Source: Methylococcales bacterium
GTDB taxonomy: Bacteria; Pseudomonadota; Gammaproteobacteria; Methylococcales; Methylomonadaceae
DNA: 64,000 bases
Reading direction: 5' to 3'
Assembly (NCBI GenBank): GCA_030693155.1
Contig: JAUYBJ010000057.1
Coordinates: 10,275-74,274 of the forward strand
Shown: piece after piece, positions 1 through 64,000 of the stretch
Layout: every line of letters starts with the position of its first letter
Numbering within the stretch: the stretch's first letter is position 1
Made by a program: the position numbers and the translations under genes
Notes under the pieces: generated by a model
The model's database searches: none
What the model was told of the DNA's origin: nothing
What the model saw: the letters and a program-made list of their open reading frames with translations, nothing else

Positions 1-2
1 CA

Positions 3-116
3 AAGATGTTTAAGAAGGTACCTAAATCAGGTGCTGAAACACGAGTTAAATACGATAACGGAATTGCTGTAAATGTTAAAACAAAATCTGAAAAATCAAA
101 GACTAATAATCGTTGA
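3..116 (+). CDS. 3' end of a CDS that starts left of the window (unknown product)
   Basis: Frame is open from the window edge to TGA at 114-116. The tail is Lys-rich (…KVPKSGAETRVKYDNGIAVNVKTKSEKSKTNNR). No recognisable motif. Confidence 0.2.
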   Translation, partial: KMFKKVPKSGAETRVKYDNGIAVNVKTKSEKSKTNNR

Positions 117-149
117 TATATCCCAGAATATGTGCAAAAATAGGACATT

Positions 150-749
150 ATGAGAGTGACATTTGTAGATAAAGTAAGGCAAAAAGTGAATGCTTCAAAA
201 GAGCAGGTATTTTTACGTCGAGACTTTGATGAGTTGGGTGATTATCGTCAGGTGGGAAGGGCACTTGCACGTCTTCAAGATGAGTATGTGATTATTCATG
301 CAGGGCATGGTGTTTATGCAAAACCAAGCATAGCAACTAAACCAGAACTGGTAATAAAAAAACTCAGTAAAAAATTAGGCGGTAGAGTTAAGCGCACAAT
401 TAAATTGGGTGGGACTCGCGTATATTTTGATAAAACAATTACGATCCAGAATGTTCAACAAAGATTAGATAGATTAAAGCTGTTAATGGCAGAAAATGTG
501 CTACAGCGATATTCGATCGAGCAAATTAGAAAACATAGTCTGGATGCTTTGTCACGTTGGAAAAAAATCAATTCATGGAATCCAGGATATACAGAGTGGG
601 AGCATATTTTGCTAACTGGATCTGATGATTTGGTGCGTGAAATAATGACTTCCGACAAACAAGAGCCATGTAATAGGTTGCGTCAGTCGCCGCCTTATGT
701 TGATTTGGTTGATGAAAAGATTATGGAGAAGCTTCGTGAAACGCGATGA
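150..749 (+). CDS. AbiEi-like winged-helix antitoxin/regulator candidate
   Basis: The N-terminal segment FLRRDFDELGDYRQVGRALARLQDEYVIIHAGHGVYAKP resembles the AbiEi-type wHTH signature (…G.l.r..rGvY). The 3' end overlaps the next ORF. Confidence 0.4.
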   Translation: MRVTFVDKVRQKVNASKEQVFLRRDFDELGDYRQVGRALARLQDEYVIIHAGHGVYAKPSIATKPELVIKKLSKKLGGRVKRTIKLGGTRVYFDKTITIQNVQQRLDRLKLLMAENVLQRYSIEQIRKHSLDALSRWKKINSWNPGYTEWEHILLTGSDDLVREIMTSDKQEPCNRLRQSPPYVDLVDEKIMEKLRETR

Positions 750-1506
750 AATTGAACATACCTTGCGAGCTGCAGGCGATATTTTAGATGAAACTAAATT
801 TATTATTGTAGGTAGTCAATCTATATTAGGAAAGTTTCCTGATGCTCCTGATGAATTACTAATGTCTGCGGAAGTGGATATGTATTCAAAGAATAAACCC
901 TTGTTATCTGAAAAACTCAATGCAATCGGTGTTGGTTCGCAGTTTGAAAAAACATATGGTTATTACGTTGATCCAGTAGACGAAGGAACGGCCATCTTGC
1001 CAAAAGGCTGGAAAAGTCGGTTAGTTAATCTTAAAAGCCCAGCAACTAATGGTGTAACAGGATTATGTCTGGATCCACATGATTTGTTTGTGTCAAAAAT
1101 GGCAGCTTCAAGAGAAAAAGATATTGAATATTGCAAAGTTATGATTGAACACAACCTTATTGGTAAGGAACGGGTGCTTGATTTGGCTGCAACAATTAAA
1201 AATCCTATTGATGATCCAGAATTAAGTAACAGGACGATAAGAAAAATAGAAACTATTTACCAGGGTGTGGATTTATCAAAAACAGTACATGTAAATACAG
1301 AGAATGGGTTCTATACAGGAAAAATTATCAGTGTGACAGACACGGTAGTTCAGCAAGATGCAGGGCGTGGCAAGATGATTTTTCATGAGGCCAGTAAGTT
1401 AGATCAACAACCCATCATTGGCCGCAGCTATGAAATTAGATACAACCATGGCATAGCTACTGTGAATCGTAACGAAAAAGAAAATAAGAAAGATCATACG
1501 CTATGA
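697..1506 (+). CDS. Pol-beta-fold nucleotidyltransferase-like protein (AbiEii/DUF6036-like) with an extra C-terminal domain
   Basis: hG[GS] motif (IIVGSQSILG) followed by an acidic pair (SAEVDMY). Start is uncertain (ATG 697/712 or GTG 736). The stop overlaps the next start (ATGA at 1503). Confidence 0.4.
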   Translation: MLIWLMKRLWRSFVKRDEIEHTLRAAGDILDETKFIIVGSQSILGKFPDAPDELLMSAEVDMYSKNKPLLSEKLNAIGVGSQFEKTYGYYVDPVDEGTAILPKGWKSRLVNLKSPATNGVTGLCLDPHDLFVSKMAASREKDIEYCKVMIEHNLIGKERVLDLAATIKNPIDDPELSNRTIRKIETIYQGVDLSKTVHVNTENGFYTGKIISVTDTVVQQDAGRGKMIFHEASKLDQQPIIGRSYEIRYNHGIATVNRNEKENKKDHTL

Positions 1507-3137
1507 CATTCAAGAAATTCATTCTAAGTAGCTTTGCAGCAATACTATTAACTTCATGTGCTACTTTGCCACAGGGAAGTAACCCAGCTAAAGACGAAAG
1601 CAAGTTACGTAATTATCGTGTGATGACTCCAGAAGAAAAAAATAATGCAGATATAGCAGCTGCTGCATTTAGCAGCACATCAATTCGATTAAATAAAAAT
1701 GCAAACGGACTTACTGCAGAGCAATCTCAAATAGTTGCTAAGTGGGAAGCCATCAAAAAGAAATATGCCAAGGTTAGCGTTCTTAATGCGCAACAATCAC
1801 TAGAAATAGGGGGTGCTTTGGCACCATTATTGGCTGCAGCAGATCAAGAATATCAGGGTGAACAATCAATTCAATCTGGTATATCTAAAACGGTAACAGT
1901 AAAACCAAATAGCCTGGTAAGAATGGCCGTGAATGGGTATTGCATGGATCCGCAATTAAAAGCAGCAGGGGAGGGCGAGAAGTTTCATTTAATACCAGCT
2001 GAAAAATTAATCAGTCCAGACTTATTATCCCTATATCGCGCCGTTGTTGCTTATGGTGATAACAATCCTAATTCTAAAGATAACGTACAAGCAATTGTTT
2101 GGGCTATTCGTACAAGCTGTGATGCAGACATGAAATACGTGAAAATCCTAAATAACACACATTTCAAGATAATGAATGAGTCATATCCTAATGGTGCAAA
2201 TGTATTTGTTCGGCATGTTGATAGCTGTCACGGTACATCAAATAATATTTTCCAAAGCTTTGCCGATGAATTTAAAAAAACCATAGACGATACAAAAAAA
2301 CTGGTTGAAAGCACAACAAACTTTAAAAATGAAATGGCACGTATTTTATCTTCTACGCCAGATCAAGAACAACCCTCTGCTACTAAGGAAGTAAAACCAG
2401 AAGCTAAAATTCAGAACGGTGAATATTCTATGTTAAGCCCAGGTGTTTATGCAAAAGTAGTGGGTACCAAACAATTAGGCATGAATGTTGAAATTCTTAA
2501 TACTACAGATAAACCTTTTAATTATGAATCTACCTATTGGGCGGCTGTTCCTGTTAATAATTTTCAGATCGTTCAAAGTCAAACACCTAATTCAATATTA
2601 GGTGCTCAAGGCAATCAAGTAATGACCGCTTATGCAAAAGATGCTTTTAAATACTTAGCAGAAAAGACTTTGGATAAATCATCATCATCTACAGGAATTG
2701 GCAAGATATTTGTGAAAATAAAAGGAAATAGTATTAGAAATCCTATATTCAAAAATCTACTTGAAATAACCCCAGTAGCTGGGAATGCGCTTGCATTATA
2801 TGAAACATTAAGTGGTAAAGATTGGTTAACGGATCAACCTCTTTCTGCCGCTGAAAGATCTTTAGCATTGTTATCTACAGTACCAGGTGCGAATTTGGTA
2901 AATAAGGCTCTACGTGGCACGTTAAAAACAAGTGGATATGTAATGAAAACAATTCATGAGCTTGAAAGAACAGGCGCAATTAGAGACGCAGCAAGTTGGG
3001 CTATTAGCGATACTGTTGACGGTTTCTTAGGATCATATTCACCTAAAACTTACGTAAATAAATTTACAGATAATGTTAGTAAAACTTTAAGTCAAGTTGC
3101 TGATAATAGCGTTAACGCTATGGGGGGTATTAAGTAA
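1503..3137 (+). CDS. Lipoprotein with pre-toxin-TG-like segment and short C-terminal tail (polymorphic-toxin-like)
   Basis: Signal peptide plus lipobox (AAILLTSC). Around nt 2760-2890, ITPVAGNALALYETLSGKDWLTDQPLSAAERSLALLSTVPG resembles the PT-TG pre-toxin module. About 80 aa follow it. Confidence 0.45.
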   Translation: MTFKKFILSSFAAILLTSCATLPQGSNPAKDESKLRNYRVMTPEEKNNADIAAAAFSSTSIRLNKNANGLTAEQSQIVAKWEAIKKKYAKVSVLNAQQSLEIGGALAPLLAAADQEYQGEQSIQSGISKTVTVKPNSLVRMAVNGYCMDPQLKAAGEGEKFHLIPAEKLISPDLLSLYRAVVAYGDNNPNSKDNVQAIVWAIRTSCDADMKYVKILNNTHFKIMNESYPNGANVFVRHVDSCHGTSNNIFQSFADEFKKTIDDTKKLVESTTNFKNEMARILSSTPDQEQPSATKEVKPEAKIQNGEYSMLSPGVYAKVVGTKQLGMNVEILNTTDKPFNYESTYWAAVPVNNFQIVQSQTPNSILGAQGNQVMTAYAKDAFKYLAEKTLDKSSSSTGIGKIFVKIKGNSIRNPIFKNLLEITPVAGNALALYETLSGKDWLTDQPLSAAERSLALLSTVPGANLVNKALRGTLKTSGYVMKTIHELERTGAIRDAASWAISDTVDGFLGSYSPKTYVNKFTDNVSKTLSQVADNSVNAMGGIK

Positions 3138-3490
3138 TGTGGGTTTATCGTTCTGTAAGTGAAATGCTACTAATATTCGCAATATTGCCTATTATGTATT
3201 TAGTGATATGGGGAATAATTAAATTAAATTTACCTACGCTTGCACAAACAATAATAAATTGTGTAGGTGTAATTTTGTTATTTTTTGCAGATGGCCCACC
3301 GTCTAATGACCCAATAGCATGGGTTGCAGGGCTAATTTTTATCCCACTTTGGATCTTAGCGATAATTCATACTGGAAGAAAAGGGAAACCTATGTATCAA
3401 ATTGCATTAGGAGTATTTGTAGGTATGCACTTGGTACGTTATATAGCTACGGGTTCAACTGGTTTAAATATGCTTTGGTGGATCTCTTAA
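3137..3490 (+). CDS. Small 4-TM membrane protein, paralog 1 (immunity-like)
   Basis: Start overlaps the stop of the lipoprotein gene (TAATG). Four hydrophobic segments. C-terminus GVFVGMHLVRYIATGSTGLNMLWWIS is shared with the next ORF. Confidence 0.6.
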   Translation: MWVYRSVSEMLLIFAILPIMYLVIWGIIKLNLPTLAQTIINCVGVILLFFADGPPSNDPIAWVAGLIFIPLWILAIIHTGRKGKPMYQIALGVFVGMHLVRYIATGSTGLNMLWWIS

Positions 3491-3501
3491 GATTACACTA
3501 A

Positions 3502-3852
3502 ATGTGGGCTTATCATACCGTTGGTCAAACACTACTTATATTTCCTGTGGCCATCATCATGGGACTTGTTGTGATTTTTATTGATTGGCTTAAATTAAAT
3601 AAAACCGTAGAAATGGTTTTAAGTTGTTTTAGTATTTTTCTATTCCTACTAGCTGATGGGCCGCCTAGAGATTTAATGAGTTGGTTTGTTGGCATTCCTG
3701 CAATATTGGGATGGTGTTATCTTTCAATTGCTTGCTGGAAACGTGGAGGAAATATGAAGCAGGTTATCCTTGGGGTTTTTATTGGTATGCATGTGGTTCG
3801 TTATATTGTTACAGGTTCAACTGGATTAAATATGTTTTGGTGGATGTCTTGA
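3502..3852 (+). CDS. Small 4-TM membrane protein, paralog 2 (immunity-like)
   Basis: Roughly half of its positions are identical by eye to 3137-3490 (MW.Y..V...LLIF…ADGPP…GVFIGMHVVRYIVTGSTGLNMFWWMS). Only an 11-nt spacer separates them. Confidence 0.6.
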   Translation: MWAYHTVGQTLLIFPVAIIMGLVVIFIDWLKLNKTVEMVLSCFSIFLFLLADGPPRDLMSWFVGIPAILGWCYLSIACWKRGGNMKQVILGVFIGMHVVRYIVTGSTGLNMFWWMS

Positions 3853-3910
3853 AATAAGGCTATTGAGGTACTTACGCAACTGTGTAAAATACTTGAAAGT
3901 AAGAAAAATT

Positions 3911-5701
3911 ATGAAACCAGCTAATTACATATCGATAAATTCAAATAAAAGACAATCGTTAGATTCTAAGCAACAATATCTTGCCATGAAATCTATGGCA
4001 CGTGGTTATGCAGAAGAGCTTGCTGAGTTGGATCGATTGTCTATTATGCATGCGTTTTGCATATCAATGATGAGCAGCTATTGGGATTCTGTAGTTGAGT
4101 CCAAAGGGGCAAAACTAAAGATCAAAAAACCACCATTCGGTGCAGTAGCGCTTGATTCAGTCGCAATCGACTTAGCAACACAAATCGGTAAAATTGTTTC
4201 TCATTTTCCAGCTGCAAATGCAGGCTACCTGATTGGTAGTGTGTATACGATTATGCTTCCAGAGCAAATGCGTTCAACACTAGGCGCTTTCTATACGCCA
4301 CCATCATTGTCTGAAAGACTCATTGATCTGGCCATATCCGCAGGCTTTGATCCTGCAAAGCATAGTGCTTGTGATCCATCATGTGGTGGGGGTGCCTTTC
4401 TTTCGCCCGTAGCCGCACGAATGTTACAAGCTACCCCCCAAAGTACACCCGAACTTACTTTACGCCGTATAGCCTCGCGTTTGCGTGGCAATGAGATAGA
4501 TCCTTTCGCTGCATGGATTTCCGAAGTTCTATTAGAGGTAACACTACTGGATCTGATCGTGGCCAGTGGTAAACGAATGCCTGATGTTGTTACTGTGGGT
4601 GATTCACTGAATTTGGATAGTACATTTGGTACTTATGATTTAGTCATCGGTAATCCTCCCTATGGTAGAACTACACTTACCCCTTCTTTACGTGAAAAAT
4701 TCTCGCGTAGTCTTTTTGGTCATGCAAATTTATATGGCGTTTTCACGGACTTGGCATTAAATCTATGCAAGCCCAATGGCGTAATTGCCTACGTTACACC
4801 AACGTCTTTCCTTGGTGGCCAGTATTTCAAAGCATTGCGTGAGTTGCTATGTGCAGAAGCGCCAGCCCATGCCATTGATATAGTATTTGGTAGGGAAGGT
4901 GTGTTTGACGGTGTTTTACAGGAAACCGCATTAACGACATATTGCAGGAACGGTAAACCTGTACAAGTTAGCATTTCTCAAGTGACGACTGGGCCAGATG
5001 ATGTAGCCGAGGTTACATTAATTGGTAAATCGAATCTGGATACCCATGGTGGCCCATGGCTGTTACCTCGCTCAAAAGAACAAGCTTCGTTCTTTGATGC
5101 TCTGCGCATGATGGATACCAGGCTTACAGATCTTGGTTATGATGTAAGTACAGGGCCATTGGTATGGAATCGTCATAAAGACCAATTGAAAACCAGTATC
5201 AAGGGTAAGAACACTTATCCATTGATATGGGCTGAATCAATCGCTTCATCTAAATTTGTGTTCTCAGCGGTTAGGAAGAATCATGCGCCTGCAATCAAGG
5301 TTCTGGATAACCAGGAACATCTATTAACCAAAACATCTTGTGTATTGGTTCAAAGAACTACATCCAAAGAGCAGGTTCGTCGTCTGATTTCTGCTGTACT
5401 GCCAAAAGAGTTCCTTAATAAGCATGGCGCAGTTGTTGTTGAAAATCACATCAATTCAGTTTATCCAGTTATCGAGACTGAGATTACACCAGAAACCATG
5501 GCGGTATTATTCAATTCACAACCAGTGGATGCGGCATTTCGCTGCATTAGTGGTAGTGTTGCAGTTTCCGCCTATGAGTTAAAAGCATTGCCTTTACCGA
5601 CCTTACAACAAATGAAACAACTTCAAGCTTTGATTCAAAACAAAGCGAGCTCAATCATCATAGAAAACACAATCAAACGTTATTACGGAATCAGTGCATG
5701 A
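3911..5701 (+). CDS. N6-adenine DNA methyltransferase (Eco57I/PstI-type gamma class)
   Basis: SAM motif I DPSCGGGAFL and catalytic motif IV LVIGNPPYG. ATG 3911 is preferred over the TTG 3863 used in the track. Confidence 0.8.
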   Translation: MKPANYISINSNKRQSLDSKQQYLAMKSMARGYAEELAELDRLSIMHAFCISMMSSYWDSVVESKGAKLKIKKPPFGAVALDSVAIDLATQIGKIVSHFPAANAGYLIGSVYTIMLPEQMRSTLGAFYTPPSLSERLIDLAISAGFDPAKHSACDPSCGGGAFLSPVAARMLQATPQSTPELTLRRIASRLRGNEIDPFAAWISEVLLEVTLLDLIVASGKRMPDVVTVGDSLNLDSTFGTYDLVIGNPPYGRTTLTPSLREKFSRSLFGHANLYGVFTDLALNLCKPNGVIAYVTPTSFLGGQYFKALRELLCAEAPAHAIDIVFGREGVFDGVLQETALTTYCRNGKPVQVSISQVTTGPDDVAEVTLIGKSNLDTHGGPWLLPRSKEQASFFDALRMMDTRLTDLGYDVSTGPLVWNRHKDQLKTSIKGKNTYPLIWAESIASSKFVFSAVRKNHAPAIKVLDNQEHLLTKTSCVLVQRTTSKEQVRRLISAVLPKEFLNKHGAVVVENHINSVYPVIETEITPETMAVLFNSQPVDAAFRCISGSVAVSAYELKALPLPTLQQMKQLQALIQNKASSIIIENTIKRYYGISA

Positions 5702-6771
5702 CGTGGCCAACAGTTCCATCTTTAAGCACTGTCATTGCACGATTGCCACTGATATTTCCAGAAGGTGTAGAGAATCGACAATACTGTATTCGTGAGGCTA
5801 CCGCTAAAACAATTGCAGTCATGTTTTATTGCGGTGCCATTCATGGATCCGATCGATGGGCTAGACCTAGCCAGGTCACGGATATGTCTAATGAACAGAT
5901 CGCACTTACAGACCAGAGCGCTCGTGAAGCATGGTGTGCTTATATGTTGTCCAATAAGAAAAAACAGCGATCGTCTGCTGCATGGTATGCGGTTAATTCG
6001 CGTGAACAGATCCGCGATGAATGTATTGCTAAAGGCCTAATACCCAATCAAGCTGTATTTGAACGGCCAGGTGTACCCACAACATCATCCAAGCCGAAAT
6101 ATGCGCTTAAACCTGAATTTGCAGCCTTGTTTGATGAAACTTTAGAAGGTGATGAATTGTTGGCCGTAATAACAGCGTGGCAGCTGCGGTTCCTATCAAC
6201 AACAGCTATGGCACGTGCAACAATAATTCGTAGGAATGCAGTTGCTTCTACAGATCGAGTACAAATAGTGTTTCCTAGCGGTAGTGCTATTACATTAGCG
6301 CCTGGCGAAAGCTCGATGATCACTAAAGCAGTGGTGGAGCAATTCACACGACATTTTTTGATACAGCCAGCTGTGTTGTGGCTTTCAGAAAGTGCAAACA
6401 AAGTTATTGATAATCGATTAGTTGAAGACTTGCATTTACATATAGATCAATCTAAAAGTTTGCCTGATTTAATCTTAGTTGATCTTAACCCTGCTGATGG
6501 TAATATACTCGTGGTTTTTGTAGAAGTCGTGCATACCGATGGGCCAGTAAGTCAACAACGCAAAGAGGCTTTGGAAGCCATTGCGCTAGATGCAGGGTTT
6601 GAAGCAGAGCACTTAGCTTATGTCACAGCGTTTGCCGATAGAAGCGCGAGTCCATACAGAAGCCTGGTACATAATTTGGCTTGGAATTCATTTGTATGGT
6701 TTGCCTCTGAGCCTGAGAGCATTATTATTTTAAAATTAGGAACAGAAAGAAAATTATCAGAATTACGTTAG
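5698..6771 (+). CDS. Type II restriction endonuclease, BsuBI/PstI-like
   Basis: ATGA overlap with the methylase gene. The C-terminal pattern LPDLILVD…VVFVEVVHTDGPVSQQRKEALE…YVTAFADR…LAWNSFVW matches my recollection of the BsuBI/PstI REase C-domain. Confidence 0.55.
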   Translation: MTWPTVPSLSTVIARLPLIFPEGVENRQYCIREATAKTIAVMFYCGAIHGSDRWARPSQVTDMSNEQIALTDQSAREAWCAYMLSNKKKQRSSAAWYAVNSREQIRDECIAKGLIPNQAVFERPGVPTTSSKPKYALKPEFAALFDETLEGDELLAVITAWQLRFLSTTAMARATIIRRNAVASTDRVQIVFPSGSAITLAPGESSMITKAVVEQFTRHFLIQPAVLWLSESANKVIDNRLVEDLHLHIDQSKSLPDLILVDLNPADGNILVVFVEVVHTDGPVSQQRKEALEAIALDAGFEAEHLAYVTAFADRSASPYRSLVHNLAWNSFVWFASEPESIIILKLGTERKLSELR

Positions 6772-8144
6772 AAGAAATGACGATCAAATTGTTTATGAAT
6801 ATCTATGATCTGTGAAGACCATTTTAATGCAATGTAATTCCCTTGATTAGCAATTAGCCAAGGTTTTATTGTTACCTCGGCTAAAGAACTAACAATATCT
6901 CGATAAAAGTTTGTATCTACCTTACATAACCCATCAAAATTTATTAGCATATTCTTTTTATCTAGTAATAAAGTAGATTTGCTGCCCCTCTTAAATGCAA
7001 TTATATGTAATTTATCAGAATTAGTTTTAAATAATAAAAACCTATAGCTAGGATCTGCAAAATTATTTTCAGGAATAATTTCTACACTAAAAGCAATGTC
7101 CCCTCCGTGTGTAATTTCATTGTAAACATTATCTACATCTACCTGTTTTTCAGAAGCCAGTAAGAAATAATTTCCATCTGGTTCATAAACAGAACTTCCA
7201 TCTGAATATTCAAAAATTTGGCTAACATTAATTTGTAAATCGGTATGTATAAAATCTATTGTTTCAAAATCAAGTCCTTTTTTACTCTTTAAATACCAAT
7301 CTAAATCTTGTTTTTTTATATCCATTCTTTTTGCAAAAGCTGCTAACGATTCTGGCCAACACTTAAGAATACAATTAACTACTGAATTACCATCTAAACC
7401 GTCAATCATTTGATCTGAAATATCATAATCTATAAGACCACCAGTAACTTGTACTTCATATTCAACTTGCTCTTTTGAGCGTGGTGGAATCTGGTTCTGA
7501 TTATTTAATAACCATTCACCAACATTAAAATTATCCCATTCTTTTTTACAGAAATTCACTAAAGGAGGGTAGTGGGGTTTGATATTGATAAAACTATTGC
7601 ATTTAAGTTTTACGTCATTCTTAAGACTATATTCGTAAGGAAAAGACCATGTTTTATTATCATGGTATGCAACATTTAATTCTTCAAGTAATAGATTTTG
7701 TTCTTTATCATCAATATTTGAAGCAAGCCAATATTTTTCTATAGCATTATCTTGAGTTACTTTTTGGTTTACATTGTAATTTCGATCATTACCATTAGCT
7801 ACGACTAAAACAATATTTAAGGTCTCACACATTATTTTTAGCCAAGGGAATTCATTTAAAAATCGATTGCTAACTTTTAGTATGTTAGGTAAACCAACTA
7901 GATTGGCTTCACTCCACGCTTCCATTAAAAATTCGTAAACAGAACCTGGCAGTTCTATATTGTAGAATCTCATGAACCTTACTGGGATACCTTCAACATT
8001 CAATGAGTAAATCAGAATAGGTGTTAAACCCAGTTTTTGAGCGTCTATTATTGATGTATTTTCTATTGTTCTTACAACATAGCCATCAGAATTAAGAAAT
8101 AATTTTTTACTAACCAGAATAGCAAATTGATGAATTATTAACAT
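6768..8144 (-). CDS. Hypothetical protein, 458 aa, no recognisable domain
   Basis: Long uninterrupted ORF in very AT-rich DNA. Its 3' end overlaps the REase gene stop by 4 nt (convergent). Confidence 0.5.
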   Translation of the reverse strand: MLIIHQFAILVSKKLFLNSDGYVVRTIENTSIIDAQKLGLTPILIYSLNVEGIPVRFMRFYNIELPGSVYEFLMEAWSEANLVGLPNILKVSNRFLNEFPWLKIMCETLNIVLVVANGNDRNYNVNQKVTQDNAIEKYWLASNIDDKEQNLLLEELNVAYHDNKTWSFPYEYSLKNDVKLKCNSFINIKPHYPPLVNFCKKEWDNFNVGEWLLNNQNQIPPRSKEQVEYEVQVTGGLIDYDISDQMIDGLDGNSVVNCILKCWPESLAAFAKRMDIKKQDLDWYLKSKKGLDFETIDFIHTDLQINVSQIFEYSDGSSVYEPDGNYFLLASEKQVDVDNVYNEITHGGDIAFSVEIIPENNFADPSYRFLLFKTNSDKLHIIAFKRGSKSTLLLDKKNMLINFDGLCKVDTNFYRDIVSSLAEVTIKPWLIANQGNYIALKWSSQIIDIHKQFDRHFF

Positions 8145-8189
8145 TTTTTAACCTTAGATTCAGCTACATGAAAATGGTACTTTTCGCGC

Positions 8190-8310
8190 GCTAAAGATAA
8201 ATGTTTTACAAAAAAATATTTTAACTAACTGATAAATAAAGAGTTATAATTTCATGTCAGACTTTATCTTTACTTTCATATATACGATAAAGTCTTTCAT
8301 GTTCGTATGA
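8190..8310. promoter_or_regulatory. Candidate TnsB-binding / tnsA promoter region with GATAAA(GTCT) repeats
   Basis: GATAAAGTCTTTCATG (+, about 8286-8301) and GATAAAGTCTGACATG (-, about 8255-8270) form a head-to-head pair. Weaker GATAAA copies sit at about 8195 and 8232. Confidence 0.35.
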
Positions 8311-8342
8311 TCTAGTTTGCTTTCAATCTTTCGGAGACGAAT

Positions 8343-9038
8343 GTGATTGTTAATAAACAAACCATAGACGAGTTAATGACTCCATCAGCTTTTAAGCGAG
8401 AGAATTATTCCGCCCATTTATATGCTCCGTATTCAATAAAGCTGCACCGTCGTGTTTATATCTATACTCATGACTCTTACAATCTTTGGGTTTTCATTGA
8501 AACCAACCCAAAAATTTCCTCTTACAATGAGGATGTTGAAAAAATTCCAATTTCACTCGAAGATGGTAATGTCATCAATATTTCACCCAGATTTATAGCT
8601 TTAAAAGTAGATGGGGTAGTCGAAGTACACACGATTCTAAATAACTCACAAAAACCATCAGATAAAAAAATAGCAGAGATTAATGCATGGCAACGTTTCT
8701 GTCAGCTCCATGGATTTAATTATCAAAATTGGACGTCAGAGGAACTTACAATTAATAAAGTTCGCCTGGCAAATTATAAAAAACTCTTACGTTATACAAG
8801 CTCACCCAATTCAGTTGTTAATCGTAAATTAGAACATCAAGTTCTGTCTGAAATAAGCAATGTTAGAAAAATCGTTTTCTATAAAATATTGCAGCATTTC
8901 CCGCTATCTGACCCAGAAGATATAAAAACGTCAATTGCTAGATTGATCATAAGTAATCAGGTTTATAGTGACTTGGATTTGTACCCATTTAGTATGCTGA
9001 CAGAGATCTCCGCGCATCATGAATTCCACAGTAATTAA
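8343..9038 (+). CDS. tnsA: TnsA-like protein with apparently degenerate catalytic residues
   Basis: …SYNLWVFIETNPKISSYNEDV…ISPRFIALKVDGVVEVHTI aligns by eye to the TnsA_N pattern S.lE…lle.dp.v.sf.eqP…YTPDF…vEVK. GTG start (alternative ATG at 8376). Confidence 0.5.
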   Translation: MIVNKQTIDELMTPSAFKRENYSAHLYAPYSIKLHRRVYIYTHDSYNLWVFIETNPKISSYNEDVEKIPISLEDGNVINISPRFIALKVDGVVEVHTILNNSQKPSDKKIAEINAWQRFCQLHGFNYQNWTSEELTINKVRLANYKKLLRYTSSPNSVVNRKLEHQVLSEISNVRKIVFYKILQHFPLSDPEDIKTSIARLIISNQVYSDLDLYPFSMLTEISAHHEFHSN

Positions 9039-10941
9039 TCGGCGAATTAAAGCCGGACTTGAAGATATTGATCACTGGGTACAACCAGAAGTTTTGGGAA
9101 TGAGTGATGATGTTAAGAATGACTTTGAAAAGAAAAAGGATGCCTTGAATCAATTTTTACAAGGATTGTCCTTTTTAGAAATTAAGGAAAACACTGGCAT
9201 TACTAGGCAACATCTCCATTATCTTATCAATCGTTGTACTGACAAAGATGAGGCAGGTAATTCGTTAGGATATTTTGGTCTCATAAAATGGAAACATTCT
9301 ACCAAAAGGGTTGAGCAAGTCTCCAAATTAGAAGCTGGTAAAGCGCTACCTGGGTCTTTGCAGGCACTATTTTCTAAAAATCCTATGTTGTTAAAAACAA
9401 TGCGAACATTAATTTTAGAGGGGATCGCTCCGGAGTCAACAAAAGCAAGTCAACATCTAACCTGGCATCAAATTCACAATATATTTTTAGATCAATGCAC
9501 TCGGATTGGTATAGCTCCACCACTTTACCCATTTTGCAGTGACTCTAAAGGTAAAGCCTCATTAATAGCTTGGGGCAAAAAAATTATTTCTGAAAACAAT
9601 AAAGGTGTTTTAGGGGGCAACCAAAATTCTGAAGATATAAGGCTACCGCCAAGCTACTGTTATGAAAGAATTGAAGCTGATGGACACTTTGTTGATGTGA
9701 ACTGGACACTGGAAGTTCAGGGGTTGAATGGTGAGGGAGTTATAATTTGTAGAGTTTCTCGTCTTTGGTTAATTGCACTGCTGGAATGCAAAAGTACAGC
9801 TGTAATTGGTTATAGCATTTCTCTAGGAAAAAATTATAACGCGGCAGACGTTACAAGTGCGATAAGAAGCAGTTTGGTTCCGTGGAAGCCACGAAAGTTA
9901 TCTTTGTCAACAATTTCATATAAGCCAGAAGAGTGTTTACCTAATGCACTAATGCCTGAATTAAGCTATGTATGTTACGACGAATTATGGCTCGACAATG
10001 CTAAAAGTCATTTAAGTGGGATTTGTCTCACGATGTTAGAACGTACCGTAAATGCAGTGCCGGTATTTGGCCCTAAAGAATCACCAAATGTTAGACCCAG
10101 AATTGAACAGTTATTCGATCTATTAGAGGAGGCCGGTATACATTGCCTTGAAGGTACCACAGGATCTAATCCAAGTGACTCAAGAAGATCTGATACAAAA
10201 GATCAGCGTTATCATCTCAAACTTGAAACCTTACTTGATCTAATAGATTTGCTTATCGTTAGATATAACACAGGCATCGCTCCAGGAACAACAATTAGCC
10301 GAAATGAAGTTTTGAAGCGGGCTGTGCAAAGAGAAACTGGCATTTTTAGACAGGTGCCAATTGCCAAACGCGATAACTGTATTAAGTACAGCATATTTGA
10401 TGAGGCGGTTATTGGAGAGGAGCGTGGAAGGCCTGTCCTGAGATGGAAAAATGCAAGATATTACGGAGCAGGGTTAAGCCTCGGTGGAAATCTGCTGGGG
10501 AAAAAAGTTCTAATCATGGCGCAGGAAGATATTCGTGAAATAGAAGTTGTATTGATTGGCGATGGCACTCCCCTTGGCAAGATGTTAGTAGAACGACGAT
10601 GGAGAAATACCCCACATTCACTCTTCACCAGAGCTGCAGTAAGAAGGTTTATGACAAACAACAGCTTTATAAGCCATGCTGCTGATATTCCACTAGCCTT
10701 CAGGGCACATATGGAAAAAGAGGTGAAAATCAATGCTACGCATCAAAGAGTGCTGGCTAGGCTACAGAAGGAGCAAGAGCGTAAAGAACAAAATATTGAT
10801 AATTTACAGATAACCGAATCTATCGAAAGTGACATTTTAAACAACGCTGAAAAACTTAAATCGGTACCTATTATAAGTGATGAAGATGATTATGATGAAT
10901 TAGATGACTTGATTAGTAGATTAGGGACGACATACAGATAG
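9019..10941 (+). CDS. tnsB: TnsB-like DDE transposase (Mu/retroviral integrase superfamily)
   Basis: Candidate DDE residues in IEADGHFVDV, ELWLDNAKSH and RPRIEQLFDLLEE. Size, position and a 20-nt overlap with the tnsA-like gene also fit. Confidence 0.75.
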   Translation: MNSTVINRRIKAGLEDIDHWVQPEVLGMSDDVKNDFEKKKDALNQFLQGLSFLEIKENTGITRQHLHYLINRCTDKDEAGNSLGYFGLIKWKHSTKRVEQVSKLEAGKALPGSLQALFSKNPMLLKTMRTLILEGIAPESTKASQHLTWHQIHNIFLDQCTRIGIAPPLYPFCSDSKGKASLIAWGKKIISENNKGVLGGNQNSEDIRLPPSYCYERIEADGHFVDVNWTLEVQGLNGEGVIICRVSRLWLIALLECKSTAVIGYSISLGKNYNAADVTSAIRSSLVPWKPRKLSLSTISYKPEECLPNALMPELSYVCYDELWLDNAKSHLSGICLTMLERTVNAVPVFGPKESPNVRPRIEQLFDLLEEAGIHCLEGTTGSNPSDSRRSDTKDQRYHLKLETLLDLIDLLIVRYNTGIAPGTTISRNEVLKRAVQRETGIFRQVPIAKRDNCIKYSIFDEAVIGEERGRPVLRWKNARYYGAGLSLGGNLLGKKVLIMAQEDIREIEVVLIGDGTPLGKMLVERRWRNTPHSLFTRAAVRRFMTNNSFISHAADIPLAFRAHMEKEVKINATHQRVLARLQKEQERKEQNIDNLQITESIESDILNNAEKLKSVPIISDEDDYDELDDLISRLGTTYR

Positions 10942-10951
10942 GAGGTGTTTC

Positions 10952-11944
10952 TTGTTAGACTCATTGAGTATCGAGCGGACAAAGTTATCTACACGCTTAA
11001 TAGCAGGTCGAGCATTTTTAATTAAAACACCTCAAAGTGCGTATTACTTAAAACAAATGAAGAATTGGCTTACCACCGGCTCGCAGGGGGCATTGGTTTA
11101 TGGTAGACCGCGATTGGGAAAAACTTCAGCAACACGTTGGACACTTCGAATGTTACCTGAATTGATTGGAAGCTTTCCATCTGTTGAAATACCAGTAAGA
11201 GGTCAAAATATCGCATCGGAAAGAGCATTCTTTCAACATTTATTGCGATGTGTTAAGCACCGTCATGCCATGGTTGGTACTGCTGGAGATAAACGTGACC
11301 GATTTAGTGAATTCCTTATATCTAGAGCATTGCGCTCCCCAATTAATGGCGCCGTATTGTTTTTTGATGAGGCTCAGTTATTACAAGATCGCCAATATGA
11401 TTGGCTATTGAATATTTCTAATGAACTGGATAAAAATGGATGCAGATTATTCTGTCTTTTAGTTGGCCAGTCAGAGCTAACTAGAACAAAGACCAGATTC
11501 ATAGATGATGGTAAGGAGCAAATAGTGGGGCGTTTTATGGTGCGGGAGTTGGAGTTTTCCGGCATAAGAACTCAAGAGGACCTAGTTTCAACATTGAATG
11601 AATTTCATAAAACCATTTATCCGATTGGTAGCGGCCAGCTTTTTGCGGAAAACTTTATTCCTCTGGCAATAAAGGGGGGCTTTGACTTAGCTTCCATCGG
11701 GCCCGCAATGTGGCAATCCTTTGAAGATCTTTGGATACGTGCTGGTCTTGAGGACAAAGTTACAATTCCTATGCATTATTTTACAGCAGCTTTAATAGGT
11801 GTTCTGAATTCACTGGTTTCTAAAGATAAAGAGGGCTGTGATGTTTCTCATGACATCATACAAAAATCAATCACAGCATCAGGGTATATTGAATCTCTGA
11901 AGATACTCAAAGCTAGGATTTCAAATGAAATTTCTAAGGCATGA
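10952..11944 (+). CDS. tnsC: TnsC/TniB-like AAA+ ATPase (short form, 330 aa)
   Basis: Walker A YGRPRLGKTSA and Walker B VLFFDEAQ. TTG start lies 7 nt after AGGAGG. Confidence 0.75.
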   Translation: MLDSLSIERTKLSTRLIAGRAFLIKTPQSAYYLKQMKNWLTTGSQGALVYGRPRLGKTSATRWTLRMLPELIGSFPSVEIPVRGQNIASERAFFQHLLRCVKHRHAMVGTAGDKRDRFSEFLISRALRSPINGAVLFFDEAQLLQDRQYDWLLNISNELDKNGCRLFCLLVGQSELTRTKTRFIDDGKEQIVGRFMVRELEFSGIRTQEDLVSTLNEFHKTIYPIGSGQLFAENFIPLAIKGGFDLASIGPAMWQSFEDLWIRAGLEDKVTIPMHYFTAALIGVLNSLVSKDKEGCDVSHDIIQKSITASGYIESLKILKARISNEISKA

Positions 11945-11959
11945 AGGTTAGGACAGGAT

Positions 11960-13684
11960 ATGTCATCAAAGATTGGTTTAGAAACTAATTCATGGAGGTC
12001 TGGCACCTTAAGACCCTATGAATCAATTGGATCAATAGGTGCAAAATATTGTTATCTAAATAAAGTTAAAACAGTCGAGTTTGCCAAGCTGATCAGAGGC
12101 TTCATTCTGGAAAATAATAGCGGAATATTCCACGAATATACACTGGACAATCCACATTTAGATATTAAAAGCTTGGCAAAATTCCTTAATGAGCCTTTAT
12201 CAATAGTCGATAAGCTATCTTTCCAAGGATTTAACCAATTACCACACCTAACTAATGAAACTGGTTTTTCATTAGATGGCAGGCATAACCTTACTTACTG
12301 TCCAAAATGCCTGTCAGAAGGTTACCATTCAACGTTCCATCAAATTAACTGGATATCAAAATGTTTTATTCACGGTGAAGCCTTAGTGCAAATAAATTCG
12401 TTAAATCGACCTATTAGTAAGCTTGGTGAGGATGCCAGGTTGATTGACGATTTATATGACATATGGTTTTCAAATGATGACGTATGGGGGGCTGCAAAAG
12501 CGCCTTATTGGGATATACAGAATCATAAAGTAGTAATAACTCAGGCGAATAAAATCATTCACGTACTGACAAGTACGGAAGCTACTCTACGAGACCAAAA
12601 CGACCATTCACAAATTTTGATTGGTCAAAACCCTATTGCAAAACTTTTGTTACAAACAATGACTAACAACAGTTGTCTTTATAATCCAATCAAAAACATT
12701 CATACTCATGAAGACATGAATGTTAAAAGTGTTATTGAATACCAATGTACACCTGAAGAGGCAGGCAATATTTTAAGGATGGCCGAAGATAATTTGTACC
12801 TTCTTATGCATTCTAGGCAAGCTATATGTGAAGCAAACGACGAATCAACGTCATGGAGAAAACTGTTAATTAATTTTAAAGATAATTTGATGAGGGGGCA
12901 TAGTGCTTGTTTGCGCGAATATAAAAAATCTTTCGAAAAAATTGAACGTATTCGAATTAGGCATAACTCGTATGTACATCCACCTTACGATATGCAGAGG
13001 TTTCGCCGTGTTCCGTGTGCTAGGATAGTTACACTTAATCTATTGCAAATACCGTTAGATTTTGAATATGAAAGCTTACTTACTGCAAGATCTATTTCTG
13101 ATATACATTTTAAAAAATCAGGTATCGATAGGATTTCCGAATTGAAAAACGTTGGACTTATAGATGAATGGAATGGCGATATAGTAAGTGATTCTCATAA
13201 GATAATGAAAAGATATACGCCTGGTAATATTCACAGGACGCATTTTGAGACTGAAAGTCGAAGAGTATCCGTTTATGTCCCTTTAAATGTACTTGCAGAT
13301 ATTATTGATGAAATACTGCTTGCTATAGCATATTCATGGATATGGGGTCTTTATATTACTGAAACGAGCGAAAAAATATTGGAAGAGAGTGGGGTGGTGC
13401 CTGAAAAATTTCTTAGGTCAAAATTTAAGGAGCTATTCCCGGCAATTATTCTACAACAATCGGTTAATGGTTTAAATCTTACAATAGGATCTATGGTTTC
13501 CTACAAGCAGCCAAATTTGACCTTAACAAAACCTGACAGGCTACAACATTTTACTAATGTAAAAAATAAGTCTAAGGAATTGGCTCAAATGTTTGATTGG
13601 GAACTTGCTGAAAGGTTAAGGTCGGCAGATTTGGAAAATCGATACCGTGGGTACATTGCTACAAATGGTCGTAATTGTCACTAG
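11960..13684 (+). CDS. tniQ: TniQ/TnsD-family target-selection protein
   Basis: N-terminal TniQ-type zinc-ribbon pattern LTYCPKCLSEGYHSTFHQINWISKCFIHGEAL. Length of 574 aa is TnsD-like. Confidence 0.7.
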   Translation: MSSKIGLETNSWRSGTLRPYESIGSIGAKYCYLNKVKTVEFAKLIRGFILENNSGIFHEYTLDNPHLDIKSLAKFLNEPLSIVDKLSFQGFNQLPHLTNETGFSLDGRHNLTYCPKCLSEGYHSTFHQINWISKCFIHGEALVQINSLNRPISKLGEDARLIDDLYDIWFSNDDVWGAAKAPYWDIQNHKVVITQANKIIHVLTSTEATLRDQNDHSQILIGQNPIAKLLLQTMTNNSCLYNPIKNIHTHEDMNVKSVIEYQCTPEEAGNILRMAEDNLYLLMHSRQAICEANDESTSWRKLLINFKDNLMRGHSACLREYKKSFEKIERIRIRHNSYVHPPYDMQRFRRVPCARIVTLNLLQIPLDFEYESLLTARSISDIHFKKSGIDRISELKNVGLIDEWNGDIVSDSHKIMKRYTPGNIHRTHFETESRRVSVYVPLNVLADIIDEILLAIAYSWIWGLYITETSEKILEESGVVPEKFLRSKFKELFPAIILQQSVNGLNLTIGSMVSYKQPNLTLTKPDRLQHFTNVKNKSKELAQMFDWELAERLRSADLENRYRGYIATNGRNCH

Positions 13685-13945
13685 ATATAGTAAGCGCTTG
13701 TTAATCAATTTCTATATCAAAATTAAAGAGATCAATTCCTTCAGATTAATATTAATTTTTTAAGAGGGCAGAATCGAACCCTAAAACTTAAGTTCTCACT
13801 AAAGCTGATGATTTTTTACGCAATGTGAACAATGTCAGTATAATCAGCTCCATGTTTGGTCGTTTTCAATAGCGACTCTGATTTAATTTATATTTATGGA
13901 CATATTGTGGTTGCAATCCTAAAATTTTAAGTGTAAATTAACCCT

Positions 13946-14308
13946 ATGAACTTTAGGTTATATAAATTAATCGTGTTGTTTACTATGCTTGTTTGTCTCC
14001 CCTTACAAGGGCTGGCAGCAATAACGATGCCTGGTTGCACGATGAATGGATCATCGGTTGAGTTACACGTTGATGCTGATAATGTAGATAGCATGCATAA
14101 TTGCCATAATGATGATAACCAACCGTCCAAAAGTACTTTTGGCAATAAATGTTCTTATTGTTTTTTGACTTTGTCACATGCTATTACTCCATTCAATATC
14201 TCTGTAGAGTTGGATAGTGGTACTGCTTTGTTTTCTGAAATGTTTGCCAAAATACCAGACTTAGTCCCAACTTCACCTTATACCCCCCCCCGATCAGCAC
14301 TTTCTTAG
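13946..14308 (+). CDS. Small secreted Cys/His protein, CzcI/CopL-like (copy 1 of 3)
   Basis: Signal peptide ending LPLQGLAAITMPGC, central CxxC (CSYC), C-terminal PP motif. Paralogs at 38185 and 42548. Confidence 0.5.
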   Translation: MNFRLYKLIVLFTMLVCLPLQGLAAITMPGCTMNGSSVELHVDADNVDSMHNCHNDDNQPSKSTFGNKCSYCFLTLSHAITPFNISVELDSGTALFSEMFAKIPDLVPTSPYTPPRSALS

Positions 14309-14620
14309 TGCTGACAGTCGTGTGTATTGCACGATAGTGTTTGCTTGGGCACTTGCTCAGTAAACTATTAACTACCAATCTTTCCGATTCTCAGCACCTA
14401 TCGACCGACAGTGGTTTATTGACGTTCGAAGTTAAGCGTATGGCTGTTGACGCCTATACACGCACGCTTATTACTTCATAACGTCTTAACCACCTCTAAA
14501 GAATTGCAGAGCGAGGTGTGTCAATGTTTAGATGTTTTTCAAGATATCCAAACATATAGCCTTGGCATTTCTCCGTGATGCAGAACCGCAGTAACCATTT
14601 ATCAATTAGGAGTATTAATC

Positions 14621-15007
14621 ATGAAGAAACACAACATTAATAAAATGATTGCAACACTTGCTGTCTGTAGTCTCAGTTTTCTATCCGTATCCGCGATTGC
14701 AGCCCAAGACGAATTTCAAAGACAGATGACTCAACAAATTATGAAAGCCAAGCAGAAGCTGAAAGAGGCAGAGGCTGCCAAAGGGGCTGAGAAAGTAAAA
14801 CTTATGGAGGAGCACATGAAAATGATGGATGACACCATGGGAAAAATGCAGAAGATGAAGCCGAAGTCAGGTATGACAATGCAGGAGCATGAGGACTGGA
14901 TCAATGAGCATCAGAAACTTATGGATGACTTGATGGGGCAGATGATGAAAGAACATCACATGCAAAAAGAAATGGGATGTATGAGTGCTGATACGCATAA
15001 GCACTAA
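14621..15007 (+). CDS. Secreted Met/His-rich helical protein (copy 1 of 2)
   Basis: Signal peptide, then KLMEEHMKMMDDTMGKMQKMKPKSGMT…EHQKLMDDLMGQMMKEHH. Paralog at 39806-40186. Confidence 0.6.
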   Translation: MKKHNINKMIATLAVCSLSFLSVSAIAAQDEFQRQMTQQIMKAKQKLKEAEAAKGAEKVKLMEEHMKMMDDTMGKMQKMKPKSGMTMQEHEDWINEHQKLMDDLMGQMMKEHHMQKEMGCMSADTHKH

Positions 15008-15010
15008 ATA

Positions 15011-15040
15011 AAACGCTGGGTGGCAATGCCCACCCAGCGT
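15011..15040 (+). terminator. Stem-loop downstream of 14621-15007 (putative intrinsic terminator, weak U-tract)
   Basis: AACGCTGGGTGG-CAATGC-CCACCCAGCGTT forms a 12-bp perfect stem. It is followed by ATTAATAT. Confidence 0.5.
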
Positions 15041-15065
15041 TATTAATATAAAAAGGCAATTGGAA

Positions 15066-15395
15066 ATGAAAAAGTTATTAATTTGTATGTTCGCAGCGGT
15101 ATTAAGTATCGCTGCTGCACCAGCTTACGCCAACGAAATTCACCATCAGGCAGCAGATAATCAAAAGAGTTATTCTGCAAAAGGTGTAGTAGTTGCCGTA
15201 GATAGCGCTTCGAGCAAGGTTAAATTGAAGCATGACGCTGTTCCTGAGCTTAAATGGCCAGCAATGACCATGTTTTTTAACGTTGCAGACAAGTCTCTGC
15301 TGGAATCAGTAAAAACCGGAGTTCAGATTGAATTCAAGTTCATTAAAGTCGACGGTGGCGGACCACTGATTACGCATATTAAAACATTGAAATAA
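15066..15395 (+). CDS. cusF: CusF-like periplasmic Cu(I)/Ag(I) chaperone
   Basis: Signal peptide and the motif HDAVPELKWPAMTMFFNV (H…W..MxM). ATG 15066 is preferred over TTG 15060. Confidence 0.8.
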   Translation: MKKLLICMFAAVLSIAAAPAYANEIHHQAADNQKSYSAKGVVVAVDSASSKVKLKHDAVPELKWPAMTMFFNVADKSLLESVKTGVQIEFKFIKVDGGGPLITHIKTLK

Positions 15396-15453
15396 GGCAT
15401 CTGGGCTGGTTTCAAGTTACCGAGCCAGCCACATTTGATGAACAGGTAGACAG

Positions 15454-16743
15454 ATGAACAAGAATAAATCACCTCTGATTCTAGCGCTAGCAATGGCAAC
15501 ACTAATGCTTCCGGAAATAGTGACTGCAGACGTACATTCTGCCAATAGTCCTATTATTGGTGCAAACGTGCAGGAATTATTAAATTGGGCTGACTCACAT
15601 AATCCAGAGCTTGCCGCAATGCGCTACGAAACTGATGCGGCCAGTGAGCGAATCGCCCCGGCAGGTGCGCTTCCTGATCCGATGTTACGTGTTGAGTTCA
15701 TGGATTTTGCCGGGCGAGATGCGCCGAATGGTTTTAACCCGTTTCCAGGGAAAGGTAGCGGGACTAAATACACTTTCATGCAGAGCATTCCACTATGGGG
15801 CAAGCGCGATTTACGTAAGGAAGTTGCTACGGCAGAACTGGAGCAATTCAAGGGGCGCAGATTGGTCAGTGTCACTGAAATTCACGCACGGATAAAGAAC
15901 GCTTATGCTCAGTATTATCAAACCATAGGGCTGAAAAAGCTTAACGAGGATATCCTGCGTCTGCTAGAGGATTTGGAGGCTGTTACTCGGGTACGCTATG
16001 CAAGCGGCCTGGTACCGCAGCAGGATGCAATACGGGCGCAAGTCGAAAAAACAATGTTGCGTTCAGAAATTATTAACCTTGAAACCGAACAGCAACAGGC
16101 CAAAGCACGACTGAATGCAACGCTTGGACGGACTCAGGATGCGTTGCTTTCAACTAAACCGGAATTGCGTCGTTTGCCTGCTGGTAAGCTGGATAGTGCA
16201 GTCTTGCAGGAAAAAGTAGCACGAACTAATCCGCTGCTTGCTACAGAGTCAGCACAAATTTTGGCGGCAGATGCTAACAAGCGATTGGTAGAGAAGAACC
16301 GCTACCCAGACGTCACGCTTGGAATTGCCCCAACGCAGATGGGCAGCAGTATTAGTAGCTGGGAGGCAATGGTGGAAGTCAACCTTCCCATCCGCTTTGA
16401 TACGCGCCGTTCTCAAGAAAGTGAGGCAACGGCAATGCTGGCTGCCGCTAAAGAGCGTCGGCAAGGAGTCGCGAATCAAGTGATAGGTGAATTGCAGGAA
16501 AATCTAGTGGCATTCGAGGCAGCAGAAAAACAAGAGCGACTTATCTCGGATACGCTGCTTCCACAAGCTGAACTGACCTTTCGTTCGGCATTGGCTGGAT
16601 ACGAAAATGGCAAGGTTGACTTCGCTACACTGCTTGATGCACAAAAAGCAATAAGACTTGCGCGGCAAGGCCAGATAAAGGCACGGGTGGAACAGGAGAT
16701 GCGCCTTGCAGAGATTGAAAAAATGATTGGGGAAGAGTTATGA
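15454..16743 (+). CDS. cusC: Outer-membrane efflux factor (CusC/TolC family)
   Basis: Size, N-terminal signal, and position upstream of the MFP and RND genes, with an ATGA overlap to the next gene. Confidence 0.8.
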   Translation: MNKNKSPLILALAMATLMLPEIVTADVHSANSPIIGANVQELLNWADSHNPELAAMRYETDAASERIAPAGALPDPMLRVEFMDFAGRDAPNGFNPFPGKGSGTKYTFMQSIPLWGKRDLRKEVATAELEQFKGRRLVSVTEIHARIKNAYAQYYQTIGLKKLNEDILRLLEDLEAVTRVRYASGLVPQQDAIRAQVEKTMLRSEIINLETEQQQAKARLNATLGRTQDALLSTKPELRRLPAGKLDSAVLQEKVARTNPLLATESAQILAADANKRLVEKNRYPDVTLGIAPTQMGSSISSWEAMVEVNLPIRFDTRRSQESEATAMLAAAKERRQGVANQVIGELQENLVAFEAAEKQERLISDTLLPQAELTFRSALAGYENGKVDFATLLDAQKAIRLARQGQIKARVEQEMRLAEIEKMIGEEL

Positions 16744-18080
16744 AACGTTCTGTAATATGGGTTGCACTAGCGCTAGTCGGTATTGCTGTTGCCGCATGGG
16801 GCGGTTACTGGTGGGGTTTAAAGCAAATTGACAAGTCATTGACCGAAACCTCAACTGGCACTGCTGCATCAGCTACAAAGAAAATTCTCTATTACCGCAA
16901 TCCAATGGGGCTTTCGGATACATCACCTGAGCCTAAACAAGATTCAATGGGCATGGATTATATTCCAGTCTATGAAGGTGATGAGGTGCAGCCCGGCCAG
17001 ATCAAGATCAGCCCTGAGAAAGTGCAGAAGTTGGGAGTGAGGACAGAGCCAGCAACGCTACGAGAATCAGTTAGGACGGTACGCGCGGTTGGCCAGTTTC
17101 AGTTAGATGAGCGTCGTCTGCACACAGTTACGACGAAGTTCGAAGGTTATATTGAAAAACTTCATGTCAACGCTACTGGTCAGCCGGTAAAACGCGGACA
17201 GCCACTGATGGAAGTGTACAGCCCGGAGTTGGTTTCAGCGCAAGAGGAATACCTGATAGCCTGGAATGGTCGCCAATCGCTCAGCAACGGTACAGAGGAA
17301 TCGCTGGTTGGTGTCAGTCGATTGGCAGAAAGTGCTCTAAAACGTCTCCGCAACTGGGATATTTCTGATTCCCAGCTACAGCGCTTGAAAAAAGATGGTA
17401 AGGCAACCCGTACGCTGACATTGTATTCCCCTGCTAACGGCGTTGTGCTGGAGAAAATGGCAGTAGCGGGTATGCGTTTCATGCCAGGCGAACCTTTATT
17501 CAAGATTGCTGACCTTTCATCAATCTGGCTTCTCGCTGATGTGTTTGAGCAAGATCTGGCACTAGTGCATGTTGGGCAGTCAGTGAATATCAGCGTTAAT
17601 GCTTATCCGGATAAAGTGCTAACCGGCAAAGTTTCCTATATCTATCCGACAGTAACACCCGAGACACGGACCGCCAAAATACGTGTCGAACTTGACAATC
17701 CAAACGGAATACTTAAGCCCGAGATGTATGCCACCGTACAATTAGCCTCAGGCCACGGCAAAGCCGATGCTTTAATGGTGCCTGATTCTGCCGTGCTAGA
17801 TAGTGGTACGCGCCAAATCGTATTGGTACAACGTGCTGAAGGCCTGTTCGAATCACGCGAGGTCAAACTCGGCATGCGCGGTAATGGATATGTCGAAGTT
17901 ATTGAAGGCATAAGTGCTGGAGAGAACGTCGTTGTCAGTGCCAATTTCCTGATTGATGCAGAAAGTAATCTCAAGGCAGCAATCGGAGGCTTCGGGCATT
18001 CTGCTCATGGCAATCAGGACAAACCAGTGACCGATAAACCAGCAACCCCTGCTGTTAGTTCTGAACATAAGGGGCACTGA
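16740..18080 (+). CDS. cusB: Membrane fusion protein (CusB family)
   Basis: N-terminal YYRNPMGLSDTSPEPKQDSMGMDYIPVY is typical of CusB-type adaptors. HlyD-like body. Confidence 0.85.
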   Translation: MKRSVIWVALALVGIAVAAWGGYWWGLKQIDKSLTETSTGTAASATKKILYYRNPMGLSDTSPEPKQDSMGMDYIPVYEGDEVQPGQIKISPEKVQKLGVRTEPATLRESVRTVRAVGQFQLDERRLHTVTTKFEGYIEKLHVNATGQPVKRGQPLMEVYSPELVSAQEEYLIAWNGRQSLSNGTEESLVGVSRLAESALKRLRNWDISDSQLQRLKKDGKATRTLTLYSPANGVVLEKMAVAGMRFMPGEPLFKIADLSSIWLLADVFEQDLALVHVGQSVNISVNAYPDKVLTGKVSYIYPTVTPETRTAKIRVELDNPNGILKPEMYATVQLASGHGKADALMVPDSAVLDSGTRQIVLVQRAEGLFESREVKLGMRGNGYVEVIEGISAGENVVVSANFLIDAESNLKAAIGGFGHSAHGNQDKPVTDKPATPAVSSEHKGH

Positions 18081-18081
18081 T

Positions 18082-21000
18082 ATGCTCAATAAAATTATTG
18101 AATGGTCGGTTCGGCATGTTTTTCTGGTATTGCTCGGAACACTTTTTATCGTAGCCTGGGGCATATATAGCGTCATCAACACACCAATCGACGCGATTCC
18201 AGATCTCTCGGATGTACAGGTCATCGTCTACACGGAATATCCTGGACAGGCACCTCAGGTAGTGGAAGACCAGGTTACCTATCCGCTCACTACTGCCATG
18301 CTGTCGGTACCTAAATCCAAAGTCGTGCGCGGATTCTCCAACTTCGGCGCTTCATTCGTGTATGTCATCTTTGAAGACGGGACTGACATCTACTGGGCGC
18401 GCTCGCGTGTGCTGGAGTACCTCAATTTTGCTGCGGGAAGATTGCCCAAGGGGATCACACCTTCGTTAGGTCCTGATGCTACTGGCGTAGGTTGGGTTTA
18501 CCAATATGTAGTTACAGCCAAGCATAAGACCCTTGATGAACTACGCTCTATTCAGGATTGGTTTGTCCGTTATCAATTGACTAAGGCACATGGAGTCGCT
18601 GAGGTAGCCAGTATAGGCGGTTTTGTAAAGTCATATCAGGTTACAGTCAACCCGCAACGCTTGCAGACTTATGGTATATCGCTCAAAACAATTTCTAATG
18701 TCATTGCTATGAGTAATCGCGATGTCGGCGGTCGCGCAATTGAGATGGCGGAGACCGAGTATGTAGTTAGAGGTAGAGGTTATTTGCGTGGGATTGGCGA
18801 CCTTGAGACCTTGGTGGTTAAGGCTAACATGGGTACGCCAGTGCTCTTACGCGATGTTGCCCGTGTTGAAATGGTTCCGGATGAGCGTAGAGGAATTACA
18901 GAGTTAAATGGAGAAGGCGAAGCGGTTGGCGGCATCGCCGTGGCTAGACATGGGCAGAATGCACTCGATGTAATCCATAATCTAAAGACTAAAATCAGTG
19001 AGATTGCATCAGGCCTGCCAGAAGGAGTTTCAATTCAGGCTGTGTATGACCGTTCAGGGTTGATTCATCGTGCTATCAGCACACTCAGCGAGACTCTTAT
19101 CCAACAGGGCATCATTGTTGCATTGGTATGCGTAGTATTTCTGATGCACGTACGCAGCGCGCTGGTGGCTATCATTATGCTACCAATTGGCGTTTTGGTT
19201 GCTTTCATTGCGATGAGGTTCTTGGGCCTGAATTCCAACATCATGAGTTTAGGTGGTATTGCCATTGCGATTGCTGAGATGACCGATGCGGCAATCGTCA
19301 TGATTGAAACATCGCACAAGCATCTCGAACGCCAATCGCCTGGAATGACTCGCACGGATGCGATCATTAAAGCATGTCAGGAAGTAGGCCCGTCGCTGTT
19401 CTTCAGCTTATTGATCATCACGGTGTCATTTCTTCCAGTGTTTACACTGGAGGCGCAAGAAGGACGAATGTTTCTGCCGCTTGCCTATACGAAGACATTC
19501 GCCATGGCTGGGGCCGCTTTGCTTTCGATTACGCTGGTACCAGTGCTGATACTGTTGCTGGTTCGTGGGCACATTCCGTCCGAACAGAACAATCCATTAG
19601 TGCGCGTAATGATATGGTTGTATAGGCCCGTGATGGTCTGGGTAATGCGGTGGAAAGGATTTATCGTCCTGACGGCAATTATATTGCTTGGGGTGACTGC
19701 CTATCCGGCGCTCAAACTGGGTACGGAATTTATGCCGACCTTGAATGAAGGCACGCTGCTTTACATGCCGTCGACATTGCCGAGTATTTCCGTTACCAAG
19801 GCGGCTGAACTGTTGCAGACACAGGATAAGATTATTAAAAGCTTTCCTGAGGTGGAATCTGTCTTCGGCAAAGCGGGTCGGGCAAATAGTGCTACTGATC
19901 CGGCGCCTTTGGAGATGGCGGAGACTATTATTAACCTCAAACCTGAAGATCAGTGGCGCCCCGGCATGACTATCGACAAGTTAATCGATGAACTTGATAA
20001 AGCAGTTCAAATGCCAGGAGTAAGCAACGCCTGGACGATGCCGATTAAGGCCAGAACCGATATGCTCTCCACGGGGATTCGGACACCGATTGGTATTAAG
20101 GTGTTCGGTAAAGACCTCGTCGAAATGGAAAAACTCGCTAAGCAGATTGAGTCTGTTGTTAAAACTGTTCCTGGAACAACAAGCGCCTATGCTGAACGTA
20201 TCACCGGCGGATACTATCTGGATGTAATTCCAGACCGAGAGGCACTATCTCGCTACGGATTGGCTGTTGGTGATCTGCTGGATGTGGTTTCGGTGGCGCT
20301 TGGCGGTGAAATGGTCACGACTACAGTGGAAGGTCGTGAGCGCTTTGGCGTTAACGTGCGCTATCCCCGAGACATGAGAAGTGATCCGCAGGCAATTGCC
20401 ACGCAGGTGCTGGTGCCAACCATGGGGGCCACGATGATACCGCTTGGACAACTTGCGCAGGTCAAGCTGGTTAAAGGCCCGCCAAGTATACGTACTGAGA
20501 ACGCGTTGCTGTCAGCATATATTTTTGTTGATATTCGTGATCGAGATATTGGTAGTTATGTTGCAGCTGCACAAAAAGCAGTTCGTGAACAGGTTAAGTT
20601 TCCTCCTGGCTATTACATCACTTGGAGCGGCCAGTTTGAGTACATGCAGCGCGCAATTGAAAAACTGAAGGTCGTATTACCAATTACCATCCTGATTGTA
20701 TTCGTACTGCTGTATTTGAGTTTCAATCGTTTCAGCGAAACGTTGATGGTAATGCTCTCTGTGCCATTCTCCGTGATCGGTGGCGTCTGGCTGATGTATT
20801 GGCTTGACTACAACCTAAGTATCGCGGCAGCAGTTGGTTTCATTGGCTTAATCGGTATCGGAGCCGAAACCGGCATGGTGATGTTGGTATATCTAGATCA
20901 GGCTCTTGAAGAGGTCAAAGCAAAACGTGAAGCTGCCAGTGAGCAACTCACCAAAGAGGATATTTATGCCGCAGTGGTGCAGGGTTCAGTGTACCGGATA

Positions 21001-21204
21001 CGTCCGGTAATGATGACCGTTGCCGGGAGTATCGTAGGCCTGTTTCCCGTTATGGTGAGTAGCGGAACAGGTTCCGAGCTGATGCGGCGTATTGCTGCCC
21101 CAATGGTGGGCGGGATGGTATCCGCCACTGTGCTGACGCTGATTGTGATTCCTGCCATTTATGCACTAGTCAAAGAGTTTTCGCTACACCGAGCGCATCG
21201 GTGA
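18082..21204 (+). CDS. cusA: HME-RND efflux pump, monovalent-cation (CusA) type
   Basis: 1040 aa. The TM4 signature [23 protein letters not shown] resembles E. coli CusA [23 protein letters not shown] rather than the CzcA DFG-DGA-VEN type. Confidence 0.85.
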   Translation: [1040 protein letters not shown]

Positions 21205-21231
21205 ATTTAACACAACCATAGGAGATATATC

Positions 21232-21594
21232 ATGAAAAATCGCACGAAATTGACCATAGCCTTGTTGGCTACATCCCTTATGCTTGGTGGCTGCGCCTCG
21301 CAGAAGCCCGCAAAACCGAGTGGTATCGAGCAACGCATCGAAAGCGCGCAATCGCCTTCGGAACATCAGGCAATTGCTGGCGAATACGAGAAGCAGGCAG
21401 CGGCAGACAAGGCCACCTCTAGAATGCACCAGGGCTTGGCAAACAAATACAAATATATAACTACGCCCAAGGGGTTTTCACCGGGATCCGCATATCAACA
21501 TTGTAGCAATTTGGCAAAGCTATACGAGCAGGCTGCGGCGGAGAATCTCGAACTAGCCAAGCTGCATCGCGAAGCAGCTGATGCGGCCAAATAG
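21232..21594 (+). CDS. Small lipoprotein, unknown function
   Basis: Lipobox LMLGGCAS. Follows cusA by 27 nt. Confidence 0.5.
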   Translation: MKNRTKLTIALLATSLMLGGCASQKPAKPSGIEQRIESAQSPSEHQAIAGEYEKQAAADKATSRMHQGLANKYKYITTPKGFSPGSAYQHCSNLAKLYEQAAAENLELAKLHREAADAAK

Positions 21595-21642
21595 CCCTAA
21601 ATGAGCGTCAAGCGTCCATTGCAGCACACTAGTTCATACCAG

Positions 21643-21768
21643 GCTGTTGTGCGGGGCTCAGTGTACCAGGTACGTCCGGTAATGATGACCGTTGCCGGAC
21701 GTATCCTTGGCCTTAACAGAACAAATTCCAGAGGCAATGCGGCGTATCGCTGTCCCTATATCTAATCA
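21643..21768 (+). pseudogene. Relic of a second cusA-type RND gene 3' end
   Basis: Clear nucleotide similarity to 20973-21110 (…GGCTCAGTGTACCAGGTACGTCCGGTAATGATGACCGTTGCCGG…GCGGCGTATCGCTG…) with an internal deletion. No upstream ORF. Confidence 0.7.
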
Positions 21769-21796
21769 TTAAATATTTTGTGACTTAAAGAGCTAA

Positions 21797-22288
21797 ATGG
21801 ACATAAAGCTTATACAAAAGGATTTTAGAGAACTCTCAGCAGTTGAGCGTCAACAAATTGAGAATGAGCATGCCCATCTAGAACAGTTTTTGTGGGAGCT
21901 GCATGAGGCATGTTGCGAGTTTGATAGCCTGAAAGAATGCCATGGATGTGACAAAGAGAAATTTGCTTCATGCCAAGGGCGACTAATTTCATTTGAATAT
22001 GTTTTTATCGATTTCGTCATTAGGCATTTTGAAAACGAAGAAAAAATTATGTCCGAAATTTGTTATACCCAAGACGCTAAAGAGTTTTTTCATTTGCATG
22101 TACAAGAGCATGAGAAATTATTGCTGGAAATGGAGAGCCTAATGCATAAGTTGTCGGTCGAGAGCGAGCAGGGATTTACGGCAGGGGCAATTCGAGAGCT
22201 TTACTATCGGGTTGCGGAACTGTTTGGTAAACATGCCGCTACCTTTGACAACTTATTGATGAATCATCCCGAAAGCGTTAAGAAGTGA
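21797..22288 (+). CDS. Hemerythrin-like metal-binding protein
   Basis: HHE-type motifs: HAHLE, RHFENEEKIM, HLHVQEH, KHAATFD (H-x4-D). Confidence 0.55.
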   Translation: MDIKLIQKDFRELSAVERQQIENEHAHLEQFLWELHEACCEFDSLKECHGCDKEKFASCQGRLISFEYVFIDFVIRHFENEEKIMSEICYTQDAKEFFHLHVQEHEKLLLEMESLMHKLSVESEQGFTAGAIRELYYRVAELFGKHAATFDNLLMNHPESVKK

Positions 22289-22356
22289 GTGTTGTGTAAG
22301 TCTCAATATGATGAGAACAGATATTTTTAAAACTTTTGAAAGAACAGAGATAATCA

Positions 22357-22938
22357 ATGCCCGAAATAATTCCTAACCTGCATCCGTTAATGGTGCATTT
22401 CCCCATTGCATTGATCAGCGTTTCTGCAATATTTCACGTGACAGCAATCGCAACGCGGGGTAAAGACTGTGCCACGCACTGCTCCGTTCTTGCTCATACC
22501 ACGCTGTGGATAGGCGCATTGGCGGCGCTGCCAACGGTCTTTTTCGGCTGGCAGGCATTCAACAGCGTGAATCACGATGAAGCCGGTCACATCGCCATGC
22601 TGCTGCATCGCACTTTGGGGCTGGCTACTTTGCCGCTACTAGTGGTTTTGGCGGGCTTCGATTTCTGGCGCAGTAAAGCTGATGCGATGCCTTCATGGTG
22701 GTTTGCCAGCGCAGTGATTGGTGCATGGGGAATGGTTGCCTCCACCGCATGGCATGGTGGGGAATTGGTTTATCGACATGGATTGGGGGTGCTTTCGTTG
22801 CCCGCTACGGAGCACGGTCAGCTCGGACATGAACATGGTTCCGTGATGAAAGACGCGGAGCATGCAGATGTAATGTCTATAGAAGATAGAGAAAAAGAAC
22901 TCTCACATGAACATTCCCATGATAAGCACGCGCACTGA
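22357..22938 (+). CDS. DUF2231-family membrane protein with His-rich C-terminal tail
   Basis: HPLMVHFPIALISVS signature. …GGELVYRHGLGVLSLPATEHGQLGHEHG…HEHSHDKHAH. Paralogous to the C-terminal half of 43006-44286. Confidence 0.65.
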   Translation: MPEIIPNLHPLMVHFPIALISVSAIFHVTAIATRGKDCATHCSVLAHTTLWIGALAALPTVFFGWQAFNSVNHDEAGHIAMLLHRTLGLATLPLLVVLAGFDFWRSKADAMPSWWFASAVIGAWGMVASTAWHGGELVYRHGLGVLSLPATEHGQLGHEHGSVMKDAEHADVMSIEDREKELSHEHSHDKHAH

Positions 22939-22986
22939 AATTTTTAACAAGAATAGTGACGAAACCACAATCTAGGAGAATCTAAA

Positions 22987-24345
22987 ATGAAATTAACATT
23001 TCTTGGTGCAACAGGGACTGTGACGGGCTCTAAATATCTGCTCGATTGCGGTTCAAAACGCATATTAATTGATTGCGGACTATTCCAGGGACTTAAGCAA
23101 TTGCGGTTGAAAAACTGGGATAAATTGTCAATTAACCCTAAAGATGTAGATGTAGTGGTATTAACGCATGCCCATATCGATCACACTGGGTATCTACCAT
23201 TGTTTGTTAAAAATGGATTTTCTGGCAAGGTCTATTGTAGCGAGGCAACACGTGATTTATGCAAAATTCTGTTACCTGATTCTGCGCATCTACAAGAAGA
23301 AGAAGCGGAGTATGCTAACAAGCACGGCTTTTCCAAGCACCATCCAGCGTTACCGCTCTATACAAAAGAAGATGCACAAAGAGCACTTGAACTACTGACG
23401 CCCGTTGATTTTGAGCAGGACGTTGATCTAGGGGATGGCCTGACAGTAAGATTTTCGCCCAATGCACATATTCTGGGGTCTGCTTTTGTGCGCATTCATG
23501 ACCAGAAAACGTCTGTTCTATTTTCAGGGGACATTGGACGGCCCCATGACATTTTGATGAAAGCCCCCGTGCGTATCAAGCAGGCTGATTACCTAGTGCT
23601 TGAATCTACTTATGGCAATCGATTGCACGATACCAGTGACCCGCAAATTAAGCTAGCTGCAATTATCAACCAAACAGTAAAACGCAAAGGCGTTGTAGTT
23701 ATACCGGTATTTGCAGTGGGTAGAGCGCAAGAATTGCTTTATTACATTCATCTACTCAAATCATCAGGTGTTATACCTGATATCCCAGTATATTTAAATA
23801 GCCCAATGGCGGTAGATGCCACCGCGATATTTCATAACCATCGTGGCGAGCATCGCCTGACGCCAGAACAATGTGATGCACTATGCCACACAGCTCACAT
23901 GGTGAATAGCGTCGAAGAATCTAAACGGCTTAATGAAACCCAAGGCCCGATGATTATCCTTTCAGCAAGTGGGATGGCTACTGGCGGGCGAGTTGTACAT
24001 CATTTGAAGGCTTTTGCACCTAACCCCAACAATACTATCCTGTTTGTTGGCTTCCAGGCGGCGGGTACGCGTGGGGCTGCAATGCTGGACGGAGCTGAAA
24101 GCATCAAGATACATGGCGAATATGTGCCGGTACGTGCTGATGTTGAGTATGTTTCCAACCTTTCCGCACATGCTGATTATTCAGAAATCCTGGATTGGCT
24201 AGGTGGTTTCGAAGTTCCGCCAAAGAAGACATTCATCACCCACGGTGAGCCGATTGCGGCAGATGCAATGCGGATTCATATTGAAGAAAAACTGCATTGG
24301 CAGGTAGTGGTGCCGGATTATCTTGAAACAGTAACTTTAAATTAG
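22987..24345 (+). CDS. MBL-fold beta-CASP hydrolase (RNA-metabolising metallo-beta-lactamase family)
   Basis: LTHAHIDHTGYLP (HxHxDH), about 450 aa, beta-CASP-like middle region. Confidence 0.7.
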   Translation: MKLTFLGATGTVTGSKYLLDCGSKRILIDCGLFQGLKQLRLKNWDKLSINPKDVDVVVLTHAHIDHTGYLPLFVKNGFSGKVYCSEATRDLCKILLPDSAHLQEEEAEYANKHGFSKHHPALPLYTKEDAQRALELLTPVDFEQDVDLGDGLTVRFSPNAHILGSAFVRIHDQKTSVLFSGDIGRPHDILMKAPVRIKQADYLVLESTYGNRLHDTSDPQIKLAAIINQTVKRKGVVVIPVFAVGRAQELLYYIHLLKSSGVIPDIPVYLNSPMAVDATAIFHNHRGEHRLTPEQCDALCHTAHMVNSVEESKRLNETQGPMIILSASGMATGGRVVHHLKAFAPNPNNTILFVGFQAAGTRGAAMLDGAESIKIHGEYVPVRADVEYVSNLSAHADYSEILDWLGGFEVPPKKTFITHGEPIAADAMRIHIEEKLHWQVVVPDYLETVTLN

Positions 24346-24403
24346 GCTTCTAAATTTCCCCATGATATGCATACCTACTGAAATTTTTAACAGGAGAAAC
24401 CCC

Positions 24404-24835
24404 ATGAAATTATGGATACGCATTTGTGCTGTTGCGCTGACATTAAACTCAGCTGCTGCCCTCGCCGGACAGGCTATCACCGTCTACAAAAGTCCGACTT
24501 GTGGTTGTTGCAAGAAATATGTCAGCTACTTAAAAGAGAATGGCTTTGCAGTCAAGGCAATCGACCAGAACGATATGGATAGTGTCAAGAAACGTTACGG
24601 CGTGACGCGCGTCGCCAGTTGTCATACTGCGCTGATCAATGGTTATGTGGTTGAGGGCCACGTACCAGTGAGCGCCATTAACAAACTGCTCAAGGAAAAA
24701 CCTGCTATTGCCGGCATCAGCGTGCCCGGCATGCCTATGAACTCACCGGGGATGGGGGAAATGAAGAAAGGGACATTAACGGTTTATCGCATCCCAAGAA
24801 ACGAAGAGGCTCTTAAAGTTTATTCTGTTGAATGA
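24404..24835 (+). CDS. DUF411 (CopG-like) periplasmic metal-binding protein
   Basis: Signal peptide. YKSPTCGCCKKY…CHTALINGYVVEGHVP…VPGMPMNSPGM. ATG 24404 follows AGGAGA. Confidence 0.75.
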   Translation: MKLWIRICAVALTLNSAAALAGQAITVYKSPTCGCCKKYVSYLKENGFAVKAIDQNDMDSVKKRYGVTRVASCHTALINGYVVEGHVPVSAINKLLKEKPAIAGISVPGMPMNSPGMGEMKKGTLTVYRIPRNEEALKVYSVE

Positions 24836-26195
24836 GAATCTAATTGATGACTTTTGGAGAATGTTTTTGAGACTTACCCCGTACGAATTGAAGAAATCTA
24901 TTGCAACTCGCTTGCTGGCTGCATGGGTGGTTCTCTCAATAGTGTTGGGGATAGGTTCCTATTATTTTGAATCCAAACAAATTGATGCTTTTGTTTTCAG
25001 TCTGGCAGCTCAGGCTGCAAAACATTTTAACAATCCCGAAAACGAAGCAGCTTTTTTAGGGAATCTGAATCAGCATCGTTCAGTGGTCGAGAGGTTTCTC
25101 AAAGACTCCAGATTTGCCGGTATTCGTCTGTTTGGGAGTAACAAGAAACTTGAACTTGAAACGTGGAAAACAGATGAAAGCAGATTACTGAGTCGAATAG
25201 AAAGGCATCGCCATAGCTTCCCTAATGAAGGTGACAGTCATTACAACAAGATTATAGATGGTGGAAATCTTTACGTTCAGATTGTTATTCCCCTAACGTC
25301 ATCAGATAAGAGAATCTATGGCTATTTTGAAGGGATATATGAGATTGATTCAATCACTGTCGCTACACTTGAGCAACGAATCATAACTTCTTTATTGATT
25401 ATTGTGATGGTCATTGGGATAACAAGTCTCGTGTTATATCCGGTCATTCTGTCCCTCAACCGGGAAGCCACTAATCTTTCTGATGAATTGCTGCAATCAA
25501 ATCTGGAGCTATTGCAGTCGCTAGGCAGCGCGATTGCTAAGCGCGATTCTGATACGGATGCTCATAATTATAGGGTGACTCTTTATGCAATCAGGCTTGC
25601 TAAAACCATGGGTAGGAGTAATGCAGAGATTGAATCGCTGATTGTTGGCGCCTTTCTACATGATGTAGGCAAAATCGGTATTTCCGACCAGATTTTATTA
25701 AACCCAGGAAAATTGACTCATGATGAATTTGAAATCATGAAGACCCATGTCATCCATGGCAAGGAAATTATCCAGCACTCAAAATGGCTTAAATGTGCCC
25801 ATGATGTTGTGCTTTTTCACCATGAAAGATTTGATGGTACTGGGTATCCCCAAGGCCTCAAGGGCAAGGATATACCGATAAATGCTCGGTTGTTTGCTGT
25901 TGTGGATGTATTTGATGCATTAACTTCCAAACGACCTTACAAAGATTCTTTGTCATTCTCCGAATCAATGAGCATATTGCATGCAGGATCAGGCAGTCTT
26001 TTTGATCCTGGAATTCTTGTAGCATTTGAGCGCATTGCACCTTTTCTCTATGAAGAGTTTTGTCATGCAGATTTAAGTTATTTGCAGCGCATATTGAAAG
26101 ACTCTTTAACAAAATACTTTCATCGAGATTACTCAAAAAAACTAAAACAAGGGGGACTTCAAAATGAGTTCATGGCATCAACAATCGATTCCTGA
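24828..26195 (+). CDS. Membrane-anchored HD-GYP domain protein (putative c-di-GMP phosphodiesterase)
   Basis: HDVGKIGISDQILLNPGKLT…FHHERFDGTGYPQGL. Two TM segments flank an N-terminal sensor-like region. Start uncertain (TTG 24828 or ATG 24861). Confidence 0.8.
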   Translation: MNENLIDDFWRMFLRLTPYELKKSIATRLLAAWVVLSIVLGIGSYYFESKQIDAFVFSLAAQAAKHFNNPENEAAFLGNLNQHRSVVERFLKDSRFAGIRLFGSNKKLELETWKTDESRLLSRIERHRHSFPNEGDSHYNKIIDGGNLYVQIVIPLTSSDKRIYGYFEGIYEIDSITVATLEQRIITSLLIIVMVIGITSLVLYPVILSLNREATNLSDELLQSNLELLQSLGSAIAKRDSDTDAHNYRVTLYAIRLAKTMGRSNAEIESLIVGAFLHDVGKIGISDQILLNPGKLTHDEFEIMKTHVIHGKEIIQHSKWLKCAHDVVLFHHERFDGTGYPQGLKGKDIPINARLFAVVDVFDALTSKRPYKDSLSFSESMSILHAGSGSLFDPGILVAFERIAPFLYEEFCHADLSYLQRILKDSLTKYFHRDYSKKLKQGGLQNEFMASTIDS

Positions 26196-28869
26196 AGTTG
26201 TGAGTCAGCTTGCGACTGATATAGAGCAAGGTCTTACCGATGAAGCTGTTACCACAAGGCTCGCAAGTTACGGAGCCAATAAATTACGAAAAGGTAAGCG
26301 ATTCTCGGCATTCTCCATTTTTATAAGTCAGTTTAAAAGCCTGGTTATTTGGGTTCTTATAGGCGCTGCTGCTGTTTCTGCTTTATTAGGGGAAACTACT
26401 GACGGAATAGCGATTATTGCTATTGTAATTATGAATGCAGTGATTGGTTTTTTCCAGGAGTATCGTGCTGAAAAAGCTGCTGCTGCACTAGCTAATCTTA
26501 CAGCACCTCATTGTCGTGTAATACGAAATGGTCATAGCAATGTAATTGCCTCTACTGAGGTCGTACCGGGCGATATCTTACTGCTTGAGGGGGGAGATCT
26601 GGTTGCTGCGGACGCACGTTTGATAGAAGCGTCTGTGCTTCATGTTAACGAAGCTCCGCTTACTGGCGAATCGCAAGCAGTTGGAAAATTTACTGACACC
26701 CTACCTCCGGCAACGCCATTAGCTGATCGAAAGAATATGATTTTTCTCGGCACTAGCGTAACAGGCGGTACTGGCCGTGCTTTGGTAGTCAATACCGGCA
26801 TGGAGACTGAGCTAGGTCATATCGCAAAACTTCTTGAAACAGCTGAAAGTGGCAAAACTCCATTACAACATCGGCTCGACCGAGTGGGACGCGCTCTGTT
26901 ATGGGCTTGCTTGGGCATTGTCGTATTGATTTTCGGGCTTGGATTATTAAGGGGTATCGAGCCATTTGAGTTGTTCTTGAGTGCCGTGAGTCTTGCGGTA
27001 GCAGCTATTCCTGAAGGATTGCCAGCTGTAGTGACTGTAGCTCTAGCTCTAGGTGTGCAACGCATGATACGACGCAATGCATTAGTTCGTCATTTGCCGT
27101 CTGTAGAAACGCTGGGGTGCGCTGAGGTTATTTGTACAGACAAAACCGGCACATTAACCTTAGGGGAAATGACTGCCCGTAAACTCATTACTTCAGGGAG
27201 CCTGTATCGTCTGAGCGGTGAAGGCTATTCTACTGAAGGCGCATTTTTTGTAGGTAACACAGAAACTCTATCAACGGATAGCCCTGAGCTTTTTGCCCTA
27301 CTACGCGCTTCGGCAGCCTGTAATGATGCTGAGTTGACTCTCATAGATAACCAGCCTGGAGTGATTGGCGACCCTACTGAAGGAGCACTTCTGGTGGCAG
27401 CTGCAAAAGGCAATATTACCCGTGAGTCTATCGAGGCTGATATGCCACGAATTGCTACCGTGCCTTTTGACTCTGACCGTAAACGTATGACTATCATACG
27501 TCTAGTGGATAATCAGTCCTGGGCATTCGTCAAAGGTGCACCTGAGGTTATTCTTAGTCGTTGCACAATGATACGCACTAGTCATGGCGTGAGGGAGTTG
27601 ACCGAAGATGACCGTATCAGGCTAACTGAGGCCAATACCTTGCTCGCGAATGATGCTTTACGTGTCCTTGCAGTTGCTGAACGCTCATTGGATGGTATCG
27701 ATTTTGACAGGAGTGCGTCTCTGAATGATACAGAGATTGAAGCCGAGTTAGTGCTTTTAGGGCTGGTGGGTTTGCAAGATCCTCCGCGTGCTGAGGCAAA
27801 AGAGGCGGTAGCCAAGTGTATACGCGCTGGCATCAAGACGGTGATGATCACCGGCGACCATCCAGATACGGCACGAGCCATTGGTAATGAACTTGGTATT
27901 TTGAATAAAGGCGATACAGTTCTAATAGGTGCCGAACTTGACTCTCTTGATGACGAGGCACTCAAGGAGCGGGTTTCCCAAGTCTCGGTTTATGCGCGTG
28001 TGACAGCCGAACATAAGCTTCGTATTGTGCGTGCCTGGAAAGCTCGGGGAGTTGTTGTCGCAATGACCGGGGATGGGGTTAATGACGCTCCAGCAATCAA
28101 GGAGGCCTCTATTGGCATAGCGATGGGTATTACCGGTACCGAAGTAACTAAAGGTGCCGCCGCCATCATTGTCACGGATGACAACTTTGCATCGATTGTC
28201 GCTGCTGTTGAAGAAGGCCGTGGCATATATGACAACATCGTTAAAACATTAGAGTATTTGCTGGCAGGTAATGCAGGTGAACTTATTGTGATGTTAACAG
28301 CAATTATTTTGGGTTGGCCACTGCCGTTGCTGCCTCTACATCTTCTTTGGATTAATCTGGTGACAGATGGTTTGCCAGCGCTTGCTTTGGCTACCGATCC
28401 GATTGATCGAGGTGTACTGAACCGCCCACCAAGACGCTCGCAATCCGAGTTGCTTAACCTTGACTTCCTGAAAAGAACGCTCTTTGCAGGGTTTCTGACA
28501 GCCGCAGTTACCCTTGGAGTGTTCTTTTATGAGTTCAAGATCGTTGGTAGCGGTCTTGATCAGGCGCGAGATGCTGCTTTTACTGCGCTTGTGATTACCG
28601 AATTACTGCGCGCGTTCGGGGCTCGGAGTGAAGAGCGGACTGTCTGGCAGATGGGGCTGTTCTCCAATATGCGGTTATTCTTAATAGTAGCAGTAAGCTT
28701 TGGATTGCAGCTTGCGATACACCATGTGCCTACCTTTCAAACCTTGTTCCAGATTGAACCTGTTACTTTGCATCAATGTGTTTCCTGGTTTGCAGTTGGA
28801 TTCATACCCTTGATCATTTTGGAATTGAAAAAAGTGATTCGTATGCGAGCATCTGGAATTCGTTCATGA
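26164..28869 (+). CDS. P2-type cation-translocating ATPase (Ca2+/Mg2+-like)
   Basis: DKTGTLT, IPEGLPAVVT (TM4 PEGL), [17 protein letters not shown]. 901 aa. Overlaps the 3' end of the HD-GYP gene. Confidence 0.85.
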   Translation: MSSWHQQSIPEVVSQLATDIEQGLTDEAVTTRLASYGANKLRKGKRFSAFSIFISQFKSLVIWVLIGAAAVSALLGETTDGIAIIAIVIMNAVIGFFQEYRAEKAAAALANLTAPHCRVIRNGHSNVIASTEVVPGDILLLEGGDLVAADARLIEASVLHVNEAPLTGESQAVGKFTDTLPPATPLADRKNMIFLGTSVTGGTGRALVVNTGMETELGHIAKLLETAESGKTPLQHRLDRVGRALLWACLGIVVLIFGLGLLRGIEPFELFLSAVSLAVAAIPEGLPAVVTVALALGVQRMIRRNALVRHLPSVETLGCAEVICTDKTGTLTLGEMTARKLITSGSLYRLSGEGYSTEGAFFVGNTETLSTDSPELFALLRASAACNDAELTLIDNQPGVIGDPTEGALLVAAAKGNITRESIEADMPRIATVPFDSDRKRMTIIRLVDNQSWAFVKGAPEVILSRCTMIRTSHGVRELTEDDRIRLTEANTLLANDALRVLAVAERSLDGIDFDRSASLNDTEIEAELVLLGLVGLQDPPRAEAKEAVAKCIRAGIKTVMITGDHPDTARAIGNELGILNKGDTVLIGAELDSLDDEALKERVSQVSVYARVTAEHKLRIVRAWKARGVVVAMTGDGVNDAPAIKEASIGIAMGITGTEVTKGAAAIIVTDDNFASIVAAVEEGRGIYDNIVKTLEYLLAGNAGELIVMLTAIILGWPLPLLPLHLLWINLVTDGLPALALATDPIDRGVLNRPPRRSQSELLNLDFLKRTLFAGFLTAAVTLGVFFYEFKIVGSGLDQARDAAFTALVITELLRAFGARSEERTVWQMGLFSNMRLFLIVAVSFGLQLAIHHVPTFQTLFQIEPVTLHQCVSWFAVGFIPLIILELKKVIRMRASGIRS

Positions 28870-28942
28870 TGAGTTTTTGTGCGCTATATGTTTTATTAGC
28901 TGTAAGTGATTTTTGACAGAGTTAACCATTAATGAGATTGCT

Positions 28943-29704
28943 ATGAATAAACAAAAATACGATGTAACTCGCGACCCCGTTTGCCTGATGACAATTAATC
29001 CCCGCCATGCAGAAGCAATGACCGAATACAAGGGGCAAGCTTATTATTTCTGTTCGGAAGGCTGCCGCCAGAAGTTTTTATCCCATCCTGATATTTTCAT
29101 TGATAAAGCACCTGGTATGAGATTAACAGTGGGAGTGATGGGCTCTGCGAGCGGGGAATTTGCGGCTGATATCAAAGTGCTGGTCTATGCCTTGGGTCAG
29201 GATATTGCAGATCGAGGATTCGTATTGATCACTGGCGCTTGTCCCGGGCTCCCTTACGAATGCGCTCGTGGCACAAGAAGTAAGGGTGGATTATCCATGG
29301 GAATATCACCGGCACTTAGCCTTGATGAGCATGTACATAAATATTCCTCGCCAGCAGATGTCTTTGATGTGATTATCTACACAGGTAGTGGGCTAATGGG
29401 ACGAGAAGTCATCAATATTCGTTCAAGTGACATGGTTGTAATCGTGGGTGGAAGCTCCGGAACGTTAGGTGAGTTCGCAATCGCCTATGACGAGGGAAAG
29501 ATAATAGGTGTGCTTGAAGGCAGTGGTGGTATCACGACACAATTGCCCCAATTGGTCACCAGTTTTGGCAAGAACACAGGTGCTCAAGTGATTTATGAGT
29601 CTGATCCCCATCTGCTTATTAGTAAGCTGGCTGAGGCATATACAAGTCATCACTACAAGCGCCCCTCCTGTTTCTGTGATGATTCCCATGCCAGTGTTGG
29701 TTAA
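28943..29704 (+). CDS. YHS-domain / SLOG (LOG-like, TIGR00725-type) fusion protein
   Basis: N-terminus DPVCLMTI…YKGQAYYFCSEGCRQKF (YHS/TRASH). Body VGVMGSASG…LITGACPGLP…GGSSGTLGEFAIAY (LOG/SLOG Rossmann pattern). Confidence 0.6.
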   Translation: MNKQKYDVTRDPVCLMTINPRHAEAMTEYKGQAYYFCSEGCRQKFLSHPDIFIDKAPGMRLTVGVMGSASGEFAADIKVLVYALGQDIADRGFVLITGACPGLPYECARGTRSKGGLSMGISPALSLDEHVHKYSSPADVFDVIIYTGSGLMGREVINIRSSDMVVIVGGSSGTLGEFAIAYDEGKIIGVLEGSGGITTQLPQLVTSFGKNTGAQVIYESDPHLLISKLAEAYTSHHYKRPSCFCDDSHASVG

Positions 29705-29764
29705 CCTTTTAAGTTATGCACGACTGAAACTATTAGATGTCGAATTAATTAAAGGAGTGTAAAC

Positions 29765-30049
29765 ATGGACAAATTAAATCCTTGGCGAGTTGGTAGCGCG
29801 ACTGCATTAACAGCAGCGATGATCAATTTGATATGTGCAATCGCAGTTTATATGTATCCAGTGGCAACGGTCAGTTTTGTCAGCTCCTGGGCACATGGCT
29901 TTAATCTGAATATTCTACTCAGCAAGACTCCATTAACCTTTGATGGAATTGCTGATGGCATATTCAATGTAACACTGACAGGATTTCTGATCGGTATGCT
30001 GTTCGCCTTATTTTATAACTTAGTGGGATTCTGCCCAAAATGCCGTTAG
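29765..30049 (+). CDS. Small membrane protein (DUF5676-like), copy 1
   Basis: 94 aa with 2-3 TM segments, ending in CPKC. Related by eye to 47206-47457. Both lie just upstream of YHS-type P1B ATPase genes. Confidence 0.45.
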   Translation: MDKLNPWRVGSATALTAAMINLICAIAVYMYPVATVSFVSSWAHGFNLNILLSKTPLTFDGIADGIFNVTLTGFLIGMLFALFYNLVGFCPKCR

Positions 30050-30070
30050 CAATTTTTGAAGGGAACTATC

Positions 30071-32401
30071 ATGGCAATTGATCCAGTATGTGGAATGAAC
30101 GTAGAAGAAAAATCAGCGGCAGGTAATGTTGTACATTCGGGGACGACATATTATTTCTGCTCCCCCAAATGCCAGCATGAGTTCGAAGCTAATCCAGCCA
30201 AGTACGCAGGAATTGGCAAAGCAGCTCACAGCCATAATCATGCTCAACACCATGACCACGGCATGACCGAGGCAAAAACATCAAAAGCAGCTGGAGAAAA
30301 GGCTAAAGACCCTATCTGCGGCATGATGGTAGACAAATCCTCAGCGCTAAAAACCGAGCGTGCCGGAAGAGCCTACTATTTTTGCAGCGTAGGTTGTCAG
30401 CGCACCTTTGAGTCGCCGGAGCAGGAACTAAAATCCATGCGTACCCGTGTCATGATCGCGATGTCGGGCGTGCTGGTGCTGGCTGTCATGCGTGCTGCGG
30501 TATTCCTTGGGCTCGCCGGCGGTGCGATGACGTTGAGCTGGGTGCCTGTTGACGCGCTACCATGGTTTACCTGGGGAGTATGGATGATGATACTGGTCAC
30601 ACCGGTGCAATTCATCGGTGGCTGGGGCTTCTACAAAGGGGCATGGAACGCGATTCGCGCCCGCAATATCAACATGGATTTCCTGATAGCACTCGGCACC
30701 TCGGTCGCCTACTTCTATAGCGTCGCAGTAGTGTTCTTCCCTAATGTATTGCCAGTAGAGGTAGATCAGCGGCAATCCTACTTTGAAGTATCAGCTGTTA
30801 TCATCGCCTTCGTATTGCTTGGAAAGTACATGGAGGAAATTATCAAAAAACGTTCTTCAGCAGCAGTGCGCAAGCTGCTGGATCTCAAACCTGCGACCGC
30901 ACATGTCATCCGCGATGGTCAGGAGATGGAAGTGCCCGCAGAAAGTGTGATGATGGATGAGATTATCGTGGTGCGCCCTGGCGAGAAAGTTCCAGCCGAT
31001 GGCGTAGTATTTGAAGGCAGCTCCTCAGTCGATGAGGCTATGCTCACTGGCGAATCCATGCCGGTGGAAAAATCACCAGGCAGCGCAGTAATCGGTGGAA
31101 CTATCAATCGTACCGGTTTGTTCCGCTTCAAGACGACGCGAGTCGGTGCGGAAACCGCGCTCGCACAAATCATCAAACTGGTGGAAGAAGCGCAGGCTTC
31201 CAGCGCCCCTATCCAGCGCCTCGCCGACCAAGTGGCCAGTTATTTTGTTCCCACAGTGGTGCTGGTTGCGTTTGCCGCTTTTGTGGGTTGGTGGTTGATG
31301 GGTAATTTTCCACAGGCACTGATGGCATTCATCGCGGTGTTGATTATCGCCTGCCCATGTGCACTCGGCATCGCCACCCCGGCAGCGCTGATGGTGGGCG
31401 TAGGCAAGGGAGCAGAGGCCGGTATACTGATTCGTGGGGCCGAGGTGCTGGAGCGCGCAGAAAAGCTTACCACAGTGGTGTTCGATAAGACCGGGACGCT
31501 CACCCGTGGTGAGCCTAATGTCACAGATATCATTGCTATTGGCAATCAGCCGGAGGCAGACATTCTGCGTGCCGCCGCCGCAGTGGAGGTCGGTTCGGAG
31601 CATCCGCTTGGCGAAGCAATCGTGCGTGCCGCGCAACACCGCGAACTCATTTTACCTAAGGTGGAAAACTTCGAAGCCATTCCCGGTCATGGCATCCGCG
31701 GCAACGTTGATGGCATGGTCACGCTTCTCGGCAACCGTAGGCTGTTCGAACGAGAGGGTATTGATACCAAGGCTGCGGAAGAAATCATGGCAAAGCTGGA
31801 AGCTCAGGGGAAGACTGCGATGCTGGTCGGTCTTGAGGGCGCTCTTGCCGGTGTCTTAGCTGTAGCTGACACCCTCAAGCCAGAGGCCAAAGATGCTATC
31901 GCTGAGCTTATGAAAGAAAATGTGGAAGTCATCATGCTGACTGGTGACAATCGTCGCACCGCCGAAGCTATTGCTAAAGAACTAGGTATTAAGCACGTCA
32001 TTGCTGAAGTGCTACCCTCAGATAAGGCTAAAGTCATTCAGGATTTACAGAAACAAGGTAAATCAGTCGCCATGGTTGGCGATGGCGTCAACGACGCGCC
32101 TGCGCTGGCAGTTGCCGAAATCGGTATCGCACTTGGTTCCGGATCTGATGTAGCTAAGGAAACCGGCGGCATCGTTCTCATCAAGAATGATGTGCGCGAC
32201 GTAGTAGCGAGCATACGTCTGTCACGCGCCACCATGCGCAAGATTAAGCAGAACTTGTTCTGGGCTTTTATCTACAACGCTATTGGTGTGCCAATTGCGG
32301 CATTCGGCTTTCTTAACCCCATTATCGCGGCAGCAGCGATGGCGTTGAGTTCATTGTCAGTGATTGTGAATTCAGCGTTACTTAAACGAGCCAAGCTTTG
32401 A
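30071..32401 (+). CDS. copA: Cu(I)/Ag(I)-type P1B ATPase with two N-terminal YHS/TRASH domains
   Basis: DPVCGMNV and [11 protein letters not shown] ([12 protein letters not shown]), [19 protein letters not shown]7 YN and TM8 MALSS motifs. Confidence 0.85.
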
Positions 32402-32469
32402 ATCTATGATTAATTAAAAGTTAATGATAGGTGTTGTTGATTCCGCTTACATCATGAAAGGAGACTGAG

Positions 32470-33099
32470 ATGTACTATTTTTTGATTCCACTCCTAATAG
32501 GCTTTGTGTTTGCAGGCTATAGCGCGTTTACAGCTGCCTTTTCTCGTTCGTGGGGTGTAAATGGTGGTCGGCTGGTTACCAGCCTGTTGCGTAATATGTT
32601 AGGTATACCGCTCTACGGTTATGGCCTTGTGCTTGCCTGGTGTGAAACTTCAACCTTGATATTCAATTTGGGTGCTATAGGGCAAGGATTAGGCTGGCTT
32701 TTGGTAATCGCAGGTGCCGTACCAATCATTGTAGGTCATTTGCAGCTTGGATGGCGTACACATATGCCTTCTATAAATGATTCACTGATGGATAAAGGAC
32801 TTTACGCTTATGTTCGGCATCCTATATATGCCGGCGGTCTGATTGTTTTTATTGGACTTGCATTAGTGCATTTCACCGCACCATGGTTAATGGCATCTAT
32901 CCTGTCCATCATGTTTTTTACAGTGATGGCTAAGTTAGAAGAAGTTGATTTGTTGCAGCGGATGCCAAAATATAGTGATTACATGATTCGAGTGCCAGGT
33001 TTTCTGCCGATCTTTGCGAATGATACCCTCAGCCGATGGGTGTGGATATGTCCAGCATTAGGATTGATATTAGCAACGTTGGTATTTTATATGTGGTGA
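32470..33099 (+). CDS. ICMT/PEMT-family membrane methyltransferase-like protein
   Basis: YAYVRHPIYAGGLIVF motif. Multi-TM. Confidence 0.6.
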   Translation: MYYFLIPLLIGFVFAGYSAFTAAFSRSWGVNGGRLVTSLLRNMLGIPLYGYGLVLAWCETSTLIFNLGAIGQGLGWLLVIAGAVPIIVGHLQLGWRTHMPSINDSLMDKGLYAYVRHPIYAGGLIVFIGLALVHFTAPWLMASILSIMFFTVMAKLEEVDLLQRMPKYSDYMIRVPGFLPIFANDTLSRWVWICPALGLILATLVFYMW

Positions 33100-33224
33100 T
33101 TTACCTTATGGACATCATTTGTCGGCGCACTGATGCTTGTATGTCCAAGCATCATTTTATGGGGATTGGCAACCTTACGAAACTAACAACTATTACACCT
33201 AACTGCATATGAAGGGGTAGCATC

Positions 33225-33449
33225 ATGAACGACGAGCATGAAACGAAACATCTTTCCAGAGGGCAATGGGTATTCTATGGATTTCTGATATTTGCCGGAT
33301 TGCTACTCTTCACAGAACACCGCGCCCATGTTCTTGGTTTTCTGCCTTACTTGATTTTGCTTGCTTGCCCTTTGATGCATTTATTCATGCACCATGGGCA
33401 TGGTGGCCACAATCATCATCATGAAACAAAAGAGGGAGAACAAAAATGA
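33225..33449 (+). CDS. DUF2933-like small membrane protein with His-rich tail
   Basis: …[25 protein letters not shown]. Overlaps the next gene (ATGA). Confidence 0.6.
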
Positions 33450-34084
33450 ATGCACCATCTTCTGATTATGGCTTGTGGCCACTGGTCATCATTAACTCTC
33501 TAGTATTCATCATCTTCGCTTTTAGTTTTGCCAAACCACAGAGTAAGCGTGACTGGCGAACATTCAGTGCGTTTTCAGCATTCCTGGTAGCGTTATTTGT
33601 TGAGATGTACGGCTTCCCACTAACCATCTATCTTTTGTCTGGCTGGCTTACAAGTCATATTCCTGGAATCGACCCATATTCACATAATGCAGGACATTTA
33701 CTAGAAGATCTGTTTGGCTGGGGCGGCAATCCGCACTTTGGCCCATTCCACTTACTCAGCAACGCCCTGATTATTGCTGGTTTCTTTTTGCTCTCTGGTG
33801 CTTGGCGCGTGTTGTACAATGCTCAACGCAAACATAGGCTAGCTACGACTGGACCATATGCACGTATTCGTCATCCACAATATGCTGCGTTCGTGATGAT
33901 CATGTTTGGATTCTTACTACAATGGCCAACGATAGTAACATTGCTAATGTTCCCGATTTTGACCTACATGTACACCCGGCTGGCTAGAATCGAAGAGAAA
34001 GAAGCTTATGCTGAGTTTGCCGAGGAGTATTCGAAATATGCTGCTAATACACCAGCATTCTTTCCGCGGCTCCGGCAAGGTTGA
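33446..34084 (+). CDS. ICMT-family membrane methyltransferase-like protein (second copy)
   Basis: [18 protein letters not shown] motif. Translationally coupled to the DUF2933-like gene. Confidence 0.6.
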
Positions 34085-34199
34085 ATCTCCACTAGTTTAC
34101 TAAACGCCTTTGAGAGCTGTAATTCCTATTAGCAAGCTTAATGATATGTGAGAATTAAAAAAATTAATGCCATAGGTAAAACTATTGATTAATCTACTA

Positions 34200-34769
34200 T
34201 TACACAATTTTTATCTGAGACACATGATCGATAGCATGCAAAGCTCCAGTTAGCAGGGCTTGTTCGCTTTTTAACATATTTTCCCATGCTGCATTCCCAT
34301 CTTTTGCAGCCTTGTGAAGATGAACAAAATTGCGTACTTCATGCATCGCTTTTACAGCGAGCCAAATATCGGCAACCTCAGGTCTTGGAGCACCATTTTG
34401 TTCCCAAGCTTTAATAACATTTCCAAATGTTCTTCGACGTGGTTCATCATTCAAAGGATAAGCTTTTGCTTCTGCAAGTACACGAAGTGCAGCTTCAATA
34501 ATTGATGCTGCAATTAGAACAGCTGCTTTAACTGCAGCGGCTCGTACTGACAAGCCAAGCTCATATACGTAAGTTGGATTAGCGAGCCGACCGGCTTCAG
34601 TATGACGAAGATTTTCAAGCATATAAAGGTGAAAGTTTAAATATTGTTCTTCAGCAGCAATCGAATATCTAATGTCTTCATCAGGAATGTGTTGCCACTT
34701 AAATGTAGCAACTGGTTTCAATGACGGGATTGTGAAGGTTGGATTAATAAAGTAAAAATCTGCTGCCAT
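34200..34769 (-). CDS. Hypothetical protein with possible HEPN-like Rx4-6H motif
   Basis: AT-rich ORF isolated between higher-GC modules. …KAMHEVRNFVHLHKAAKDG… in an all-helical-looking sequence. Confidence 0.3.
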   Translation of the reverse strand: MAADFYFINPTFTIPSLKPVATFKWQHIPDEDIRYSIAAEEQYLNFHLYMLENLRHTEAGRLANPTYVYELGLSVRAAAVKAAVLIAASIIEAALRVLAEAKAYPLNDEPRRRTFGNVIKAWEQNGAPRPEVADIWLAVKAMHEVRNFVHLHKAAKDGNAAWENMLKSEQALLTGALHAIDHVSQIKIV

Positions 34770-35075
34770 GGTTAGTGCCTAATAGATATTAATAATGTGT
34801 ATTTGTATACTAATGCTTGGCATTATAAATTGATGACGATTTAACAATTTATTTAATAAGGACGGCAATAAAATGGTTCATGAAACTGACGAATTAAGAA
34901 ACCCCAATAATATCCATGATCCTGTCCCCAGAACTGAAAACCTCGTTATGGACTACCCACACTCACTGACACTGACATTATATCGGTGCTAACTTATATC
35001 AATAGTAAGTGGTCTACTGAGAAGAGGGCAATCCAGAAACGCATACAGTAAGAACTCAGTTCCAACCACAGTAAT

Positions 35076-35270
35076 TTATAACGCTGGTTGATAGCCACCA
35101 TCGGTCATGGCCTTGATAATAGTAGCTTCAGGAATTGCTGTTTCTACTCTAACCATTTTGGTAGATATGTCAGCATCTATCGTGGCTGCATCATCAACTT
35201 TTTTGATTGCGTTCGTAATATTTCTTACACAACCACCGCAACTCATTTTGGGAATATGAAATTGATACAT
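35076..35270 (-). CDS. copZ: CopZ-like heavy-metal-associated (HMA) chaperone
   Basis: 64 aa, MSCGGC metal-binding loop. Confidence 0.8.
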   Translation of the reverse strand: MYQFHIPKMSCGGCVRNITNAIKKVDDAATIDADISTKMVRVETAIPEATIIKAMTDGGYQPAL

Positions 35271-35313
35271 AGCAAGCGTCCTTTTAAAAATGATAGAAGC
35301 CTTAACAATAAAA

Positions 35314-35330
35314 CTTCCAACTGTTGGAAG
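35314..35330. promoter_or_regulatory. MerR/CueR-type operator in the copZ promoter
   Basis: Perfect dyad CTTCCAAC-T-GTTGGAAG. On the minus strand it reads TTGACC-(19 nt)-TATTGT. Confidence 0.6.
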
Positions 35331-35359
35331 GTCAAATAAAAAATTAATTCATTATGGGC

Positions 35360-35390
35360 TTTACCTTACCATCATTGGAATCTTTACCAT
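35360..35390 (+). promoter_or_regulatory. Putative MerR-type promoter of the copA-like gene at 35423
   Basis: TTTACC-(19 nt)-TACCAT. The spacer contains CTTACCATCATTGGAAT, which is related to the two better dyads. Confidence 0.4.
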
Positions 35391-35422
35391 GGGATCTCAT
35401 CATTCAATAAAAGAGGTGATTC

Positions 35423-37621
35423 ATGTCATCCCATAATCATTCTGTCGATATCGCCGTAACAGGGATGAGTTGCGCTTCGTGCGTCTCTACGGTGGAAAAT
35501 GCATTACGGAAATTGACGGATGTCGAGTCTGCTAGCGTTAATCTTGCCACCGAGCGTGCACATATTGAATTGGCAAATGACATCCCACATCAAAACATTG
35601 TAAAAGCGGTTGTGGATGCAGGGTATGGGGCATCTATAATTTTATCTGAACAAGGTCATGCGCATCCTCATGAAGAAGACTCCGCGACTGGCATAAAAAT
35701 TCTCATCGCTGCAATCCTTAGTTTTCCGCTAATTACACCTATGTTACTTAGGCTTGCAGGTATTGATTGGAATCTGCCTGTATGGTTTCAATGGTTACTT
35801 GCAACACCTGTTCAATTTTATTTTGGCGCAGGATTCTACAAATCTGCCTGGCGAGCTGTATTAAATAAATCCGGCAATATGGATTTGCTGGTGGCAATAG
35901 GCACAACAGCTGCCTATGCTTTATCAGTCTATATGCTGCTACAAGGACATCAACACCTCTATTTCGAAGCGTCCAGCGTAGTCATTACACTCGTGCTGTT
36001 AGGTAAATGGTTAGAGAGACGTGCCAAGCATCAAACCACCGAAGCCATTAGGGCATTACAACAGTTACGTCCCGAAACAGCCCGAATAAAACGGGAAGGT
36101 GAAGAACTGGAAATACCGCTTGCTCAAGTGTCTTTGAATGATGTCGTCGTCGTTCGACCTTGGGAGCGTATACCGGTCGATGCCATTATCCTGGAAGGTC
36201 ATAGTCACGTGGATGAATCGCTGATGACGGGTGAAAGTGCTCCTGTCCATAAAAAAGTCGGTGACAAAGTGATAGGGGGCTCAGTCAATAGCGATGGATT
36301 GCTCGTCATTCAAACAATCGCAATCGGCGCTGAAACGGCACTGTCACGCATTATACGATTGGTAGAAGACGCTCAAGCAGCTAAACCGGAGATTCAACGT
36401 CTAGTCGATAAAGTAAGTGCTGTGTTCGTACCCATCGTCATCATGATTGCTCTCGGCACATTTCTGGCTTGGGGGCTTTACACAGGCAATTGGGAACAGG
36501 CCATATTGAATGCCGTCGCTGTGTTGGTGATCGCCTGTCCTTGTGCGCTTGGCTTAGCAACTCCTACAGCCATCATGGCAGGGACCGGCGTTGCCGCACA
36601 ACATGGCATTCTCATCAAGGACGCCAATGCTTTAGAACTTGCACACAGCATCACCCAGGTAGTATTCGACAAAACCGGTACGCTCACAGCAGGTAAACCT
36701 GTTCTATTGTCTGCAAAAGCCATCAATGGCCAAGATGACAGGATGCTGGAACTTGCAGCTGCAATCGAGCAAAATAGTTCGCACCCACTCGCCAAGGCGG
36801 TTGTGGATCAGCTTGCAATGAGGGGCAAAACACCATCCTTATCAACCTCGGTGAAAGAGCTGCCTGGGCGGGGGTTGCAGGGGCAAGTGGATAGTAAAAT
36901 GATCTATGTAGGTAATGAACGTTGGATGACAGAGCTTGGGATTGATATGGGCACACTGACTGATATTTCTATGGAATTTCAGAATACTGGAAAAACCATC
37001 TCATGTGTTGCGGTGCGTGAGGGTGCTGCAGAACCATCATTACTTGGGATGCTTGTATTTGGTGATGAAATCAAGCATTCGTCAAAACAAGCTATTTCTG
37101 GCTTACGCCTCAAAAACATCAAAACATTGCTACTTACCGGAGACAATCGTATCAGCGCAGAGCATGTCGCTCAAGAGCTTGGCATCGATATGGCGTTAGC
37201 TGAGCAAACGCCAGAATCCAAAGCCAGCACGATTGCATCTATGCGCCAAAAAGACCAGGTGATTGCGATGGTAGGCGATGGTGTTAATGATGCACCTGCG
37301 CTAGCTGCCGCTGACGTAAGCTTCGCCATGTCTACAGGAACAGATGTTGCGATGCATACTGCAGATATCACCCTGATGCGCTCAGACCCTAGCTTGGTGG
37401 TGGATACCATTGATATATCCCGCAGAACTTATAGCAAAATAAAGCAAAATTTATTCTGGGCCTCAATCTATAACCTTATTGGAATACCGCTAGCGGCATT
37501 AGGATTATTGAGTCCAGTCATCGCTGGCGCCGCGATGGCGTTCAGTTCAGTGAGTGTAGTAACCAATGCCTTAATGTTGAAACGCTGGCAGCCATCACGT
37601 CATCAGAAAAAGGATAGCTAA
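35423..37621 (+). CDS. copA: Cu(I)-type P1B ATPase with N-terminal HMA domain
   Basis: GMSCASC, CPC ([12 protein letters not shown]), [17 protein letters not shown]. Confidence 0.9.
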
Positions 37622-38029
37622 ATGAATGCTGATATATTGAATATCGGACAGGCTGCAGAAGCTTCAGGTATCTCCGCCAAAATGATTCGTCATTATGAAG
37701 ACGTTGGTCTTGTACCACCCGCATCAAGAACATTCTCCGGGTATAGAACCTACAATCATCGTGATGTGCATATGCTGAGGTTTATCAAACATTCGCGTGA
37801 CTTAGGATTTTCGATTAAACAGATTGGCGATTTGTTGAGTTTATGGCGTGATCAAAACCGCCCAAGCAGCAAAGTCAAATCGATGGCGACCGAGCATATT
37901 GAAATGCTCGACCGGAAGATACGAGAATTGAGTGCGATGAAGTCGGAACTGACACGTCTAGTGAGCTGTTGTCATGGTGACACACGGCCTGATTGCCCAA
38001 TTTTAGATAAACTGGCTCAAAATAAATAA
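37622..38029 (+). CDS. cueR: CueR-like MerR-family Cu(I)-responsive regulator
   Basis: N-terminal HTH LNIGQAAEASGISAKMIRHYE. C-terminal CCHGDTRPDCPIL (C-x7-C loop). Starts directly after the copA stop. Confidence 0.8.
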   Translation: MNADILNIGQAAEASGISAKMIRHYEDVGLVPPASRTFSGYRTYNHRDVHMLRFIKHSRDLGFSIKQIGDLLSLWRDQNRPSSKVKSMATEHIEMLDRKIRELSAMKSELTRLVSCCHGDTRPDCPILDKLAQNK

Positions 38030-38077
38030 TCGCTGTTAATTGGAAAAAATATTAATAAATTATATTGATAAAAACGC

Positions 38078-38107
38078 TTGACCTTACCACTGTGGAAAGC
38101 TTCAAGA
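38078..38107 (+). promoter_or_regulatory. MerR/CueR-type promoter upstream of 38185
   Basis: TTGACC-(19 nt)-CAAGAT. The spacer carries the dyad CTTACCAC-T-GTGGAAAG (38083-38099). Confidence 0.55.
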
Positions 38108-38184
38108 TACGAACTATGTCCTGATAAATTTAGTCAGACATATATAGAAACATGAATTGATCAAAACCAAGTAAACAATACAAA

Positions 38185-38586
38185 ATGAAATACTGGCTTA
38201 AATTATTTGTGATCATAGCACTTGCTATCACAATCCCTTTACAAGCGGTTGCAGGTCTGACTATGCCGTCTTGCAATATGTCCAAAGATACCATGGCAGC
38301 CAGCATGGCTATGAATGCGGGCCATAATAATGTGACTATGAGTCAGTCAGATGCAAAAGCCGCTAGCAGTGACATGATTGATAAAAACTGTTGTGATATG
38401 AGTGGAAACAAAATATGCTCAGATCAAAAATGCGCTATCTGCCATTTAAGCATCTTACAATTACCTGATACAGACTTGCTCACAGTACCTGAAATTTTAG
38501 CGACTACTTACTTCGATTTGATTAACGACAATTATCAAACTTTCCCCTCTGGCTTGTTTCATCCCCCCAAACATCTCTTCTCATAG
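38185..38586 (+). CDS. Small secreted Cys/His protein, CzcI/CopL-like (copy 2 of 3)
   Basis: IPLQAVAGLTMPSC…CAICHLS…HPPKHLFS. Same layout as 13946-14308. Confidence 0.5.
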   Translation: MKYWLKLFVIIALAITIPLQAVAGLTMPSCNMSKDTMAASMAMNAGHNNVTMSQSDAKAASSDMIDKNCCDMSGNKICSDQKCAICHLSILQLPDTDLLTVPEILATTYFDLINDNYQTFPSGLFHPPKHLFS

Positions 38587-38747
38587 CACAGCGCGACTAT
38601 AGCTGATTCATATCAGCAGTCCCAAGTGCCAAACCATTGCTTGGCAGTGAAATTACTGACTAGTGGTATCTGCTCGTCCCTGACTGCCAAGCATGAACAT
38701 ATGAATACGATCATCTAAAGGATGACGTCAATTTGAGGAGAATTACC

Positions 38748-38984
38748 ATGAACACCCTATATTTAAAAAAGTTATCAGTAACCTTGTTAATGGCTAGTTT
38801 AGGATTTTTATCCCTATCAGCTATAGCAGGACAGGATAGTAATCAACGCTTGATGATAGAGCAGACAATCAAACAACAGCAGCAATCTAAAGCCACGGAA
38901 GCAGCAAGGCAACATGCTGCTGCTATCAAAGCAGAGGAGTGCAAAAAACAGACGGAACACGGCAAAGATGCTGGCGGCAATTAA
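38748..38984 (+). CDS. Small secreted protein, tandem paralog A
   Basis: Signal peptide …FLSLSAIAGQD, a Gln-rich helix, and a single Cys near the C-terminus. Confidence 0.5.
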   Translation: MNTLYLKKLSVTLLMASLGFLSLSAIAGQDSNQRLMIEQTIKQQQQSKATEAARQHAAAIKAEECKKQTEHGKDAGGN

Positions 38985-39072
38985 CACTATGTGTCGGGGT
39001 GGAGTTTTTTTAATCGCCCCGGATTAGATACGACCACCTTGATAAGGTGACGTCAAATTGAGGAGAATTATC

Positions 39073-39300
39073 ATGAAAAACACATACACAAACAAACTCA
39101 CACTAACCGTAGTACTTGCAAGCTTTGCGTTTCTATCCTTACCAGCCTCTGCCGGGAAGGACGATATACAAAGTCGTATGACGCTGCAGGTATATCAGCT
39201 ACAACAGCAAGCTAAGGTTGCACAAGCTAGTAAGCAAGATTCTGCAACTAACAAGGTGGTGGAATGCAAAAGACTGTTAGCGCAAGGTAAAAAATGCTAA
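39073..39300 (+). CDS. Small secreted protein, tandem paralog B
   Basis: Signal peptide …FLSLPASAGKD. Its leader (GTGACGTCAAATTGAGGAGAATTATCATGAA) is near-identical to that of paralog A. Confidence 0.5.
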   Translation: MKNTYTNKLTLTVVLASFAFLSLPASAGKDDIQSRMTLQVYQLQQQAKVAQASKQDSATNKVVECKRLLAQGKKC

Positions 39301-39394
39301 CCGTTCTTAATCGCTATGGATGGAGCAGTAAGTTTAGCTGTTCCGTCTATAGCTCATTTGGCTTTAAATATTACTCACTTAAGGATTAAGTTAT

Positions 39395-39730
39395 ATGAAA
39401 ACATCAATATTCGTATTAGCTGCAATTGCAACATTAAGCCTGTCATCTATTGCTAGTTATGCCAAAGATGAAATGGCGATGCCTATGCCAACTTCTAAAG
39501 CTACTGCCCAGAAAGACATTGTTGGGAAAGGCACTGTTGTTTTTGAGAATAAGGCTGTAGGAAATGTCACGTTGAAACATGAAGCGATTCCAGCCATTGG
39601 TTGGGGGGCGATGACCATGGAATTTAAAGTTAAAGACAAGATGTTGCTAGATAAAGTGAAAAAAGGTGACAAGGTGCAATTCACCTTGGAGCCACAAGGT
39701 CAGGACTACGTCATTACAAGTATTAAATAA
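39395..39730 (+). CDS. cusF: CusF-like periplasmic metallochaperone (second copy)
   Basis: HEAIPAIGWGAMTMEFKV motif, signal peptide, 111 aa. Confidence 0.75.
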   Translation: MKTSIFVLAAIATLSLSSIASYAKDEMAMPMPTSKATAQKDIVGKGTVVFENKAVGNVTLKHEAIPAIGWGAMTMEFKVKDKMLLDKVKKGDKVQFTLEPQGQDYVITSIK

Positions 39731-39805
39731 GAGCAACTGCACAGACTGATAATTGGCCTGTGCTTACTAACAGATTTTAAACATTAATTTTAAGGAATAT
39801 TCACC

Positions 39806-40186
39806 ATGAAAAAATCAATTATTAACACATTGATCGCTACGGCATTCATAGCCAGCCTAAGCCTTGCCTCAACTGGCGCCATGGCAGGCCGTGACTTCTT
39901 TCAAGAACAGTTGATCCAGAATATGCAAGTGACTAAACAGAAATTGGAAAAAGCTAAGACTTCTCAAGGTGCTGAACAGCAGAAACTCCTGGGTGAACAT
40001 ATGCGGATGTTGCATGACAACATGAATGCTTGTCGTGAGATGAAGCCTAAGGCAGGCATGACTGAGAAAGAACGGGATGAGTGGTATGCAGAACACCAAA
40101 AAATCATGGATGACTTGATGAGTCAAATGATGGAAGAGCATAAAGTTAAGATGGCATCTGCACCATGCGAGACTGGCAAGAAGTAA
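39806..40186 (+). CDS. Secreted Met/His-rich helical protein (copy 2 of 2)
   Basis: …LLGEHMRMLHDNMNACREMKPKAGMT…EHQKIMDDLMSQMMEEH. Paralog of 14621-15007. Confidence 0.6.
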   Translation: MKKSIINTLIATAFIASLSLASTGAMAGRDFFQEQLIQNMQVTKQKLEKAKTSQGAEQQKLLGEHMRMLHDNMNACREMKPKAGMTEKERDEWYAEHQKIMDDLMSQMMEEHKVKMASAPCETGKK

Positions 40187-40218
40187 GTAAGTAAGTAATA
40201 GTTTATTTGCTTTGACCT

Positions 40219-40247
40219 AATGGGCGGTGCATTTCCGCCCATTTTTT
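40219..40247 (+). terminator. Rho-independent terminator
   Basis: AATGGGCGG-TGCATTT-CCGCCCATT followed by a T-run. Confidence 0.7.
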
Positions 40248-40345
40248 AAACCATTTTTACTTTTTATTCAACTAACAATCGCGATGCGCTATGATGGCTA
40301 CATAGCATTTCCTTATTTAATAACGATAAAATTGGATGCAATGTC

Positions 40346-41593
40346 GTGACAGTAAACTTGATATCCCACTACAAAATTGATCCTGAATCAGTCTATAACA
40401 CCTGGTTTATTGGCAATGAAGCACGCTTAAAAGCTTTTCGTTCAATTCGTAGGGGGGTTAAAGATACCGTTGATGCCATCGCTAGCAATACTTTTGGAAA
40501 TGACTTTCGGGGATCGCCATTAGAAGTGGTGTTAAATGCTATTACCGAACAAAAGCAAGTGTTTGAAGGTGCCGCACATCCATTCTATTGGAAACCAAAA
40601 CTCCGCATTCCTGATATCTATGAAGATGACAATAATAAGAAATTTTTTGGCGCTTTCTTAAATAGTTGCCTAATTGCAACACGTGAAACGCAAGTGCTGG
40701 ATGAGATGAGTCGTTTAGCAAATGCAAAGATCAAAGGGCTTGGTCCTTCAGTAGCGAGCATCGTATATTTTTTACACCCTACCTTTGTACCACCATTTAA
40801 CACCGCGATATTAAATGGTTTCAATGCCATGTTTGGCACCAAGCTCAAATTAGGTTGTTGGCAAAGCTATCTTGCCATGAGAGAAACCATAGTTGAGACC
40901 AATAAAACGCATCAAACAATTTTGTCCAACGACCTAGGTGCTTTTGCAGGATTGCTATTTGAGATTGGTAGCGGCAGATTGGCAGTTAATGGTAATGGGG
41001 GTGAAGCGCTAATACTATTACGGGAAAAAGCCGCAAAGCTTGCTGAAAAGCGTCATAAAGAAGTGATTGAAGAGCAACGTGAAGAGTCTGAACATACACA
41101 AGTTCAACACATGCTGATTCGAATTGGACGTGCGCTAAATTACCAAGTATTTGTCGCCCGTAATGACCGCAATCGATCTTGTCATGGCGAATCTTTTGCG
41201 CAACTCACAACACCACATTTGCCCGATATTGGCGCTAGCAGTGATGTAATGGATACTGTTAGCCTGATTGATGTGATTTGGATTGATACTAAAACCAATA
41301 AAATCATATGTGCGTTTGAGGTAGAGAAAAGCACCTCAATCTACTCCGGTATGCTGCGCATGAAAGATTTGGCACGATCTTTATCAGAGCAAGACTGTCA
41401 GTTTTACCTTGTCGCCCCCGATAAAAGAGAGCGTGAGGTCATCGCACAAATTAACCGTCCAGCGTTCAAAGGTGATCTTGATTTTGCTATCGGTTATCTA
41501 CCATTCAACATACTTAAGCAGCATTGTGATGGTCTGTGTACATTGGCAGATAACCATGAAGTGATGAAAAAAATAGCAAGATTCGATTTTTGA
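40346..41593 (+). CDS. Orphan PD-(D/E)xK-like nuclease-fold protein with unknown N-terminal domain
   Basis: C-terminal EHTQVQHMLIRIGRALNYQVFVARND…IDVIWID…ICAFEVEKSTSIYSG (D…ExK pattern). GTG start. No adjacent methylase. Confidence 0.4.
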   Translation: MTVNLISHYKIDPESVYNTWFIGNEARLKAFRSIRRGVKDTVDAIASNTFGNDFRGSPLEVVLNAITEQKQVFEGAAHPFYWKPKLRIPDIYEDDNNKKFFGAFLNSCLIATRETQVLDEMSRLANAKIKGLGPSVASIVYFLHPTFVPPFNTAILNGFNAMFGTKLKLGCWQSYLAMRETIVETNKTHQTILSNDLGAFAGLLFEIGSGRLAVNGNGGEALILLREKAAKLAEKRHKEVIEEQREESEHTQVQHMLIRIGRALNYQVFVARNDRNRSCHGESFAQLTTPHLPDIGASSDVMDTVSLIDVIWIDTKTNKIICAFEVEKSTSIYSGMLRMKDLARSLSEQDCQFYLVAPDKREREVIAQINRPAFKGDLDFAIGYLPFNILKQHCDGLCTLADNHEVMKKIARFDF

Positions 41594-41670
41594 TTTTGTG
41601 TGTTTGGTAGCGTACAGACCCAGATGTTTAGTGTCTTTAATGTGAATACCTAATTTAACGGAGAAACGTC

Positions 41671-42021
41671 ATGAAAATTACTCCAATCCATTTTCTTAAA
41701 GTTTGTATAACTGCAGTGCTATTCACATCACTACTAGGCATAGCCAACGCGGATGAGCGAAAAAATATGAAAGGCTCTGACAGCATTATGCATACCATGC
41801 AGGACGGTATGAAGAAAATGGAGTCGATGAAAATGTCAGGTGATGTTGATAAAGATTTCGCCATGATAATGAAAATGCATCATCAGCAAGCATTGGACAT
41901 GGCGCAAATTGAAATTGACCAAGGCAAATCATCAGAAATGAAAGCAATGGCCAAAAAAATCGTTTCGGCTCAAAAAAAGGAAATTGCTGAATTCGATACC
42001 TGGCTATCGAAACAAAAGTAA
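41671..42021 (+). CDS. DUF305-family periplasmic protein
   Basis: Signal peptide. DKDFAMIMKMHHQQALDMAQ…AKKIVSAQKKEIAEFDTWL. Confidence 0.7.
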   Translation: MKITPIHFLKVCITAVLFTSLLGIANADERKNMKGSDSIMHTMQDGMKKMESMKMSGDVDKDFAMIMKMHHQQALDMAQIEIDQGKSSEMKAMAKKIVSAQKKEIAEFDTWLSKQK

Positions 42022-42048
42022 TTCATTGTCATAGAGCTGGTAATACCA

Positions 42049-42507
42049 ATGAAAGAAATGATGCATAAGCAAGCTTATTTAAAGCTTTTGTACATGGTGC
42101 TATTGTCTTTTGCTTCCATGTATATCCTTATGTATGCCATGGTCAACCAGCTCAACAATGTGATTCCCAACATCAACCAATTTTATATGGCAGGCTTAAT
42201 GACCATGCCCATGGTATTGATTGAGATGATAGTCATGAGCGCCATGTATATGGATAAAAACAGGAACAAACTCATCATCATCCTGTCTTTCGTAGGACTA
42301 GTGGGTTTTTTCTTATTGATTCGATTTCAGGGTGCGGTATCTGAGAAACAGTTTTTGAAATCGATGATCCCGCATCATGCCTCTGCTATTTTGATGTGTA
42401 AAGAAACCAAAATCAGTGACCCGGAAATTCAAGTATTATGCAGTAACATTGTTTCTGGCCAACAGCAGGAAATTGCCCAAATGAAAACATTGTTAGATAA
42501 ACAGTAA
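42049..42507 (+). CDS. Membrane protein with C-terminal DUF305-like domain
   Basis: Three hydrophobic segments followed by FLKSMIPHHASAILMC…IVSGQQQEIAQMKTLL. Confidence 0.6.
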   Translation: MKEMMHKQAYLKLLYMVLLSFASMYILMYAMVNQLNNVIPNINQFYMAGLMTMPMVLIEMIVMSAMYMDKNRNKLIIILSFVGLVGFFLLIRFQGAVSEKQFLKSMIPHHASAILMCKETKISDPEIQVLCSNIVSGQQQEIAQMKTLLDKQ

Positions 42508-42547
42508 TGTAGGTTGAAATTTACTTTGATTGATATAAAATAGAGTT

Positions 42548-42925
42548 ATGCAATTCAAACAGCTACGATCATTGCGTGTATTCATCTTCTTGCTATTGAC
42601 AATATTCTTTACAGATACTGTTTATGCTAGCGGCATGATGGTGGCTGACCAACTGTCTGGCAATCACACAGTAAGTACTGAAAGCCATAACCATGATGAT
42701 CATGACATGATTCAACATGAACACCATCAACACGATGCAGGGCAGAAACAGTCAACTAATGACCATTGTTCAAAATGCGGTCACTGCATGGCTTGCTTTA
42801 CCATTTTACCCCCTAGCCAATTAGACAAAATGCAATCTCAGATTCAAGCGACTACTATCAGCTTGTTTGAACCTAGCTATCTCTCGCACATCAGTGCCCA
42901 GCCTCAAAGACCTCCCATTTCTTAA
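42548..42925 (+). CDS. Small secreted Cys/His protein, CzcI/CopL-like (copy 3 of 3)
   Basis: His-rich middle (HNHDDHDMIQHEHHQHD), CSKCGHCMAC, C-terminal QRPPIS. Confidence 0.45.
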   Translation: MQFKQLRSLRVFIFLLLTIFFTDTVYASGMMVADQLSGNHTVSTESHNHDDHDMIQHEHHQHDAGQKQSTNDHCSKCGHCMACFTILPPSQLDKMQSQIQATTISLFEPSYLSHISAQPQRPPIS

Positions 42926-43005
42926 ATAAACCGATGGATTCAGTTCAGTAGCAGGCTATTTGCCTGTTGCTGATCTCCCACATTTATTTTTGAAATGAGA
43001 TTTCG

Positions 43006-44286
43006 ATGAAACTATTCAACTTATCGTTGTTTATTCTTTCTCTTGGTATAGGAACATCTACGCCCCTCTGGGCCGCTGATGCGTCTCAAGAGACCAATAC
43101 CTACCAATCATCCTTTGATGATTACAAACCCCTATCTGAAGACAACGTGTCAGATTGGAAATCTATAAACGTGCCTTCAAACAGTGGCGGCCATGCCGGA
43201 CACTCTATGGCTGGCATGCAACATGAAATGACGCCAGAACAGATGGCTAAAATGCCTGCCGACGGCAAGAAAATGCCTGACATGGAGGGTATGGACCATA
43301 GCAGCATGGCAGGCGTGGAAAAAGCCGCGCCAGACAACATGCAAGGCATGGATCACAGCCAAATGAAGCATGATCATGCCATGGCGCCAATGGCTGGGAT
43401 GGACCATTCTAAAATGGCTGGCATGAATCAAGACAATATGAAGTCCATGCCTGATAGCAAGTCAGCAATGCAACCCATGAAAAAAGAAGAGATGCCAGAA
43501 ATGAACCATGAAGATATGGCTGGGCATGATCACGGTGGGTCTGATATGAAAGGGATGGACCATTCAAAGATGAATGAGTCAAAGCCGAATGACATGCAAC
43601 CAAGTCAGGAGGGTGGCGCGCAAGACGAATCTCAACCACACGAGCACGCATCTACACAAGCATCTGAACATGCAGGCATGGCAATGCCCTCAATGGCTGC
43701 ACCAACAACACAAGCTACACCCTGGCAGATAATCCCTAATTTTCATCCGATTGTGGTGCATTTCCCCATTGCTTTAACCATCATTGCCTTTCTGTTGAGT
43801 ATCGCTGCTTACGCACGGCGCAGCCATCCTGTCTCTGCGCAACTGGCTGCCGCCGGTCACTTTACCCTGTGGCTCGCGGCAATAGGGGCTGCTGCGGCTG
43901 TATTATTTGGCTGGCTCGCATTTAACTCGGTCAATCATGATGATGCAGGACATGCGGCTATGTTGTTACACCGTTCATGGGCCATACCAACGGCTATAGG
44001 CTTGATCTTGCTCGCTAGCTGGGATGCATGGAAATACCGTATCAATGAATTGATATCGGTGCCAATGCTGTTTTTACTTTTCCTGCTTTCTCAAGCAATC
44101 GCAGTGACAGGATGGCTGGGAGGAGAAGTGGTCTACCGTCATGGCATAGGCGTGTTATCACTGCCAGCCAGCGAAGGCACCGGCCATGGTCACCATAATA
44201 GTACAAAAGGCACCGCCGCTAAAATAGGTTCTGATAAACCTACAGAACAGCATGATGATGAAAAAGGAGAATCTCATGAACACTAA
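43006..44286 (+). CDS. Fusion of periplasmic Met/His repeats (GMDHSxM) and a DUF2231 membrane domain
   Basis: Signal peptide. Four GMDHS(S/Q/K)M repeats. Then FHPIVVHFPIALTII…GGEVVYRHGIGVLSLPASE and a His-rich tail. Confidence 0.65.
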   Translation: MKLFNLSLFILSLGIGTSTPLWAADASQETNTYQSSFDDYKPLSEDNVSDWKSINVPSNSGGHAGHSMAGMQHEMTPEQMAKMPADGKKMPDMEGMDHSSMAGVEKAAPDNMQGMDHSQMKHDHAMAPMAGMDHSKMAGMNQDNMKSMPDSKSAMQPMKKEEMPEMNHEDMAGHDHGGSDMKGMDHSKMNESKPNDMQPSQEGGAQDESQPHEHASTQASEHAGMAMPSMAAPTTQATPWQIIPNFHPIVVHFPIALTIIAFLLSIAAYARRSHPVSAQLAAAGHFTLWLAAIGAAAAVLFGWLAFNSVNHDDAGHAAMLLHRSWAIPTAIGLILLASWDAWKYRINELISVPMLFLLFLLSQAIAVTGWLGGEVVYRHGIGVLSLPASEGTGHGHHNSTKGTAAKIGSDKPTEQHDDEKGESHEH

Positions 44287-45664
44287 TACACCACATGCAG
44301 CTTTCAAATCTCGTACTGTAATCGTCCTTATCAGTGCCAGTATTGCGCTAGGCGGTTGTGCTACTTTTTCAAAAGATGGTGGTTTTGGCGCTGTGCAAGA
44401 AACTGCTAAAAAACACATCAAGCAAGAAGTGGTATGGCCAAAAACTGAAAGTGAAAAGAATAAAGTCACAGAACGCGTAAACGAATTATTATCAAAACGT
44501 TTAGATGTAGAGCAAGCCGTACAAATTGCTATCCTCAATAACAAAGGGTTGCAGGCGGATTTTTATAATCTTGGTATATCGGAAGCCGATTTGGTGCAGG
44601 CTGGTCGTTTGCCTAACCCTAAGTTTTCTATGCTTTATACACGTAATGACGGTGATTATAAGATCGAACAAATTCTGACTTTTAATATTTTCTCGCTGAT
44701 AACCATGCCAAAAATGCAAGAAATCGAACGTCAGAGATTTGTGCAAACTCAGAAAAAAACCGCTTTTGAAGTGATTAAAATCGCCAATCACACACGTATA
44801 GCCTATTTCAATGCAGTCGCGGCAACAGAACAGGTGCGCTATAGCGAGCAAGTAAAGGAATCTGCAGAAGCCAGTGCTGAATTAGCAAGAAGGATGGTTA
44901 AGGCAGGTAACTTTAACAAGCTGCAGCAAGCACGTGAACAGAACTTTTATGCAGATGCAGCACTAGATTATGCAAATGCTAAAAATAAGCAAGTATCCGC
45001 ATATGAAGCGCTATCACGCTTACTAGGCGTATCAATTGATCAGCTGATTTTGGAAGAACGGCTACCTGACCTACCTAAGTCACTCACTGAGTTGCAGCCA
45101 TTTGAGAAAGCAGCTTTTGAACAGCGCCTGGATTTACAGGCCATCCGACTGGAAACTGATGCATTAGCTAAACAATTAGGGCTCACCAAGACGACACGTT
45201 TCATCAATGTGCTAGAAATTGGTCCTGCAAGAGTATTAGAAGGTCCTCGTAGCGAACCTTATAAAAAAGGGGTAGAGCTCTCATTCGAGTTACCAATATT
45301 TGACTGGGGCACTGCACGCGTCGCACGGGCTGAATCCATTTACATGCAATCAGTGAATCGGGCCGCACAATTAGCAATCAATGCTCAGTCTGAAATACGC
45401 GAGGCCTACAACACCTATCGTACCAATTACGATATGACAAAGCATATACGGGATGAAATTGTGCCGCTTCGCAAAAAAATTCTGCAAGAAAATCAACTTC
45501 GTTACAACGGTATGCTGATAAGTCCATTTGAACTATTTGGTGACGCACGCGCACAAGTTACCAGTGTGCAAAGCTATATCGAGTCATTACGTGAATTCTG
45601 GGTGGCCGATAGTGCATTACAAATGACGCTGATTGGTAACGAAAATATGATGGAAGGAAATTAA
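44276..45664 (+). CDS. Outer-membrane efflux lipoprotein (TolC/OprM family)
   Basis: Lipobox IALGGCAT. ATG 44276 follows AAAGGAGA and overlaps the previous gene by 11 nt. Size and repeat structure are OMF-like. Confidence 0.7.
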   Translation: MNTNTPHAAFKSRTVIVLISASIALGGCATFSKDGGFGAVQETAKKHIKQEVVWPKTESEKNKVTERVNELLSKRLDVEQAVQIAILNNKGLQADFYNLGISEADLVQAGRLPNPKFSMLYTRNDGDYKIEQILTFNIFSLITMPKMQEIERQRFVQTQKKTAFEVIKIANHTRIAYFNAVAATEQVRYSEQVKESAEASAELARRMVKAGNFNKLQQAREQNFYADAALDYANAKNKQVSAYEALSRLLGVSIDQLILEERLPDLPKSLTELQPFEKAAFEQRLDLQAIRLETDALAKQLGLTKTTRFINVLEIGPARVLEGPRSEPYKKGVELSFELPIFDWGTARVARAESIYMQSVNRAAQLAINAQSEIREAYNTYRTNYDMTKHIRDEIVPLRKKILQENQLRYNGMLISPFELFGDARAQVTSVQSYIESLREFWVADSALQMTLIGNENMMEGN

Positions 45665-45665
45665 A

Positions 45666-47060
45666 ATGGATTTTTCTAAATTTAGTAGGCGTGACTTTTT
45701 TAAATTAGCAGGTGCTGGCATCGCCGCATCTACTGTAAGCAAAGTCGCGATGGCCGCATTGCCAGAAATTGTTTCAACTGAACAAGCGAATACTCAGGCA
45801 CCATTACACCCCAATACTGGTAGACCATATAACCCTGTTGTCACACTCAATGGCTGGAGTCTTCCTTGGCGTATGAATAAAGGCGTAAAAGAATTCCACC
45901 TAGTAGCCGAACCAGTACTGCGTGAAATGGCGCCAGGTATGAAGGCTCATTTATGGGGTTATAACGGGCAAAGTCCAGGTCCTACGATTGAAGTGGTTGA
46001 AGGGGATAAAGTAAGGATTTATGTGACGAACCGATTGCCTGAAATTACCAGTATTCACTGGCATGGCCAGCGATTACCTAATGGCATGGATGGCGTAAGC
46101 GGGCTGAATCAGCCGCCCATACCGCCTGGTAAGACTTTTATGTATGAATTTGAGGCAAAGCGTGCGGGCACGTTTATGTATCATCCCCATGCTGATGAAA
46201 TGCTGCAAATGGCGATGGGTATGATGGGGAGCTGGGTCACACATCCTAAAAACCCAAAATTCATGCCTGTGGATCGTGATTTTGTCTTTCTGCTGAATGC
46301 ATATGATATTGATCCTGGCAGCTACACACCTAAAGTTAACACCATGTTGGATTTCAATCTATGGACATTTAACAGTCGAGTTTTCCCTGGGATCGAACCT
46401 ATTGTCGTCAAAAAGAATGATCGTGTTCGTATTCGCGTTGGCAATCTCACGATGACGAATCATCCGATTCATTTACACGGACACGAGTTTCAAGTCACCG
46501 GTACTGATGGTGGATGGGTTCCAGCTTCTGCTCGCTGGCCTGAAGTAACAACGGATATCGCTGTAGGACAGATGCGTGCTATAGAGTTTATTGCAAATGA
46601 GCCTGGTGATTGGGCATTTCACTGTCATAAAAGTCATCACACCATGAATGCAATGGGGCATGACGTGCCTACATTACTTGGCGTTAAACAAGGGGACTTG
46701 ATGAAAAAGATTGGAAATTTAGTACCTGAGTATATGCCGATGGGTGAAACAGGCATGTCTGAGATGACAGAAATGGCTGAGATGATGGATATGCCGCTTC
46801 CTGAAAACACTTTGCCTATGATGACTGGTAAGGCTCAGTTTGGTGCTGTTGAAATGGGCGGCATGTTCACTACAGTCAAAGTCAGGGAAGGGCTTGCCCG
46901 TAATGATTACAAAGATCCTGGTTACTTTAAACATCCTAAAGACACTGTGGCAGGCGAGGTTGCAAATGATTTACCTCCAGTAGAACGCTCAGATATGACG
47001 GTTCCTGAAAGTGGGGTGGAAATGAAAGTACGCAAACCGATGGGTCATACGGGGCATTGA
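45666..47060 (+). CDS. Tat-exported multicopper oxidase (short form)
   Basis: SRRDFFKLAG Tat motif. Copper ligand motifs HWHG, YHPHAD, HPIHLHGHEF, HCHKSHH. Met-rich segment. Confidence 0.8.
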   Translation: MDFSKFSRRDFFKLAGAGIAASTVSKVAMAALPEIVSTEQANTQAPLHPNTGRPYNPVVTLNGWSLPWRMNKGVKEFHLVAEPVLREMAPGMKAHLWGYNGQSPGPTIEVVEGDKVRIYVTNRLPEITSIHWHGQRLPNGMDGVSGLNQPPIPPGKTFMYEFEAKRAGTFMYHPHADEMLQMAMGMMGSWVTHPKNPKFMPVDRDFVFLLNAYDIDPGSYTPKVNTMLDFNLWTFNSRVFPGIEPIVVKKNDRVRIRVGNLTMTNHPIHLHGHEFQVTGTDGGWVPASARWPEVTTDIAVGQMRAIEFIANEPGDWAFHCHKSHHTMNAMGHDVPTLLGVKQGDLMKKIGNLVPEYMPMGETGMSEMTEMAEMMDMPLPENTLPMMTGKAQFGAVEMGGMFTTVKVREGLARNDYKDPGYFKHPKDTVAGEVANDLPPVERSDMTVPESGVEMKVRKPMGHTGH

Positions 47061-47205
47061 GTTAAAGTGGTTGACACCAGCTATACTAATAACTTAAAAA
47101 CTTAGTATAGCTGGTAATTAAAACTCTGTATTTAGAATGGAAATTAGGCTAAAAACAACTGAACGAGAGCCTGCCGCAAGGTCATCAACATTAAGGATAT
47201 TTATC

Positions 47206-47457
47206 ATGATTAACATCTGTAAATTACATGCATTTTCTTTGGCTACAACTCTGGGTGTGGCATATATTTTATGCGCCATTTACGATACGCTGTTCCCACC
47301 TTACGGGCTGCTCGCAGCACTTGCGTCAGCCAGTCCATGGCCGATATATGGCAGTCCAATAGGTTTCCTGACAGGATTCCTGATGTTCATAGCCGCTGGT
47401 TTTGTGCTCGGCGCGTTCTACGGAATCGCTTGGGGGTTCTGGAGCAAAAAACTGTAA
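47206..47457 (+). CDS. Small membrane protein (DUF5676-like), copy 2
   Basis: …ILCAIYDTLFP…GFLTGFLMFIAAGFVLGAFYG is related to 29765-30049. ATG 47206 is preferred over the track start. Confidence 0.4.
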   Translation: MINICKLHAFSLATTLGVAYILCAIYDTLFPPYGLLAALASASPWPIYGSPIGFLTGFLMFIAAGFVLGAFYGIAWGFWSKKL

Positions 47458-47657
47458 TGGGATGAGGTCAAAACTCAGAATCTAGGTAATTCATTCCGTA
47501 ACTACAAGGATTTTAACTCTGCAGCAGTATCACCATGACCTTATTATGTCGCCACATCATACGCATCAGGCACCTTGCTTGTCCTAGGCGAGGAAACAAC
47601 AACTTGAAGGCATATTACCCTGTAGGTTTATTCAACACCATTAAAAGGATTAACACC

Positions 47658-47909
47658 ATGCGAACTGAACAAATAAAAGTAACGGGTATGACCTGTGGCG
47701 GCTGTAGTAGCAATGTTACAAAAGCATTGAGGGCTGTAAATGGAGTAGATAATGTCATAGTTTCATTATCAGATGCTAACGCAACCGTGCAATACGATGA
47801 GAAGCTTACTTCTCCTGAACAATTAAAATCAGCAGTAATAGATGCTGGTTATGGCGTGGATGCATCAAATACTGCACAGAAAGCTCAAGGCAAGGGCTGT
47901 TGCGGATAA
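47658..47909 (+). CDS. copZ: CopZ-like HMA chaperone with C-terminal CCG
   Basis: VTGMTCGGC. ATG 47658 follows AAAAGGA. Ends QGKGCCG. Confidence 0.75.
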   Translation: MRTEQIKVTGMTCGGCSSNVTKALRAVNGVDNVIVSLSDANATVQYDEKLTSPEQLKSAVIDAGYGVDASNTAQKAQGKGCCG

Positions 47910-47939
47910 GTACTTTTAAATTATTAGGAGTGATTCGTC

Positions 47940-50270
47940 ATGAGCCTGGATAGCCCTGTATCGTCATTATTAAAAGATCCAGTCTGCGGTATGACGGTGA
48001 CGGGAAAGTCGCCTCATATTTTCAACTATAAGGGTGAGCCAGTTTACTTTTGTAGCGCAGGTTGTAAAGCAAAATTTGCTGCCGACCCAGCCAAGTATTT
48101 GGCTAAAGTTACAATCCCTGAAACCACAATATTAGCAACAAAATCTACGCTCTCAGCAGTCATCCCCACTGGTACGATCTACACCTGCCCGATGCACCCA
48201 GAAGTACGACAAGACCATGCTGGCGTTTGTCCTAAATGTGGCATGGCATTAGAACCAGAAATGCCTAGTTTAGAAGATGATGAGAGCCCTGAATTGGTAG
48301 ATTTCAAACGGCGTTTTATATGGACGCTGCCACTGACTATCAGCGTTACTACTCTGGCGATGGTAGGCCACAGGCTGCAATGGTTTGAAATGGCCACCCA
48401 AAGCTGGATTGAGCTCATACTTTCATTACCTATCGTGCTGTGGGCTGGTTGGCCGTTCTTTGTACGTGGCTTTCAATCCGTCACCAATCGCAGCCCGAAT
48501 ATGTGGACATTGATAGGCTTAGGCACTGCTGCAGCATTTATTTACAGCGTTGTGGCCACGGTTATACCAAATGTGTTCCCAGCATCTTTCATGGCAATGG
48601 GGCGCGTAGCTGTCTACTTTGAAGCCGCAGCAGTGATTATTTCGTTAACATTACTTGGCCAAATCTTAGAACTTAAGGCACGTTCACAAACTTCTGCTGC
48701 GATTAGATCTTTACTTGGCTTATCGCCTAAAACAGCCCGTAGGATTAATACGGATGGCACAGAAGAAGATGTACCCCTAACCCACGTGCATGTAGGTGAT
48801 ATGTTACGCATACGCCCAGGTGAAAAAGTACCAGCGGATGGTGTCGTCACAGAAGGTGCAAGCGCTGTGGATGAGTCCATGCTCACTGGTGAGCCTATGC
48901 CCGTGACTAAAAGTATTGGTGATAAGCTCATTGGCGCAACGCTTAATACCAACGGCGCATTAATTATGCGCTCAGAAAAAGTAGGTTCGCAAACGGTGTT
49001 GGCCAGTATTGTACAAATGGTCATCCAAGCCCAACGCTCTAAAGCGCCAATGCAACGCATGGCCGACCAAGTGGCAGGCTATTTTGTAGTGACGGTTGTT
49101 GGTATTGCGCTGCTAACATTTGTAGTCTGGGGAATATTTGGGCCAGAGCCAAGCTGGGTATATGGCTTAATCAACGCGGTTGCGGTACTTATCATTGCTT
49201 GTCCTTGTGCTTTAGGCTTAGCAACGCCTATGTCAATCATGGTTGCTACTGGAAAGGCTGCAACTCAGGGCGTGCTATTTCGTGACGCAGCTGCCATTGA
49301 AAATTTCCGCAAAGTTGACACTTTAATTGTAGACAAGACTGGCACATTAACCGAAGGTAAACCCCGCTTTAATCAAGCTTTAGCAATATCTGGTTATACC
49401 GAAGATGAGGTGTTGCGCCTAGCAGCAAGTCTTGACCAAGGTAGTGAACACCCATTAGCGGATGCCATTGTGAAAGCCGCGCGTGAAAAGAGTTTAGCTA
49501 TCAATAAAGTAGAGAATTTCGAATCCAGTACAGGCATTGGTGTGCAAGGTCGTTTGAATGGTAAACAATTGGCATTAGGTAATACAGCGCTAATGACACA
49601 GCTTAATATTCAAATAGAATCATTAAAAGCACAAGCAGAAGAATTACGTGCTACAGGTGCTAGCGTCATATATCTAGCAGTTGATGGTCAGCTTGCGGGA
49701 TTGCTATCAGTATCAGACCCAATCAAAGAAAGCACAGTCGAAGCATTAGCCACACTAAAAGCGTCTGGCATGCGTGTCGTTATGGCGACAGGTGATGGCA
49801 TTGTGACAGCAAAATCAGTGGCTGCGAAATTAGGAATTGAAGAATTCTACGGAGAAGTCAAACCAGCCGACAAACTTGCATTGGTCGATAAGTTACAACG
49901 TGAAGGGCGTGTGGTGGCAATGGCGGGAGATGGTATCAACGATGCGCCTGCGTTAGCCAAGGCCGATGTAGGTGTGGCAATGGGCACAGGGACTGATGTA
50001 GCAATGAATAGTGCACAAGTCACACTCGTTAAAGGGGACTTGCGTGGTATTGCGCAAGCGCGTGCCATCTCTGAACAGACCATTGCAAACATGAAACAGA
50101 ATTTAGGTTTTGCTTTCGTCTATAACGCTTTGGGTGTGCCATTAGCCGCAGGTGTACTTTACCCATTTACAGGTTGGTTACTCTCGCCGATGATTGCAGC
50201 ATTGGCTATGAGTTTGAGTTCAGTTTCTGTGATTACTAACGCATTACGTTTGAGAAGATCTAGCCACTAA
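47940..50270 (+). CDS. copA: Cu(I)/Ag(I)-type P1B ATPase with YHS and CPMHPE…CPKCGM N-terminal metal sites
   Basis: [17 protein letters not shown]…[11 protein letters not shown] ([12 protein letters not shown]), [17 protein letters not shown]. Confidence 0.85.
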
Positions 50271-50282
50271 ATTACTTGCCAG

Positions 50283-50486
50283 TTACTTTATAAAATCAGA
50301 TTTTCTTTTGGCTTTTCGCTTGGCCAATGTATCAACCATCCTACGCTTAGAGTCTTCTTGATACTTTGCCGCCAGATCGGGAGGAAAACCAAGATCAAGA
50401 AATATGTTGGTGCCCGGTTTAGTGATATGTGATGAACCATGGAACTGTGAATCAATTTTAGGTAATTCTTTTTTCAATTTGCTCAT
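50283..50486 (-). pseudogene. HigA/XRE-antitoxin N-terminal fragment (no HTH)
   Basis: …KPGTNIFLDLGFPPDLAAK… resembles the sGNvFaDLGf leader of HigA2-type antitoxins. The ORF ends before any HTH region. Confidence 0.3.
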
Positions 50487-51057
50487 TCTCCATACCTCAT
50501 ATAGAAAAGGCCACAAACCTTACACGGCATTATCCGACTCTCAAGACCGGGTGCGGAACGTAAAGTTGATGAGCATATATCAATTGTATAACTCTTAATT
50601 AAAAAGAGAAATTGCTTTGATGGAAGCATATCTGTGCCGCCCGAAAAAGAACCATCTAAGTGTGTTAGCGCACAGACTGTCATTATTGATAAGCAGATTA
50701 TCCGAAGGGTTAAACTTTTTCTCGTCAGGCATTCATTAACATAATAATTGTTTCAGATAAGTTAAGCATTTATGCATCCCTTGACATAGATCAAAGAAGG
50801 AAGAAATAAGCTTTGATAATATTTGTTTAGCAGAGTATATTTTTAACGACACAACACTTATGGAGACTGAAAATGAAAACACATTTGTATGTTGCTAGCA
50901 CTTTAGTTTGGTCTTTTAACACTCAATGCTTATGCGACAGATAGCAACCTAGATGAAGCTTCTACGAAGACCAAACCTCATTCTCGCCCAATTAATATCT
51001 GATAGTTTCTATTTTTTAATCTACTAGGAGTTTTTTATTATGAGAAGGACTGACACA

Positions 51058-51447
51058 ATGAAAACCTCAATACTGATTTCTTCGCTCGTTTCAATTATCT
51101 TCGCTGCTCCTATCGTATCAGCGAATGAGATGACCTTAGGCACGGTCCCGCATTCAATACGGATTAGTGCTAATGCACACGAGTTGCTGAGTGTGCAGCC
51201 CTCATCACAAGTAATTGTCTCTGATTTTCATCTGGCCATGATGGATGAAATGGAAGATATGGATGAAATGAACGATAAGGGCAAAATGAAAAATAAAGAT
51301 GGTAAGGCTAAAAAGGGAGTTGGGAAAAAGGGCACAGCACAGCCTTCAGGCAAAAAATCAGCACCAGTTGATAGCAATCCTCCATCCACTGAAATGTCTA
51401 ATACGCCCGCTCCAATGACTGAGTCTCCTCCAATGTCTGATATGTAA
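51058..51447 (+). CDS. Secreted low-complexity Met/Asp/Lys-rich protein
   Basis: Signal peptide …APIVSANE, then MMDEMEDMDEMNDKGKMKNKDGKAKKG and a Pro/Ser-rich tail. Confidence 0.45.
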   Translation: MKTSILISSLVSIIFAAPIVSANEMTLGTVPHSIRISANAHELLSVQPSSQVIVSDFHLAMMDEMEDMDEMNDKGKMKNKDGKAKKGVGKKGTAQPSGKKSAPVDSNPPSTEMSNTPAPMTESPPMSDM

Positions 51448-51483
51448 TTCAACTTCAAGGTGCTTGCAGATACTTTTTGAAAG

Positions 51484-53676
51484 ATGGTAACTACTTTAAT
51501 GAGACCTTTTTTTACGAAAACTCGTTTTTTTTCAAAACTTTCAGTGTTTCAGTGGATCAGTCAAATCATACGAATTTTTGACTTGGTAGTGCTGGTGGTT
51601 TTATTGGGGCAATCACCAGCATTCGCGCAACCAGAGCAGAGTGATCATGAGTCTCATCATCCCGTTGCTGCGCCTAGTACCACTCCATCTAGTAGTATGC
51701 CATCAAGTAACCCACCAATTAGCAATACACCAAATAACCCAACTCTGGATGCCGCTAGTCCCGATGCCGCTCTGATGGGTAGCCCAGGACCTGAACAAAA
51801 TTCTCTGCAAAGCTCCCCGTCAATGCCAGGCTCTACAACTAGTGGAGCGGGAATGATGGAGGGCATGCAGAAAATGATGAAAGACATGATGGCTCCCAGC
51901 AAGCAAGATGGCGTCGAAGGCTGCTGCGGGGCAGGGGGATTGCGCAAAGAGCTTTACCCTTACCTGATGAGCCTACCCGCATGGACACGTGAGGGTAGGC
52001 TTGATGTAGAGCGTCTTGCTCAAGAGCGCGTACGCGAAAGCACGAGTATTCTCCAGACTTCACACACAAGCTTATTGAAAGCACTGCAAACAAGCGACAT
52101 CAAGGCAGCCGAGCGAGCACTACAGCAATCTCGCGATAGTTTGGGCCTGATAGCAAGTGGTGTCGCCGCGCATCGACTCCTTATCGAAGGCGCGCCGCCG
52201 CAGGATGTTGCCGCACAATGGTTTAAGCTAGAGATGAACCTTGCGCCTACTAGTATGGCTGGCGATTCTGATGTATTGCATGGTGTGACGCCTTTACACC
52301 TATTTGCGATGGGTCTGCTCATAGCTTTTGCACTGGCGATGGTCGTCATGTATTTCTTCAAGATGCGCCGCGCAGCAAAGCTCTTTGGGCGTATTAAGTC
52401 TGACTCTGGATCACCGCCACCTGGAGCGGCACCACCACTTAGCGGAGCACCCAGCCCGCCTTCGCGAGTGACTCCGCCAGATGCAAACTTAGCATCACCT
52501 AAAGTTTTACCGCCCTCCACAGTATCCGATCCAAAGTCGCCCGCTGCTGAAAAGCCTCAGGCGACTGACTCATTGCCTAAAGAGTCCTTTACCGCCTTAA
52601 ACGCGGTAAAGGACTTAGCGTCGCCACTAACTGCTAATTGGCGAGGTCGGCTGCGTGTGGGGAGTATTATTAGGGAAACGCCGAACGTCAAAACCCTGCG
52701 TCTGCTACCTGTATCTAGCGCTAGCCTCATGCCTTTTACCTTTGTTCCCGGTCAGTTCCTCAACCTCTCGTTTTCGATTGGCGGGGCGAGAATGAATCGC
52801 TCCTACTCTATCTCATCTTCCCCAATGCGGCGGGAATACGTAGACTTGACAGTGAAACGAGAGCCACGAGGTGCAGTCTCTCGGCATATCGATGATCTGC
52901 TCAAGGTTGGCAACGAGATCGAGGTGGGTGGTCCCGTCGGGCGGTTTACGTTTACTGGCGCAGAGGCACAGAGTATTGTACTGATCTCTGGCGGCGTGGG
53001 AATCACCCCTATGATGAGCATCGCGCGCTATCTGACGGAGCAGTCGTGGCCTGGCGACATCTATTTTATCTATGGGTGTAGTACTCCGGCAGAATTAATT
53101 TTTGCCAAAGACATTGCAGAGCTTCAGGCTGCGAATCCAAAGCTGAACGTCACAGTCACGATGTCGCGTCCAGAAGGCACTGACTGGAAAGGTTCGCAGG
53201 GACGCATCACCAAAGAATTGTTAGCGCAGGCGGTACCTGACATTGCTTCGCGCAGGATCCATCTCTGTGGGCCGCAGGTGATGATGGAAGCGGTCAAGGC
53301 GTTACTTGCTGAGTTAAAGGTTCCCCCAGAACAGGTGAAGACCGAGAGTTTTGGTACAGCGGCACCCACCCCCGCAACCGACGGTACAGCCGCAAAACCC
53401 ACCACTCCTGCGACTGGTCCATTGGTCACTTTTTCTAAGAACAACAAATCAGCCAAAATTCATGTTGATCAGACTATTTTAGAGCTCTCCGAAGAATTAG
53501 CTATCGGTATAGAGTTCTCTTGTCGCGTAGGAACTTGCGGCATTTGCAAGGTAAAGATGACTTCTGGTGAAGTCGAGATGGCGGTAGAGGATGGACTCGA
53601 TGCAGACGACAAGGCCAATAATATCATTTTGGCCTGTCAGGCAAAGCCAAAGGGTCCTGTCGAGGTCGAGGCGTAG
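51484..53676 (+). CDS. Single-pass membrane protein: periplasmic Met-rich/helical domain + cytoplasmic FNR-like reductase + 2Fe-2S ferredoxin
   Basis: N-terminal signal (…SPAFAQ). GMMEGMQKMMKDMM. TM at about aa 270-292 followed by KMRRAAK. RSYS (FAD), GGVGITP (NAD(P)H), C680-x4-C-x2-C-x29-C718. Confidence 0.7.
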   Translation: MVTTLMRPFFTKTRFFSKLSVFQWISQIIRIFDLVVLVVLLGQSPAFAQPEQSDHESHHPVAAPSTTPSSSMPSSNPPISNTPNNPTLDAASPDAALMGSPGPEQNSLQSSPSMPGSTTSGAGMMEGMQKMMKDMMAPSKQDGVEGCCGAGGLRKELYPYLMSLPAWTREGRLDVERLAQERVRESTSILQTSHTSLLKALQTSDIKAAERALQQSRDSLGLIASGVAAHRLLIEGAPPQDVAAQWFKLEMNLAPTSMAGDSDVLHGVTPLHLFAMGLLIAFALAMVVMYFFKMRRAAKLFGRIKSDSGSPPPGAAPPLSGAPSPPSRVTPPDANLASPKVLPPSTVSDPKSPAAEKPQATDSLPKESFTALNAVKDLASPLTANWRGRLRVGSIIRETPNVKTLRLLPVSSASLMPFTFVPGQFLNLSFSIGGARMNRSYSISSSPMRREYVDLTVKREPRGAVSRHIDDLLKVGNEIEVGGPVGRFTFTGAEAQSIVLISGGVGITPMMSIARYLTEQSWPGDIYFIYGCSTPAELIFAKDIAELQAANPKLNVTVTMSRPEGTDWKGSQGRITKELLAQAVPDIASRRIHLCGPQVMMEAVKALLAELKVPPEQVKTESFGTAAPTPATDGTAAKPTTPATGPLVTFSKNNKSAKIHVDQTILELSEELAIGIEFSCRVGTCGICKVKMTSGEVEMAVEDGLDADDKANNIILACQAKPKGPVEVEA

Positions 53677-53678
53677 CC

Positions 53679-54425
53679 ATGAATGAGCGAGAGCGAGAAG
53701 GTATCGTCGTTACTGGCGTAATCAGCATTCTGCTTTTGACTTGGCTCGGCTTTTTCCTGCATCGCTCACCACTTTTTCCGGGCAGTGGAATTGGGGCAGT
53801 ATTCGGCATAGTGGGGGCAGTACTCATGCTGCTGCCCCTTGTTTACACGGTCGCAAAGCGTATTCCTTTCTTCAACGCCCGAATAACACCGCTCATTTCG
53901 ATGCAATCTTTGATGACCATGCACGTTTACGCTGGTATCGTTGGCCCGCTGCTCGCGATTATTCATACTGGTCACAAATTCGATAGCTGGCTGGGAATTG
54001 CCCTGACGACAGTGATGCTGCTGGTTGTTGTGAGCGGATTTGTGGTTCGGTATCTGCTCACTTTTGTCGCCAATGACATGAAAGAAAAATTGGCCCTGCT
54101 ACAAACGGCTAGGGGTGATCTTGACGCTGCTTGGGGGGTGATCGAGAACGCTCAAGCCGAAACGAGCGCTCTTCGGAAAGCGCCTAGATTCATGGCCAGT
54201 CTCGCGTCATTGGTAAACATGCGTCCTGCTAGTGAACCCGCAGCTGAGGTGACGCGTATCGCCGATTCAGTGGCAGACCTGGAGTACTCGGTGCGCATGC
54301 ATGAAATCTTCAAGTTTTGGTTCGGCTGGTCTCTAAAGCTGCATATCGTTCTCTCCGTCTTTCTGTATCTTCTTCTCACTTTGCACATCTGGGCTGGCGT
54401 GCAATACGGGCTTAGGTGGATTTGA
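53679..54425 (+). CDS. 5-TM membrane protein with two His-x13-His pairs (putative dihaem b carrier)
   Basis: H82/H96 sit in one TM segment and H222/H236 in another. Starts 2 nt after the previous stop. Confidence 0.45.
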   Translation: MNEREREGIVVTGVISILLLTWLGFFLHRSPLFPGSGIGAVFGIVGAVLMLLPLVYTVAKRIPFFNARITPLISMQSLMTMHVYAGIVGPLLAIIHTGHKFDSWLGIALTTVMLLVVVSGFVVRYLLTFVANDMKEKLALLQTARGDLDAAWGVIENAQAETSALRKAPRFMASLASLVNMRPASEPAAEVTRIADSVADLEYSVRMHEIFKFWFGWSLKLHIVLSVFLYLLLTLHIWAGVQYGLRWI

Positions 54426-54429
54426 ACGC

Positions 54430-55335
54430 ATGAGCAAAATAAAATTCTTTGTTGTAGCTTTTGCCGTGGTCGCCCTCGGGATTACCATCGGCATTGAGTG
54501 GGAAACGAGCGACTCACGCACACGCAATTTTTGGCAACAAGCTGTAGCCCCGGGAGCACTGTCACAGTCACATGCATCGCTCTCAAACAATTGTGTTGCT
54601 TGTCACACGCAAGTGAAAGGTGTCGAAGCTGGGAAATGCATCGCCTGCCACGCCGACAACTCAGTACTTTTACAACGTCAGCCAACGGCGTTTCATGCAA
54701 ACATTCAAACCTGTACAGGCTGTCATGTAGAGCACCAAGGGACGGTGCGCATGCCGACAACCATGGATCATGCATTGCTAGCGCAAGTTGGTCATAAGCA
54801 ATTAAAGGCTGCATCGGAGGAAGGGTTAAGTCTTGAAGACATCGAAGTAGCGGTTAAATTATTAGACAGGACGCCTCGCTCTGTTACACAGAAACCGCTA
54901 GCAAACACCCGCAGTAGTGATACGCAGATGAGTGACGATTCAAATATGAGCGCTGAAACCAAAATCGCCGTTGAACCACCAAGCGCGCCTAAGTTGCCGG
55001 TCAACCACCCAGGCTTAAGCGCGAATGAATCGATGCTCAACTGCGTGAGCTGTCACGCGACTAAGGATCGCCATCAGGGCTTGTTAGGTAAAAATTGTGT
55101 TCAGTGTCACGCCACAACTCAGTGGACGGTTTCTGAGTTTCGCCATCCATCTTCGCGCTCGACCAATTGTGCGCAATGTCATTTAGCACCACCTAGTCAC
55201 AACATGATGCACTTTTCAATGATGTCAGCCCCGATTGCGCGTCAACCGAATGCTAAAGTGAATCAGTGCTATCTTTGCCACCAGACGACTTCGTGGAACG
55301 ACATCAAAGGCGTGGGTTTGATTAAGCATCATTAA
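54430..55335 (+). CDS. Membrane-anchored heptahaem c-type cytochrome
   Basis: N-terminal TM anchor. Seven CxxCH motifs (CVACH, CIACH, CTGCH, CVSCH, CVQCH, CAQCH, CYLCH). Confidence 0.8.
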   Translation: MSKIKFFVVAFAVVALGITIGIEWETSDSRTRNFWQQAVAPGALSQSHASLSNNCVACHTQVKGVEAGKCIACHADNSVLLQRQPTAFHANIQTCTGCHVEHQGTVRMPTTMDHALLAQVGHKQLKAASEEGLSLEDIEVAVKLLDRTPRSVTQKPLANTRSSDTQMSDDSNMSAETKIAVEPPSAPKLPVNHPGLSANESMLNCVSCHATKDRHQGLLGKNCVQCHATTQWTVSEFRHPSSRSTNCAQCHLAPPSHNMMHFSMMSAPIARQPNAKVNQCYLCHQTTSWNDIKGVGLIKHH

Positions 55336-55501
55336 ATATGTTTAAACACAGAAAGAATTTATACAAGAAAAATATATATTTGAATTGACTCAAATAACAA
55401 ATGATAAATCCTAACTTTAGACCTTATGAAACGTATGCTATTGACTATATTGTAATCAAGTCATACCTAAAAACGGCAAATCGGGTGGATACAGGAGTAG
55501 C

Positions 55502-56794
55502 ATGGAAATGACAGTCGACTTTGAGTTGGAAAATTTACAGCGCCAAACATTCGATTATTTTCTGTATGAAACGAATCCCGATAATGGTTTGGTGATTGAC
55601 AAGACTTCTGCAGATTGGCCTGCCAGTATTGCCGCTACAGGTCTTGCGTTGGCCTGCTATCCTGTAAGTGTCGAACGCGGATTTATGTCGCGCGCAGCGG
55701 CGATAGAACGCACGCTTGCGACGTTGCGTTTTTTCTGGAACAGTCCCCAAGGGGCCGAGTCCGACGCGACGGGCTACAAGGGTTTTTACTATCATTTTCT
55801 CGACATGCAGACTGGTCGACGCGCTTGGCAATGCGAACTTTCAACAGTGGATAGCGCTTTTTTGTTGGTCGGCGCATTGACGGCCGCTATTTATTTCGAC
55901 GCCAGTACAAACGAAGAGAATGAAATTCGCACCCTTAGTGACGCAATTTATCGCCGTGCCGATTGGCAATGGGCACAAGACCAGGGCGCAACGGTAACGC
56001 ACGGCTGGAAACCAGAAAGTGGTTTCCTTAAATATCGATGGGAAGGCTACGATGAGGCGCTGCTGCTATATATCCTAGGGCTGGGCTCGCCGACGTATCC
56101 TTTGCCAGAACATAGCTATGCTGCATGGGCATCCACTTACCAGTGGGAAAGCTGTTATGGACAGGAATATCTTTACGGCGGCTCTCTATTTATCCATCAG
56201 CTCTCGCATGTCTGGATAGACTTTCGTGGTATCCAGGACGCATTCATGCATGATAAAGGCATCGACTATTTTGAGAACAGCCGTCGTGCAACTTATGTGC
56301 AACAGCAGTACGCGATCAACAACCCACTCAAGTTTGAAGGCTATGCCGCATGCTGCTGGGGTATTACTGCAAGTGAAGGCCCCGGCCCCAACACCATCAA
56401 AATAAACGGCATTGACCGACAGTTTTTCGATTACGTGGCACGGGGCGTACCATATGGACCAGACGACGGCACTCTTTCACCTTGGGCGTTGGTCGCGTCG
56501 TTGCCGTTCGCTCCCGAAATAGTTCTGCCCGCGCTTCATCATTGCATTCATCAAGCCAAGTTGACAGAGTTCAATTCTTACGGGTTCAAAGCATCTTTCA
56601 ATCCCACGCACCCGGGAATACCTGGCAACCCTTATGGTTGGTGGGTCTCACCGTGGCATTTCGGGCTCAATCAAGGACCGATCATTTTGATGATCGAAAA
56701 TTACCGTACTGGCCTGTTGTGGAAATTAATGCGAAACTGCCCATACATCGTTAAAGGCTTGCTACGCGCCGGGTTCAATGGCGGTTGGTTGTGA
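55502..56794 (+). CDS. Glucoamylase-family / GH144-like (beta-1,2-glucanase-like) protein
   Basis: …NGLVIDKTSADWPASIAATGLALACYP…GFYYHFLDMQTGRR…ELSTVDSAFLLVGAL… matches my recollection of the family pattern. Confidence 0.5.
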   Translation: MEMTVDFELENLQRQTFDYFLYETNPDNGLVIDKTSADWPASIAATGLALACYPVSVERGFMSRAAAIERTLATLRFFWNSPQGAESDATGYKGFYYHFLDMQTGRRAWQCELSTVDSAFLLVGALTAAIYFDASTNEENEIRTLSDAIYRRADWQWAQDQGATVTHGWKPESGFLKYRWEGYDEALLLYILGLGSPTYPLPEHSYAAWASTYQWESCYGQEYLYGGSLFIHQLSHVWIDFRGIQDAFMHDKGIDYFENSRRATYVQQQYAINNPLKFEGYAACCWGITASEGPGPNTIKINGIDRQFFDYVARGVPYGPDDGTLSPWALVASLPFAPEIVLPALHHCIHQAKLTEFNSYGFKASFNPTHPGIPGNPYGWWVSPWHFGLNQGPIILMIENYRTGLLWKLMRNCPYIVKGLLRAGFNGGWL

Positions 56795-57263
56795 AAGCCT
56801 CGCTTCCCTGTGCAGGTAAGCTGGCACCAGCATTATTATGGGCAAATATGTCGCGCCTGCACCAACTGGCTCGAACCTGCTATATCCCAATTATGCAGAG
56901 TTTGCTAAAGCAGAGGGGGAGATTAATTCCTTGCGCCGACCGATGCGAGTGTCTTAACAATAAAAAAGCTCTCCACCATCTTGCTAAGTTCGACAACGTA
57001 CAGACAAAGATTCTAATAGTGGGCATGTTGAATATTATGGGGATTGCTCTAAATTCAAAACAGTCGCCTTTAATAAACCACCCCCGTCTTCCATTAGCGT
57101 GGCGAATAATTTCAATCTCGACTACATTTTATGGATCTAGTCCTTCGTGAATACCACTAATACTTGGTTGTCGTTAATGGTTTTTTCAACCAAATTTTGG
57201 CTCTACCGAGCTGATTTACAACGTAGCAAAAAATTGACAATAGTCACCTTAGGAGAATAAATC

Positions 57264-57614
57264 ATGTATCACCATCTCAGAATGCTCTTAAATGTATTAG
57301 CAGTATCGCTTATTACCGTCGCCTGCGGTCAGACCGATGCTGGAATCAGTACAAAAGTCAAAACGAACCTTACAGCGGATGAAATAGTGAAGGCCGCTCT
57401 GATTAATGTTGACGTACAGGATAAAATCGCCACCTTGTCAGGATCTGTCGATACCCAAGCAGTTAAGGAACGAGCCGTCTCAGTGGCGCGCGCTACCGAC
57501 GGCGTCACCGACGTCATTGACAAGATTACAATTCAGGAACAGGGCTATGGATCAGGTTCTGAGCACGGTCGCGAAATGATGGGAAGGGAAAATAGGGAAG
57601 GTAGAGATCATTAA
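57264..57614 (+). CDS. BON-domain lipoprotein
   Basis: Lipobox LITVACG. VDVQDKIATLSGSVDTQAVKERAVSVARATDGVTDVIDKI. Confidence 0.7.
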   Translation: MYHHLRMLLNVLAVSLITVACGQTDAGISTKVKTNLTADEIVKAALINVDVQDKIATLSGSVDTQAVKERAVSVARATDGVTDVIDKITIQEQGYGSGSEHGREMMGRENREGRDH

Positions 57615-57774
57615 CTTGAAGGAAAGTACGCATAGCCAGGGCAGATAGATGATGATGACAAGGTCAGTGGGTAGCGTATAGGTTGTGTAGATATAATTTT
57701 GTGTCCTCAACTGCCCTTTAAAGACTGCTCATATTGTCGGCTCAGATAGTGATGTAAAAACAGAAAGGCTGAAT

Positions 57775-59733
57775 ATGAAAAACAGCTCGCCAAACAAAAC
57801 TCGTGGGATAAAATCATCGCAGCAATATCAGCGACGACATTTCCTGAAAACTACCGTTGCAGTGGGAGCAGGGTTGGTGCTTCACAGGTTGTCCCCAGCT
57901 TACGCAATTGACACAGAATCTACTTTGATTAGCTCCGCCTCAAATAACTCTACTACGGCCACTGATCTCGTCATCGCCAAGCATAAGCTCAACATTGCAG
58001 GGCGCGTGGCAATGCCAACCGTAGTAAATGGTTTGCTACCAGGCCCTATATTGAGGTATCGCGAAGGTGAGACCGTGACAATTCGCGTGACCAACCAACT
58101 GCAAGAAACAAGCTCTATCCATTGGCATGGATTGATCGTTCCCGAGAACATGGATGGCGTTCCAGGGGTAAGTTTCGCCGGTATTCGACCCGGCGAGACC
58201 TTCACCTATCAATTCAAGCTTCACCAAAGTGGCACTTACTGGTACCACAGTCATTCTGGCAATCAAGAACAGGCGGGGCTATACGGCCCATTGATTATCG
58301 ACCCAATCACACCCGACCCATACTCCTACGATAGCGAATGCATAGTGATGCTGTCGGATTGGACCTTCGAGGATCCTGCGCGCGTGCTGGCGAAGATGAA
58401 GAAATTCGGTTCGTACTACAACTTCAACCGGCGAACGATGGGCGATGTTTTTCGCGATGCAAACCTCAACGGCTGGCGCTCAATGATTAAGGACCGAATG
58501 GAGTGGGCAAAGATGCGCATGGATCCTACAGACATTGCCGACGTGACTGGTTTCACCTATACCTATTTTCTTAACGGCCAATCGGCTGATCAGAATTGGA
58601 CTACGCTATTTAAGCCAGGTGAGCGAATCCGTATACGCTTTATTAATGCCGGTGCGATGACGCATTTTGATGTTCGCATCCCAGGGCTAAAGATGACGCT
58701 GGTGCAAGCCGATGGTCAGAATGTCGAGCCGGTTACCGTTGATGAGTTCCGTATCGCTCCGGCTGAAACTTACGACATGATTGTACAACCACAAACCGAA
58801 GAGGCATACACTATCTTTGCCGAAACGATGGATCGTAGTGGTTACGCAGCTGGTACGTTGGCACTACGTTCTGGACTAAGCGCGCCGATCCCGGCGCGTC
58901 GTGTACGTCCACTTCGGACCATGGCCGACATGGGTATGTCCGGCGATGCGATGGGCAATATGGCAATGCCATCTAAAGACGGCATACCAAGTGCAGACGG
59001 GATGTCCGAGATGGAAATGCCATTGGACGCTACGCCTACGATGTCTGGTATGGAATCGCCAGCGAGTAAAGGTGATGCTGGGATGGATGGAATGGCAGGT
59101 ATGGAAATGCCATCAGATGACATGCCCGCAATGCCAGTCATGGAAAATGGATTGAGCACAGTACCCGAAAAAGCTGAAACTATACCAGCTAAACCGCATG
59201 GGCCAGATCGACATGGCCCTGGAAATTCCACGGTCGCGGAGATGCCCGTCAGTCGAATTAACGAACCCGGTAGCGGGCTAGGGGATGCTGGCCGCCGAGT
59301 GCTGGCGTATGGTGACTTGCGGCGATTGTCCGCAGACGGGCCGGAAGGTACACCCGAACGTGAGATTGAACTCCATATTACTGGCAATATGGAGCGGCAG
59401 ATATGGGGGTTCGATGGGAAGAAATATTCCGAGGCCAAAGAACCTATCCCTTTTGAATATGGCAAATGGCTTCGAATCACCTTCGTCAACGATACGATGA
59501 TGGATCACCCGATGCATTTGCATGGCATGTGGATGGTGTTGAACAACGGCACAGGGGTAAAGCGTCCTCGGAAACACACAATCAACGTCAAGCCAGGCGA
59601 ACGGCTGTCATTCGATGTGAAACCTGACGAGATTGGCAAGTGGGCGTTCCATTGTCATTTGCTTTTTCATATGGAGCTCGGCATGTTGCGCGTGGTCTCA
59701 GTGACCGATCAGAAAGGTAAGGTGCAGTCATGA
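57775..59733 (+). CDS. copA: CopA/PcoA-type Tat-exported multicopper oxidase
   Basis: RRHFLKTTVAVGAG Tat signal. HWHG, YHSH, HPMHLHG, HCHLLFHME. Long Met-rich insert (MGMSGDAMGNMAMP…). Confidence 0.85.
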   Translation: MKNSSPNKTRGIKSSQQYQRRHFLKTTVAVGAGLVLHRLSPAYAIDTESTLISSASNNSTTATDLVIAKHKLNIAGRVAMPTVVNGLLPGPILRYREGETVTIRVTNQLQETSSIHWHGLIVPENMDGVPGVSFAGIRPGETFTYQFKLHQSGTYWYHSHSGNQEQAGLYGPLIIDPITPDPYSYDSECIVMLSDWTFEDPARVLAKMKKFGSYYNFNRRTMGDVFRDANLNGWRSMIKDRMEWAKMRMDPTDIADVTGFTYTYFLNGQSADQNWTTLFKPGERIRIRFINAGAMTHFDVRIPGLKMTLVQADGQNVEPVTVDEFRIAPAETYDMIVQPQTEEAYTIFAETMDRSGYAAGTLALRSGLSAPIPARRVRPLRTMADMGMSGDAMGNMAMPSKDGIPSADGMSEMEMPLDATPTMSGMESPASKGDAGMDGMAGMEMPSDDMPAMPVMENGLSTVPEKAETIPAKPHGPDRHGPGNSTVAEMPVSRINEPGSGLGDAGRRVLAYGDLRRLSADGPEGTPEREIELHITGNMERQIWGFDGKKYSEAKEPIPFEYGKWLRITFVNDTMMDHPMHLHGMWMVLNNGTGVKRPRKHTINVKPGERLSFDVKPDEIGKWAFHCHLLFHMELGMLRVVSVTDQKGKVQS

Positions 59734-60530
59734 TTACTTCGTCAAATAAAAAATACCGAGCATGCCATGCTACTTTCTTGCTGGCCTGCAAGCTATTGGC
59801 TTCAATGGCATTGATGACTTCATTGGTCAAAGCTGAAGTAACCCCTGAAGAGTTACCTTCTCCCGTGGAGGATAGTGCGGTTCGCAGTTTCTTACTGATC
59901 GATCAGCTTGAACACACCACAACGCGTTACACGGGCGGTGATAAAGATGGCGATGCGGTGCGTTTCAATACGTCCGGATGGATCGGCGGCGACTACAACC
60001 GGCTCTGGTTATACACTGAAGGCACGAAAGTCTATGACGGCAAGCTGGAGGATGCAGATGTGCAGCTTCTATATGGTCGCCTCATTGCTCCATTTTGGGA
60101 TTTGCAAGCGGGCCTGCGCTATGCCAAGCCGCTATCGGATGGGCCATCGCGCAGCTACGCAGTGTTCGGTGTCCAAGGACTTGCGCCTTATCGATTTGGG
60201 GTGCAGGCCGCGACTTTCTTAAGCGAGCGAGGCGATATTTCCGCGCGGGCTGAGTTGGAATATGAGCTGCTGCTAACCCAGCGCTGGATTTTACAGCCGC
60301 GCTTAGCTGTCAATTACGCTCTTCAAGAAGTAAGAGATCAAGGCATAGGTCGCGGCTTGAACGACATCGAACTCGGATTACGCTTACGTTATGAGATCAA
60401 GCGCGAATTTGCCCCCTATGTTGGTGTGTCATGGCAGTCTAGCTACGGCGGAACAGCTGATTTTGCGCGCGACCGAGGTGAAGATGTGAATGAATGGAGC
60501 TTGGTCACTGGGGTTCGATTATGGTTTTAA
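59730..60530 (+). CDS. copB: CopB/PcoB outer-membrane copper resistance protein
   Basis: ATGA coupling to the oxidase gene. …DQLEHTT…WIGGDYNRLWLYTEG…WDLQAGLRY… beta-barrel pattern. Confidence 0.8.
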   Translation: MITSSNKKYRACHATFLLACKLLASMALMTSLVKAEVTPEELPSPVEDSAVRSFLLIDQLEHTTTRYTGGDKDGDAVRFNTSGWIGGDYNRLWLYTEGTKVYDGKLEDADVQLLYGRLIAPFWDLQAGLRYAKPLSDGPSRSYAVFGVQGLAPYRFGVQAATFLSERGDISARAELEYELLLTQRWILQPRLAVNYALQEVRDQGIGRGLNDIELGLRLRYEIKREFAPYVGVSWQSSYGGTADFARDRGEDVNEWSLVTGVRLWF

Positions 60531-60632
60531 CTTGGATTGAAAGGCATCACACTCGTTTAACTGCAAATCAAGTGTCATTTTTTCAAAAGTCGCTAAAGTG
60601 CCTTGGGCTTGATGTTTTAAAAGGAGAATTTC

Positions 60633-60939
60633 TTGCTTCCTATTGTTAGTAGTGGAATGCTTTACCTTGTTAGTGCAATTGAGATTATTGCAGCCATATT
60701 GATCGGGTTAGCAAGTCTACAATGCGCTGTAACCGTAGCAGGCCTATTTTTTCGGCGTAGCCCCTCTACCGCAGAGAAGGAGGATGTCAGACTAATTTGG
60801 GTTATGGCTTTCGCTTGCAATCGAATTTGAGTTAGCAGCTGATATTTTGCGAACAGTTTTTAGTGTGTTGCAGCGATCGGTTGAATTCAAGGCCGTTAAC
60901 GGACAATTAAAAGCTAAAAGTCACACTACACCACCATAA
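60633..60939 (+). pseudogene. DUF1622-like membrane protein gene, frameshifted and C-terminally aberrant
   Basis: Frame 1 gives …EKEDVRLIW then stops at 60828-60830. The +1 frame from 60796 reads FGLWLSLAIEFELAADILRTVF, which is the family's conserved LEF..AADI.RT motif. Confidence 0.45.
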
Positions 60940-61136
60940 CTGATAGAACTTAATATTTTCTTTACTTCCATAAGTCCGGCATCAGTTTCAGCCATGGATA
61001 TTGGTGTTGCCCCTAAAGCAAAGTTTTCTCTATTTAGCCATTCGTCGGCCATAGTTTTAGAGCCAAACGTTTCAATAGCAAGTGCTAGCATTTCGTCAAT
61101 TCGAAGTTGTACCTCTGATTTTGTTGTCATCTGCAA
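60921..61136 (-). CDS. DUF2384-type (ParS/MbcA/Xre C-terminal) antitoxin-like protein
   Basis: …ETFGSKTMADEWLNRENFALGATPISMAETDAGLMEVKKILSSISYG matches the A..WL..pn.aLgg..P…G…V…L..i..G pattern. No RES-like ORF adjacent. Confidence 0.55.
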   Translation of the reverse strand: MQMTTKSEVQLRIDEMLALAIETFGSKTMADEWLNRENFALGATPISMAETDAGLMEVKKILSSISYGGVV

Positions 61137-61337
61137 TCTCCTTAGAAATCAATCAACCTATCTGATTTTGTTTTGCTATGTGCATCATATAAATGATGTA
61201 CTTTGCTTGTTAATAAAAAAGGCTCCCATTCCAATAGACATACCAAAGTCGAGCACGTTTTCAGTAGGTATACCCAAAAGTAGATTTTCTAATTTGAAAC
61301 CGTTGGCTTTGGGCCGTAAGAGGCCGGTAAGAATAAT

Positions 61338-61568
61338 TTATTTAGTTGTAACGAAGCGACCATTTGGCGCACGAGCAACGATTCTACCTTTATATAAATA
61401 GTAGTGAGGAAGACCTATCGCTTTTTGCCTATCAATTGCTACACGGATTGCTTCTTTAGCAATTTGCTCAAATGCTACAAATATAGGGTTTCGTGGGAAG
61501 TCGTTCGAGGCTTTAAATACTCTGGTTCGTATCATCATTACTCCAACTGGTTTTAAAACCATGGCCAC
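61338..61568 (-). CDS. Hypothetical small protein
   Basis: 76-aa ORF in AT-rich DNA. No motif recognised. Confidence 0.3.
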   Translation of the reverse strand: MAMVLKPVGVMMIRTRVFKASNDFPRNPIFVAFEQIAKEAIRVAIDRQKAIGLPHYYLYKGRIVARAPNGRFVTTK

Positions 61569-61781
61569 TAGCTTCCTTTTGTAGGATGAATTATTTTAAT
61601 TGTAAACGAAAAATACATTAAAGAAACTTAGCACTGCATAAATGACTTCTTGGCCGACATAAGCTTAATGGGTAGTTACAATTCCAATGATGATTTCGGT
61701 TGTTGTATATGATTGCACGGCACTCATGCGATTGCATTAGAATGCAATCATTATCCTTTATTGCGCCTTCTAACTTTGGTC

Positions 61782-62309
61782 ATGACAATTCATGTATTTT
61801 TGGACACTGAGTTTACTGCTCTAGCTGAATCAGCCTCTTTAATATCCATAGGTTTAATCACCGCAGAAGGAGATAGGTCTTTCTATGCGGAACTATCTGA
61901 TACCTATACTCATAAAGAATGCTCAGACTTCGTACTACAAGAAGTATTACCTCTTTTAGATGCTAAACGAATTACTGACCCGATTAATTACAAGCATGTT
62001 TATGCGCGCATGACCCTGGCAGAAACAAGCCTGCATCTTAATTATTGGTTTGCAGCACTGATTGATCCAGTACAAGTATGGAGTGATGCACCAAACTACG
62101 ATTGGCGCTATATCCAGCAAATATTTAGCGCCACAGGACTGCCTTATAATCTGTTGGCAACACCTAATGCAATATTAGGTGAAGATACTTCAGCCAATGC
62201 TAGCTATCAAAACACAGTAGAGCGTGAGTACAGTCAAAAAGCATTAAGGCGACACCATGCCTTGGATGATGCAAAGGCAATGAGGTTGGGCTGGTTAGCA
62301 GTATACTAA
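61782..62309 (+). CDS. DEDDh 3'-5' exonuclease (Rv2179c-like exoribonuclease family)
   Basis: FLDTEFT (Exo I), …VWSDAPNYDWRY… (Exo II-like), RRHHALDDA (Exo III, DEDDh). ATG 61782 is preferred over the track start. Confidence 0.65.
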   Translation: MTIHVFLDTEFTALAESASLISIGLITAEGDRSFYAELSDTYTHKECSDFVLQEVLPLLDAKRITDPINYKHVYARMTLAETSLHLNYWFAALIDPVQVWSDAPNYDWRYIQQIFSATGLPYNLLATPNAILGEDTSANASYQNTVEREYSQKALRRHHALDDAKAMRLGWLAVY

Positions 62310-63622
62310 CTAACTTGAATGTTTTCACTAATTGGTACGTCAATCAAATCGCGAGCTACACAAACACCTTCCTTAATAACATAGGCTTCTACAAAATGTT
62401 CGCCGTGAAAAGTAGTCTTTTCGATGCGCTGACTTTTTCCTTCATCTAAAAAGATATCACCTCTAATCATTCTGCGCCGCTCTGCTTCAGCACCAACATT
62501 TCTAACCTTCCATAAGAGAGTGTAGGGTGTTGGGACGTCACAAGATTCGACAAAAAATCTAAGCCCTTGTCCCACCGGCAACCACTGCTTTAATAAAGCG
62601 CGGAGGAGACCAGTGTGCTGACCATTCGTTGAAACCTCACTGTTAATTTCAAGATCAAACTGAATATCAACTGGGTATTGATCTTCAATAAATTGCTCAG
62701 TCGTACTTCTGTAATTAACTGATTCGTAAACAGCAGCAGCTTTTTCAAGTTTTAGGACTTCACCTGGGAATGAACGTCCGAATACATCCCGCCAAATCTT
62801 GATTTTTTTCTTTTCAGTATCAGCATCTAGCGCTTCTTGGCATTTTACAGCCGCCTTTTTTGCTTTAGATTGAAACTTGCCTTTATTATTGACACGTTGC
62901 CCACTGCCGGGTGCTAGCCAAAAGTCTTGATGTTCGAGGTTGCCGATATAGCTAAATAGTGAGACAAGCAGTCGATCATAGCTGCTATACGACGCTGTAT
63001 CGTATTCATTCGTCTGCCCAAAAAAGTTATAAACCAAAGTATCAATAAGCATACCGCTGATATTTACACCGTTAGAATTTTTCCAAGCTCGAATCATCTT
63101 GCATACATGCTTGAGGTTGCGATTTGTTTCTTTGTTTCTTTGGTTGACAGCATTAATCTCTTGAATTGGCTTACAAACTTTCCAAGTGCCTCCATCATGA
63201 GTGTCGCCAAAACGATACCCATCCGCGTCTTTATCCCAAAAAGCTGGCAGGACTTCAACCCTGAATTTTCCGAACTCGATGCAGACAACCTGGCCATCCC
63301 CTTTGATAGTGGTATTAGGATACCGGGTTAAAAGCGAGTTACGTACAGCTTGTAATAGCTGCGATGGGCCATTATTTGTATAAGCTTTGTATTTCTCATA
63401 AGTAGACCAAGGTAACTCAAACACCATATCCAGATCACTAATGCCATGTACAGCGGTATTTCTTCCGTAAGAACCTACTTGCCGGCAGTGCGCTATATCT
63501 GACTCGATATTCCAGAAATCCAGATTAAGCCGTTTAGTAATTTCAGTATATGAGGTTGAGATATCAGCTGCATTCTGTACGGCAATATTATCTCGAAACA
63601 ATTTAAATAGTGGCGCGCTCAT
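62306..63622 (-). CDS. SMODS-type nucleotidyltransferase with C-terminal AGS-C-like sensor domain
   Basis: Pol-beta/CD-NTase-like core QVGSYGRNTAVHGISDLDMVFELP…VEVLPAF. About 130 aa of beta-rich C-terminal domain (…LLWKVRNVGAEAERRRMIRGDIF…). Confidence 0.6.
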   Translation of the reverse strand: MSAPLFKLFRDNIAVQNAADISTSYTEITKRLNLDFWNIESDIAHCRQVGSYGRNTAVHGISDLDMVFELPWSTYEKYKAYTNNGPSQLLQAVRNSLLTRYPNTTIKGDGQVVCIEFGKFRVEVLPAFWDKDADGYRFGDTHDGGTWKVCKPIQEINAVNQRNKETNRNLKHVCKMIRAWKNSNGVNISGMLIDTLVYNFFGQTNEYDTASYSSYDRLLVSLFSYIGNLEHQDFWLAPGSGQRVNNKGKFQSKAKKAAVKCQEALDADTEKKKIKIWRDVFGRSFPGEVLKLEKAAAVYESVNYRSTTEQFIEDQYPVDIQFDLEINSEVSTNGQHTGLLRALLKQWLPVGQGLRFFVESCDVPTPYTLLWKVRNVGAEAERRRMIRGDIFLDEGKSQRIEKTTFHGEHFVEAYVIKEGVCVARDLIDVPISENIQVS

Positions 63623-63631
63623 ACCTAACCT

Positions 63632-64000
63632 TTAGCAGATGTGAATTAAATTAATCAATAGCAAGGTAGCTTTAAAAATTAGTCCAACGACTATTAATAA
63701 AACAATGATGGTGAAGCTCAGTGGCCACTTATCTCTTAAAAGGCTGAACTTCAGTTGTTCGTCCATCCACTCGGTTTGGGACTGCCAGAAAAATTTGTAA
63801 TGCGCGTACCAATCACTTAAAAATATCTGCTTATTAATACGTAGACTAAAAACCTCTTTTTGAATACGTTTTAAGTCTTCCGCGTGTTGAGTGAGATCAT
63901 CACCTGTATTCGTTGATTTAACGGTTTGGTACAGAATTCTTAACTCATGAAACTTGTCAGTAAGGGCACTGCCTGCTACTTGGTATTTATCCTTAACATC
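63632..64000 (-). CDS. 3' part of a CDS encoding a C-terminally TM-anchored protein (5' end outside window)
   Basis: The minus-strand frame is open from the window edge to TAA (63632-63634). It ends …RDKWPLSFTIIVLLIVVGLIFKATLLLINLIHIC. The stop lies 9 nt upstream of the SMODS ATG. Confidence 0.55.
   Translation of the reverse strand, partial: DVKDKYQVAGSALTDKFHELRILYQTVKSTNTGDDLTQHAEDLKRIQKEVFSLRINKQIFLSDWYAHYKFFWQSQTEWMDEQLKFSLLRDKWPLSFTIIVLLIVVGLIFKATLLLINLIHIC

What the first reader, a model, noticed from the sequence alone, without database searches (positions are those of the whole stretch)
8343..13684. Tn7-like core with a TnsA-like protein lacking the catalytic residues and a TniB-sized TnsC
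Gene order is tnsA-like, tnsB, tnsC, tniQ/tnsD-like. When the TnsA_N pattern is aligned by eye, the Tn7 catalytic positions are all substituted:
- E63 in S.lE is N47 here (SYN).
- D114 in (Y/S)TPDF is R83 here (ISPRF; codon AGA at 8589-8591).
- K132 in (E/Q)VK is H96 here (EVH).

Tn7 TnsA catalytic mutants are known to switch from cut-and-paste to replicative transposition (established for Tn7). However, no resolvase or res site is visible here. The ATPase is only 330 aa (Tn5053 TniB-like), so it lacks the long TnsC C-terminus that contacts TnsA in Tn7.

No tnsE and no cas genes or array follow tniQ, which argues against a CAST element. The downstream 47 kb of metal-resistance genes is the likely cargo.
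Basis: partly seen in the sequence, partly recalled or inferred. Interest (0 to 1): 0.65.

Follow-up and report, generated by a model that had tools for sequence, protein, structure and literature searches.

The report
Tn7-like transposon with dead TnsA
This is a real, recently mobile Tn7-type transposon. Its second "cutting" subunit (TnsA) has lost every catalytic residue but is still kept by selection, so the element probably copies itself rather than cutting itself out, carrying a large block of metal-resistance genes.

Summary
The four ORFs exist as described: 8343-9038, 9019-10941, 10952-11944 and 11960-13684, all on the + strand. They form a tnsA-like / tnsB / tnsC / tniQ operon.

ORF1 has no Pfam hit, but it is a true TnsA homologue. 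A family profile matches PseCAST TnsA at E=6e-19, and Foldseek's top hits are Tn7 TnsA.
- Tn7 E63 / Pse E34 aligns with S45, not N47.
- Q130 / E85 aligns with T97.
- K132 / K87 aligns with L99, not H96.

The loss affects a clade, not one gene. Of 125 family representatives, 55 have none of the three residues, while the most distant 31 keep E/D/ExK. The dead gene is under purifying selection (dN/dS 0.15-0.23) and is fused to TnsB in some relatives. TnsB keeps its invariant DDE residues. TnsC is a genuine short TnsC.

The right end is sharply defined at 8185. It starts 5'-CGCGNG rather than TGT and is shared by eight loci with unrelated flanks. Near-identical copies (99.7%) sit in three different contexts, so the element moved recently.

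I found no left end in 65 kb, no resolvase and no cas genes.

Best reading: TnsA is an architectural subunit only, and transposition is replicative. A natural precedent exists in Streptomyces telomeric Tn7-like elements, so this is a new variant of a known kind.

The parts
8185..8342 (+). Right (tnsA-proximal) transposon end and operon control region. The terminus is 5'-CGCGCG at 8185. Three direct repeats GATAAA[T/G]..TTAYAA lie at 8196-8211, 8231-8249 and 8286-8300. One inverted copy lies at 8256-8268, forming the inverted repeat 8253-8268 / 8286-8301. A promoter-like site TTAACT-18-TATAAT lies at 8221-8250.
   Evidence: In eight loci with unrelated upstream flanks, conservation begins at the same CGCGNG (alignment A6). 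Homology of L007, L009 and L010 to the window starts at 8181-8185. The repeat motif occurs three times here and only once, by chance inside tnsC, elsewhere in 73.6 kb. The inverted repeat is kept with changed sequence in L001 and L004. The promoter scan is.
8343..9038 (+). tnsA-like gene (231 aa). It has a PD-(D/E)xK fold plus a C-terminal winged helix. All catalytic positions are substituted (S45, R83, T97, L99).
9019..10941 (+). tnsB (640 aa), a divergent Mu/Tn7-type DDE transposase with an intact triad D221, D326, E363. Its start overlaps the end of tnsA by 20 nt.
   Evidence: The three residues are invariant in 34 relatives. The profile hits PseCAST TnsB at 1e-8, aligning the DDE residues, and ShCAST TnsB. 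Among relatives, 4 of 34 hit Mu-transpos_C and 3 of 34 hit rve_3. The window protein itself has no Pfam hit.
10952..11944 (+). tnsC (330 aa), an AAA+ regulator of the short TnsC/TniB type. Walker A is GRPRLGKT and Walker B is FFDEA.
   Evidence: Pfam AAA_22 at 5e-10. Homologues extend to proteins carrying Pfam TniB PF05621. The profile hits ShCAST TnsC at 2e-4. The AF2 model has pLDDT 94, and Foldseek's top hits are PmcTnsC, I-B TnsC, ShTnsC and Tn6677 TnsC.
11960..13684 (+). tniQ/tnsD-like target selector (574 aa). It has an N-terminal TniQ zinc-finger region and a long C-terminal part with no match.
   Evidence: Pfam TniQ at E=3.6e-4, below the gathering score. Five of 7 relatives hit TniQ, best 4e-5. 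C114, C117, H123, H127, C135 and H138 are invariant. No PDB sequence match.
13685..13780 (+). Conserved tail of the core module downstream of tniQ. Homology to the 85%-identical element L010 stops near here, and different cargo follows.
13781..64000 (+). Putative cargo. It includes cusF/C/B/A, four P-type ATPases, multicopper oxidases, copA/copB, a MerR-type regulator and redox genes. From about 60.5 kb it holds toxin-antitoxin and SMODS-type defence genes. No left end was found inside the window.
   Evidence: Pfam annotation is. The cus region stays attached to the core in L007 and L009 despite different right-end flanks. No inverted copy of the right end was found in the window plus 9.6 kb of extension.

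Best explanation
The region is the transposition module and right end of a large Tn7-like transposon. It belongs to a previously unflagged, mostly proteobacterial family that is invisible to the Pfam TnsA and rve models.

**Proposed mechanism**
1. TnsB has an intact DDE triad. It binds the repeats in the end, nicks the 3' ends and joins them to a target chosen by TniQ and licensed by the short AAA+ TnsC.
2. The TnsA-like protein keeps the TnsA fold and the C-terminal winged helix but has lost the Glu/Asp/Glu-x-Lys active site. It therefore most likely serves only as an architectural partner of TnsB, and is physically fused to TnsB in some relatives.
3. Because it cannot cleave the 5' strands, strand transfer leaves a Shapiro intermediate. 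Replication converts this into a cointegrate, which is copy-and-paste transposition.
4. The conserved module encodes no resolvase, so resolution would depend on host homologous recombination or an unlinked recombinase.
5. The metal-resistance genes downstream are carried as cargo.

**Shown:** homology and fold of all four proteins; loss of the TnsA catalytic residues across a clade; purifying selection on the dead gene; intact DDE; a sharp shared right end; recent mobility.

**Inferred:** the architectural role of TnsA, the replicative mechanism, and how cointegrates are resolved.
For: **TnsA homology and residue mapping**
- The alignment maps the experimentally defined PseTnsA residues Glu34/Asp71/Glu85/Lys87 onto S45/R83/T97/L99.

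**Loss across a clade**
- Of 125 representatives, 55 have 0 of 3 catalytic positions and 31 have 1 of 3. The 31 most distant keep all three.

**The dead gene is still functional**
- dN/dS is 0.145 and 0.23, similar to tnsB at 0.106 and 0.153.
- tnsA and tnsB overlap by 20 nt.
- Dead-TnsA::TnsB fusions exist: P0060, P0064 and P0123.

**Other core proteins**
- TnsB residues D221, D326 and E363 are invariant and align to the PseTnsB DDE.
- TnsC identity rests.
- TniQ identity rests.

**Mobility**
- The 5.7-kb core is 99.7% identical in three different flanks: the window, L007 and L009.
- Homology starts exactly at 8185.
- The same terminus appears in eight loci.

**No resolution or RNA-guided system**
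- No resolvase or integrase lies within 10 kb downstream in L001, L003, L004 and L025-L028, nor among window ORFs of at least 120 aa.

**Established knowledge**
- Tn7 TnsA active-site mutants transpose replicatively (cited in PMC8649781, and PMC11406308).
- A natural dead-TnsA clade has been reported in Streptomyces telomeric Tn7-like elements (bioRxiv 10.1101/2024.11.13.623437).
Against: - No experiment bears on this, and no cointegrate or duplicated copy was observed.
- No left end, terminal inverted repeat or target-site duplication was found in 65 kb downstream of the window's right end, nor in nine other loci. Two-ended transposition is therefore unverified.
- The terminus is CGCG, not the canonical TG/CA, so the cleavage chemistry or position may differ from Tn7.
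- H96 and several polar residues are conserved in the dead clade, so a non-canonical active site is not strictly excluded.
- The AF2 model of TnsA is only moderately confident (pLDDT 77.5, shallow alignment).
- A tyrosine recombinase lies about 8.5 kb beyond the window end, and one is adjacent to the distant pMBR02 module. A linked resolvase therefore cannot be ruled out for every member.
Confidence: 0.55

Rival explanations
1. One-ended or strongly asymmetric replicative transposition. Only the tnsA-proximal end is a specific TnsB substrate, and variable lengths of adjacent DNA are mobilised. This parallels the dead-TnsA telomeric Tn7-like elements of Streptomyces, but here on circular replicons.
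For: - No inverted copy of the right end or of its repeat motif occurs in 65 kb downstream, nor in nine other loci with 5-12 kb downstream.
- Cargo differs immediately after about 13,780 between elements that are 85% identical.
- The only described natural dead-TnsA clade is one-ended.
Against: - Tn7-like cargo regions are often tens of kb, and for most loci only 10 kb or less downstream could be read.
- There is no sign of a linear replicon or telomere. The window's context is relaxase, NikA and KfrA, which is plasmid- or ICE-like.
- The same cus cargo follows the core in three contexts, which fits a fixed element.
Confidence: 0.15
2. Cut-and-paste transposition is retained. The TnsA-like protein would cleave through a non-canonical active site, for example conserved H96, E53, E63 or K33. 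Alternatively, another nuclease supplies 5'-strand cleavage.
For: - H96 is invariant in the close clade, and several charged residues are conserved.
- The protein is under purifying selection.
Against: - E53, E63, S31, K33 and R36 are equally conserved in the catalytically intact relatives and in Tn7 and Pse TnsA. They are family-wide structural or DNA-contact residues, not replacements.
- The D114-equivalent position is freely variable (R, S, P, K, L, A), and the ExK positions are hydrophobic.
- No second nuclease is conserved in the module across loci.
Confidence: 0.1
3. The TnsA-like protein has been repurposed mainly as a transcriptional or end-binding regulator. It would act through its winged-helix domain on the conserved inverted repeat that overlaps the tnsA promoter. 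Transposition would need only TnsB, TnsC and TniQ.
For: - The C-terminal region resembles winged-helix DNA binders: weak PDB profile hits at residues 164-215 and BlaI/MecI fold hits.
- The inverted repeat 8253-8268 / 8286-8301 lies just downstream of a promoter-like site. It is kept with different sequence in L001 and L004.
Against: - Natural fusions of the dead TnsA to TnsB and the translational overlap argue for a stoichiometric partner of TnsB.
- In Tn7 the right-end TnsB sites themselves overlap the promoter, so TnsB could be the binder.
- This reading is compatible with the best explanation rather than exclusive of it.
Confidence: 0.12
4. The module is an immobile, decaying remnant or a domesticated system, no longer a transposon.
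For: No left end was found.
Against: - Copies at 99.7% identity sit in three unrelated flanks with a base-precise boundary.
- All four genes are under purifying selection.
- The DDE triad and Walker motifs are intact.
Confidence: 0.05

Closest known systems
Type I-F3 CAST / Tn6022-group Tn7-like elements (e.g. PseCAST, Tn6677)
   Same: These give the best sequence matches for TnsA (6e-19) and TnsB (1e-8). They share the tnsA-tnsB-tnsC-tniQ order, a short TnsC of about 330 aa, and sporadic TnsA-TnsB fusions.
   Different: The TnsA catalytic triad is lost here. There are no cas genes, CRISPR array, TnsF or TnsE. The terminus is CGCG, not TGT. The proteins are too divergent for Pfam TnsA_N, TnsA_C or rve.
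Streptomyces telomeric Tn7-like transposons with inactivated TnsA (bioRxiv 10.1101/2024.11.13.623437)
   Same: Both show natural substitution of the TnsA active-site residues across a clade while the gene is retained, with predicted replicative transposition. The only single-sequence library hit for the window's protein is NCBIfam TnsA_like_Actin.
   Different: Those elements are actinobacterial, sit at telomeres of linear replicons, have one TGT end and are associated with telomere-maintenance genes. This element is proteobacterial (relatives in Methylotenera, Novimethylophilus, Variovorax and Burkholderia). It sits in plasmid/ICE-like and chromosomal contexts, and the loss of activity is independent.
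Tn5053/Tn402 family (TniA-TniB-TniQ-TniR)
   Same: Both have a TnsB-type DDE transposase, a short TniB-type ATPase and a single TniQ, and both are expected to transpose replicatively. Both commonly carry metal resistance.
   Different: Tn5053 has no TnsA at all and carries a serine resolvase TniR with a res site. Here a TnsA-like gene is retained, and no resolvase was detected in the module.
Type V-K CAST
   Same: Both lack a functional TnsA and a dedicated resolvase, and V-K CASTs form cointegrates (PMC11406308). ShCAST TnsC and TnsB are detectable relatives.
   Different: V-K CASTs lack the tnsA gene entirely and use Cas12k with a guide RNA. No cas gene or array is present here.
Prototypic Tn7 with TnsA D114A/E63A mutations
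   Same: Functionally this is the laboratory analogue: a catalytically dead TnsA still supports TnsB strand transfer and gives replicative products.
   Different: That is an engineered point mutant. Tn7 also has a long TnsC with a C-terminal TnsA-binding segment, TnsD/TnsE dual targeting and TGT ends.

Membership tests
Tn7-like transposons (TnsB + TnsC with TnsA and/or TniQ) | Mu/Tn7-type DDE transposase (TnsB) with an intact catalytic triad | tested here: met
   D221, D326 and E363 are invariant in 34 relatives. They align to the PseTnsB DDE at profile E=1e-8.
Tn7-like transposons (TnsB + TnsC with TnsA and/or TniQ) | AAA+ regulator of the TnsC/TniB type encoded next to tnsB | tested here: met
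   Pfam AAA_22. Homologues carry Pfam TniB. ShTnsC profile hit. Foldseek's top hits are CAST TnsCs.
Tn7-like transposons (TnsB + TnsC with TnsA and/or TniQ) | TniQ/TnsD-family target selector | tested here: met
   The evidence is weak but consistent. Pfam TniQ gives E=3.6e-4, at 21.6 bits below the 27-bit cut-off. Five of 7 relatives hit, best 4e-5. Cys/His zinc-finger residues are invariant.
Tn7-like transposons (TnsB + TnsC with TnsA and/or TniQ) | TnsA: PD-(D/E)xK endonuclease fold with a C-terminal winged helix | tested here: met
   Profile hits to Pse, Pmc and Tn7 TnsA. Foldseek 1t0f, 1f1z and 9bw1 at probability 1.0.
Tn7-like transposons (TnsB + TnsC with TnsA and/or TniQ) | TnsA catalytic residues Glu / Asp / (Glu/Gln)-x-Lys | tested here: not met
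   S45, R83, T97 and L99 occupy these positions. Of 125 representatives, 55 have none of the three.
Tn7-like transposons (TnsB + TnsC with TnsA and/or TniQ) | Ends terminating 5'-TGT...ACA-3' with arrays of TnsB-binding repeats at both ends | tested here: not met
   The right end has three direct repeats but terminates in CGCGNG in eight loci. No left end was detected.
Tn7-like transposons (TnsB + TnsC with TnsA and/or TniQ) | 5-bp target-site duplication | not testable with these tools
   This needs the left end or an empty site. Neither was recovered.
Tn5053/Tn402 family | Serine resolvase TniR and a res site; no tnsA | tested here: not met
   No resolvase Pfam hit among window ORFs of at least 120 aa. 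A tnsA-like gene is present.
CRISPR-associated transposons | cas effector genes and a CRISPR array or guide inside the element | tested here: not met
   No cas Pfam hits. No Rfam CRISPR-DR or other RNA. No repeat arrays.
Telomeric dead-TnsA Tn7-like transposons (Streptomyces) | TnsA active-site residues lost across the clade | tested here: met
Telomeric dead-TnsA Tn7-like transposons (Streptomyces) | Location at a telomere of a linear replicon, with a single transposon end | tested here: inconclusive
   Only one end was found. The context, however, is relaxase/NikA/KfrA or a chromosomal tmk-holB-pilZ-tatD region, with no telomere genes seen.

The most novel reading that the evidence does not exclude
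This proteobacterial family may use a dead TnsA as an obligatory scaffold and only one specific end, the non-canonical CGCG terminus. It would then mobilise variable stretches of adjacent DNA (metal-resistance and defence islands) by one-ended replicative transposition on circular replicons. That would be a circular-genome counterpart of the telomeric one-ended Tn7-like elements.
Probability: 0.12. Interest if true: 0.85.

Novelty: new variant of a known kind. Interest (0 to 1): 0.6.

Why it matters
Tn7-like elements are the chassis of CRISPR-guided transposases, and whether TnsA cuts decides between clean insertions and cointegrates. Three points make this element useful.

- **A natural experiment on TnsA.** A large clade has kept TnsA for millions of years after destroying its active site, and sometimes fuses it to TnsB. 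This bears directly on TnsA's non-catalytic role in assembling and licensing TnsB and TnsC.
- **A blind spot in surveys.** The family escapes the Pfam models (TnsA_N, TnsA_C, rve) used in published censuses of Tn7-like elements. Such surveys would score these elements as absent.
- **Practical relevance.** The family moves large copper, silver and other metal-resistance islands, together with defence islands, between chromosomes and conjugative-type backbones.

The non-TGT terminus and the missing second end are unexplained and can be tested cheaply.

Tried and rejected
**Sequence searches that found nothing useful**
- Single-sequence Pfam and PDB searches of ORF1 and ORF2 found nothing. Only family profiles worked.
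- The 10-sequence TnsA profile also failed against PDB.
- Megablast of the module against plasmids found no match.
- The shallow TnsC and TniQ profiles gave no PDB hits.

**Search for the left end**
- The exact and 2-mismatch terminal motif gave no convincing inverted copy.
- Short BLAST of the right end gave nothing beyond chance-level matches.
- The pattern CGCGNG-N17-ACA found no convincing left end.
- The repeat-motif scan found no cluster outside the right end.
- Smith-Waterman alignment against shuffled controls in ten loci was at background level throughout.
- A TTAGCGCGCG match in L001 at 18081 lies inside a conserved coding region and was rejected.
- The L019/L020 breakpoint at the stop codon of the S8-peptidase gene is a cassette swap, not a transposon end.

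**Hypotheses considered and rejected**
- I considered that the element is only the 5.6-kb core inserted next to cus clusters. Three different right-end flanks share the same downstream cus DNA, so I rejected this.
- Tn6048 of Cupriavidus was checked as a possible named relative. The text held gave no usable description.

Full report
**1. What is in the sequence**

The window has four co-directional ORFs:
- 8343-9038 (231 aa, GTG start)
- 9019-10941 (640 aa)
- 10952-11944 (330 aa)
- 11960-13684 (574 aa)

The first two overlap by 20 nt.

Single-sequence library searches say very little.
- ORF1 and ORF2 have no Pfam hit at E<=1.
- ORF3 hits AAA_22 at 5e-10.
- ORF4 hits TniQ at 3.6e-4, below the curated cut-off.
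- ORF1's only hit is NCBIfam TnsA_like_Actin at 7e-4.
- phmmer against PDB finds nothing useful.

**2. ORF1 is a genuine TnsA homologue**

A word-indexed search found only nine relatives. An exhaustive profile search of 1.8 billion cluster representatives found 312 at E<=1e-3 and 49 at E<=1e-30.

A 125-sequence alignment (A4) used as a profile hits:
- the TnsA part of the PseCAST TnsAB fusion at 5.9e-19
- the 9bw1 TnsA-TnsB fusion at 1.8e-10
- Tn7 TnsA (1f1z, 1t0f) at 4e-4

An AlphaFold2 model (best model pLDDT 77.5, pTM 0.75) has Tn7 TnsA 1t0f/1f1z and 9bw1_M as its only Foldseek matches at E<=0.001, all at probability 1.0. The C-terminal third resembles winged-helix domains, as in TnsA (weaker hits).

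**3.

The PseTnsA active site is experimentally defined as Glu34, Asp71 and Lys87, with Glu85 also binding the metal (PMC13598128). Allowing for a two-residue offset in the fusion construct, the HMM alignment places these residues opposite particular profile columns. In the window protein those columns hold S45, R83, T97 and L99.

The alignment to Tn7 TnsA puts E63 (SDLE) opposite the same column as S45. It puts the family-invariant E53 opposite the non-catalytic E71.

- R83 for D114 is correct.
- N47 should be S45.
- H96 should be L99, with T97 for Q130.

The codons were verified: TCT at 8475, AGA at 8589, ACG at 8631 and CTA at 8637.

**4. The loss is a property of a clade**

In A4 the roughly 60 closest representatives carry S/N/G/A/R at position 45. 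They carry almost anything at position 83 and hydrophobic or small residues at 97 and 99. The most distant members read D-L-E-Y-D ... (F/P)-D-M ... E-(V/I)-K.

Counting acidic-45, acidic-83 and K99 across the 125 representatives gives:

| Catalytic positions kept | Representatives |
|---|---|
| 0 of 3 | 55 |
| 1 of 3 | 31 |
| 2 of 3 | 8 |
| 3 of 3 | 31 |

Residues conserved in the dead clade (S31, K33, R36, E53, N62/E63) are equally conserved in the active relatives. They are therefore not compensatory replacements.

**5. The dead gene is maintained by selection**

| Pair | tnsA-like | tnsB | tnsC | tniQ |
|---|---|---|---|---|
| Window vs L010 (85% identical element) | 0.145 | 0.106 | 0.077 | 0.196 |
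| L001 vs L002 | 0.23 | 0.153 | 0.089 | not computed |

All values are dN/dS.

Three representatives (P0060, P0064, P0123; 926-946 aa) are natural fusions of a dead TnsA to TnsB. Together with the tnsA/tnsB overlap, this argues for a stoichiometric, non-catalytic partnership with TnsB.

**6. The other three proteins**

*TnsB.* Seventy-one relatives were found. In 34 of them D221, D326 and E363 are invariant. The profile hits PseCAST TnsB at 1e-8 with those residues aligned to its DDE, and also hits ShCAST TnsB. A few relatives reach Pfam Mu-transpos_C, rve_3 or rve.

*TnsC.*
- Homologues extend to proteins carrying Pfam TniB.
- The profile hits ShCAST TnsC at 2e-4.
- A confident model (pLDDT 94.4) has PmcTnsC, type I-B TnsC, ShTnsC and Tn6677 TnsC among its top six Foldseek hits. 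A fifth TnsC structure, the 8v32 TnsD-TnsC complex, ranks 15th.

Those TnsCs are 257-333 aa in the solved structures and mostly work with active TnsA. Reviews state that the Tn7 C-terminal TnsA-binding segment is missing in many Tn7-like elements (Tn6022). The short TnsC is therefore ordinary, not a sign of lost TnsA contact.

*TniQ.* Five of seven relatives hit Pfam TniQ (best 4e-5), and the Cys/His zinc-finger residues are invariant. The long C-terminal part has no detectable relatives of known structure.

**7. A defined, non-canonical right end**

I aligned the regions upstream of the tnsA-like gene from eight loci whose flanks are unrelated. Conservation begins at exactly one point, 5'-CGCGNG (window 8185). 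An ACA lies about 24 nt inside, and the same feature is seen in L025.

The end contains three direct repeats GATAAA[T/G]..TTAYAA at 8196, 8231 and 8286, plus one inverted copy. The motif occurs only once elsewhere in 73.6 kb. The inverted repeat 8253-8268 / 8286-8301 follows a promoter-like site. It is preserved with different sequence in L001 and L004.

A CGCG terminus instead of TGT is unusual for Tn7/Mu-type transposases.

**8. Recent mobility and cargo**

| Locus | Homology to window | Identity | Upstream flank |
|---|---|---|---|
| L007 | 8185-13871, then the cus region | 99.7%, then 93% | different from the window |
| L009 | 8185-20936 | 96% | different from the window |
| L010 | 8181-13685 (about 100 bp more at lower identity) | 85% | same locus as L009 |

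After its core, L010 carries different DNA.

The core is therefore about 8185-13780, and the cus genes move with it.

The window copy sits in a plasmid- or ICE-like backbone.
- A relaxase and NikA lie just upstream of the window start (L006).
- KfrA, a tyrosine recombinase and a mer operon lie beyond its end. This comes from L019, which is identical to window 52306-64000.

L001, L002, L007 and L009 lie in a chromosomal tmk-holB-pilZ-tatD neighbourhood. L009 and L010 share the same flank, with insertion points 16 bp apart. This hints at a preferred chromosomal region.

The window cargo is metal resistance: CusF/C/B/A, four P-type ATPases, multicopper oxidases, CopA/B and a MerR-type regulator. 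Toxin-antitoxin and SMODS-type defence genes follow.

**9. What is missing**

- No resolvase or integrase domain occurs in window ORFs of at least 120 aa.
- No recombinase lies within 10 kb downstream in seven other loci.
- No cas genes, Rfam RNAs or arrays were found.
- No left end was found in the window plus 9.6 kb of extension, nor in nine other loci, by four different searches (and the BLAST runs).

**10. Interpretation**

The best-supported model is a Tn7-like element in which TnsB performs 3' nicking and strand transfer under TniQ and TnsC control. TnsA survives only as a scaffold. The expected consequence is replicative transposition through a cointegrate, as established for Tn7 TnsA active-site mutants. 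That work is cited in PMC8649781 and PMC11406308.

With no module-encoded resolvase, resolution would fall to host recombination, as proposed for V-K CASTs.

The main rivals are one-ended transposition, residual non-canonical nuclease activity, and a chiefly regulatory role for the winged helix.

**11. Novelty**

Natural inactivation of TnsA has been reported once that I could find. It occurs in Streptomyces telomeric Tn7-like transposons, where it is linked to one-ended transposition (bioRxiv 10.1101/2024.11.13.623437). Large censuses note tnsA-less branches that gain resolvases, but not dead-TnsA branches (PMC8649781).

The present family differs from that precedent in several ways:
- It is proteobacterial.
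- It is independent of the Streptomyces case.
- It is large.
- It is undetectable with the Pfam models those censuses used.
- It has a CGCG terminus.
- It has no linked resolvase.

I rate it a new variant of a known kind, of moderate to good interest.

Noticed in passing
window 8185-8190 and the equivalent positions in L001, L002, L004, L010, L013, L014, L015 and L025: The transposon terminus is 5'-CGCGNG rather than the TGT typical of Tn7/Mu-type elements. An ACA lies about 24 nt inside. The feature holds down to relatives with 42% TnsB identity.
   Followed up: partly
window 8253-8268 / 8286-8301: An inverted repeat lies just downstream of a promoter-like site in front of the tnsA-like gene. 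It is kept with different sequence in L001 (GTTTATC / GATAAAC) and L004 (GTCAGGACTTATC / GATAAGTCCTGAC). It is a possible operator or a divergent pair of TnsB sites.
   Followed up: partly
L001, L002, L007, L009 (and L010) upstream flanks: Elements from lineages only about 68% identical in DNA sit in the same chromosomal neighbourhood downstream of tmk-holB-pilZ-tatD and a metallo-beta-lactamase-fold gene. L009 and L010 share a flank, with insertion points 16 bp apart. This may be an attachment hot spot.
   Followed up: partly
window 13870/13871; L007 13763-15257: Identity between the window and L007 drops from 99.7% to 93% exactly where L007 carries an extra 1.5 kb (a 150-aa ORF plus an HTH protein). 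This suggests recombinational exchange of the core or the cargo between elements.
   Followed up: no
window 13760-13790 (- strand): The sequence AGGGTTCGATTCTGCCCT resembles a tRNA T-arm right where homology to L010 ends. ARAGORN finds no tRNA in the window.
   Followed up: no
window 150-8144 and L006: The backbone next to the right end looks like a plasmid or ICE. It holds a DUF6088 / DUF6036-KfrB pair, a PT-TG toxin-domain protein, a PstI/BsuBI-type restriction-modification pair (3863-6771) and an unannotated 458-aa ORF (6768-8144, - strand). A relaxase and NikA lie just upstream of the window start.
   Followed up: partly
window 60530-64000 and L019 1-9622: A defence cluster lies at the far side. 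It comprises an Xre/ParS-type antitoxin pair, an Rv2179c-like exonuclease, a SMODS+AGS-C nucleotide synthase, SLATT_6, and an AAA ATPase with an S8 peptidase. Beyond it come merRTPC, a tyrosine recombinase and KfrA. L020 carries a different cassette after the S8 peptidase gene.
   Followed up: partly
window 13946-15395 versus 38185-40186: The metal-resistance region contains a duplicated small-gene module: a signal-peptide Cys-rich protein, a Met/His-rich periplasmic protein and CusF. This suggests the cargo was assembled from repeated cassettes.
   Followed up: no
window 40346-41593: A 415-aa ORF has no Pfam hit but has a PD-(D/E)xK-like motif (IDVIWID ... AFEVEKS) in its C-terminal part. It sits inside the cargo in a low-GC stretch.
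   Followed up: no
L030 (Burkholderia sp. MBR-1 plasmid pMBR02, NZ_CP053613.1 38938-43934): A complete conjugative plasmid carries a distant member of the family (about 27% TnsB identity). Its TnsA-like protein also lacks the Glu and the ExK. The module lies next to a 702-aa phage-integrase-family gene and parAB/rep, and IS elements lie downstream of it.
   Followed up: partly

Follow-up and report, generated by a model that had tools for sequence, protein, structure and literature searches.

A putative NAD(P)H-to-periplasm electron conduit encoded beside copper-resistance genes in a Methylococcales bacterium

FRD enzymes of the NOX/FRE/STEAP type, such as Cylindrospermum NOX5 (5o0t) and SpNOX, pass electrons from NAD(P)H to a flavin and on through a stacked pair of bis-His b-haems, with the acceptor lying outside the membrane. 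In the E. coli Fre-MsrQ-MsrP system, a soluble FNR-family reductase is combined with a separate haem b membrane protein that serves a periplasmic partner (PMC5676040). At the cytoplasmic membrane or close to it, Cu(II) is reduced to Cu(I) by CcoG, which has two [4Fe-4S] clusters and an unknown physiological donor, and by NDH-2, whose cupric reduction is non-specific and proceeds via quinol; in a review of these activities, haem-dependent surface cupric reductases are described for eukaryotes only (PMC7558416). Here, a window of 64,000 nucleotides from a Methylococcales bacterium (contig JAUYBJ010000057.1) was analysed, in which three adjacent genes encode a reductase (protein A), a putative di-haem b membrane protein (protein B) and a heptahaem cytochrome c (protein C). 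By gene order, orf1 and cyt of Alteromonas macleodii 'Deep ecotype' are probably homologues of B and C. They were studied solely as possible hydrogenase accessory genes and were dispensable in E. coli, and the 2Fe-2S/FNR gene upstream of them was left out of consideration (PMC3102683). No paper describing the trio as a system was found in the literature.

Locus, synteny and copper linkage

The three genes are separated by gaps of 2 nt (A/B) and 4 nt (B/C) and are surrounded by genes related to copper handling:

51484..53676, + strand: protein A, 730 aa, periplasmic single-pass module fused to a cytoplasmic FNR-[2Fe-2S] reductase
53679..54425, + strand: protein B, 248 aa, five TM helices, TM4 and TM5 being joined by a long helical hairpin on the cytoplasmic side
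54430..55335, + strand: protein C, 301 aa, N-terminally anchored periplasmic heptahaem cytochrome c
51040..51447, + strand: small secreted ORF rich in Met, Asp and Lys, 36 nt upstream of A, without a Pfam family
57775-59733, + strand: CopA-type multicopper oxidase (ORF call)
59730-60530, + strand: CopB (ORF call; Pfam CopB)
47940-50270: P1B-ATPase
47535: HMA protein
45666: Tat-type multicopper oxidase
44252: OEP, accompanying the Tat-type oxidase
15454-21204: Cus-like RND system

The ORFs, gaps, quoted motifs, four His residues and seven CxxCH motifs given in the initial annotation were all recovered in the sequence. Its placement of the trio in a copper island was borne out by the ORF and Pfam survey of the neighbours, which include further P-type ATPases. 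The product of the small secreted ORF is a possible accessory metal-binding protein. Apart from L006 and L007, the two closest loci, no locus was seen to have a homologue of this ORF, and whether it belongs to the system is uncertain.

The gene order is conserved in related loci, with an FNR-ferredoxin gene directly upstream of B in 67 of 68 and the cytochrome gene directly downstream in 69 of 76. Around B homologues at 30% identity, a stand-alone Fer2 gene (encoding 89 to 94 aa) lies upstream, accompanied by a gene for a small WFK..H..TM protein, while the downstream gene encodes a multihaem cytochrome. In these arrangements, the ferredoxin is the constant cytoplasmic partner of B. The trio is distributed among Pseudomonadota, Planctomycetota, Verrucomicrobiota, Acidobacteriota, Nitrospira, Elusimicrobiota and Myxococcota, and 54 plasmids carry it, of which 27 are conjugative.

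Of 46 long loci, 43 encode a multicopper oxidase, CopB or a P1B-ATPase, and at 36% identity the copper linkage is still seen, in the form of a contiguous CopA-CopB-A-B-C operon (L093 and L094). The commonest neighbour is the multicopper oxidase (37/46, the other nine loci having none within 10 kb), and CopB occurs in 26 of the 46. Two oxidase modules recur near the trio, CopA-CopB and OEP plus a Tat-type oxidase. The order A-B-C-CopA-CopB was found in 8 of 60 loci. CusCBA, a possible exporter of a Cu(I) product, is encoded within 10 kb in only 4 to 6 of 46 loci, which is a counterpoint to a reductase reading. Some homologues of the trio occur in other contexts, which is a counterpoint to a copper reading: in Alteromonas macleodii, the trio of pAM1A3 lies immediately upstream of orf2-hynD-hupH-hynS ([NiFe] hydrogenase), and a Legionella plasmid copy lies beside an ATP synthase operon in a locus that also carries a multicopper oxidase.

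Features of the three proteins

Protein A is made up of the following segments, all on the + strand:

51541..51630: residues 20-49, N-terminal hydrophobic segment ending AFA/Q (hydropathy)
51631..52272: residues 50-263, periplasmic module with H55-x-x-H58-H59-P60, a Met motif and a helical domain
52273..52380: residues 264-299, TM helix (hydrophobic segment 264-295) followed by KMRRAAK at 293
52381..52638: residues 300-385, Pro-rich cytoplasmic linker, the gene-split site in other lineages
52639..53364: residues 386-627, FNR-type FAD/NAD(P)H module with RSYS (439), GGVGITP (503) and HLCGP (593-597)
53416..53676: residues 645-730, plant-type [2Fe-2S] ferredoxin with C680, C685, C688 and C718

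Residues 20-49 are read as a probable signal peptide that would be cleaved, and a conserved 'AQ' precedes the HxxHHP motif (alignment A4). This motif is invariant in alignment A4 and present in 53 of 66 homologues. The Met motif GM..M..MM..MM spans residues 123-136 (GMMEGMQKMMKDMM at residue 123), and M..MM is present in 60 of the 66. The helical domain carries the signature KELYP.LM.LP ... WFK.EMNL. Pfam and PDB searches gave no family for residues 50-263. The TM helix is very highly conserved, with H272, M276 and Y290 invariant. The CCG reported previously in the exported part is present at residue 147; however, a Cys pair occurs in only 6 of 66 homologues, and the motif is irrelevant to the system. 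FAD_binding_6 (residues 416-489, 1.2e-13), NAD_binding_1 (500-605, 5.8e-20) and Fer2 (655-723, 2.3e-14) all pass Pfam's own cut-offs, and the cluster ligands are spaced C680-x4-C685-x2-C688-x29-C718. NCBIfam similarity of the FNR module to GbcB, Hcr and PaaE falls under the family cut-offs.

The C-terminal part of A was placed in the cytoplasm because the KMRR stretch follows the TM helix. The split FNR-ferredoxin proteins of other loci, which have their own ATG start and lack a signal peptide, also put the FNR module in the cytoplasm and not in the periplasm. A is a gene fusion, a point new to the present analysis: in 30 of 66 loci, one gene encodes the His/Met-rich single-pass module and another the soluble FNR-ferredoxin, so that the FNR is membrane-anchored through a fusion specific to certain lineages. 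Being fused in some loci and split in others, the periplasmic module and the reductase are joined by a Rosetta-stone link.

Protein B contains His at positions 28, 82, 96, 99, 208, 222 and 236. The pairs H82/H96 and H222/H236 are positioned as previously annotated, with i/i+14 spacing and matched depth on helices that are predicted to be parallel. All four residues are invariant in 54 homologues of 25 to 87% identity (alignment A2) and 95 to 99% conserved in a wider set (n=77); H28 and H99 are additional conserved His at the periplasmic face. An AF2 model (pLDDT 91) contains helices at 3-26, 37-61, 75-97, 104-166 and 185-244, and K+R (positive-inside) counts assign the loop-2 and post-TM4 regions to the cytoplasm. 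Pfam and NCBIfam searches gave no family for B at curated thresholds, and it belongs to no known non-haem family. The sole coherent Pfam signal among its members, weak and in every case under the gathering threshold, was to DUF4405 (28/54), Ferric_reduct (19/54) and Ni_hydr_CYTB (14/54). This di-haem cytochrome b clan signal maps to the His-bearing TM2-TM3 region and was absent from reversed-sequence controls. In a PDB alignment that was not significant, H82 and H96 (H-x13-HTGH) fell on the H-x13-H(TG.H) His helix, TM3, of the NOX5 membrane domain (5o0t). Foldseek gave no significant structural match, the best cytochrome b561 match having a probability of 0.28. No Met or Cys transport motifs occur in B. 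B is a putative di-haem b protein, with H82 and H222 on the cytoplasmic side and H96 and H236 on the periplasmic side, and is predicted to bind haem b. The chain logic of the NOX/FRE-type reading in the initial annotation is supported, but B is not a canonical six-TM member of that group, having five TM helices and a hairpin; it would work like a NOX/FRD domain, yet it is no demonstrable family member.

Protein C has a single N-terminal TM helix and exactly seven CxxCH motifs (at 55, 70, 95, 205, 223, 247 and 280), as annotated previously. They form a 3-haem domain and a 4-haem domain joined by a variable linker (about residues 120-200). The seven motifs are all retained in 75 of 78 homologues, and in alignment A5 they are invariant together with H48, H89, H102, H114, H215, H239, H257 and H261. 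These eight invariant His plus one nearly invariant His are enough for seven bis-His c-haems. The Pfam scores for Cytochrom_c3_2 (29.9 vs cut-off 25) and Cytochrome_C7 (26.0 vs 24.8) pass. Ligand motifs of the copper type occur both in A (HxxHHP and M..MM) and in C (RMPTTMDH and SHNMMHFSMMS), although the Met/His clusters of C may be no more than distal haem ligands. Because the CxxCH motifs are kept in 75 of 78 C homologues and the four His of B are invariant, the features of the trio are not due to chance.

Proposed electron path and alternative explanations

The NAD(P)H-to-periplasm conduit suggested in the initial annotation is supported, and the checks on His conservation, family, synteny and topology gave nothing against it. 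Cytoplasmic NAD(P)H would reduce FAD in the FNR module of A, from which one-electron steps would lead to the C-terminal [2Fe-2S] cluster. Electrons would then cross the membrane via the two bis-His b-haems of B, H82/H222 near the cytoplasm and H96/H236 near the periplasm, and spread across the seven c-haems of C. The N-terminal part of A, with its periplasmic HxxHH site, MxxMM site and helical domain, would form a fourth module, and its extremely conserved TM helix probably packs against B. The His/Met sites of A, of C or of both would bind copper, and in copper resistance the reductase would have as partners the CopA-type multicopper oxidase, CopB and Cu-ATPases that are encoded with it. We hold at about even confidence that this four-module, three-gene transmembrane conduit is a periplasmic metal reductase, most likely converting Cu(II) to Cu(I). 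What the computations show is the make-up of the proteins in domains, the conservation of their motifs and gene order, their topology and the link to copper genes; haem b binding, the direction of electron flow and a physical complex are predicted, as is the acceptor, for which Cu(II) is the best guess. A Cu(II) reductase beside a cuprous oxidase resembles a futile cycle, which is a counterpoint to this reading.

The same conduit could instead serve the co-encoded multicopper oxidase or its copper, with C feeding the T1 copper. This could prime or metallate the oxidase or hold it in a reduced state, or else provide a sink for O2 or ROS in the periplasm that runs on NAD(P)H under copper stress. 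The frequency of the oxidase as a neighbour, its sharing of a contiguous operon with A-B-C in either order and the recurrence of two distinct oxidase modules agree with this role. However, we know of no bacterial CopA/PcoA-type oxidase that accepts electrons from cytochrome c, nine long loci have no oxidase within 10 kb, and the conserved His/Met module of A would be left without a role, so that this acceptor seems rather unlikely. Flow in the opposite direction, with C oxidising periplasmic Cu(I) and electrons moving inward to NAD(P)+, is extremely improbable. The Cu(II)/Cu(I) couple lies several hundred mV above the NAD(P)+/NAD(P)H couple, and export of electrons runs with the membrane potential whereas inward movement opposes it, so only outward flow is favourable. 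Oxidases that use O2 are already encoded in the island, and the one point in favour of inward flow is that detoxification in the periplasm is accepted to proceed by oxidation of Cu(I). It is also very unlikely that B is a non-haem, His-lined copper channel or transporter (CopD-like logic) independent of the flanking redox proteins. The copper context, the lack of a family at curated thresholds and the periplasmic-face H28 and H99 would fit a channel, but the matched-depth His pairs on parallel helices, the specific di-haem-clan similarity with its clean negative control, the absence of transport motifs and the constant flanking of B by a ferredoxin and a c-type cytochrome, which extends to distant variants, argue against it.

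Copper stress damages periplasmic proteins, and the conduit may re-reduce envelope proteins damaged in this way (Met sulfoxide, mis-oxidised Cys) or detoxify peroxide or superoxide. We consider this improbable, since the cluster contains no conserved repair partner (MsrP-like, Dsb/thioredoxin-like or peroxidase domain) and the invariant His suffice for seven bis-His c-haems, which are poor peroxidatic sites; in its favour is the analogy with the two-component, NOX-like Fre-MsrQ feeding MsrP (PMC5676040). A general NAD(P)(H):periplasmic-cytochrome oxidoreductase serving varied redox enzymes, e.g., [NiFe] hydrogenase, with copper genes coincidental on mobile islands, would fit the hydrogenase and ATP synthase neighbourhoods, the probable match by gene order of the Alteromonas B and C to orf1 and cyt of the published hydrogenase cluster and the frequent occurrence of the family on conjugative plasmids. 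It is nevertheless unlikely: Orf1 and Cyt were unneeded for maximal HynSL activity in E. coli (PMC3102683), the copper linkage is found in 43 of 46 loci and holds at 36% identity, and the Legionella locus has its own multicopper oxidase. The HxxHHP and Met motifs of A are also retained in both the Alteromonas and Legionella copies. If the metal reductase reading is true, the trio is a candidate bacterial periplasmic copper reductase that travels with copper oxidase genes in many phyla.

Comparison with known systems

Like NOX/FRD enzymes, the trio would use His pairs of about 14-residue spacing on the third and fifth TM helices. In contrast, B has five TM helices instead of six, a TM4-TM5 loop with a roughly 90-residue cytoplasmic helical hairpin and a score under the PF01794 threshold; the dehydrogenase, which adds a [2Fe-2S] step, is a polypeptide of its own; and a heptahaem cytochrome c, a His/Met-rich single-pass subunit and a copper-resistance context are added. 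MsrQ is a six-TM PF01794 member, and an hhalign comparison of MsrQ with the B profile gave no match. Fre-MsrQ-MsrP also differs in lacking an Fe-S step and c-haems, in that Fre is not co-encoded with MsrQ, and in its acceptor, a Mo enzyme absent from the trio locus. CcoG and NDH-2 resemble the proposed role in reducing Cu(II), but neither has b- or c-haems.

Protein A shares with GbcB, Hcr and PaaE the order FAD_binding_6, NAD_binding_1 and C-terminal plant-type Fer2 and the RxYS, GGxGxxP and CGP motifs. However, it scores far under each of the equivalog cut-offs (GbcB, 234 vs 500; Hcr, 205 vs 383), and its predicted partner is a membrane cytochrome instead of an oxygenase. NqrF is likewise membrane anchored and feeds a membrane complex, but it is arranged as TM-Fdx-FNR, and a periplasmic domain is missing from its anchor. 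With the c3/c7, NapC/NrfH/CymA and MtrA cytochromes, C shares an N-terminal anchor and closely spaced, probably bis-His c-haems. It barely passes the Pfam c3_2 and c7 thresholds, and membership of NapC/NrfH was rejected (TIGR03153, 22.5 vs 134 bits). A dedicated b-cytochrome, and not quinol, is its predicted electron source, and its 3+4 haem layout with a variable linker is unique. The Alteromonas B homologue is 39% identical, and the four His, the seven CxxCH motifs and the upstream A gene are all kept there.

Gene trio and surrounding metal island

The three genes are tightly packed on one strand, with gaps of 2 nt between A and B and 4 nt between B and C.

Genes of the trio
51484-53676, same strand as B and C: A, 730 aa, periplasmic single-pass module and FNR-[2Fe-2S] reductase
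53679-54425, same strand as A and C: B, 248 aa, five-TM protein with four conserved His
54430-55335, same strand as A and B: C, 301 aa, membrane-anchored heptahaem cytochrome c

The sequence features reported in the initial annotation were all found where it had placed them, including the Met cluster (123), CCG (147), KMRRAAK (293), RSYS (439), GGVGITP (503) and ferredoxin cysteines (C680-x4-C685-x2-C688-x29-C718) of A, the His pairs 82/96 and 222/236 of B, and the seven CxxCH motifs of C. Each of the three proteins is identical to a Methylotenera mobilis database entry, and the sole annotations of these entries are "oxidoreductase / 2Fe-2S cluster-binding protein" for A, "hypothetical protein" for B, and "cytochrome c3 family protein" for C. 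Promoter and terminator sites predicted in positions 50200 to 57800 were no more frequent than in shuffled sequence.

The copper-island setting was borne out by the large metal island surrounding the trio, which contains a Cus-like RND system, several P-type ATPases, an HMA protein, DUF305 proteins, and an OEP gene with a Tat-type multicopper oxidase. A P1B-ATPase gene lies directly upstream of the trio, and a CopA-type multicopper oxidase and CopB are encoded downstream.

Other genes of the island were also recorded. A 135-aa ORF (51040-51447), 36 nt 5' of A, combines a signal peptide with a stretch rich in Met and Asp (HLAMMDEMEDMDEMNDKGKM) and a tail rich in Lys; it belongs to no Pfam family, its homologues were seen only in the two closest loci (L006 and L007), and it could encode a periplasmic metal-binding protein. 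Between the trio and copA lies a PF10091 "putative glucoamylase" gene (55502-56794; E value of 3e-83) with no obvious signal peptide, close homologues of which (64-91% identity) adjoin the trio in 14 of 46 long related loci from several phyla. A GH94 gene is also found near the trio in Variovorax loci, and the association of a glucan-related enzyme with copper islands is a repeated one. Upstream of the trio, positions 43006 to 47060 encode a DUF2231 membrane protein, OEP, and a 464-aa multicopper oxidase with a Tat signal, and a similar OEP-oxidase pair adjoins the trio in Planctomycetota loci (e.g., L032, L036, L039, and L043). The island also contains a beta-CASP/metallo-beta-lactamase RNase-like gene with an HD-domain gene (22987-26195), and a beta-CASP gene adjoins the trio in loci L093 and L094 too. 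The P-type ATPase encoded at 26164-28869 has Cation_ATPase_N and Cation_ATPase_C domains, which we take to be marks of P2-type (Ca/Mg/Na-like) rather than heavy-metal P1B pumps; if so classed, it is unusual among copper genes.

Architecture and families of the three proteins

The FAD_binding_6, NAD_binding_1, and Fer2 domains of A all exceed Pfam thresholds, and the protein has the RxYS, GGxGxxP, and CGP motifs and the Cx4Cx2Cx29C cluster motif of FNR-[2Fe-2S] oxidoreductases. The NCBIfam families nearest to its C-terminal half are the GbcB-, Hcr-, and PaaE-type FNR-[2Fe-2S] reductases, with scores far below the equivalog cut-offs (234 versus 500, 205 versus 383, and 165 versus 421 bits, respectively). 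The N-terminal module has no Pfam family and no sequence relative in the PDB, and a suspected relationship to LTxxQ/Metal_resist (CpxP/ZraP-like) proteins was not confirmed by these searches. Alignment of homologues reveals a signal-peptide-like start with an invariant H-x-x-H-H-P a few residues past the point of predicted cleavage. The Met motif M..MM is present in 60 of 66 homologues, the helical domain (KELYP.LM.LP... and WFK.EMNL) is also conserved, and conservation is extreme in the TM helix, where H272, M276, and Y290 are invariant and which leads into KMRRAA.LFGRI and a Pro-rich linker. CCG, listed initially as a feature of A, occurs in only 6 of 66 homologues, which rules it out as a functional motif.

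In 30 of 66 loci, the N-terminal module has its own stop codon, and the FNR-ferredoxin (FNR-Fdx) protein begins with a separate ATG, in many cases within an ATGA overlap, and lacks a signal peptide; the examples include a complete chromosome, that of locus L038. These split loci indicate that A joins two subunits that are fused in certain lineages only and that the FNR-Fdx part is cytoplasmic, in agreement with the NAD(P)H-to-periplasm direction first proposed. The membrane-anchored FNR of the initial annotation thus describes the fused protein of the window, and the anchoring itself is confined to lineages with the fusion. The RefSeq form of A (WP_198291930.1) has only 600 aa, with a start that omits the signal peptide and the invariant HxxHHP (51484-51873), and lengths in other sources are 725 to 730 aa; the conserved N-terminal region speaks for the longer product.

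Homologues of B number at least 1,852 at 90% clustering, and a HMMER search with B returned 1,046 cluster representatives at 50% clustering. H82, H96, H222, and H236 are conserved at 95-99% in 77 full-length representatives (mostly 30-66% identity) and are invariant, as are G120, G244, and W247, in a curated alignment of 54 sequences with identities of 25-87%. The AlphaFold2 model of B (pLDDT of 91; helices 3-26, 37-61, 75-97, 104-166, and 185-244) and hydropathy predict five TM helices, with TM4 and TM5 prolonged into a long antiparallel helical hairpin. Mean Lys+Arg counts in the family are 5.3 in loop 2 and 4.1 just past TM4 and about 1 in loops 1 and 3 and at the C terminus, a distribution that indicates an N-in/C-out topology with a cytoplasmic hairpin; TM3 and TM5 would therefore both run from inside to outside. 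H82/H96 are located on helix 75-97 (TM3) and H222/H236 on helix 185-244 (TM5). On the cytoplasmic side, H82 and H222 are each set in by about 7 residues from the boundary; H96 and H236 follow 14 residues further outward. In the model, this predicted layout corresponds to that of two stacked bis-His haems, consistent with the NOX-type di-haem arrangement initially suggested. Extra His residues were observed at the predicted periplasmic membrane boundary, namely H28 (53760-53762; 78% conserved) and H99 (53973-53975; 88%, in HTGH) of B and the invariant H272 (52297-52299) of A, from which a third site for haem or metal could be built where A meets B.

A check for a known non-haem family placed B over no family threshold, and Pfam returned nothing for the window protein. 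The families matched by the largest numbers of the 54 B members are DUF4405 (28 members; best E value of 5e-5), Ferric_reduct (PF01794; 19 members at E values of ≤1, best 0.0026, all under the 28-bit cut-off), and Ni_hydr_CYTB (14 members; best 2.4e-5), all below gathering thresholds and with no Ferric_reduct match to B of the window itself. These weak matches span TM2-TM3 or the entire protein, and all three families are, as we understand it, members of the Pfam di-haem cytochrome clan. NCBIfam scans of individual members gave only scattered matches to unrelated membrane proteins, and weak TM matches therefore need a reversed-sequence control; when ten of these B proteins were scanned against Pfam as reversed sequences, none of the three families was matched, which indicates that the weak signal is specific. 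A B profile aligned, non-significantly, with the NOX5 membrane domain (5o0t) over a stretch covering H82/H96 ("H-iyaGllGaiLall-HTGH" with "H-KLVGQVMFALAIV-HTGAH"), which in NOX5 is presumably the TM3 haem-ligand helix. Foldseek found nothing significant for the B model in the PDB (cytochrome b561, 4o7g, probability of only 0.28), with ABC exporters and BAR domains among the matches drawn by the long hairpin, and hhalign likewise found no match between the B profile and single sequences of E. coli MsrQ and YodB. Among the matches listed, the E. coli MsrQ homologues all had identities of at least 77%, nearly all above 84%, and were useless as a ferric-reductase domain (FRD) profile.

The FRD is recognized by two bis-histidyl motifs, 13 to 14 residues apart, on the third and fifth TM helices (PMC5676040), a pattern that the invariant His pairs of B on TM3 and TM5 share. 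However, the NOX/FRD (PF01794) has six TM helices and a C-terminally fused FAD/NAD(P)H dehydrogenase domain, whereas B has five plus the long hairpin, and the dehydrogenase is on a separate polypeptide, A, and is connected via a [2Fe-2S] domain. B is not a demonstrable NOX/FRD member given these differences in helix number and hairpin. Because its family matches are weak and the Foldseek and single-sequence hhalign comparisons were negative, B is read as a new distant relative that may work like the di-haem domain of NOX/FRD or b561.

More than 1,790 homologues of C were found, and the seven CxxCH motifs are retained in 75 of 78 neighbours of B. The alignment reveals an N-terminal anchor, a three-haem domain, a variable and sometimes deleted linker (approximately 120-200), and a four-haem domain, with two conserved Met/His clusters, RMPTTMDH and PPSHNMMHFSMMS. 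Eight invariant extra His residues and one nearly invariant one would suffice for bis-His ligation of all seven haems. C is just above the Pfam thresholds of two c3/c7-type families (PF14537, 29.9 versus 25; PF14522, 26.0 versus 24.8) and far below the cut-off of the NapC/NirT/NrfH quinol dehydrogenases (TIGR03153, 22.5 versus 134.2 bits). An AlphaFold2 model from a 52-sequence alignment had a pLDDT of 49, too poor for fold comparison.

Distribution and copper linkage

A scan with one genome per species yielded 265 stretches encoding relatives of the trio, and the 80 loci examined (B identities of 59-87%) belong to Pseudomonadota, Planctomycetota, Verrucomicrobiota, Acidobacteriota, Myxococcota, Nitrospira, Elusimicrobiota, and others. 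This high identity across many phyla suggests horizontal spread under strong constraint. The B family also occurs on 54 plasmids, 27 of them conjugative, with Sphingobium, Alteromonas, Legionella, Variovorax, and Bradyrhizobium among the hosts. The trio is syntenic, with the FNR-Fdx gene ending within 150 nt 5' of B in 67 of 68 loci and the cytochrome gene starting within 200 nt 3' of B in 69 of 76. In distant variants with B at about 30% identity, the gene order consists of a small WFK..H..TM protein, a stand-alone plant-type ferredoxin of 89 to 94 aa, B, and a multihaem cytochrome, with no fused FNR. This order points to a conserved core of TM module, ferredoxin, B, and cytochrome c.

The linkage to copA/pcoA-type oxidase, copB/pcoB, and Cu-ATPase genes expected of an accessory module of Pco/Cop systems was found. 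In total, 43 of the 46 long loci (≥15 kb) encode a multicopper oxidase (37 loci), CopB (26), or a P1B-ATPase (27) within 10 kb of the trio. CopA-CopB genes directly follow C in 8 of 60 loci, and a contiguous CopA-CopB-A-B-C operon was found even where B has only 36% identity. On plasmid pNXO2 of Sphingomonas sanxanigenens, B is annotated as "iron reductase," with a metal-responsive regulator upstream and CopA and CopB downstream. CusCBA is near the trio in only 4 to 6 of the 46 long loci, which gives little neighbourhood support to a handover of product Cu(I) to this system.

On plasmid pAM1A3 of Alteromonas macleodii (L088, 7067-13786), the trio is located directly 5' of orf2-hynD-hupH-hynS of a [NiFe] hydrogenase cluster, and by gene order its B and C appear to correspond to the genes named "orf1" and "cyt" in the published description of that cluster. 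The Alteromonas copies keep all diagnostic residues, and the FNR-2Fe-2S gene upstream of orf1 and cyt has apparently never been counted in the hydrogenase cluster. Both orf1 and cyt are dispensable for hydrogenase activity in E. coli (PMC3102683).

Other neighbours were observed in individual loci. On Legionella pneumophila plasmid pH3-D-14 (L086, 822-18717), a complete F-type ATP synthase operon, including an AtpZ/AtpI-family gene, flanks the trio in an order that we take to resemble N-ATPases, and a 1028-aa multicopper oxidase and a DUF2231 protein are encoded on the other side. The Legionella "copper island" described previously (PMC6989116) is a different locus. In unrelated hosts, a Zn-dependent alcohol dehydrogenase gene lies a few genes 3' of the trio (L001, 10855-11889; L089, 10357-11391; L093, 11470-12558), and a DUF1622 gene is found between the two in L093 and upstream of the trio in L001. 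Speculatively, this dehydrogenase might be a local NAD(P)H supply.

Proposed electron route and relation to known systems

In the proposed route, which is the best-supported reading, electrons would pass in the cytoplasm from NAD(P)H to FAD and the [2Fe-2S] cluster of A, then to a putative haem b at H82/H222 and a second at H96/H236 in B, and finally through the seven periplasmic c-haems of C to the final acceptor. The cytoplasmic hairpin of B, located where NOX has its D-loop, is a candidate ferredoxin docking platform, and A probably packs onto B with its ultra-conserved TM helix. The trio could instead carry electrons in reverse; however, the NAD(P)H and Cu(II)/Cu(I) couples have established positions and the export of electrons follows the membrane potential, which makes outward flow the only thermodynamically sensible direction. 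A His-lined transporter is another reading of B, set against the predicted stacking of its four invariant His residues on TM3 and TM5 in the manner of a di-haem protein.

The final acceptor is the weakest step of the outward route. Cu(II) is favoured because of the copper linkage and because A, and perhaps C, carries His motifs of the Cu(II) type and Met motifs of the Cu(I) type. The closest genomic partner of the trio is a cuprous oxidase, so that the reducing and oxidizing activities would counteract each other, unless it is Cu(I) that is passed on, each activity operates under different conditions, or the multicopper oxidase itself is the acceptor, which makes the oxidase a direct rival to Cu(II). 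A general periplasmic redox module would share the same electron route, and the copper linkage and His/Met motifs are what incline us to Cu(II) instead. An MsrPQ-like repair system would fit the functional likeness of the trio to Fre-MsrQ, but no gene for an MsrP-like molybdoenzyme is present in the window neighbourhood or in the gene tables of related loci that were read.

With Cu(II) as the favoured acceptor, we rate the trio as a transmembrane NAD(P)H-driven haem conduit that would include two unclassified protein families and have a putative function in copper resistance. To our knowledge, current models of periplasmic copper handling consist of oxidases, chaperones, and pumps, without a dedicated electron source. 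A widespread trio exporting NAD(P)H electrons beside copA/copB genes would give models of copper resistance a new step. If working as proposed, the trio would also define two new families (the five-TM His4 protein and the HxxHH/MxxMM single-pass module), account for the unassigned Alteromonas orf1/cyt genes, and provide a compact, genetically encoded exit route for cytoplasmic reducing power of interest for bioelectrochemistry and metal recovery.

No description of this system was found in the open-access full-text literature, and earlier work is possible. The likeness to a split NOX/ferric reductase, proposed from the sequence at the outset, holds at the level of function, and the trio is functionally similar to the two-component Fre-MsrQ as well (PMC5676040). 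Compared with both, it differs in adding a [2Fe-2S] relay, a new five-TM His4 protein, a heptahaem cytochrome, and a new periplasmic His/Met module. The CcoG-type cupric reductase has two [4Fe-4S] clusters and a CcoG/FixG fold (PMC7558416), whereas A, B, and C have no 4Fe-4S domain match. As cupric reductases of bacteria, a 2020 review of bacterial copper homeostasis names CcoG and NDH-2 and, beyond these, only two activities that are uncharacterised, and it ascribes haem-dependent surface cupric reductases to eukaryotes (PMC7558416). We tentatively propose, as a possibility that we consider somewhat doubtful, that bacteria have in the trio a first counterpart to the surface metalloreductases of eukaryotes (Fre/STEAP/Dcytb). 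Periplasmic copper detoxification would then include deliberate Cu(II)/Cu(I) control in both directions, and the trio would be a horizontally mobile, NAD(P)H-powered periplasmic cupric reductase composed of a new five-TM di-haem b protein, a heptahaem cytochrome c, and a His/Met-rich copper-docking subunit, an integral and overlooked part of Cop/Pco resistance in many phyla.

Follow-up and report, generated by a model that had tools for sequence, protein, structure and literature searches.

A probable type I CBASS operon pairing an AGS-C cyclase with a SLATT_6 effector in a Methylococcales bacterium

The last two minus-strand genes of the 64,000-nt stretch of Methylococcales DNA that we analyzed (the window) very probably form a type I CBASS, in which a SLATT_6 membrane effector and a CD-NTase fused to an AGS-C domain would be co-transcribed. 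To judge from the sequence comparisons, the pair is the cargo of a genomic islet, and the exonuclease gene that converges on it is unrelated. A cyclase and an effector that lack Cap2 and Cap3 define type I CBASS, and we classify the locus on this basis. The assignment draws on the identified domains, on a set of catalytic residues that is intact, on the organization of the two genes as an operon, and on the finding that the cyclase is almost always paired with a SLATT gene. Domain matches at the locus range from 1e-10 to 1e-173, which rules out chance.

The cyclase gene (62306..63622, minus strand) encodes 438 amino acids, and its initial annotation as a SMODS protein with an AGS-C domain holds up. 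Residues 6–163 (63134-63607) match Pfam SMODS far above the gathering score (1.2e-44, 152.9 bits), within a catalytic core of residues 1–287 (62762..63622, minus strand), and residues 307–432 (62327..62704, minus strand) match Pfam AGS_C (1.4e-39, 135.4 bits versus a cut-off of 26.7). The PADLOC cyclase profile PDLC00796 matches over the full length (residues 3–433, 9.9e-174). The NCBIfam model CBASS_cyclase_b also matches (4e-32, 111.8 bits) but does not reach its equivalog cut-off of 200, so we consider the enzyme to be a diverged CD-NTase. The motifs that characterize CD-NTases (G[S/G], [D/E]h[D/E], and a third acidic motif) are present as G50/S51, D63/D65 (D63-L64-D65), and E123. All five residues are invariant across 23 homologues with 55–92% identity, and E123 pairs with the third catalytic aspartate of PaCdnD in the alignment. 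Because a sequence search of the PDB gave only weak matches to CdnD (1e-5), we relied on structure prediction and a fold search instead. With the AlphaFold model (pLDDT of 81.8) as the query, the top Foldseek match in the PDB was PaCdnD (6p82, E = 3e-11, TM = 0.72), followed by CdnC, BfCdnB, CdnE, DncV, and CdnG. In the model, a low-confidence linker (residues 288–307) joins the core to the AGS-C domain, and DSSP assigns strands only from residue 324 onward. Together with the Pfam match, this predicted all-beta domain agrees with the C-terminal Ig-like beta fold of about 18 kDa that is expected of an AGS-C fusion. (The review PMC7288161 gives the name "AGS-C" to another structure, the helical lobe of DncV, and is therefore not cited in support.)

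The gene upstream of the cyclase runs off the edge of the window, which contains its last 122 codons and stop codon (63632..64000, minus strand). As had been noted, it ends 9 nt ahead of the ATG of the cyclase (stop codon at 63632-63634). The spacer, read directly from the sequence, is AGGTTAGGT (63623..63631, minus strand). Since the spacer holds an AGG/GGT Shine-Dalgarno-like element, we conclude that the two genes form one operon, so that the effector gene shares the operon of the cyclase as in other type I systems. The upstream product had been proposed as a candidate membrane effector, and the profiles identify it as SLATT_6: the fragment in the window matches Pfam SLATT_6 (5.2e-30, 104.8 bits versus 27.1, profile positions 81–176 of 176) and PADLOC's Effector 2TM (3.8e-40). 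The initial annotation had advised extending the sequence past 64000, and we did so by reading the full-length gene from contig L001 (9389-9991), which is 100% identical to the window over the shared 11.7 kb. The full gene has 200 codons and starts at the window-equivalent position 64234; its product matches Effector 2TM at 2.1e-82 and NCBIfam SLATT_6 with 252 bits (cut-off of 100). Hydropathy indicates transmembrane helices at about residues 34–52, 58–78, and 172–198. The last, which is strongly hydrophobic, is the only one within the window; the N-terminal 78 residues, including the two hallmark helices, come from L001. The protein thus has both an above-threshold profile match and the two-helix hairpin of SLATT_6, with the hairpin lying on the identical contig.

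A scan of 60500-64000 found promoter-like and terminator-like signals no better than in shuffled sequences (6 versus 8.8 expected and 4 versus 2.9 expected, respectively), and no terminator between the convergent cyclase and exonuclease genes. Within 10 kb on either side, we found no genes for Cap2/Cap3, HORMA/TRIP13, or QueC/TGT/OGG (from gene calls and Pfam, using the identical contig L001), in agreement with the earlier observation that Cap2 and Cap3 are not visible.

Next to the cyclase, a SLATT gene is nearly always found. We compared 80 homologous genome loci, out of about 530 genome hits, and a SLATT_6 gene (51 loci) or a SLATT_4 gene (28 loci) adjoins the cyclase in 79 of them. The remaining locus, L017, has no SLATT_6 match and no adjacent upstream ORF of at least 80 amino acids, and its contig stops about 110 nt past the cyclase. 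When the partner is SLATT_6, the effector comes first in 41 loci and second in 10. The initial annotation had argued that the layout departs from canonical CBASS, but effector-first is the majority order, and a cyclase with an effector is type I. The distribution of the cyclase is patchy and crosses phyla, ranging from Burkholderiales to Bacteroidota and Firmicutes. The neighbors of the cyclase-SLATT pair include HsdS, Mrr, AbiH, and a second SMODS gene.

By its architecture, the locus can be likened to the EcCdnF04-SLATT6 and EcCdnF05-SLATT6 operons: these are also two-gene operons of a SMODS CD-NTase with AGS-C and a SLATT_6 2TM effector, and they also lack Cap2/3, HORMA/TRIP13, and QueC/TGT/OGG genes. 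Both are type I, have AGS-C fusions, and restrict phages by at least 10^4-fold (Richmond-Buccola et al., bioRxiv 10.1101/2023.05.21.541620). According to the same study, about 40% of type I CD-NTases bear AGS-C, and the presence of AGS-C tracks phage-family specificity. A difference is that the best Escherichia homologue of our cyclase in the genome scan (L085) is only about 43% identical and has a SLATT_4 partner. A SLATT gene and an NTase/AGS-C gene on lactococcal plasmids have likewise been annotated as type I CBASS (PMC11381338). The locus also exactly matches the SMODS-SLATT conflict systems that comparative genomics has predicted (SMODS PF18144, AGS_C PF18134, and SLATT_1-6), in which a synthetase with an AGS-C sensor is combined with a SLATT pore effector. 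The SLATT_6 protein of this locus has an extra third transmembrane helix at its C terminus (about residues 172–198), and otherwise there is no difference of substance. The architecture is already catalogued in Pfam, PADLOC, and NCBIfam, so it adds little that is new for CBASS biology.

We draw on relatives of the system and on the literature for the trigger that phages provide, for which nucleotide is made, and for the formation of pores. By analogy, the cyclase would be kept inactive until phage infection, and the AGS-C domain would help to sense a phage cue. The D63/D65/E123 active site would then produce a cyclic di- or oligonucleotide. This signal may bind SLATT_6 in its cytoplasmic helical region (residues ~80–165), and the transmembrane helices of the effector would permeabilize the inner membrane and kill the cell before the phage is completed (abortive infection).

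On the other side of the cyclase, the initial annotation recognized a convergent DnaQ-like DEDDh gene, and we find an intact ORF for an Rv2179c/RNase AS-like 3'-5' exonuclease of 175 amino acids (61782..62309, plus strand). It matches Pfam Rv2179c-like (4.1e-10, 40.1 bits versus a cut-off of 27) but is not an RNase AS equivalog (33.7 bits with NCBIfam RNase_AS, far under the cut-off of 200), and a PDB sequence search gave marginal matches to Rv2179c (4oke, E = 0.05). The DEDDh residues D8, E10, D102/D107, H158/H159, and D163 are intact, and the motifs Exo I (DxE, D8/E10), Exo II (D, D102), and Exo III (H-x4-D, H158-H159...D163) are kept in 28 homologues. With its DEDDh motifs, its length of about 175 residues, and its Pfam match, it is a distant relative of RNase AS/Rv2179c that here is apparently mobile-element cargo. 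Counting the stop codons, the cyclase and exonuclease ORFs share 4 nt (62306-62309), as had been described. This overlap exists only because a TAA>CAA change lengthened the cyclase of this lineage by three residues. Homology of the CBASS block to its relatives (L011, L012, L013, and L018) stops at 62302-62314, and homology of the exonuclease block to other loci (L091, L095, and L098) stops at 62294-62300. From these ends of homology, we place a recombination junction between the two blocks at 62300..62303. The exonuclease ends in ...LGWLAVY instead of the ...LGWLAINSFN of its homologues, as its native last ~5 codons were replaced at the junction. (We also considered xre69/p74 and the DEDDh gene as a toxin-antitoxin-like unit and rejected this: xre69 covers just the C-terminal third of a RES-Xre antitoxin, and the RES toxin is absent.)

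Just past the window edge lies an IetAS-like ATPase/protease pair that is oriented divergently from the CBASS pair, with a tyrosine integrase nearby. The order in this islet is KfrA-integrase-IetS-IetA <-> SLATT_6-cyclase, and it lies within a heavy-metal-resistance region. As in IetAS, an AAA ATPase gene is followed by an S8 peptidase gene, and both products match the PADLOC profiles over their full length (7.7e-84 for IetA and 7.5e-49 for IetS). Because the two proteins score below the NCBIfam equivalog cut-offs (241 versus 510 bits and 122 versus 900 bits), we describe the pair as distant and "IetAS-like." The intergenic region that IetA and SLATT_6 share is 144 nt long in L001. Nucleotide homology to relatives spans exactly IetS-IetA-SLATT6-cyclase, and the same five-gene order is found at cyclase identities of 74% and 51%. 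The islet also recurs in Betaproteobacteria. When 60500-64000 was compared to the PLSDB plasmids by megablast, the sole match was an unrelated one of 233 bp (DUF1622, in Methylophaga), which gave the element no plasmid identity. By tRNA scans, there is no complete tRNA in the window, in L001, or in the relatives. By eye, a fragment resembling the 3' end of a tRNA can be seen about 40 nt beyond the cyclase stop codon in L011, L013, and L018; it is missing from the window.

Do the neighbors on either side belong to the system? The initial annotation had suggested that the exonuclease could degrade a nucleotide signal. It might instead tune CBASS, and the convergent overlap might couple its expression to that of CBASS. 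The integrity of the exonuclease gene, its full set of DEDDh residues, and the overlap itself fit such a role, and the arrangement is the same on more than 20 metagenomic contigs, all of which carry the same ~100% identical element. Also, in L091 an 86% identical exonuclease homologue lies beside another CBASS-type cluster (with a patatin effector, QueC, and Ogg). The comparative data nevertheless largely refute the idea. We found no member of the exonuclease family in any of the 80 cyclase loci (phmmer E <= 1e-3; family HMM E <= 1), and it is missing from the closest relatives, which have 74–92% cyclase identity and share the whole IetAS-CBASS block. Conversely, there is no AGS-C cyclase near the exonuclease relatives in 90 loci (10 metagenomic, L091-L100, and 80 viral, L101-L180; HMM E <= 1e-3), nor in the called-gene tables for the loci of distant exonuclease homologues (L187-L190). 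Homology around the exonuclease is limited to 61703-62300, and its neighbors differ in each context (toxin-antitoxin modules, a caspase and an integrase, or a Mu-like transposase). Its relatives are common in the viral contigs of IMG/VR (411 matching stretches). The replaced C terminus and the lineage-specific origin of the overlap also argue against a functional link. Of the three-gene neighborhood, then, the cyclase-SLATT pair is conserved and the exonuclease is not, whereas an accessory nuclease should co-occur with the pair. A role for the exonuclease in CBASS is highly improbable; rather, it appears to be an unrelated, mobile-element-associated gene, and recombination joined it to the end of the islet. 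The case for IetAS and CBASS as one integrated four-gene system, with the ATPase or protease regulating or processing the cyclase or effector, is that the divergent IetS-IetA <-> SLATT_6-cyclase cassette, with its short intergenic region, recurs at cyclase identities of 100%, 88–92%, 74%, and 51% (within it, the identity of IetA or IetS falls as low as 37%). Moreover, IetA weakly resembles the TRIP13/Cap6 protein of type III CBASS (PADLOC, 1.6e-13). However, its match to IetA is about 70 orders of magnitude better, its partner is an S8 protease, and there is no HORMA gene, so despite the adjoining ATPase the locus is unlike type III CBASS (cyclase, HORMA, and TRIP13/Cap6). The cyclase-SLATT pair occurs mostly without IetAS, which is present at just 4 of the 80 loci plus one further lineage (contigs L191-L193, with one 74%-identical cyclase). 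IetAS is a stand-alone defense system in PADLOC and NCBIfam, defense systems often co-localize in islands, and in L011 IetA is frameshifted while the CBASS genes are intact. We consider a single four-gene system unlikely. It is doubtful, too, that the cassette goes beyond hitch-hiking, with co-regulation from the shared intergenic region and synergistic action; if it does, IetAS might process or license CBASS components, or the two systems might cover each other's phage escape routes. The divergent pairing is not among the co-localizing pairs reported by a published co-occurrence study.

The other alternatives concern the pathway itself. A nucleotide synthase with a 2TM effector recalls Panoptes (PMC12657218), in which a constitutive nucleotide holds the effector off and its depletion by phage sponges or nucleases triggers killing, and the sequence is compatible with either sign of the signaling. 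This guard-type logic seems very unlikely here because the nucleotide would be made by a SMODS CD-NTase that has a sensor-like AGS-C domain, not by an mCpol, and because the related CdnF-SLATT6 operons act as conventional type I CBASS: for the tested AGS-C/SLATT6 relatives, escape mutations fall in virion-assembly proteins (10.1101/2023.05.21.541620). We also considered a housekeeping second-messenger pathway or an antibiotic or other nucleotidyltransferase, which the initial annotation had raised as a check on the family. There is a weak Pfam NTP_transf_2 match (0.0067), but it is under the cut-off, while SMODS and AGS_C match at 130–150 bits and the CBASS cyclase model matches over the full length. 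Given also the integrase-linked islet, the adjacent defense system, and the patchy cross-phylum distribution, a non-defense role is contradicted by the family assignments and has almost no chance of being correct.

For a type I CBASS carried in an islet, these results have several consequences. The idea of a signal-degrading exonuclease can be dropped, and its adjacency is instead a datable recombination scar. Similarly, the adjacent IetA-like AAA ATPase should not be taken for the Cap6 of type III CBASS. The locus is a clean environmental example, from a methylotroph, of the AGS-C/SLATT subclass. Finally, the conservation of the IetAS-CBASS islet is a modest lead for work on the synergy of defense systems and on the defense cargo of metal-resistance islands.

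The 438-aa protein encoded at 62306..63622 on the minus strand is a CD-NTase, which we will term the cyclase. Pfam places SMODS at residues 6-163 (1.2e-44) and AGS_C at residues 307-432 (1.4e-39), as the initial annotation had suggested from the sequence alone, with a generic NTP_transf_2 match below threshold; the PADLOC CBASS model Cyclase PDLC00796 covers the protein end to end (9.9e-174). G50-S51, D63-x-D65, and E123 are invariant in an alignment of 23 sequences (55-92% identity), and E123 lines up with the third catalytic Asp of CdnD from P. aeruginosa. In the AlphaFold model (pLDDT 81.8), a disordered linker (288-307) connects a CD-NTase core to a C-terminal domain that is all-beta, and the model's top Foldseek matches in the PDB are all bacterial CD-NTases: CdnD is the best (6p82, E 3e-11, TM 0.72), followed in order by CdnC, BfCdnB (7ljo), CdnE, DncV, and CdnG.

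Upstream of the cyclase on the same strand, an open frame enters at the window edge and terminates at a stop codon (63632-63634) that precedes the cyclase's ATG by 9 nt. (All of the coordinates annotated initially hold in both the ORF table and the raw sequence.) The C-terminal segment of this cut ORF is very hydrophobic, and the fragment matches SLATT_6 in Pfam (5e-30, profile positions 81-176 of 176) and the "2TM Effector" among the PADLOC CBASS models (3.8e-40). More than 20 public contigs carry an identical cyclase. The 117-kb public contig L001, which is 100% identical to the window across the shared 11.7 kb, continues beyond position 64000 and gives the complete effector, a 200-aa SLATT_6 protein (PADLOC 2e-82; NCBIfam SLATT_6, 252 bits versus a cut-off of 100). 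Its transmembrane helices are at about residues 34-52, 58-78, and 172-198; the third is the helix that had suggested a membrane effector in the first place.

A genome-collection scan with the cyclase found 534 relatives, and we compared the neighborhoods of the best 80 of these 534 loci (41-92% identity), which range from Methylotenera MAGs and Burkholderiales to Bacteroidota, Firmicutes, Campylobacterota, and others. SLATT_6 adjoins the cyclase in 51 of the 80, preceding it in 41 and following it in 10. Among the other 29, SLATT_4 is the adjacent ORF of ~190-250 aa in 28 (28/28 scanned). (The remaining locus, L017, has no upstream ORF of at least 80 aa, and its contig stops ~110 nt past the cyclase, which leaves no neighbor to scan.) Thus, the conserved core is strictly two genes, and as no Cap2/3, HORMA/TRIP13, or QueC/TGT/OGG genes lie within 10 kb, the SLATT_6-cyclase pair is type I CBASS by definition. 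The initial annotation was right about the SMODS/AGS-C protein, its membrane effector, and the lack of Cap2 and Cap3, but it erred in calling the layout non-canonical: SLATT_6 partners are usually encoded ahead of the cyclase.

Beyond the pair, neighbors vary freely (IetAS, type I R-M HsdS, Mrr, AbiH, or a second, AGS-C-less SMODS gene). In four Bacteroidota loci (L060, L064, L070, and L076, ~4600-7900), the AGS-C cyclase and SLATT_4 are directly 3' of a type I R-M HsdS gene, so CBASS is embedded in R-M loci in those genomes; L068, L069, L071, L072, and L080 have the same arrangement as judged by ORF size and position only. Five loci are two-cyclase operon variants, with a shorter SMODS-only cyclase (~305-330 aa) beside the AGS-C cyclase (L026 7374-8300, L027 7296-8246, L033 4353-5348, L079 4521-5354, and L084 4307-5221).

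The pair belongs to a known, experimentally validated kind of system. An Ig-like AGS-C fusion is found on ~40% of type I CD-NTases, nearly always in clades B and H and in parts of F and G; the EcCdnF04-SLATT6 and EcCdnF05-SLATT6 operons restricted several phage families at least 10^4-fold, and which families were restricted correlated with the presence of AGS-C (10.1101/2023.05.21.541620). A SLATT and NTase/AGS-C pair on lactococcal plasmids is also classed as type I CBASS (PMC11381338). By analogy with these relatives, a phage-dependent cue would activate the AGS-C-bearing CD-NTase, which would make a cyclic oligonucleotide; this would activate SLATT_6 to permeabilize the membrane, presumably leading to abortive infection.

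The exonuclease (175 aa, 61782..62309, plus strand) converges on the cyclase and had been proposed to degrade the nucleotide signal. It is an intact DEDDh enzyme: it starts with MTIHVFLDTEF, as its homologs do, it matches the Pfam Rv2179c-like family above the gathering score (4e-10), and D8, E10, D102, H158/H159, and D163 are conserved in 28 homologs. Its relationship to RNase AS/Rv2179c itself is only distant (NCBIfam 33.7 bits versus a cut-off of 200; PDB E 0.05). The proposed link to CBASS is wrong. The family is absent from all 80 cyclase loci, whether sought by phmmer (E <= 1e-3) or with an HMM from 120 homologs (E <= 1), and the cyclase is absent from all 90 exonuclease-centered loci searched. 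The closest relatives of the cyclase (Methylotenera and Sideroxydans MAGs, 88-92% identity, and GCA_003704425.1, 74%) lack the exonuclease; they keep the whole IetS-IetA-SLATT_6-cyclase block and then have different DNA after the cyclase. Nucleotide homology of the exonuclease gene to relatives of 66-86% identity is limited to 61703-62300, and its neighbors change with every context: a patatin/QueC/Ogg cluster along with a caspase and an integrase, modules of the HEPN-MNT and RES-Xre types, MazE-PIN, or the two 148-aa-ORF arrangements described below. Finally, CBASS-block and exonuclease-block homology meet at 62300-62303. These four lines of evidence (absence from the loci, absence from the closest relatives, confined homology with variable neighbors, and the junction) show that the exonuclease is not part of CBASS.

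The adjacency is instead a scar left by recombination and does not reflect an operon. The exonuclease is missing its native last ~5 codons (homologs end in LGWLAINSFN, this protein in LGWLAVY), and at the ancestral cyclase stop, TAA has become CAA only in this lineage, which adds Q-V-S and moves the stop to 62306-62308. The 4-nt overlap of the stop-inclusive ORF ends is due to this change; without it there would be none. In L011, L013, and L018, which are cyclase loci of close relatives, a tRNA 3'-end-like fragment (…GTGGGGTTCGCATCCCCACGGGGACGCCA) lies ~40 nt past the cyclase stop (~7330-7390 in L011). No complete tRNA is detected by ARAGORN, and the fragment looks like an att remnant at the island end. 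The window lacks this fragment and has the fused exonuclease gene in its place.

Distant relatives of the exonuclease are abundant in viral contigs (411 matching stretches). In the metagenomic locus L091 (1-4568), an 86% identical homolog is flanked on one side by a CBASS-type patatin effector (PADLOC 9e-98) together with a methyltransferase/Ogg/QueC/PfkB-nucleoside-deoxyribosyltransferase cluster and on the other by a caspase-like peptidase and an integrase. This could represent another, distinct CBASS-like island beside the same exonuclease gene, although the stretch of DNA examined contains no cyclase. Distant homologs (45-47% identity) in L187 (4460-6087) and L190 (4540-6183) share an operon with a conserved 148-aa ORF; next comes a 169-aa Xre_MbcA_ParS_C protein in L187 and a second DEDDh/RNase_T paralog in L190, where a Mu-like transposase adjoins the operon. 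In the window, a 69-aa ORF (60921-61130, minus strand) shares 55% identity with the last 67 residues of a 184-aa Xre antitoxin, part of the RES-Xre pair that flanks an exonuclease homolog in L095. As neither a RES toxin nor the HTH part is present here, it is an orphan antitoxin fragment. The adjoining 74-aa ORF (61338-61562, minus strand) matches no family, but a relative with 48% identity lies downstream of the L013 cyclase.

Beyond the window edge, an IetAS-like pair (PADLOC; L001 5896-9244, window-equivalent ~64379-67727) is transcribed divergently from the CBASS operon, with 144 nt between the two. It comprises a 375-aa AAA ATPase (IetA, 7.7e-84) and a 738-aa S8 peptidase (IetS, 7.5e-49), and we call it IetAS-like because both score under the NCBIfam equivalog cut-offs. 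(IetA also matches TRIP13, but weakly at 1.6e-13, and there is no HORMA gene, so we rejected type III CBASS.) In L011, from a Methylotenera AG31 MAG, IetA is split into two overlapping ORFs (4132-5305), probably by a frameshift, with IetS, SLATT_6, and the cyclase intact.

Nucleotide homology with the Methylotenera and Sideroxydans relatives spans exactly IetS-IetA-SLATT_6-cyclase. An unlikely rival reading is that these four genes form one functionally integrated system. The order KfrA_N/tyrosine integrase/IetS/IetA, divergent from SLATT_6/cyclase (L001 1-11317), recurs in L191 (644-8305, 74% cyclase identity) and in L036 of Pseudoduganella lurida (511-7299, 51% cyclase identity; IetA and IetS 37% identical). 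L194 (5812-8922, 70% cyclase identity) has the KfrA/integrase scaffold with AbiH in place of IetAS and a downstream SLATT_4, not SLATT_6, as the cyclase's partner, which points to recent swapping of effector and neighboring cargo. Further unlikely rivals are that the SLATT_6-cyclase pair itself follows a Panoptes-like inverse logic (PMC12657218) or has a non-defense role. Conventional type I CBASS is the best-supported reading, and what we have established for it is a parts list and its conservation.

The KfrA-integrase-IetAS-CBASS islet is always next to metal-resistance genes (copper, mercury, or czc); in L001, an inserted mer operon separates the integrase from IetS. Elsewhere, the window is a metal-resistance island in which conflict genes are scattered: 1503-5701 and 18082-50270 encode a protein with a PT-TG pre-toxin domain, an N6 methyltransferase resembling Eco57I, an AcrB/CzcA-like RND pump, CopA/CopB, and four P-type ATPases, of which three have heavy-metal-binding (YHS/HMA) domains. 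The recurrent IetAS-CBASS islet is the only mildly novel lead.
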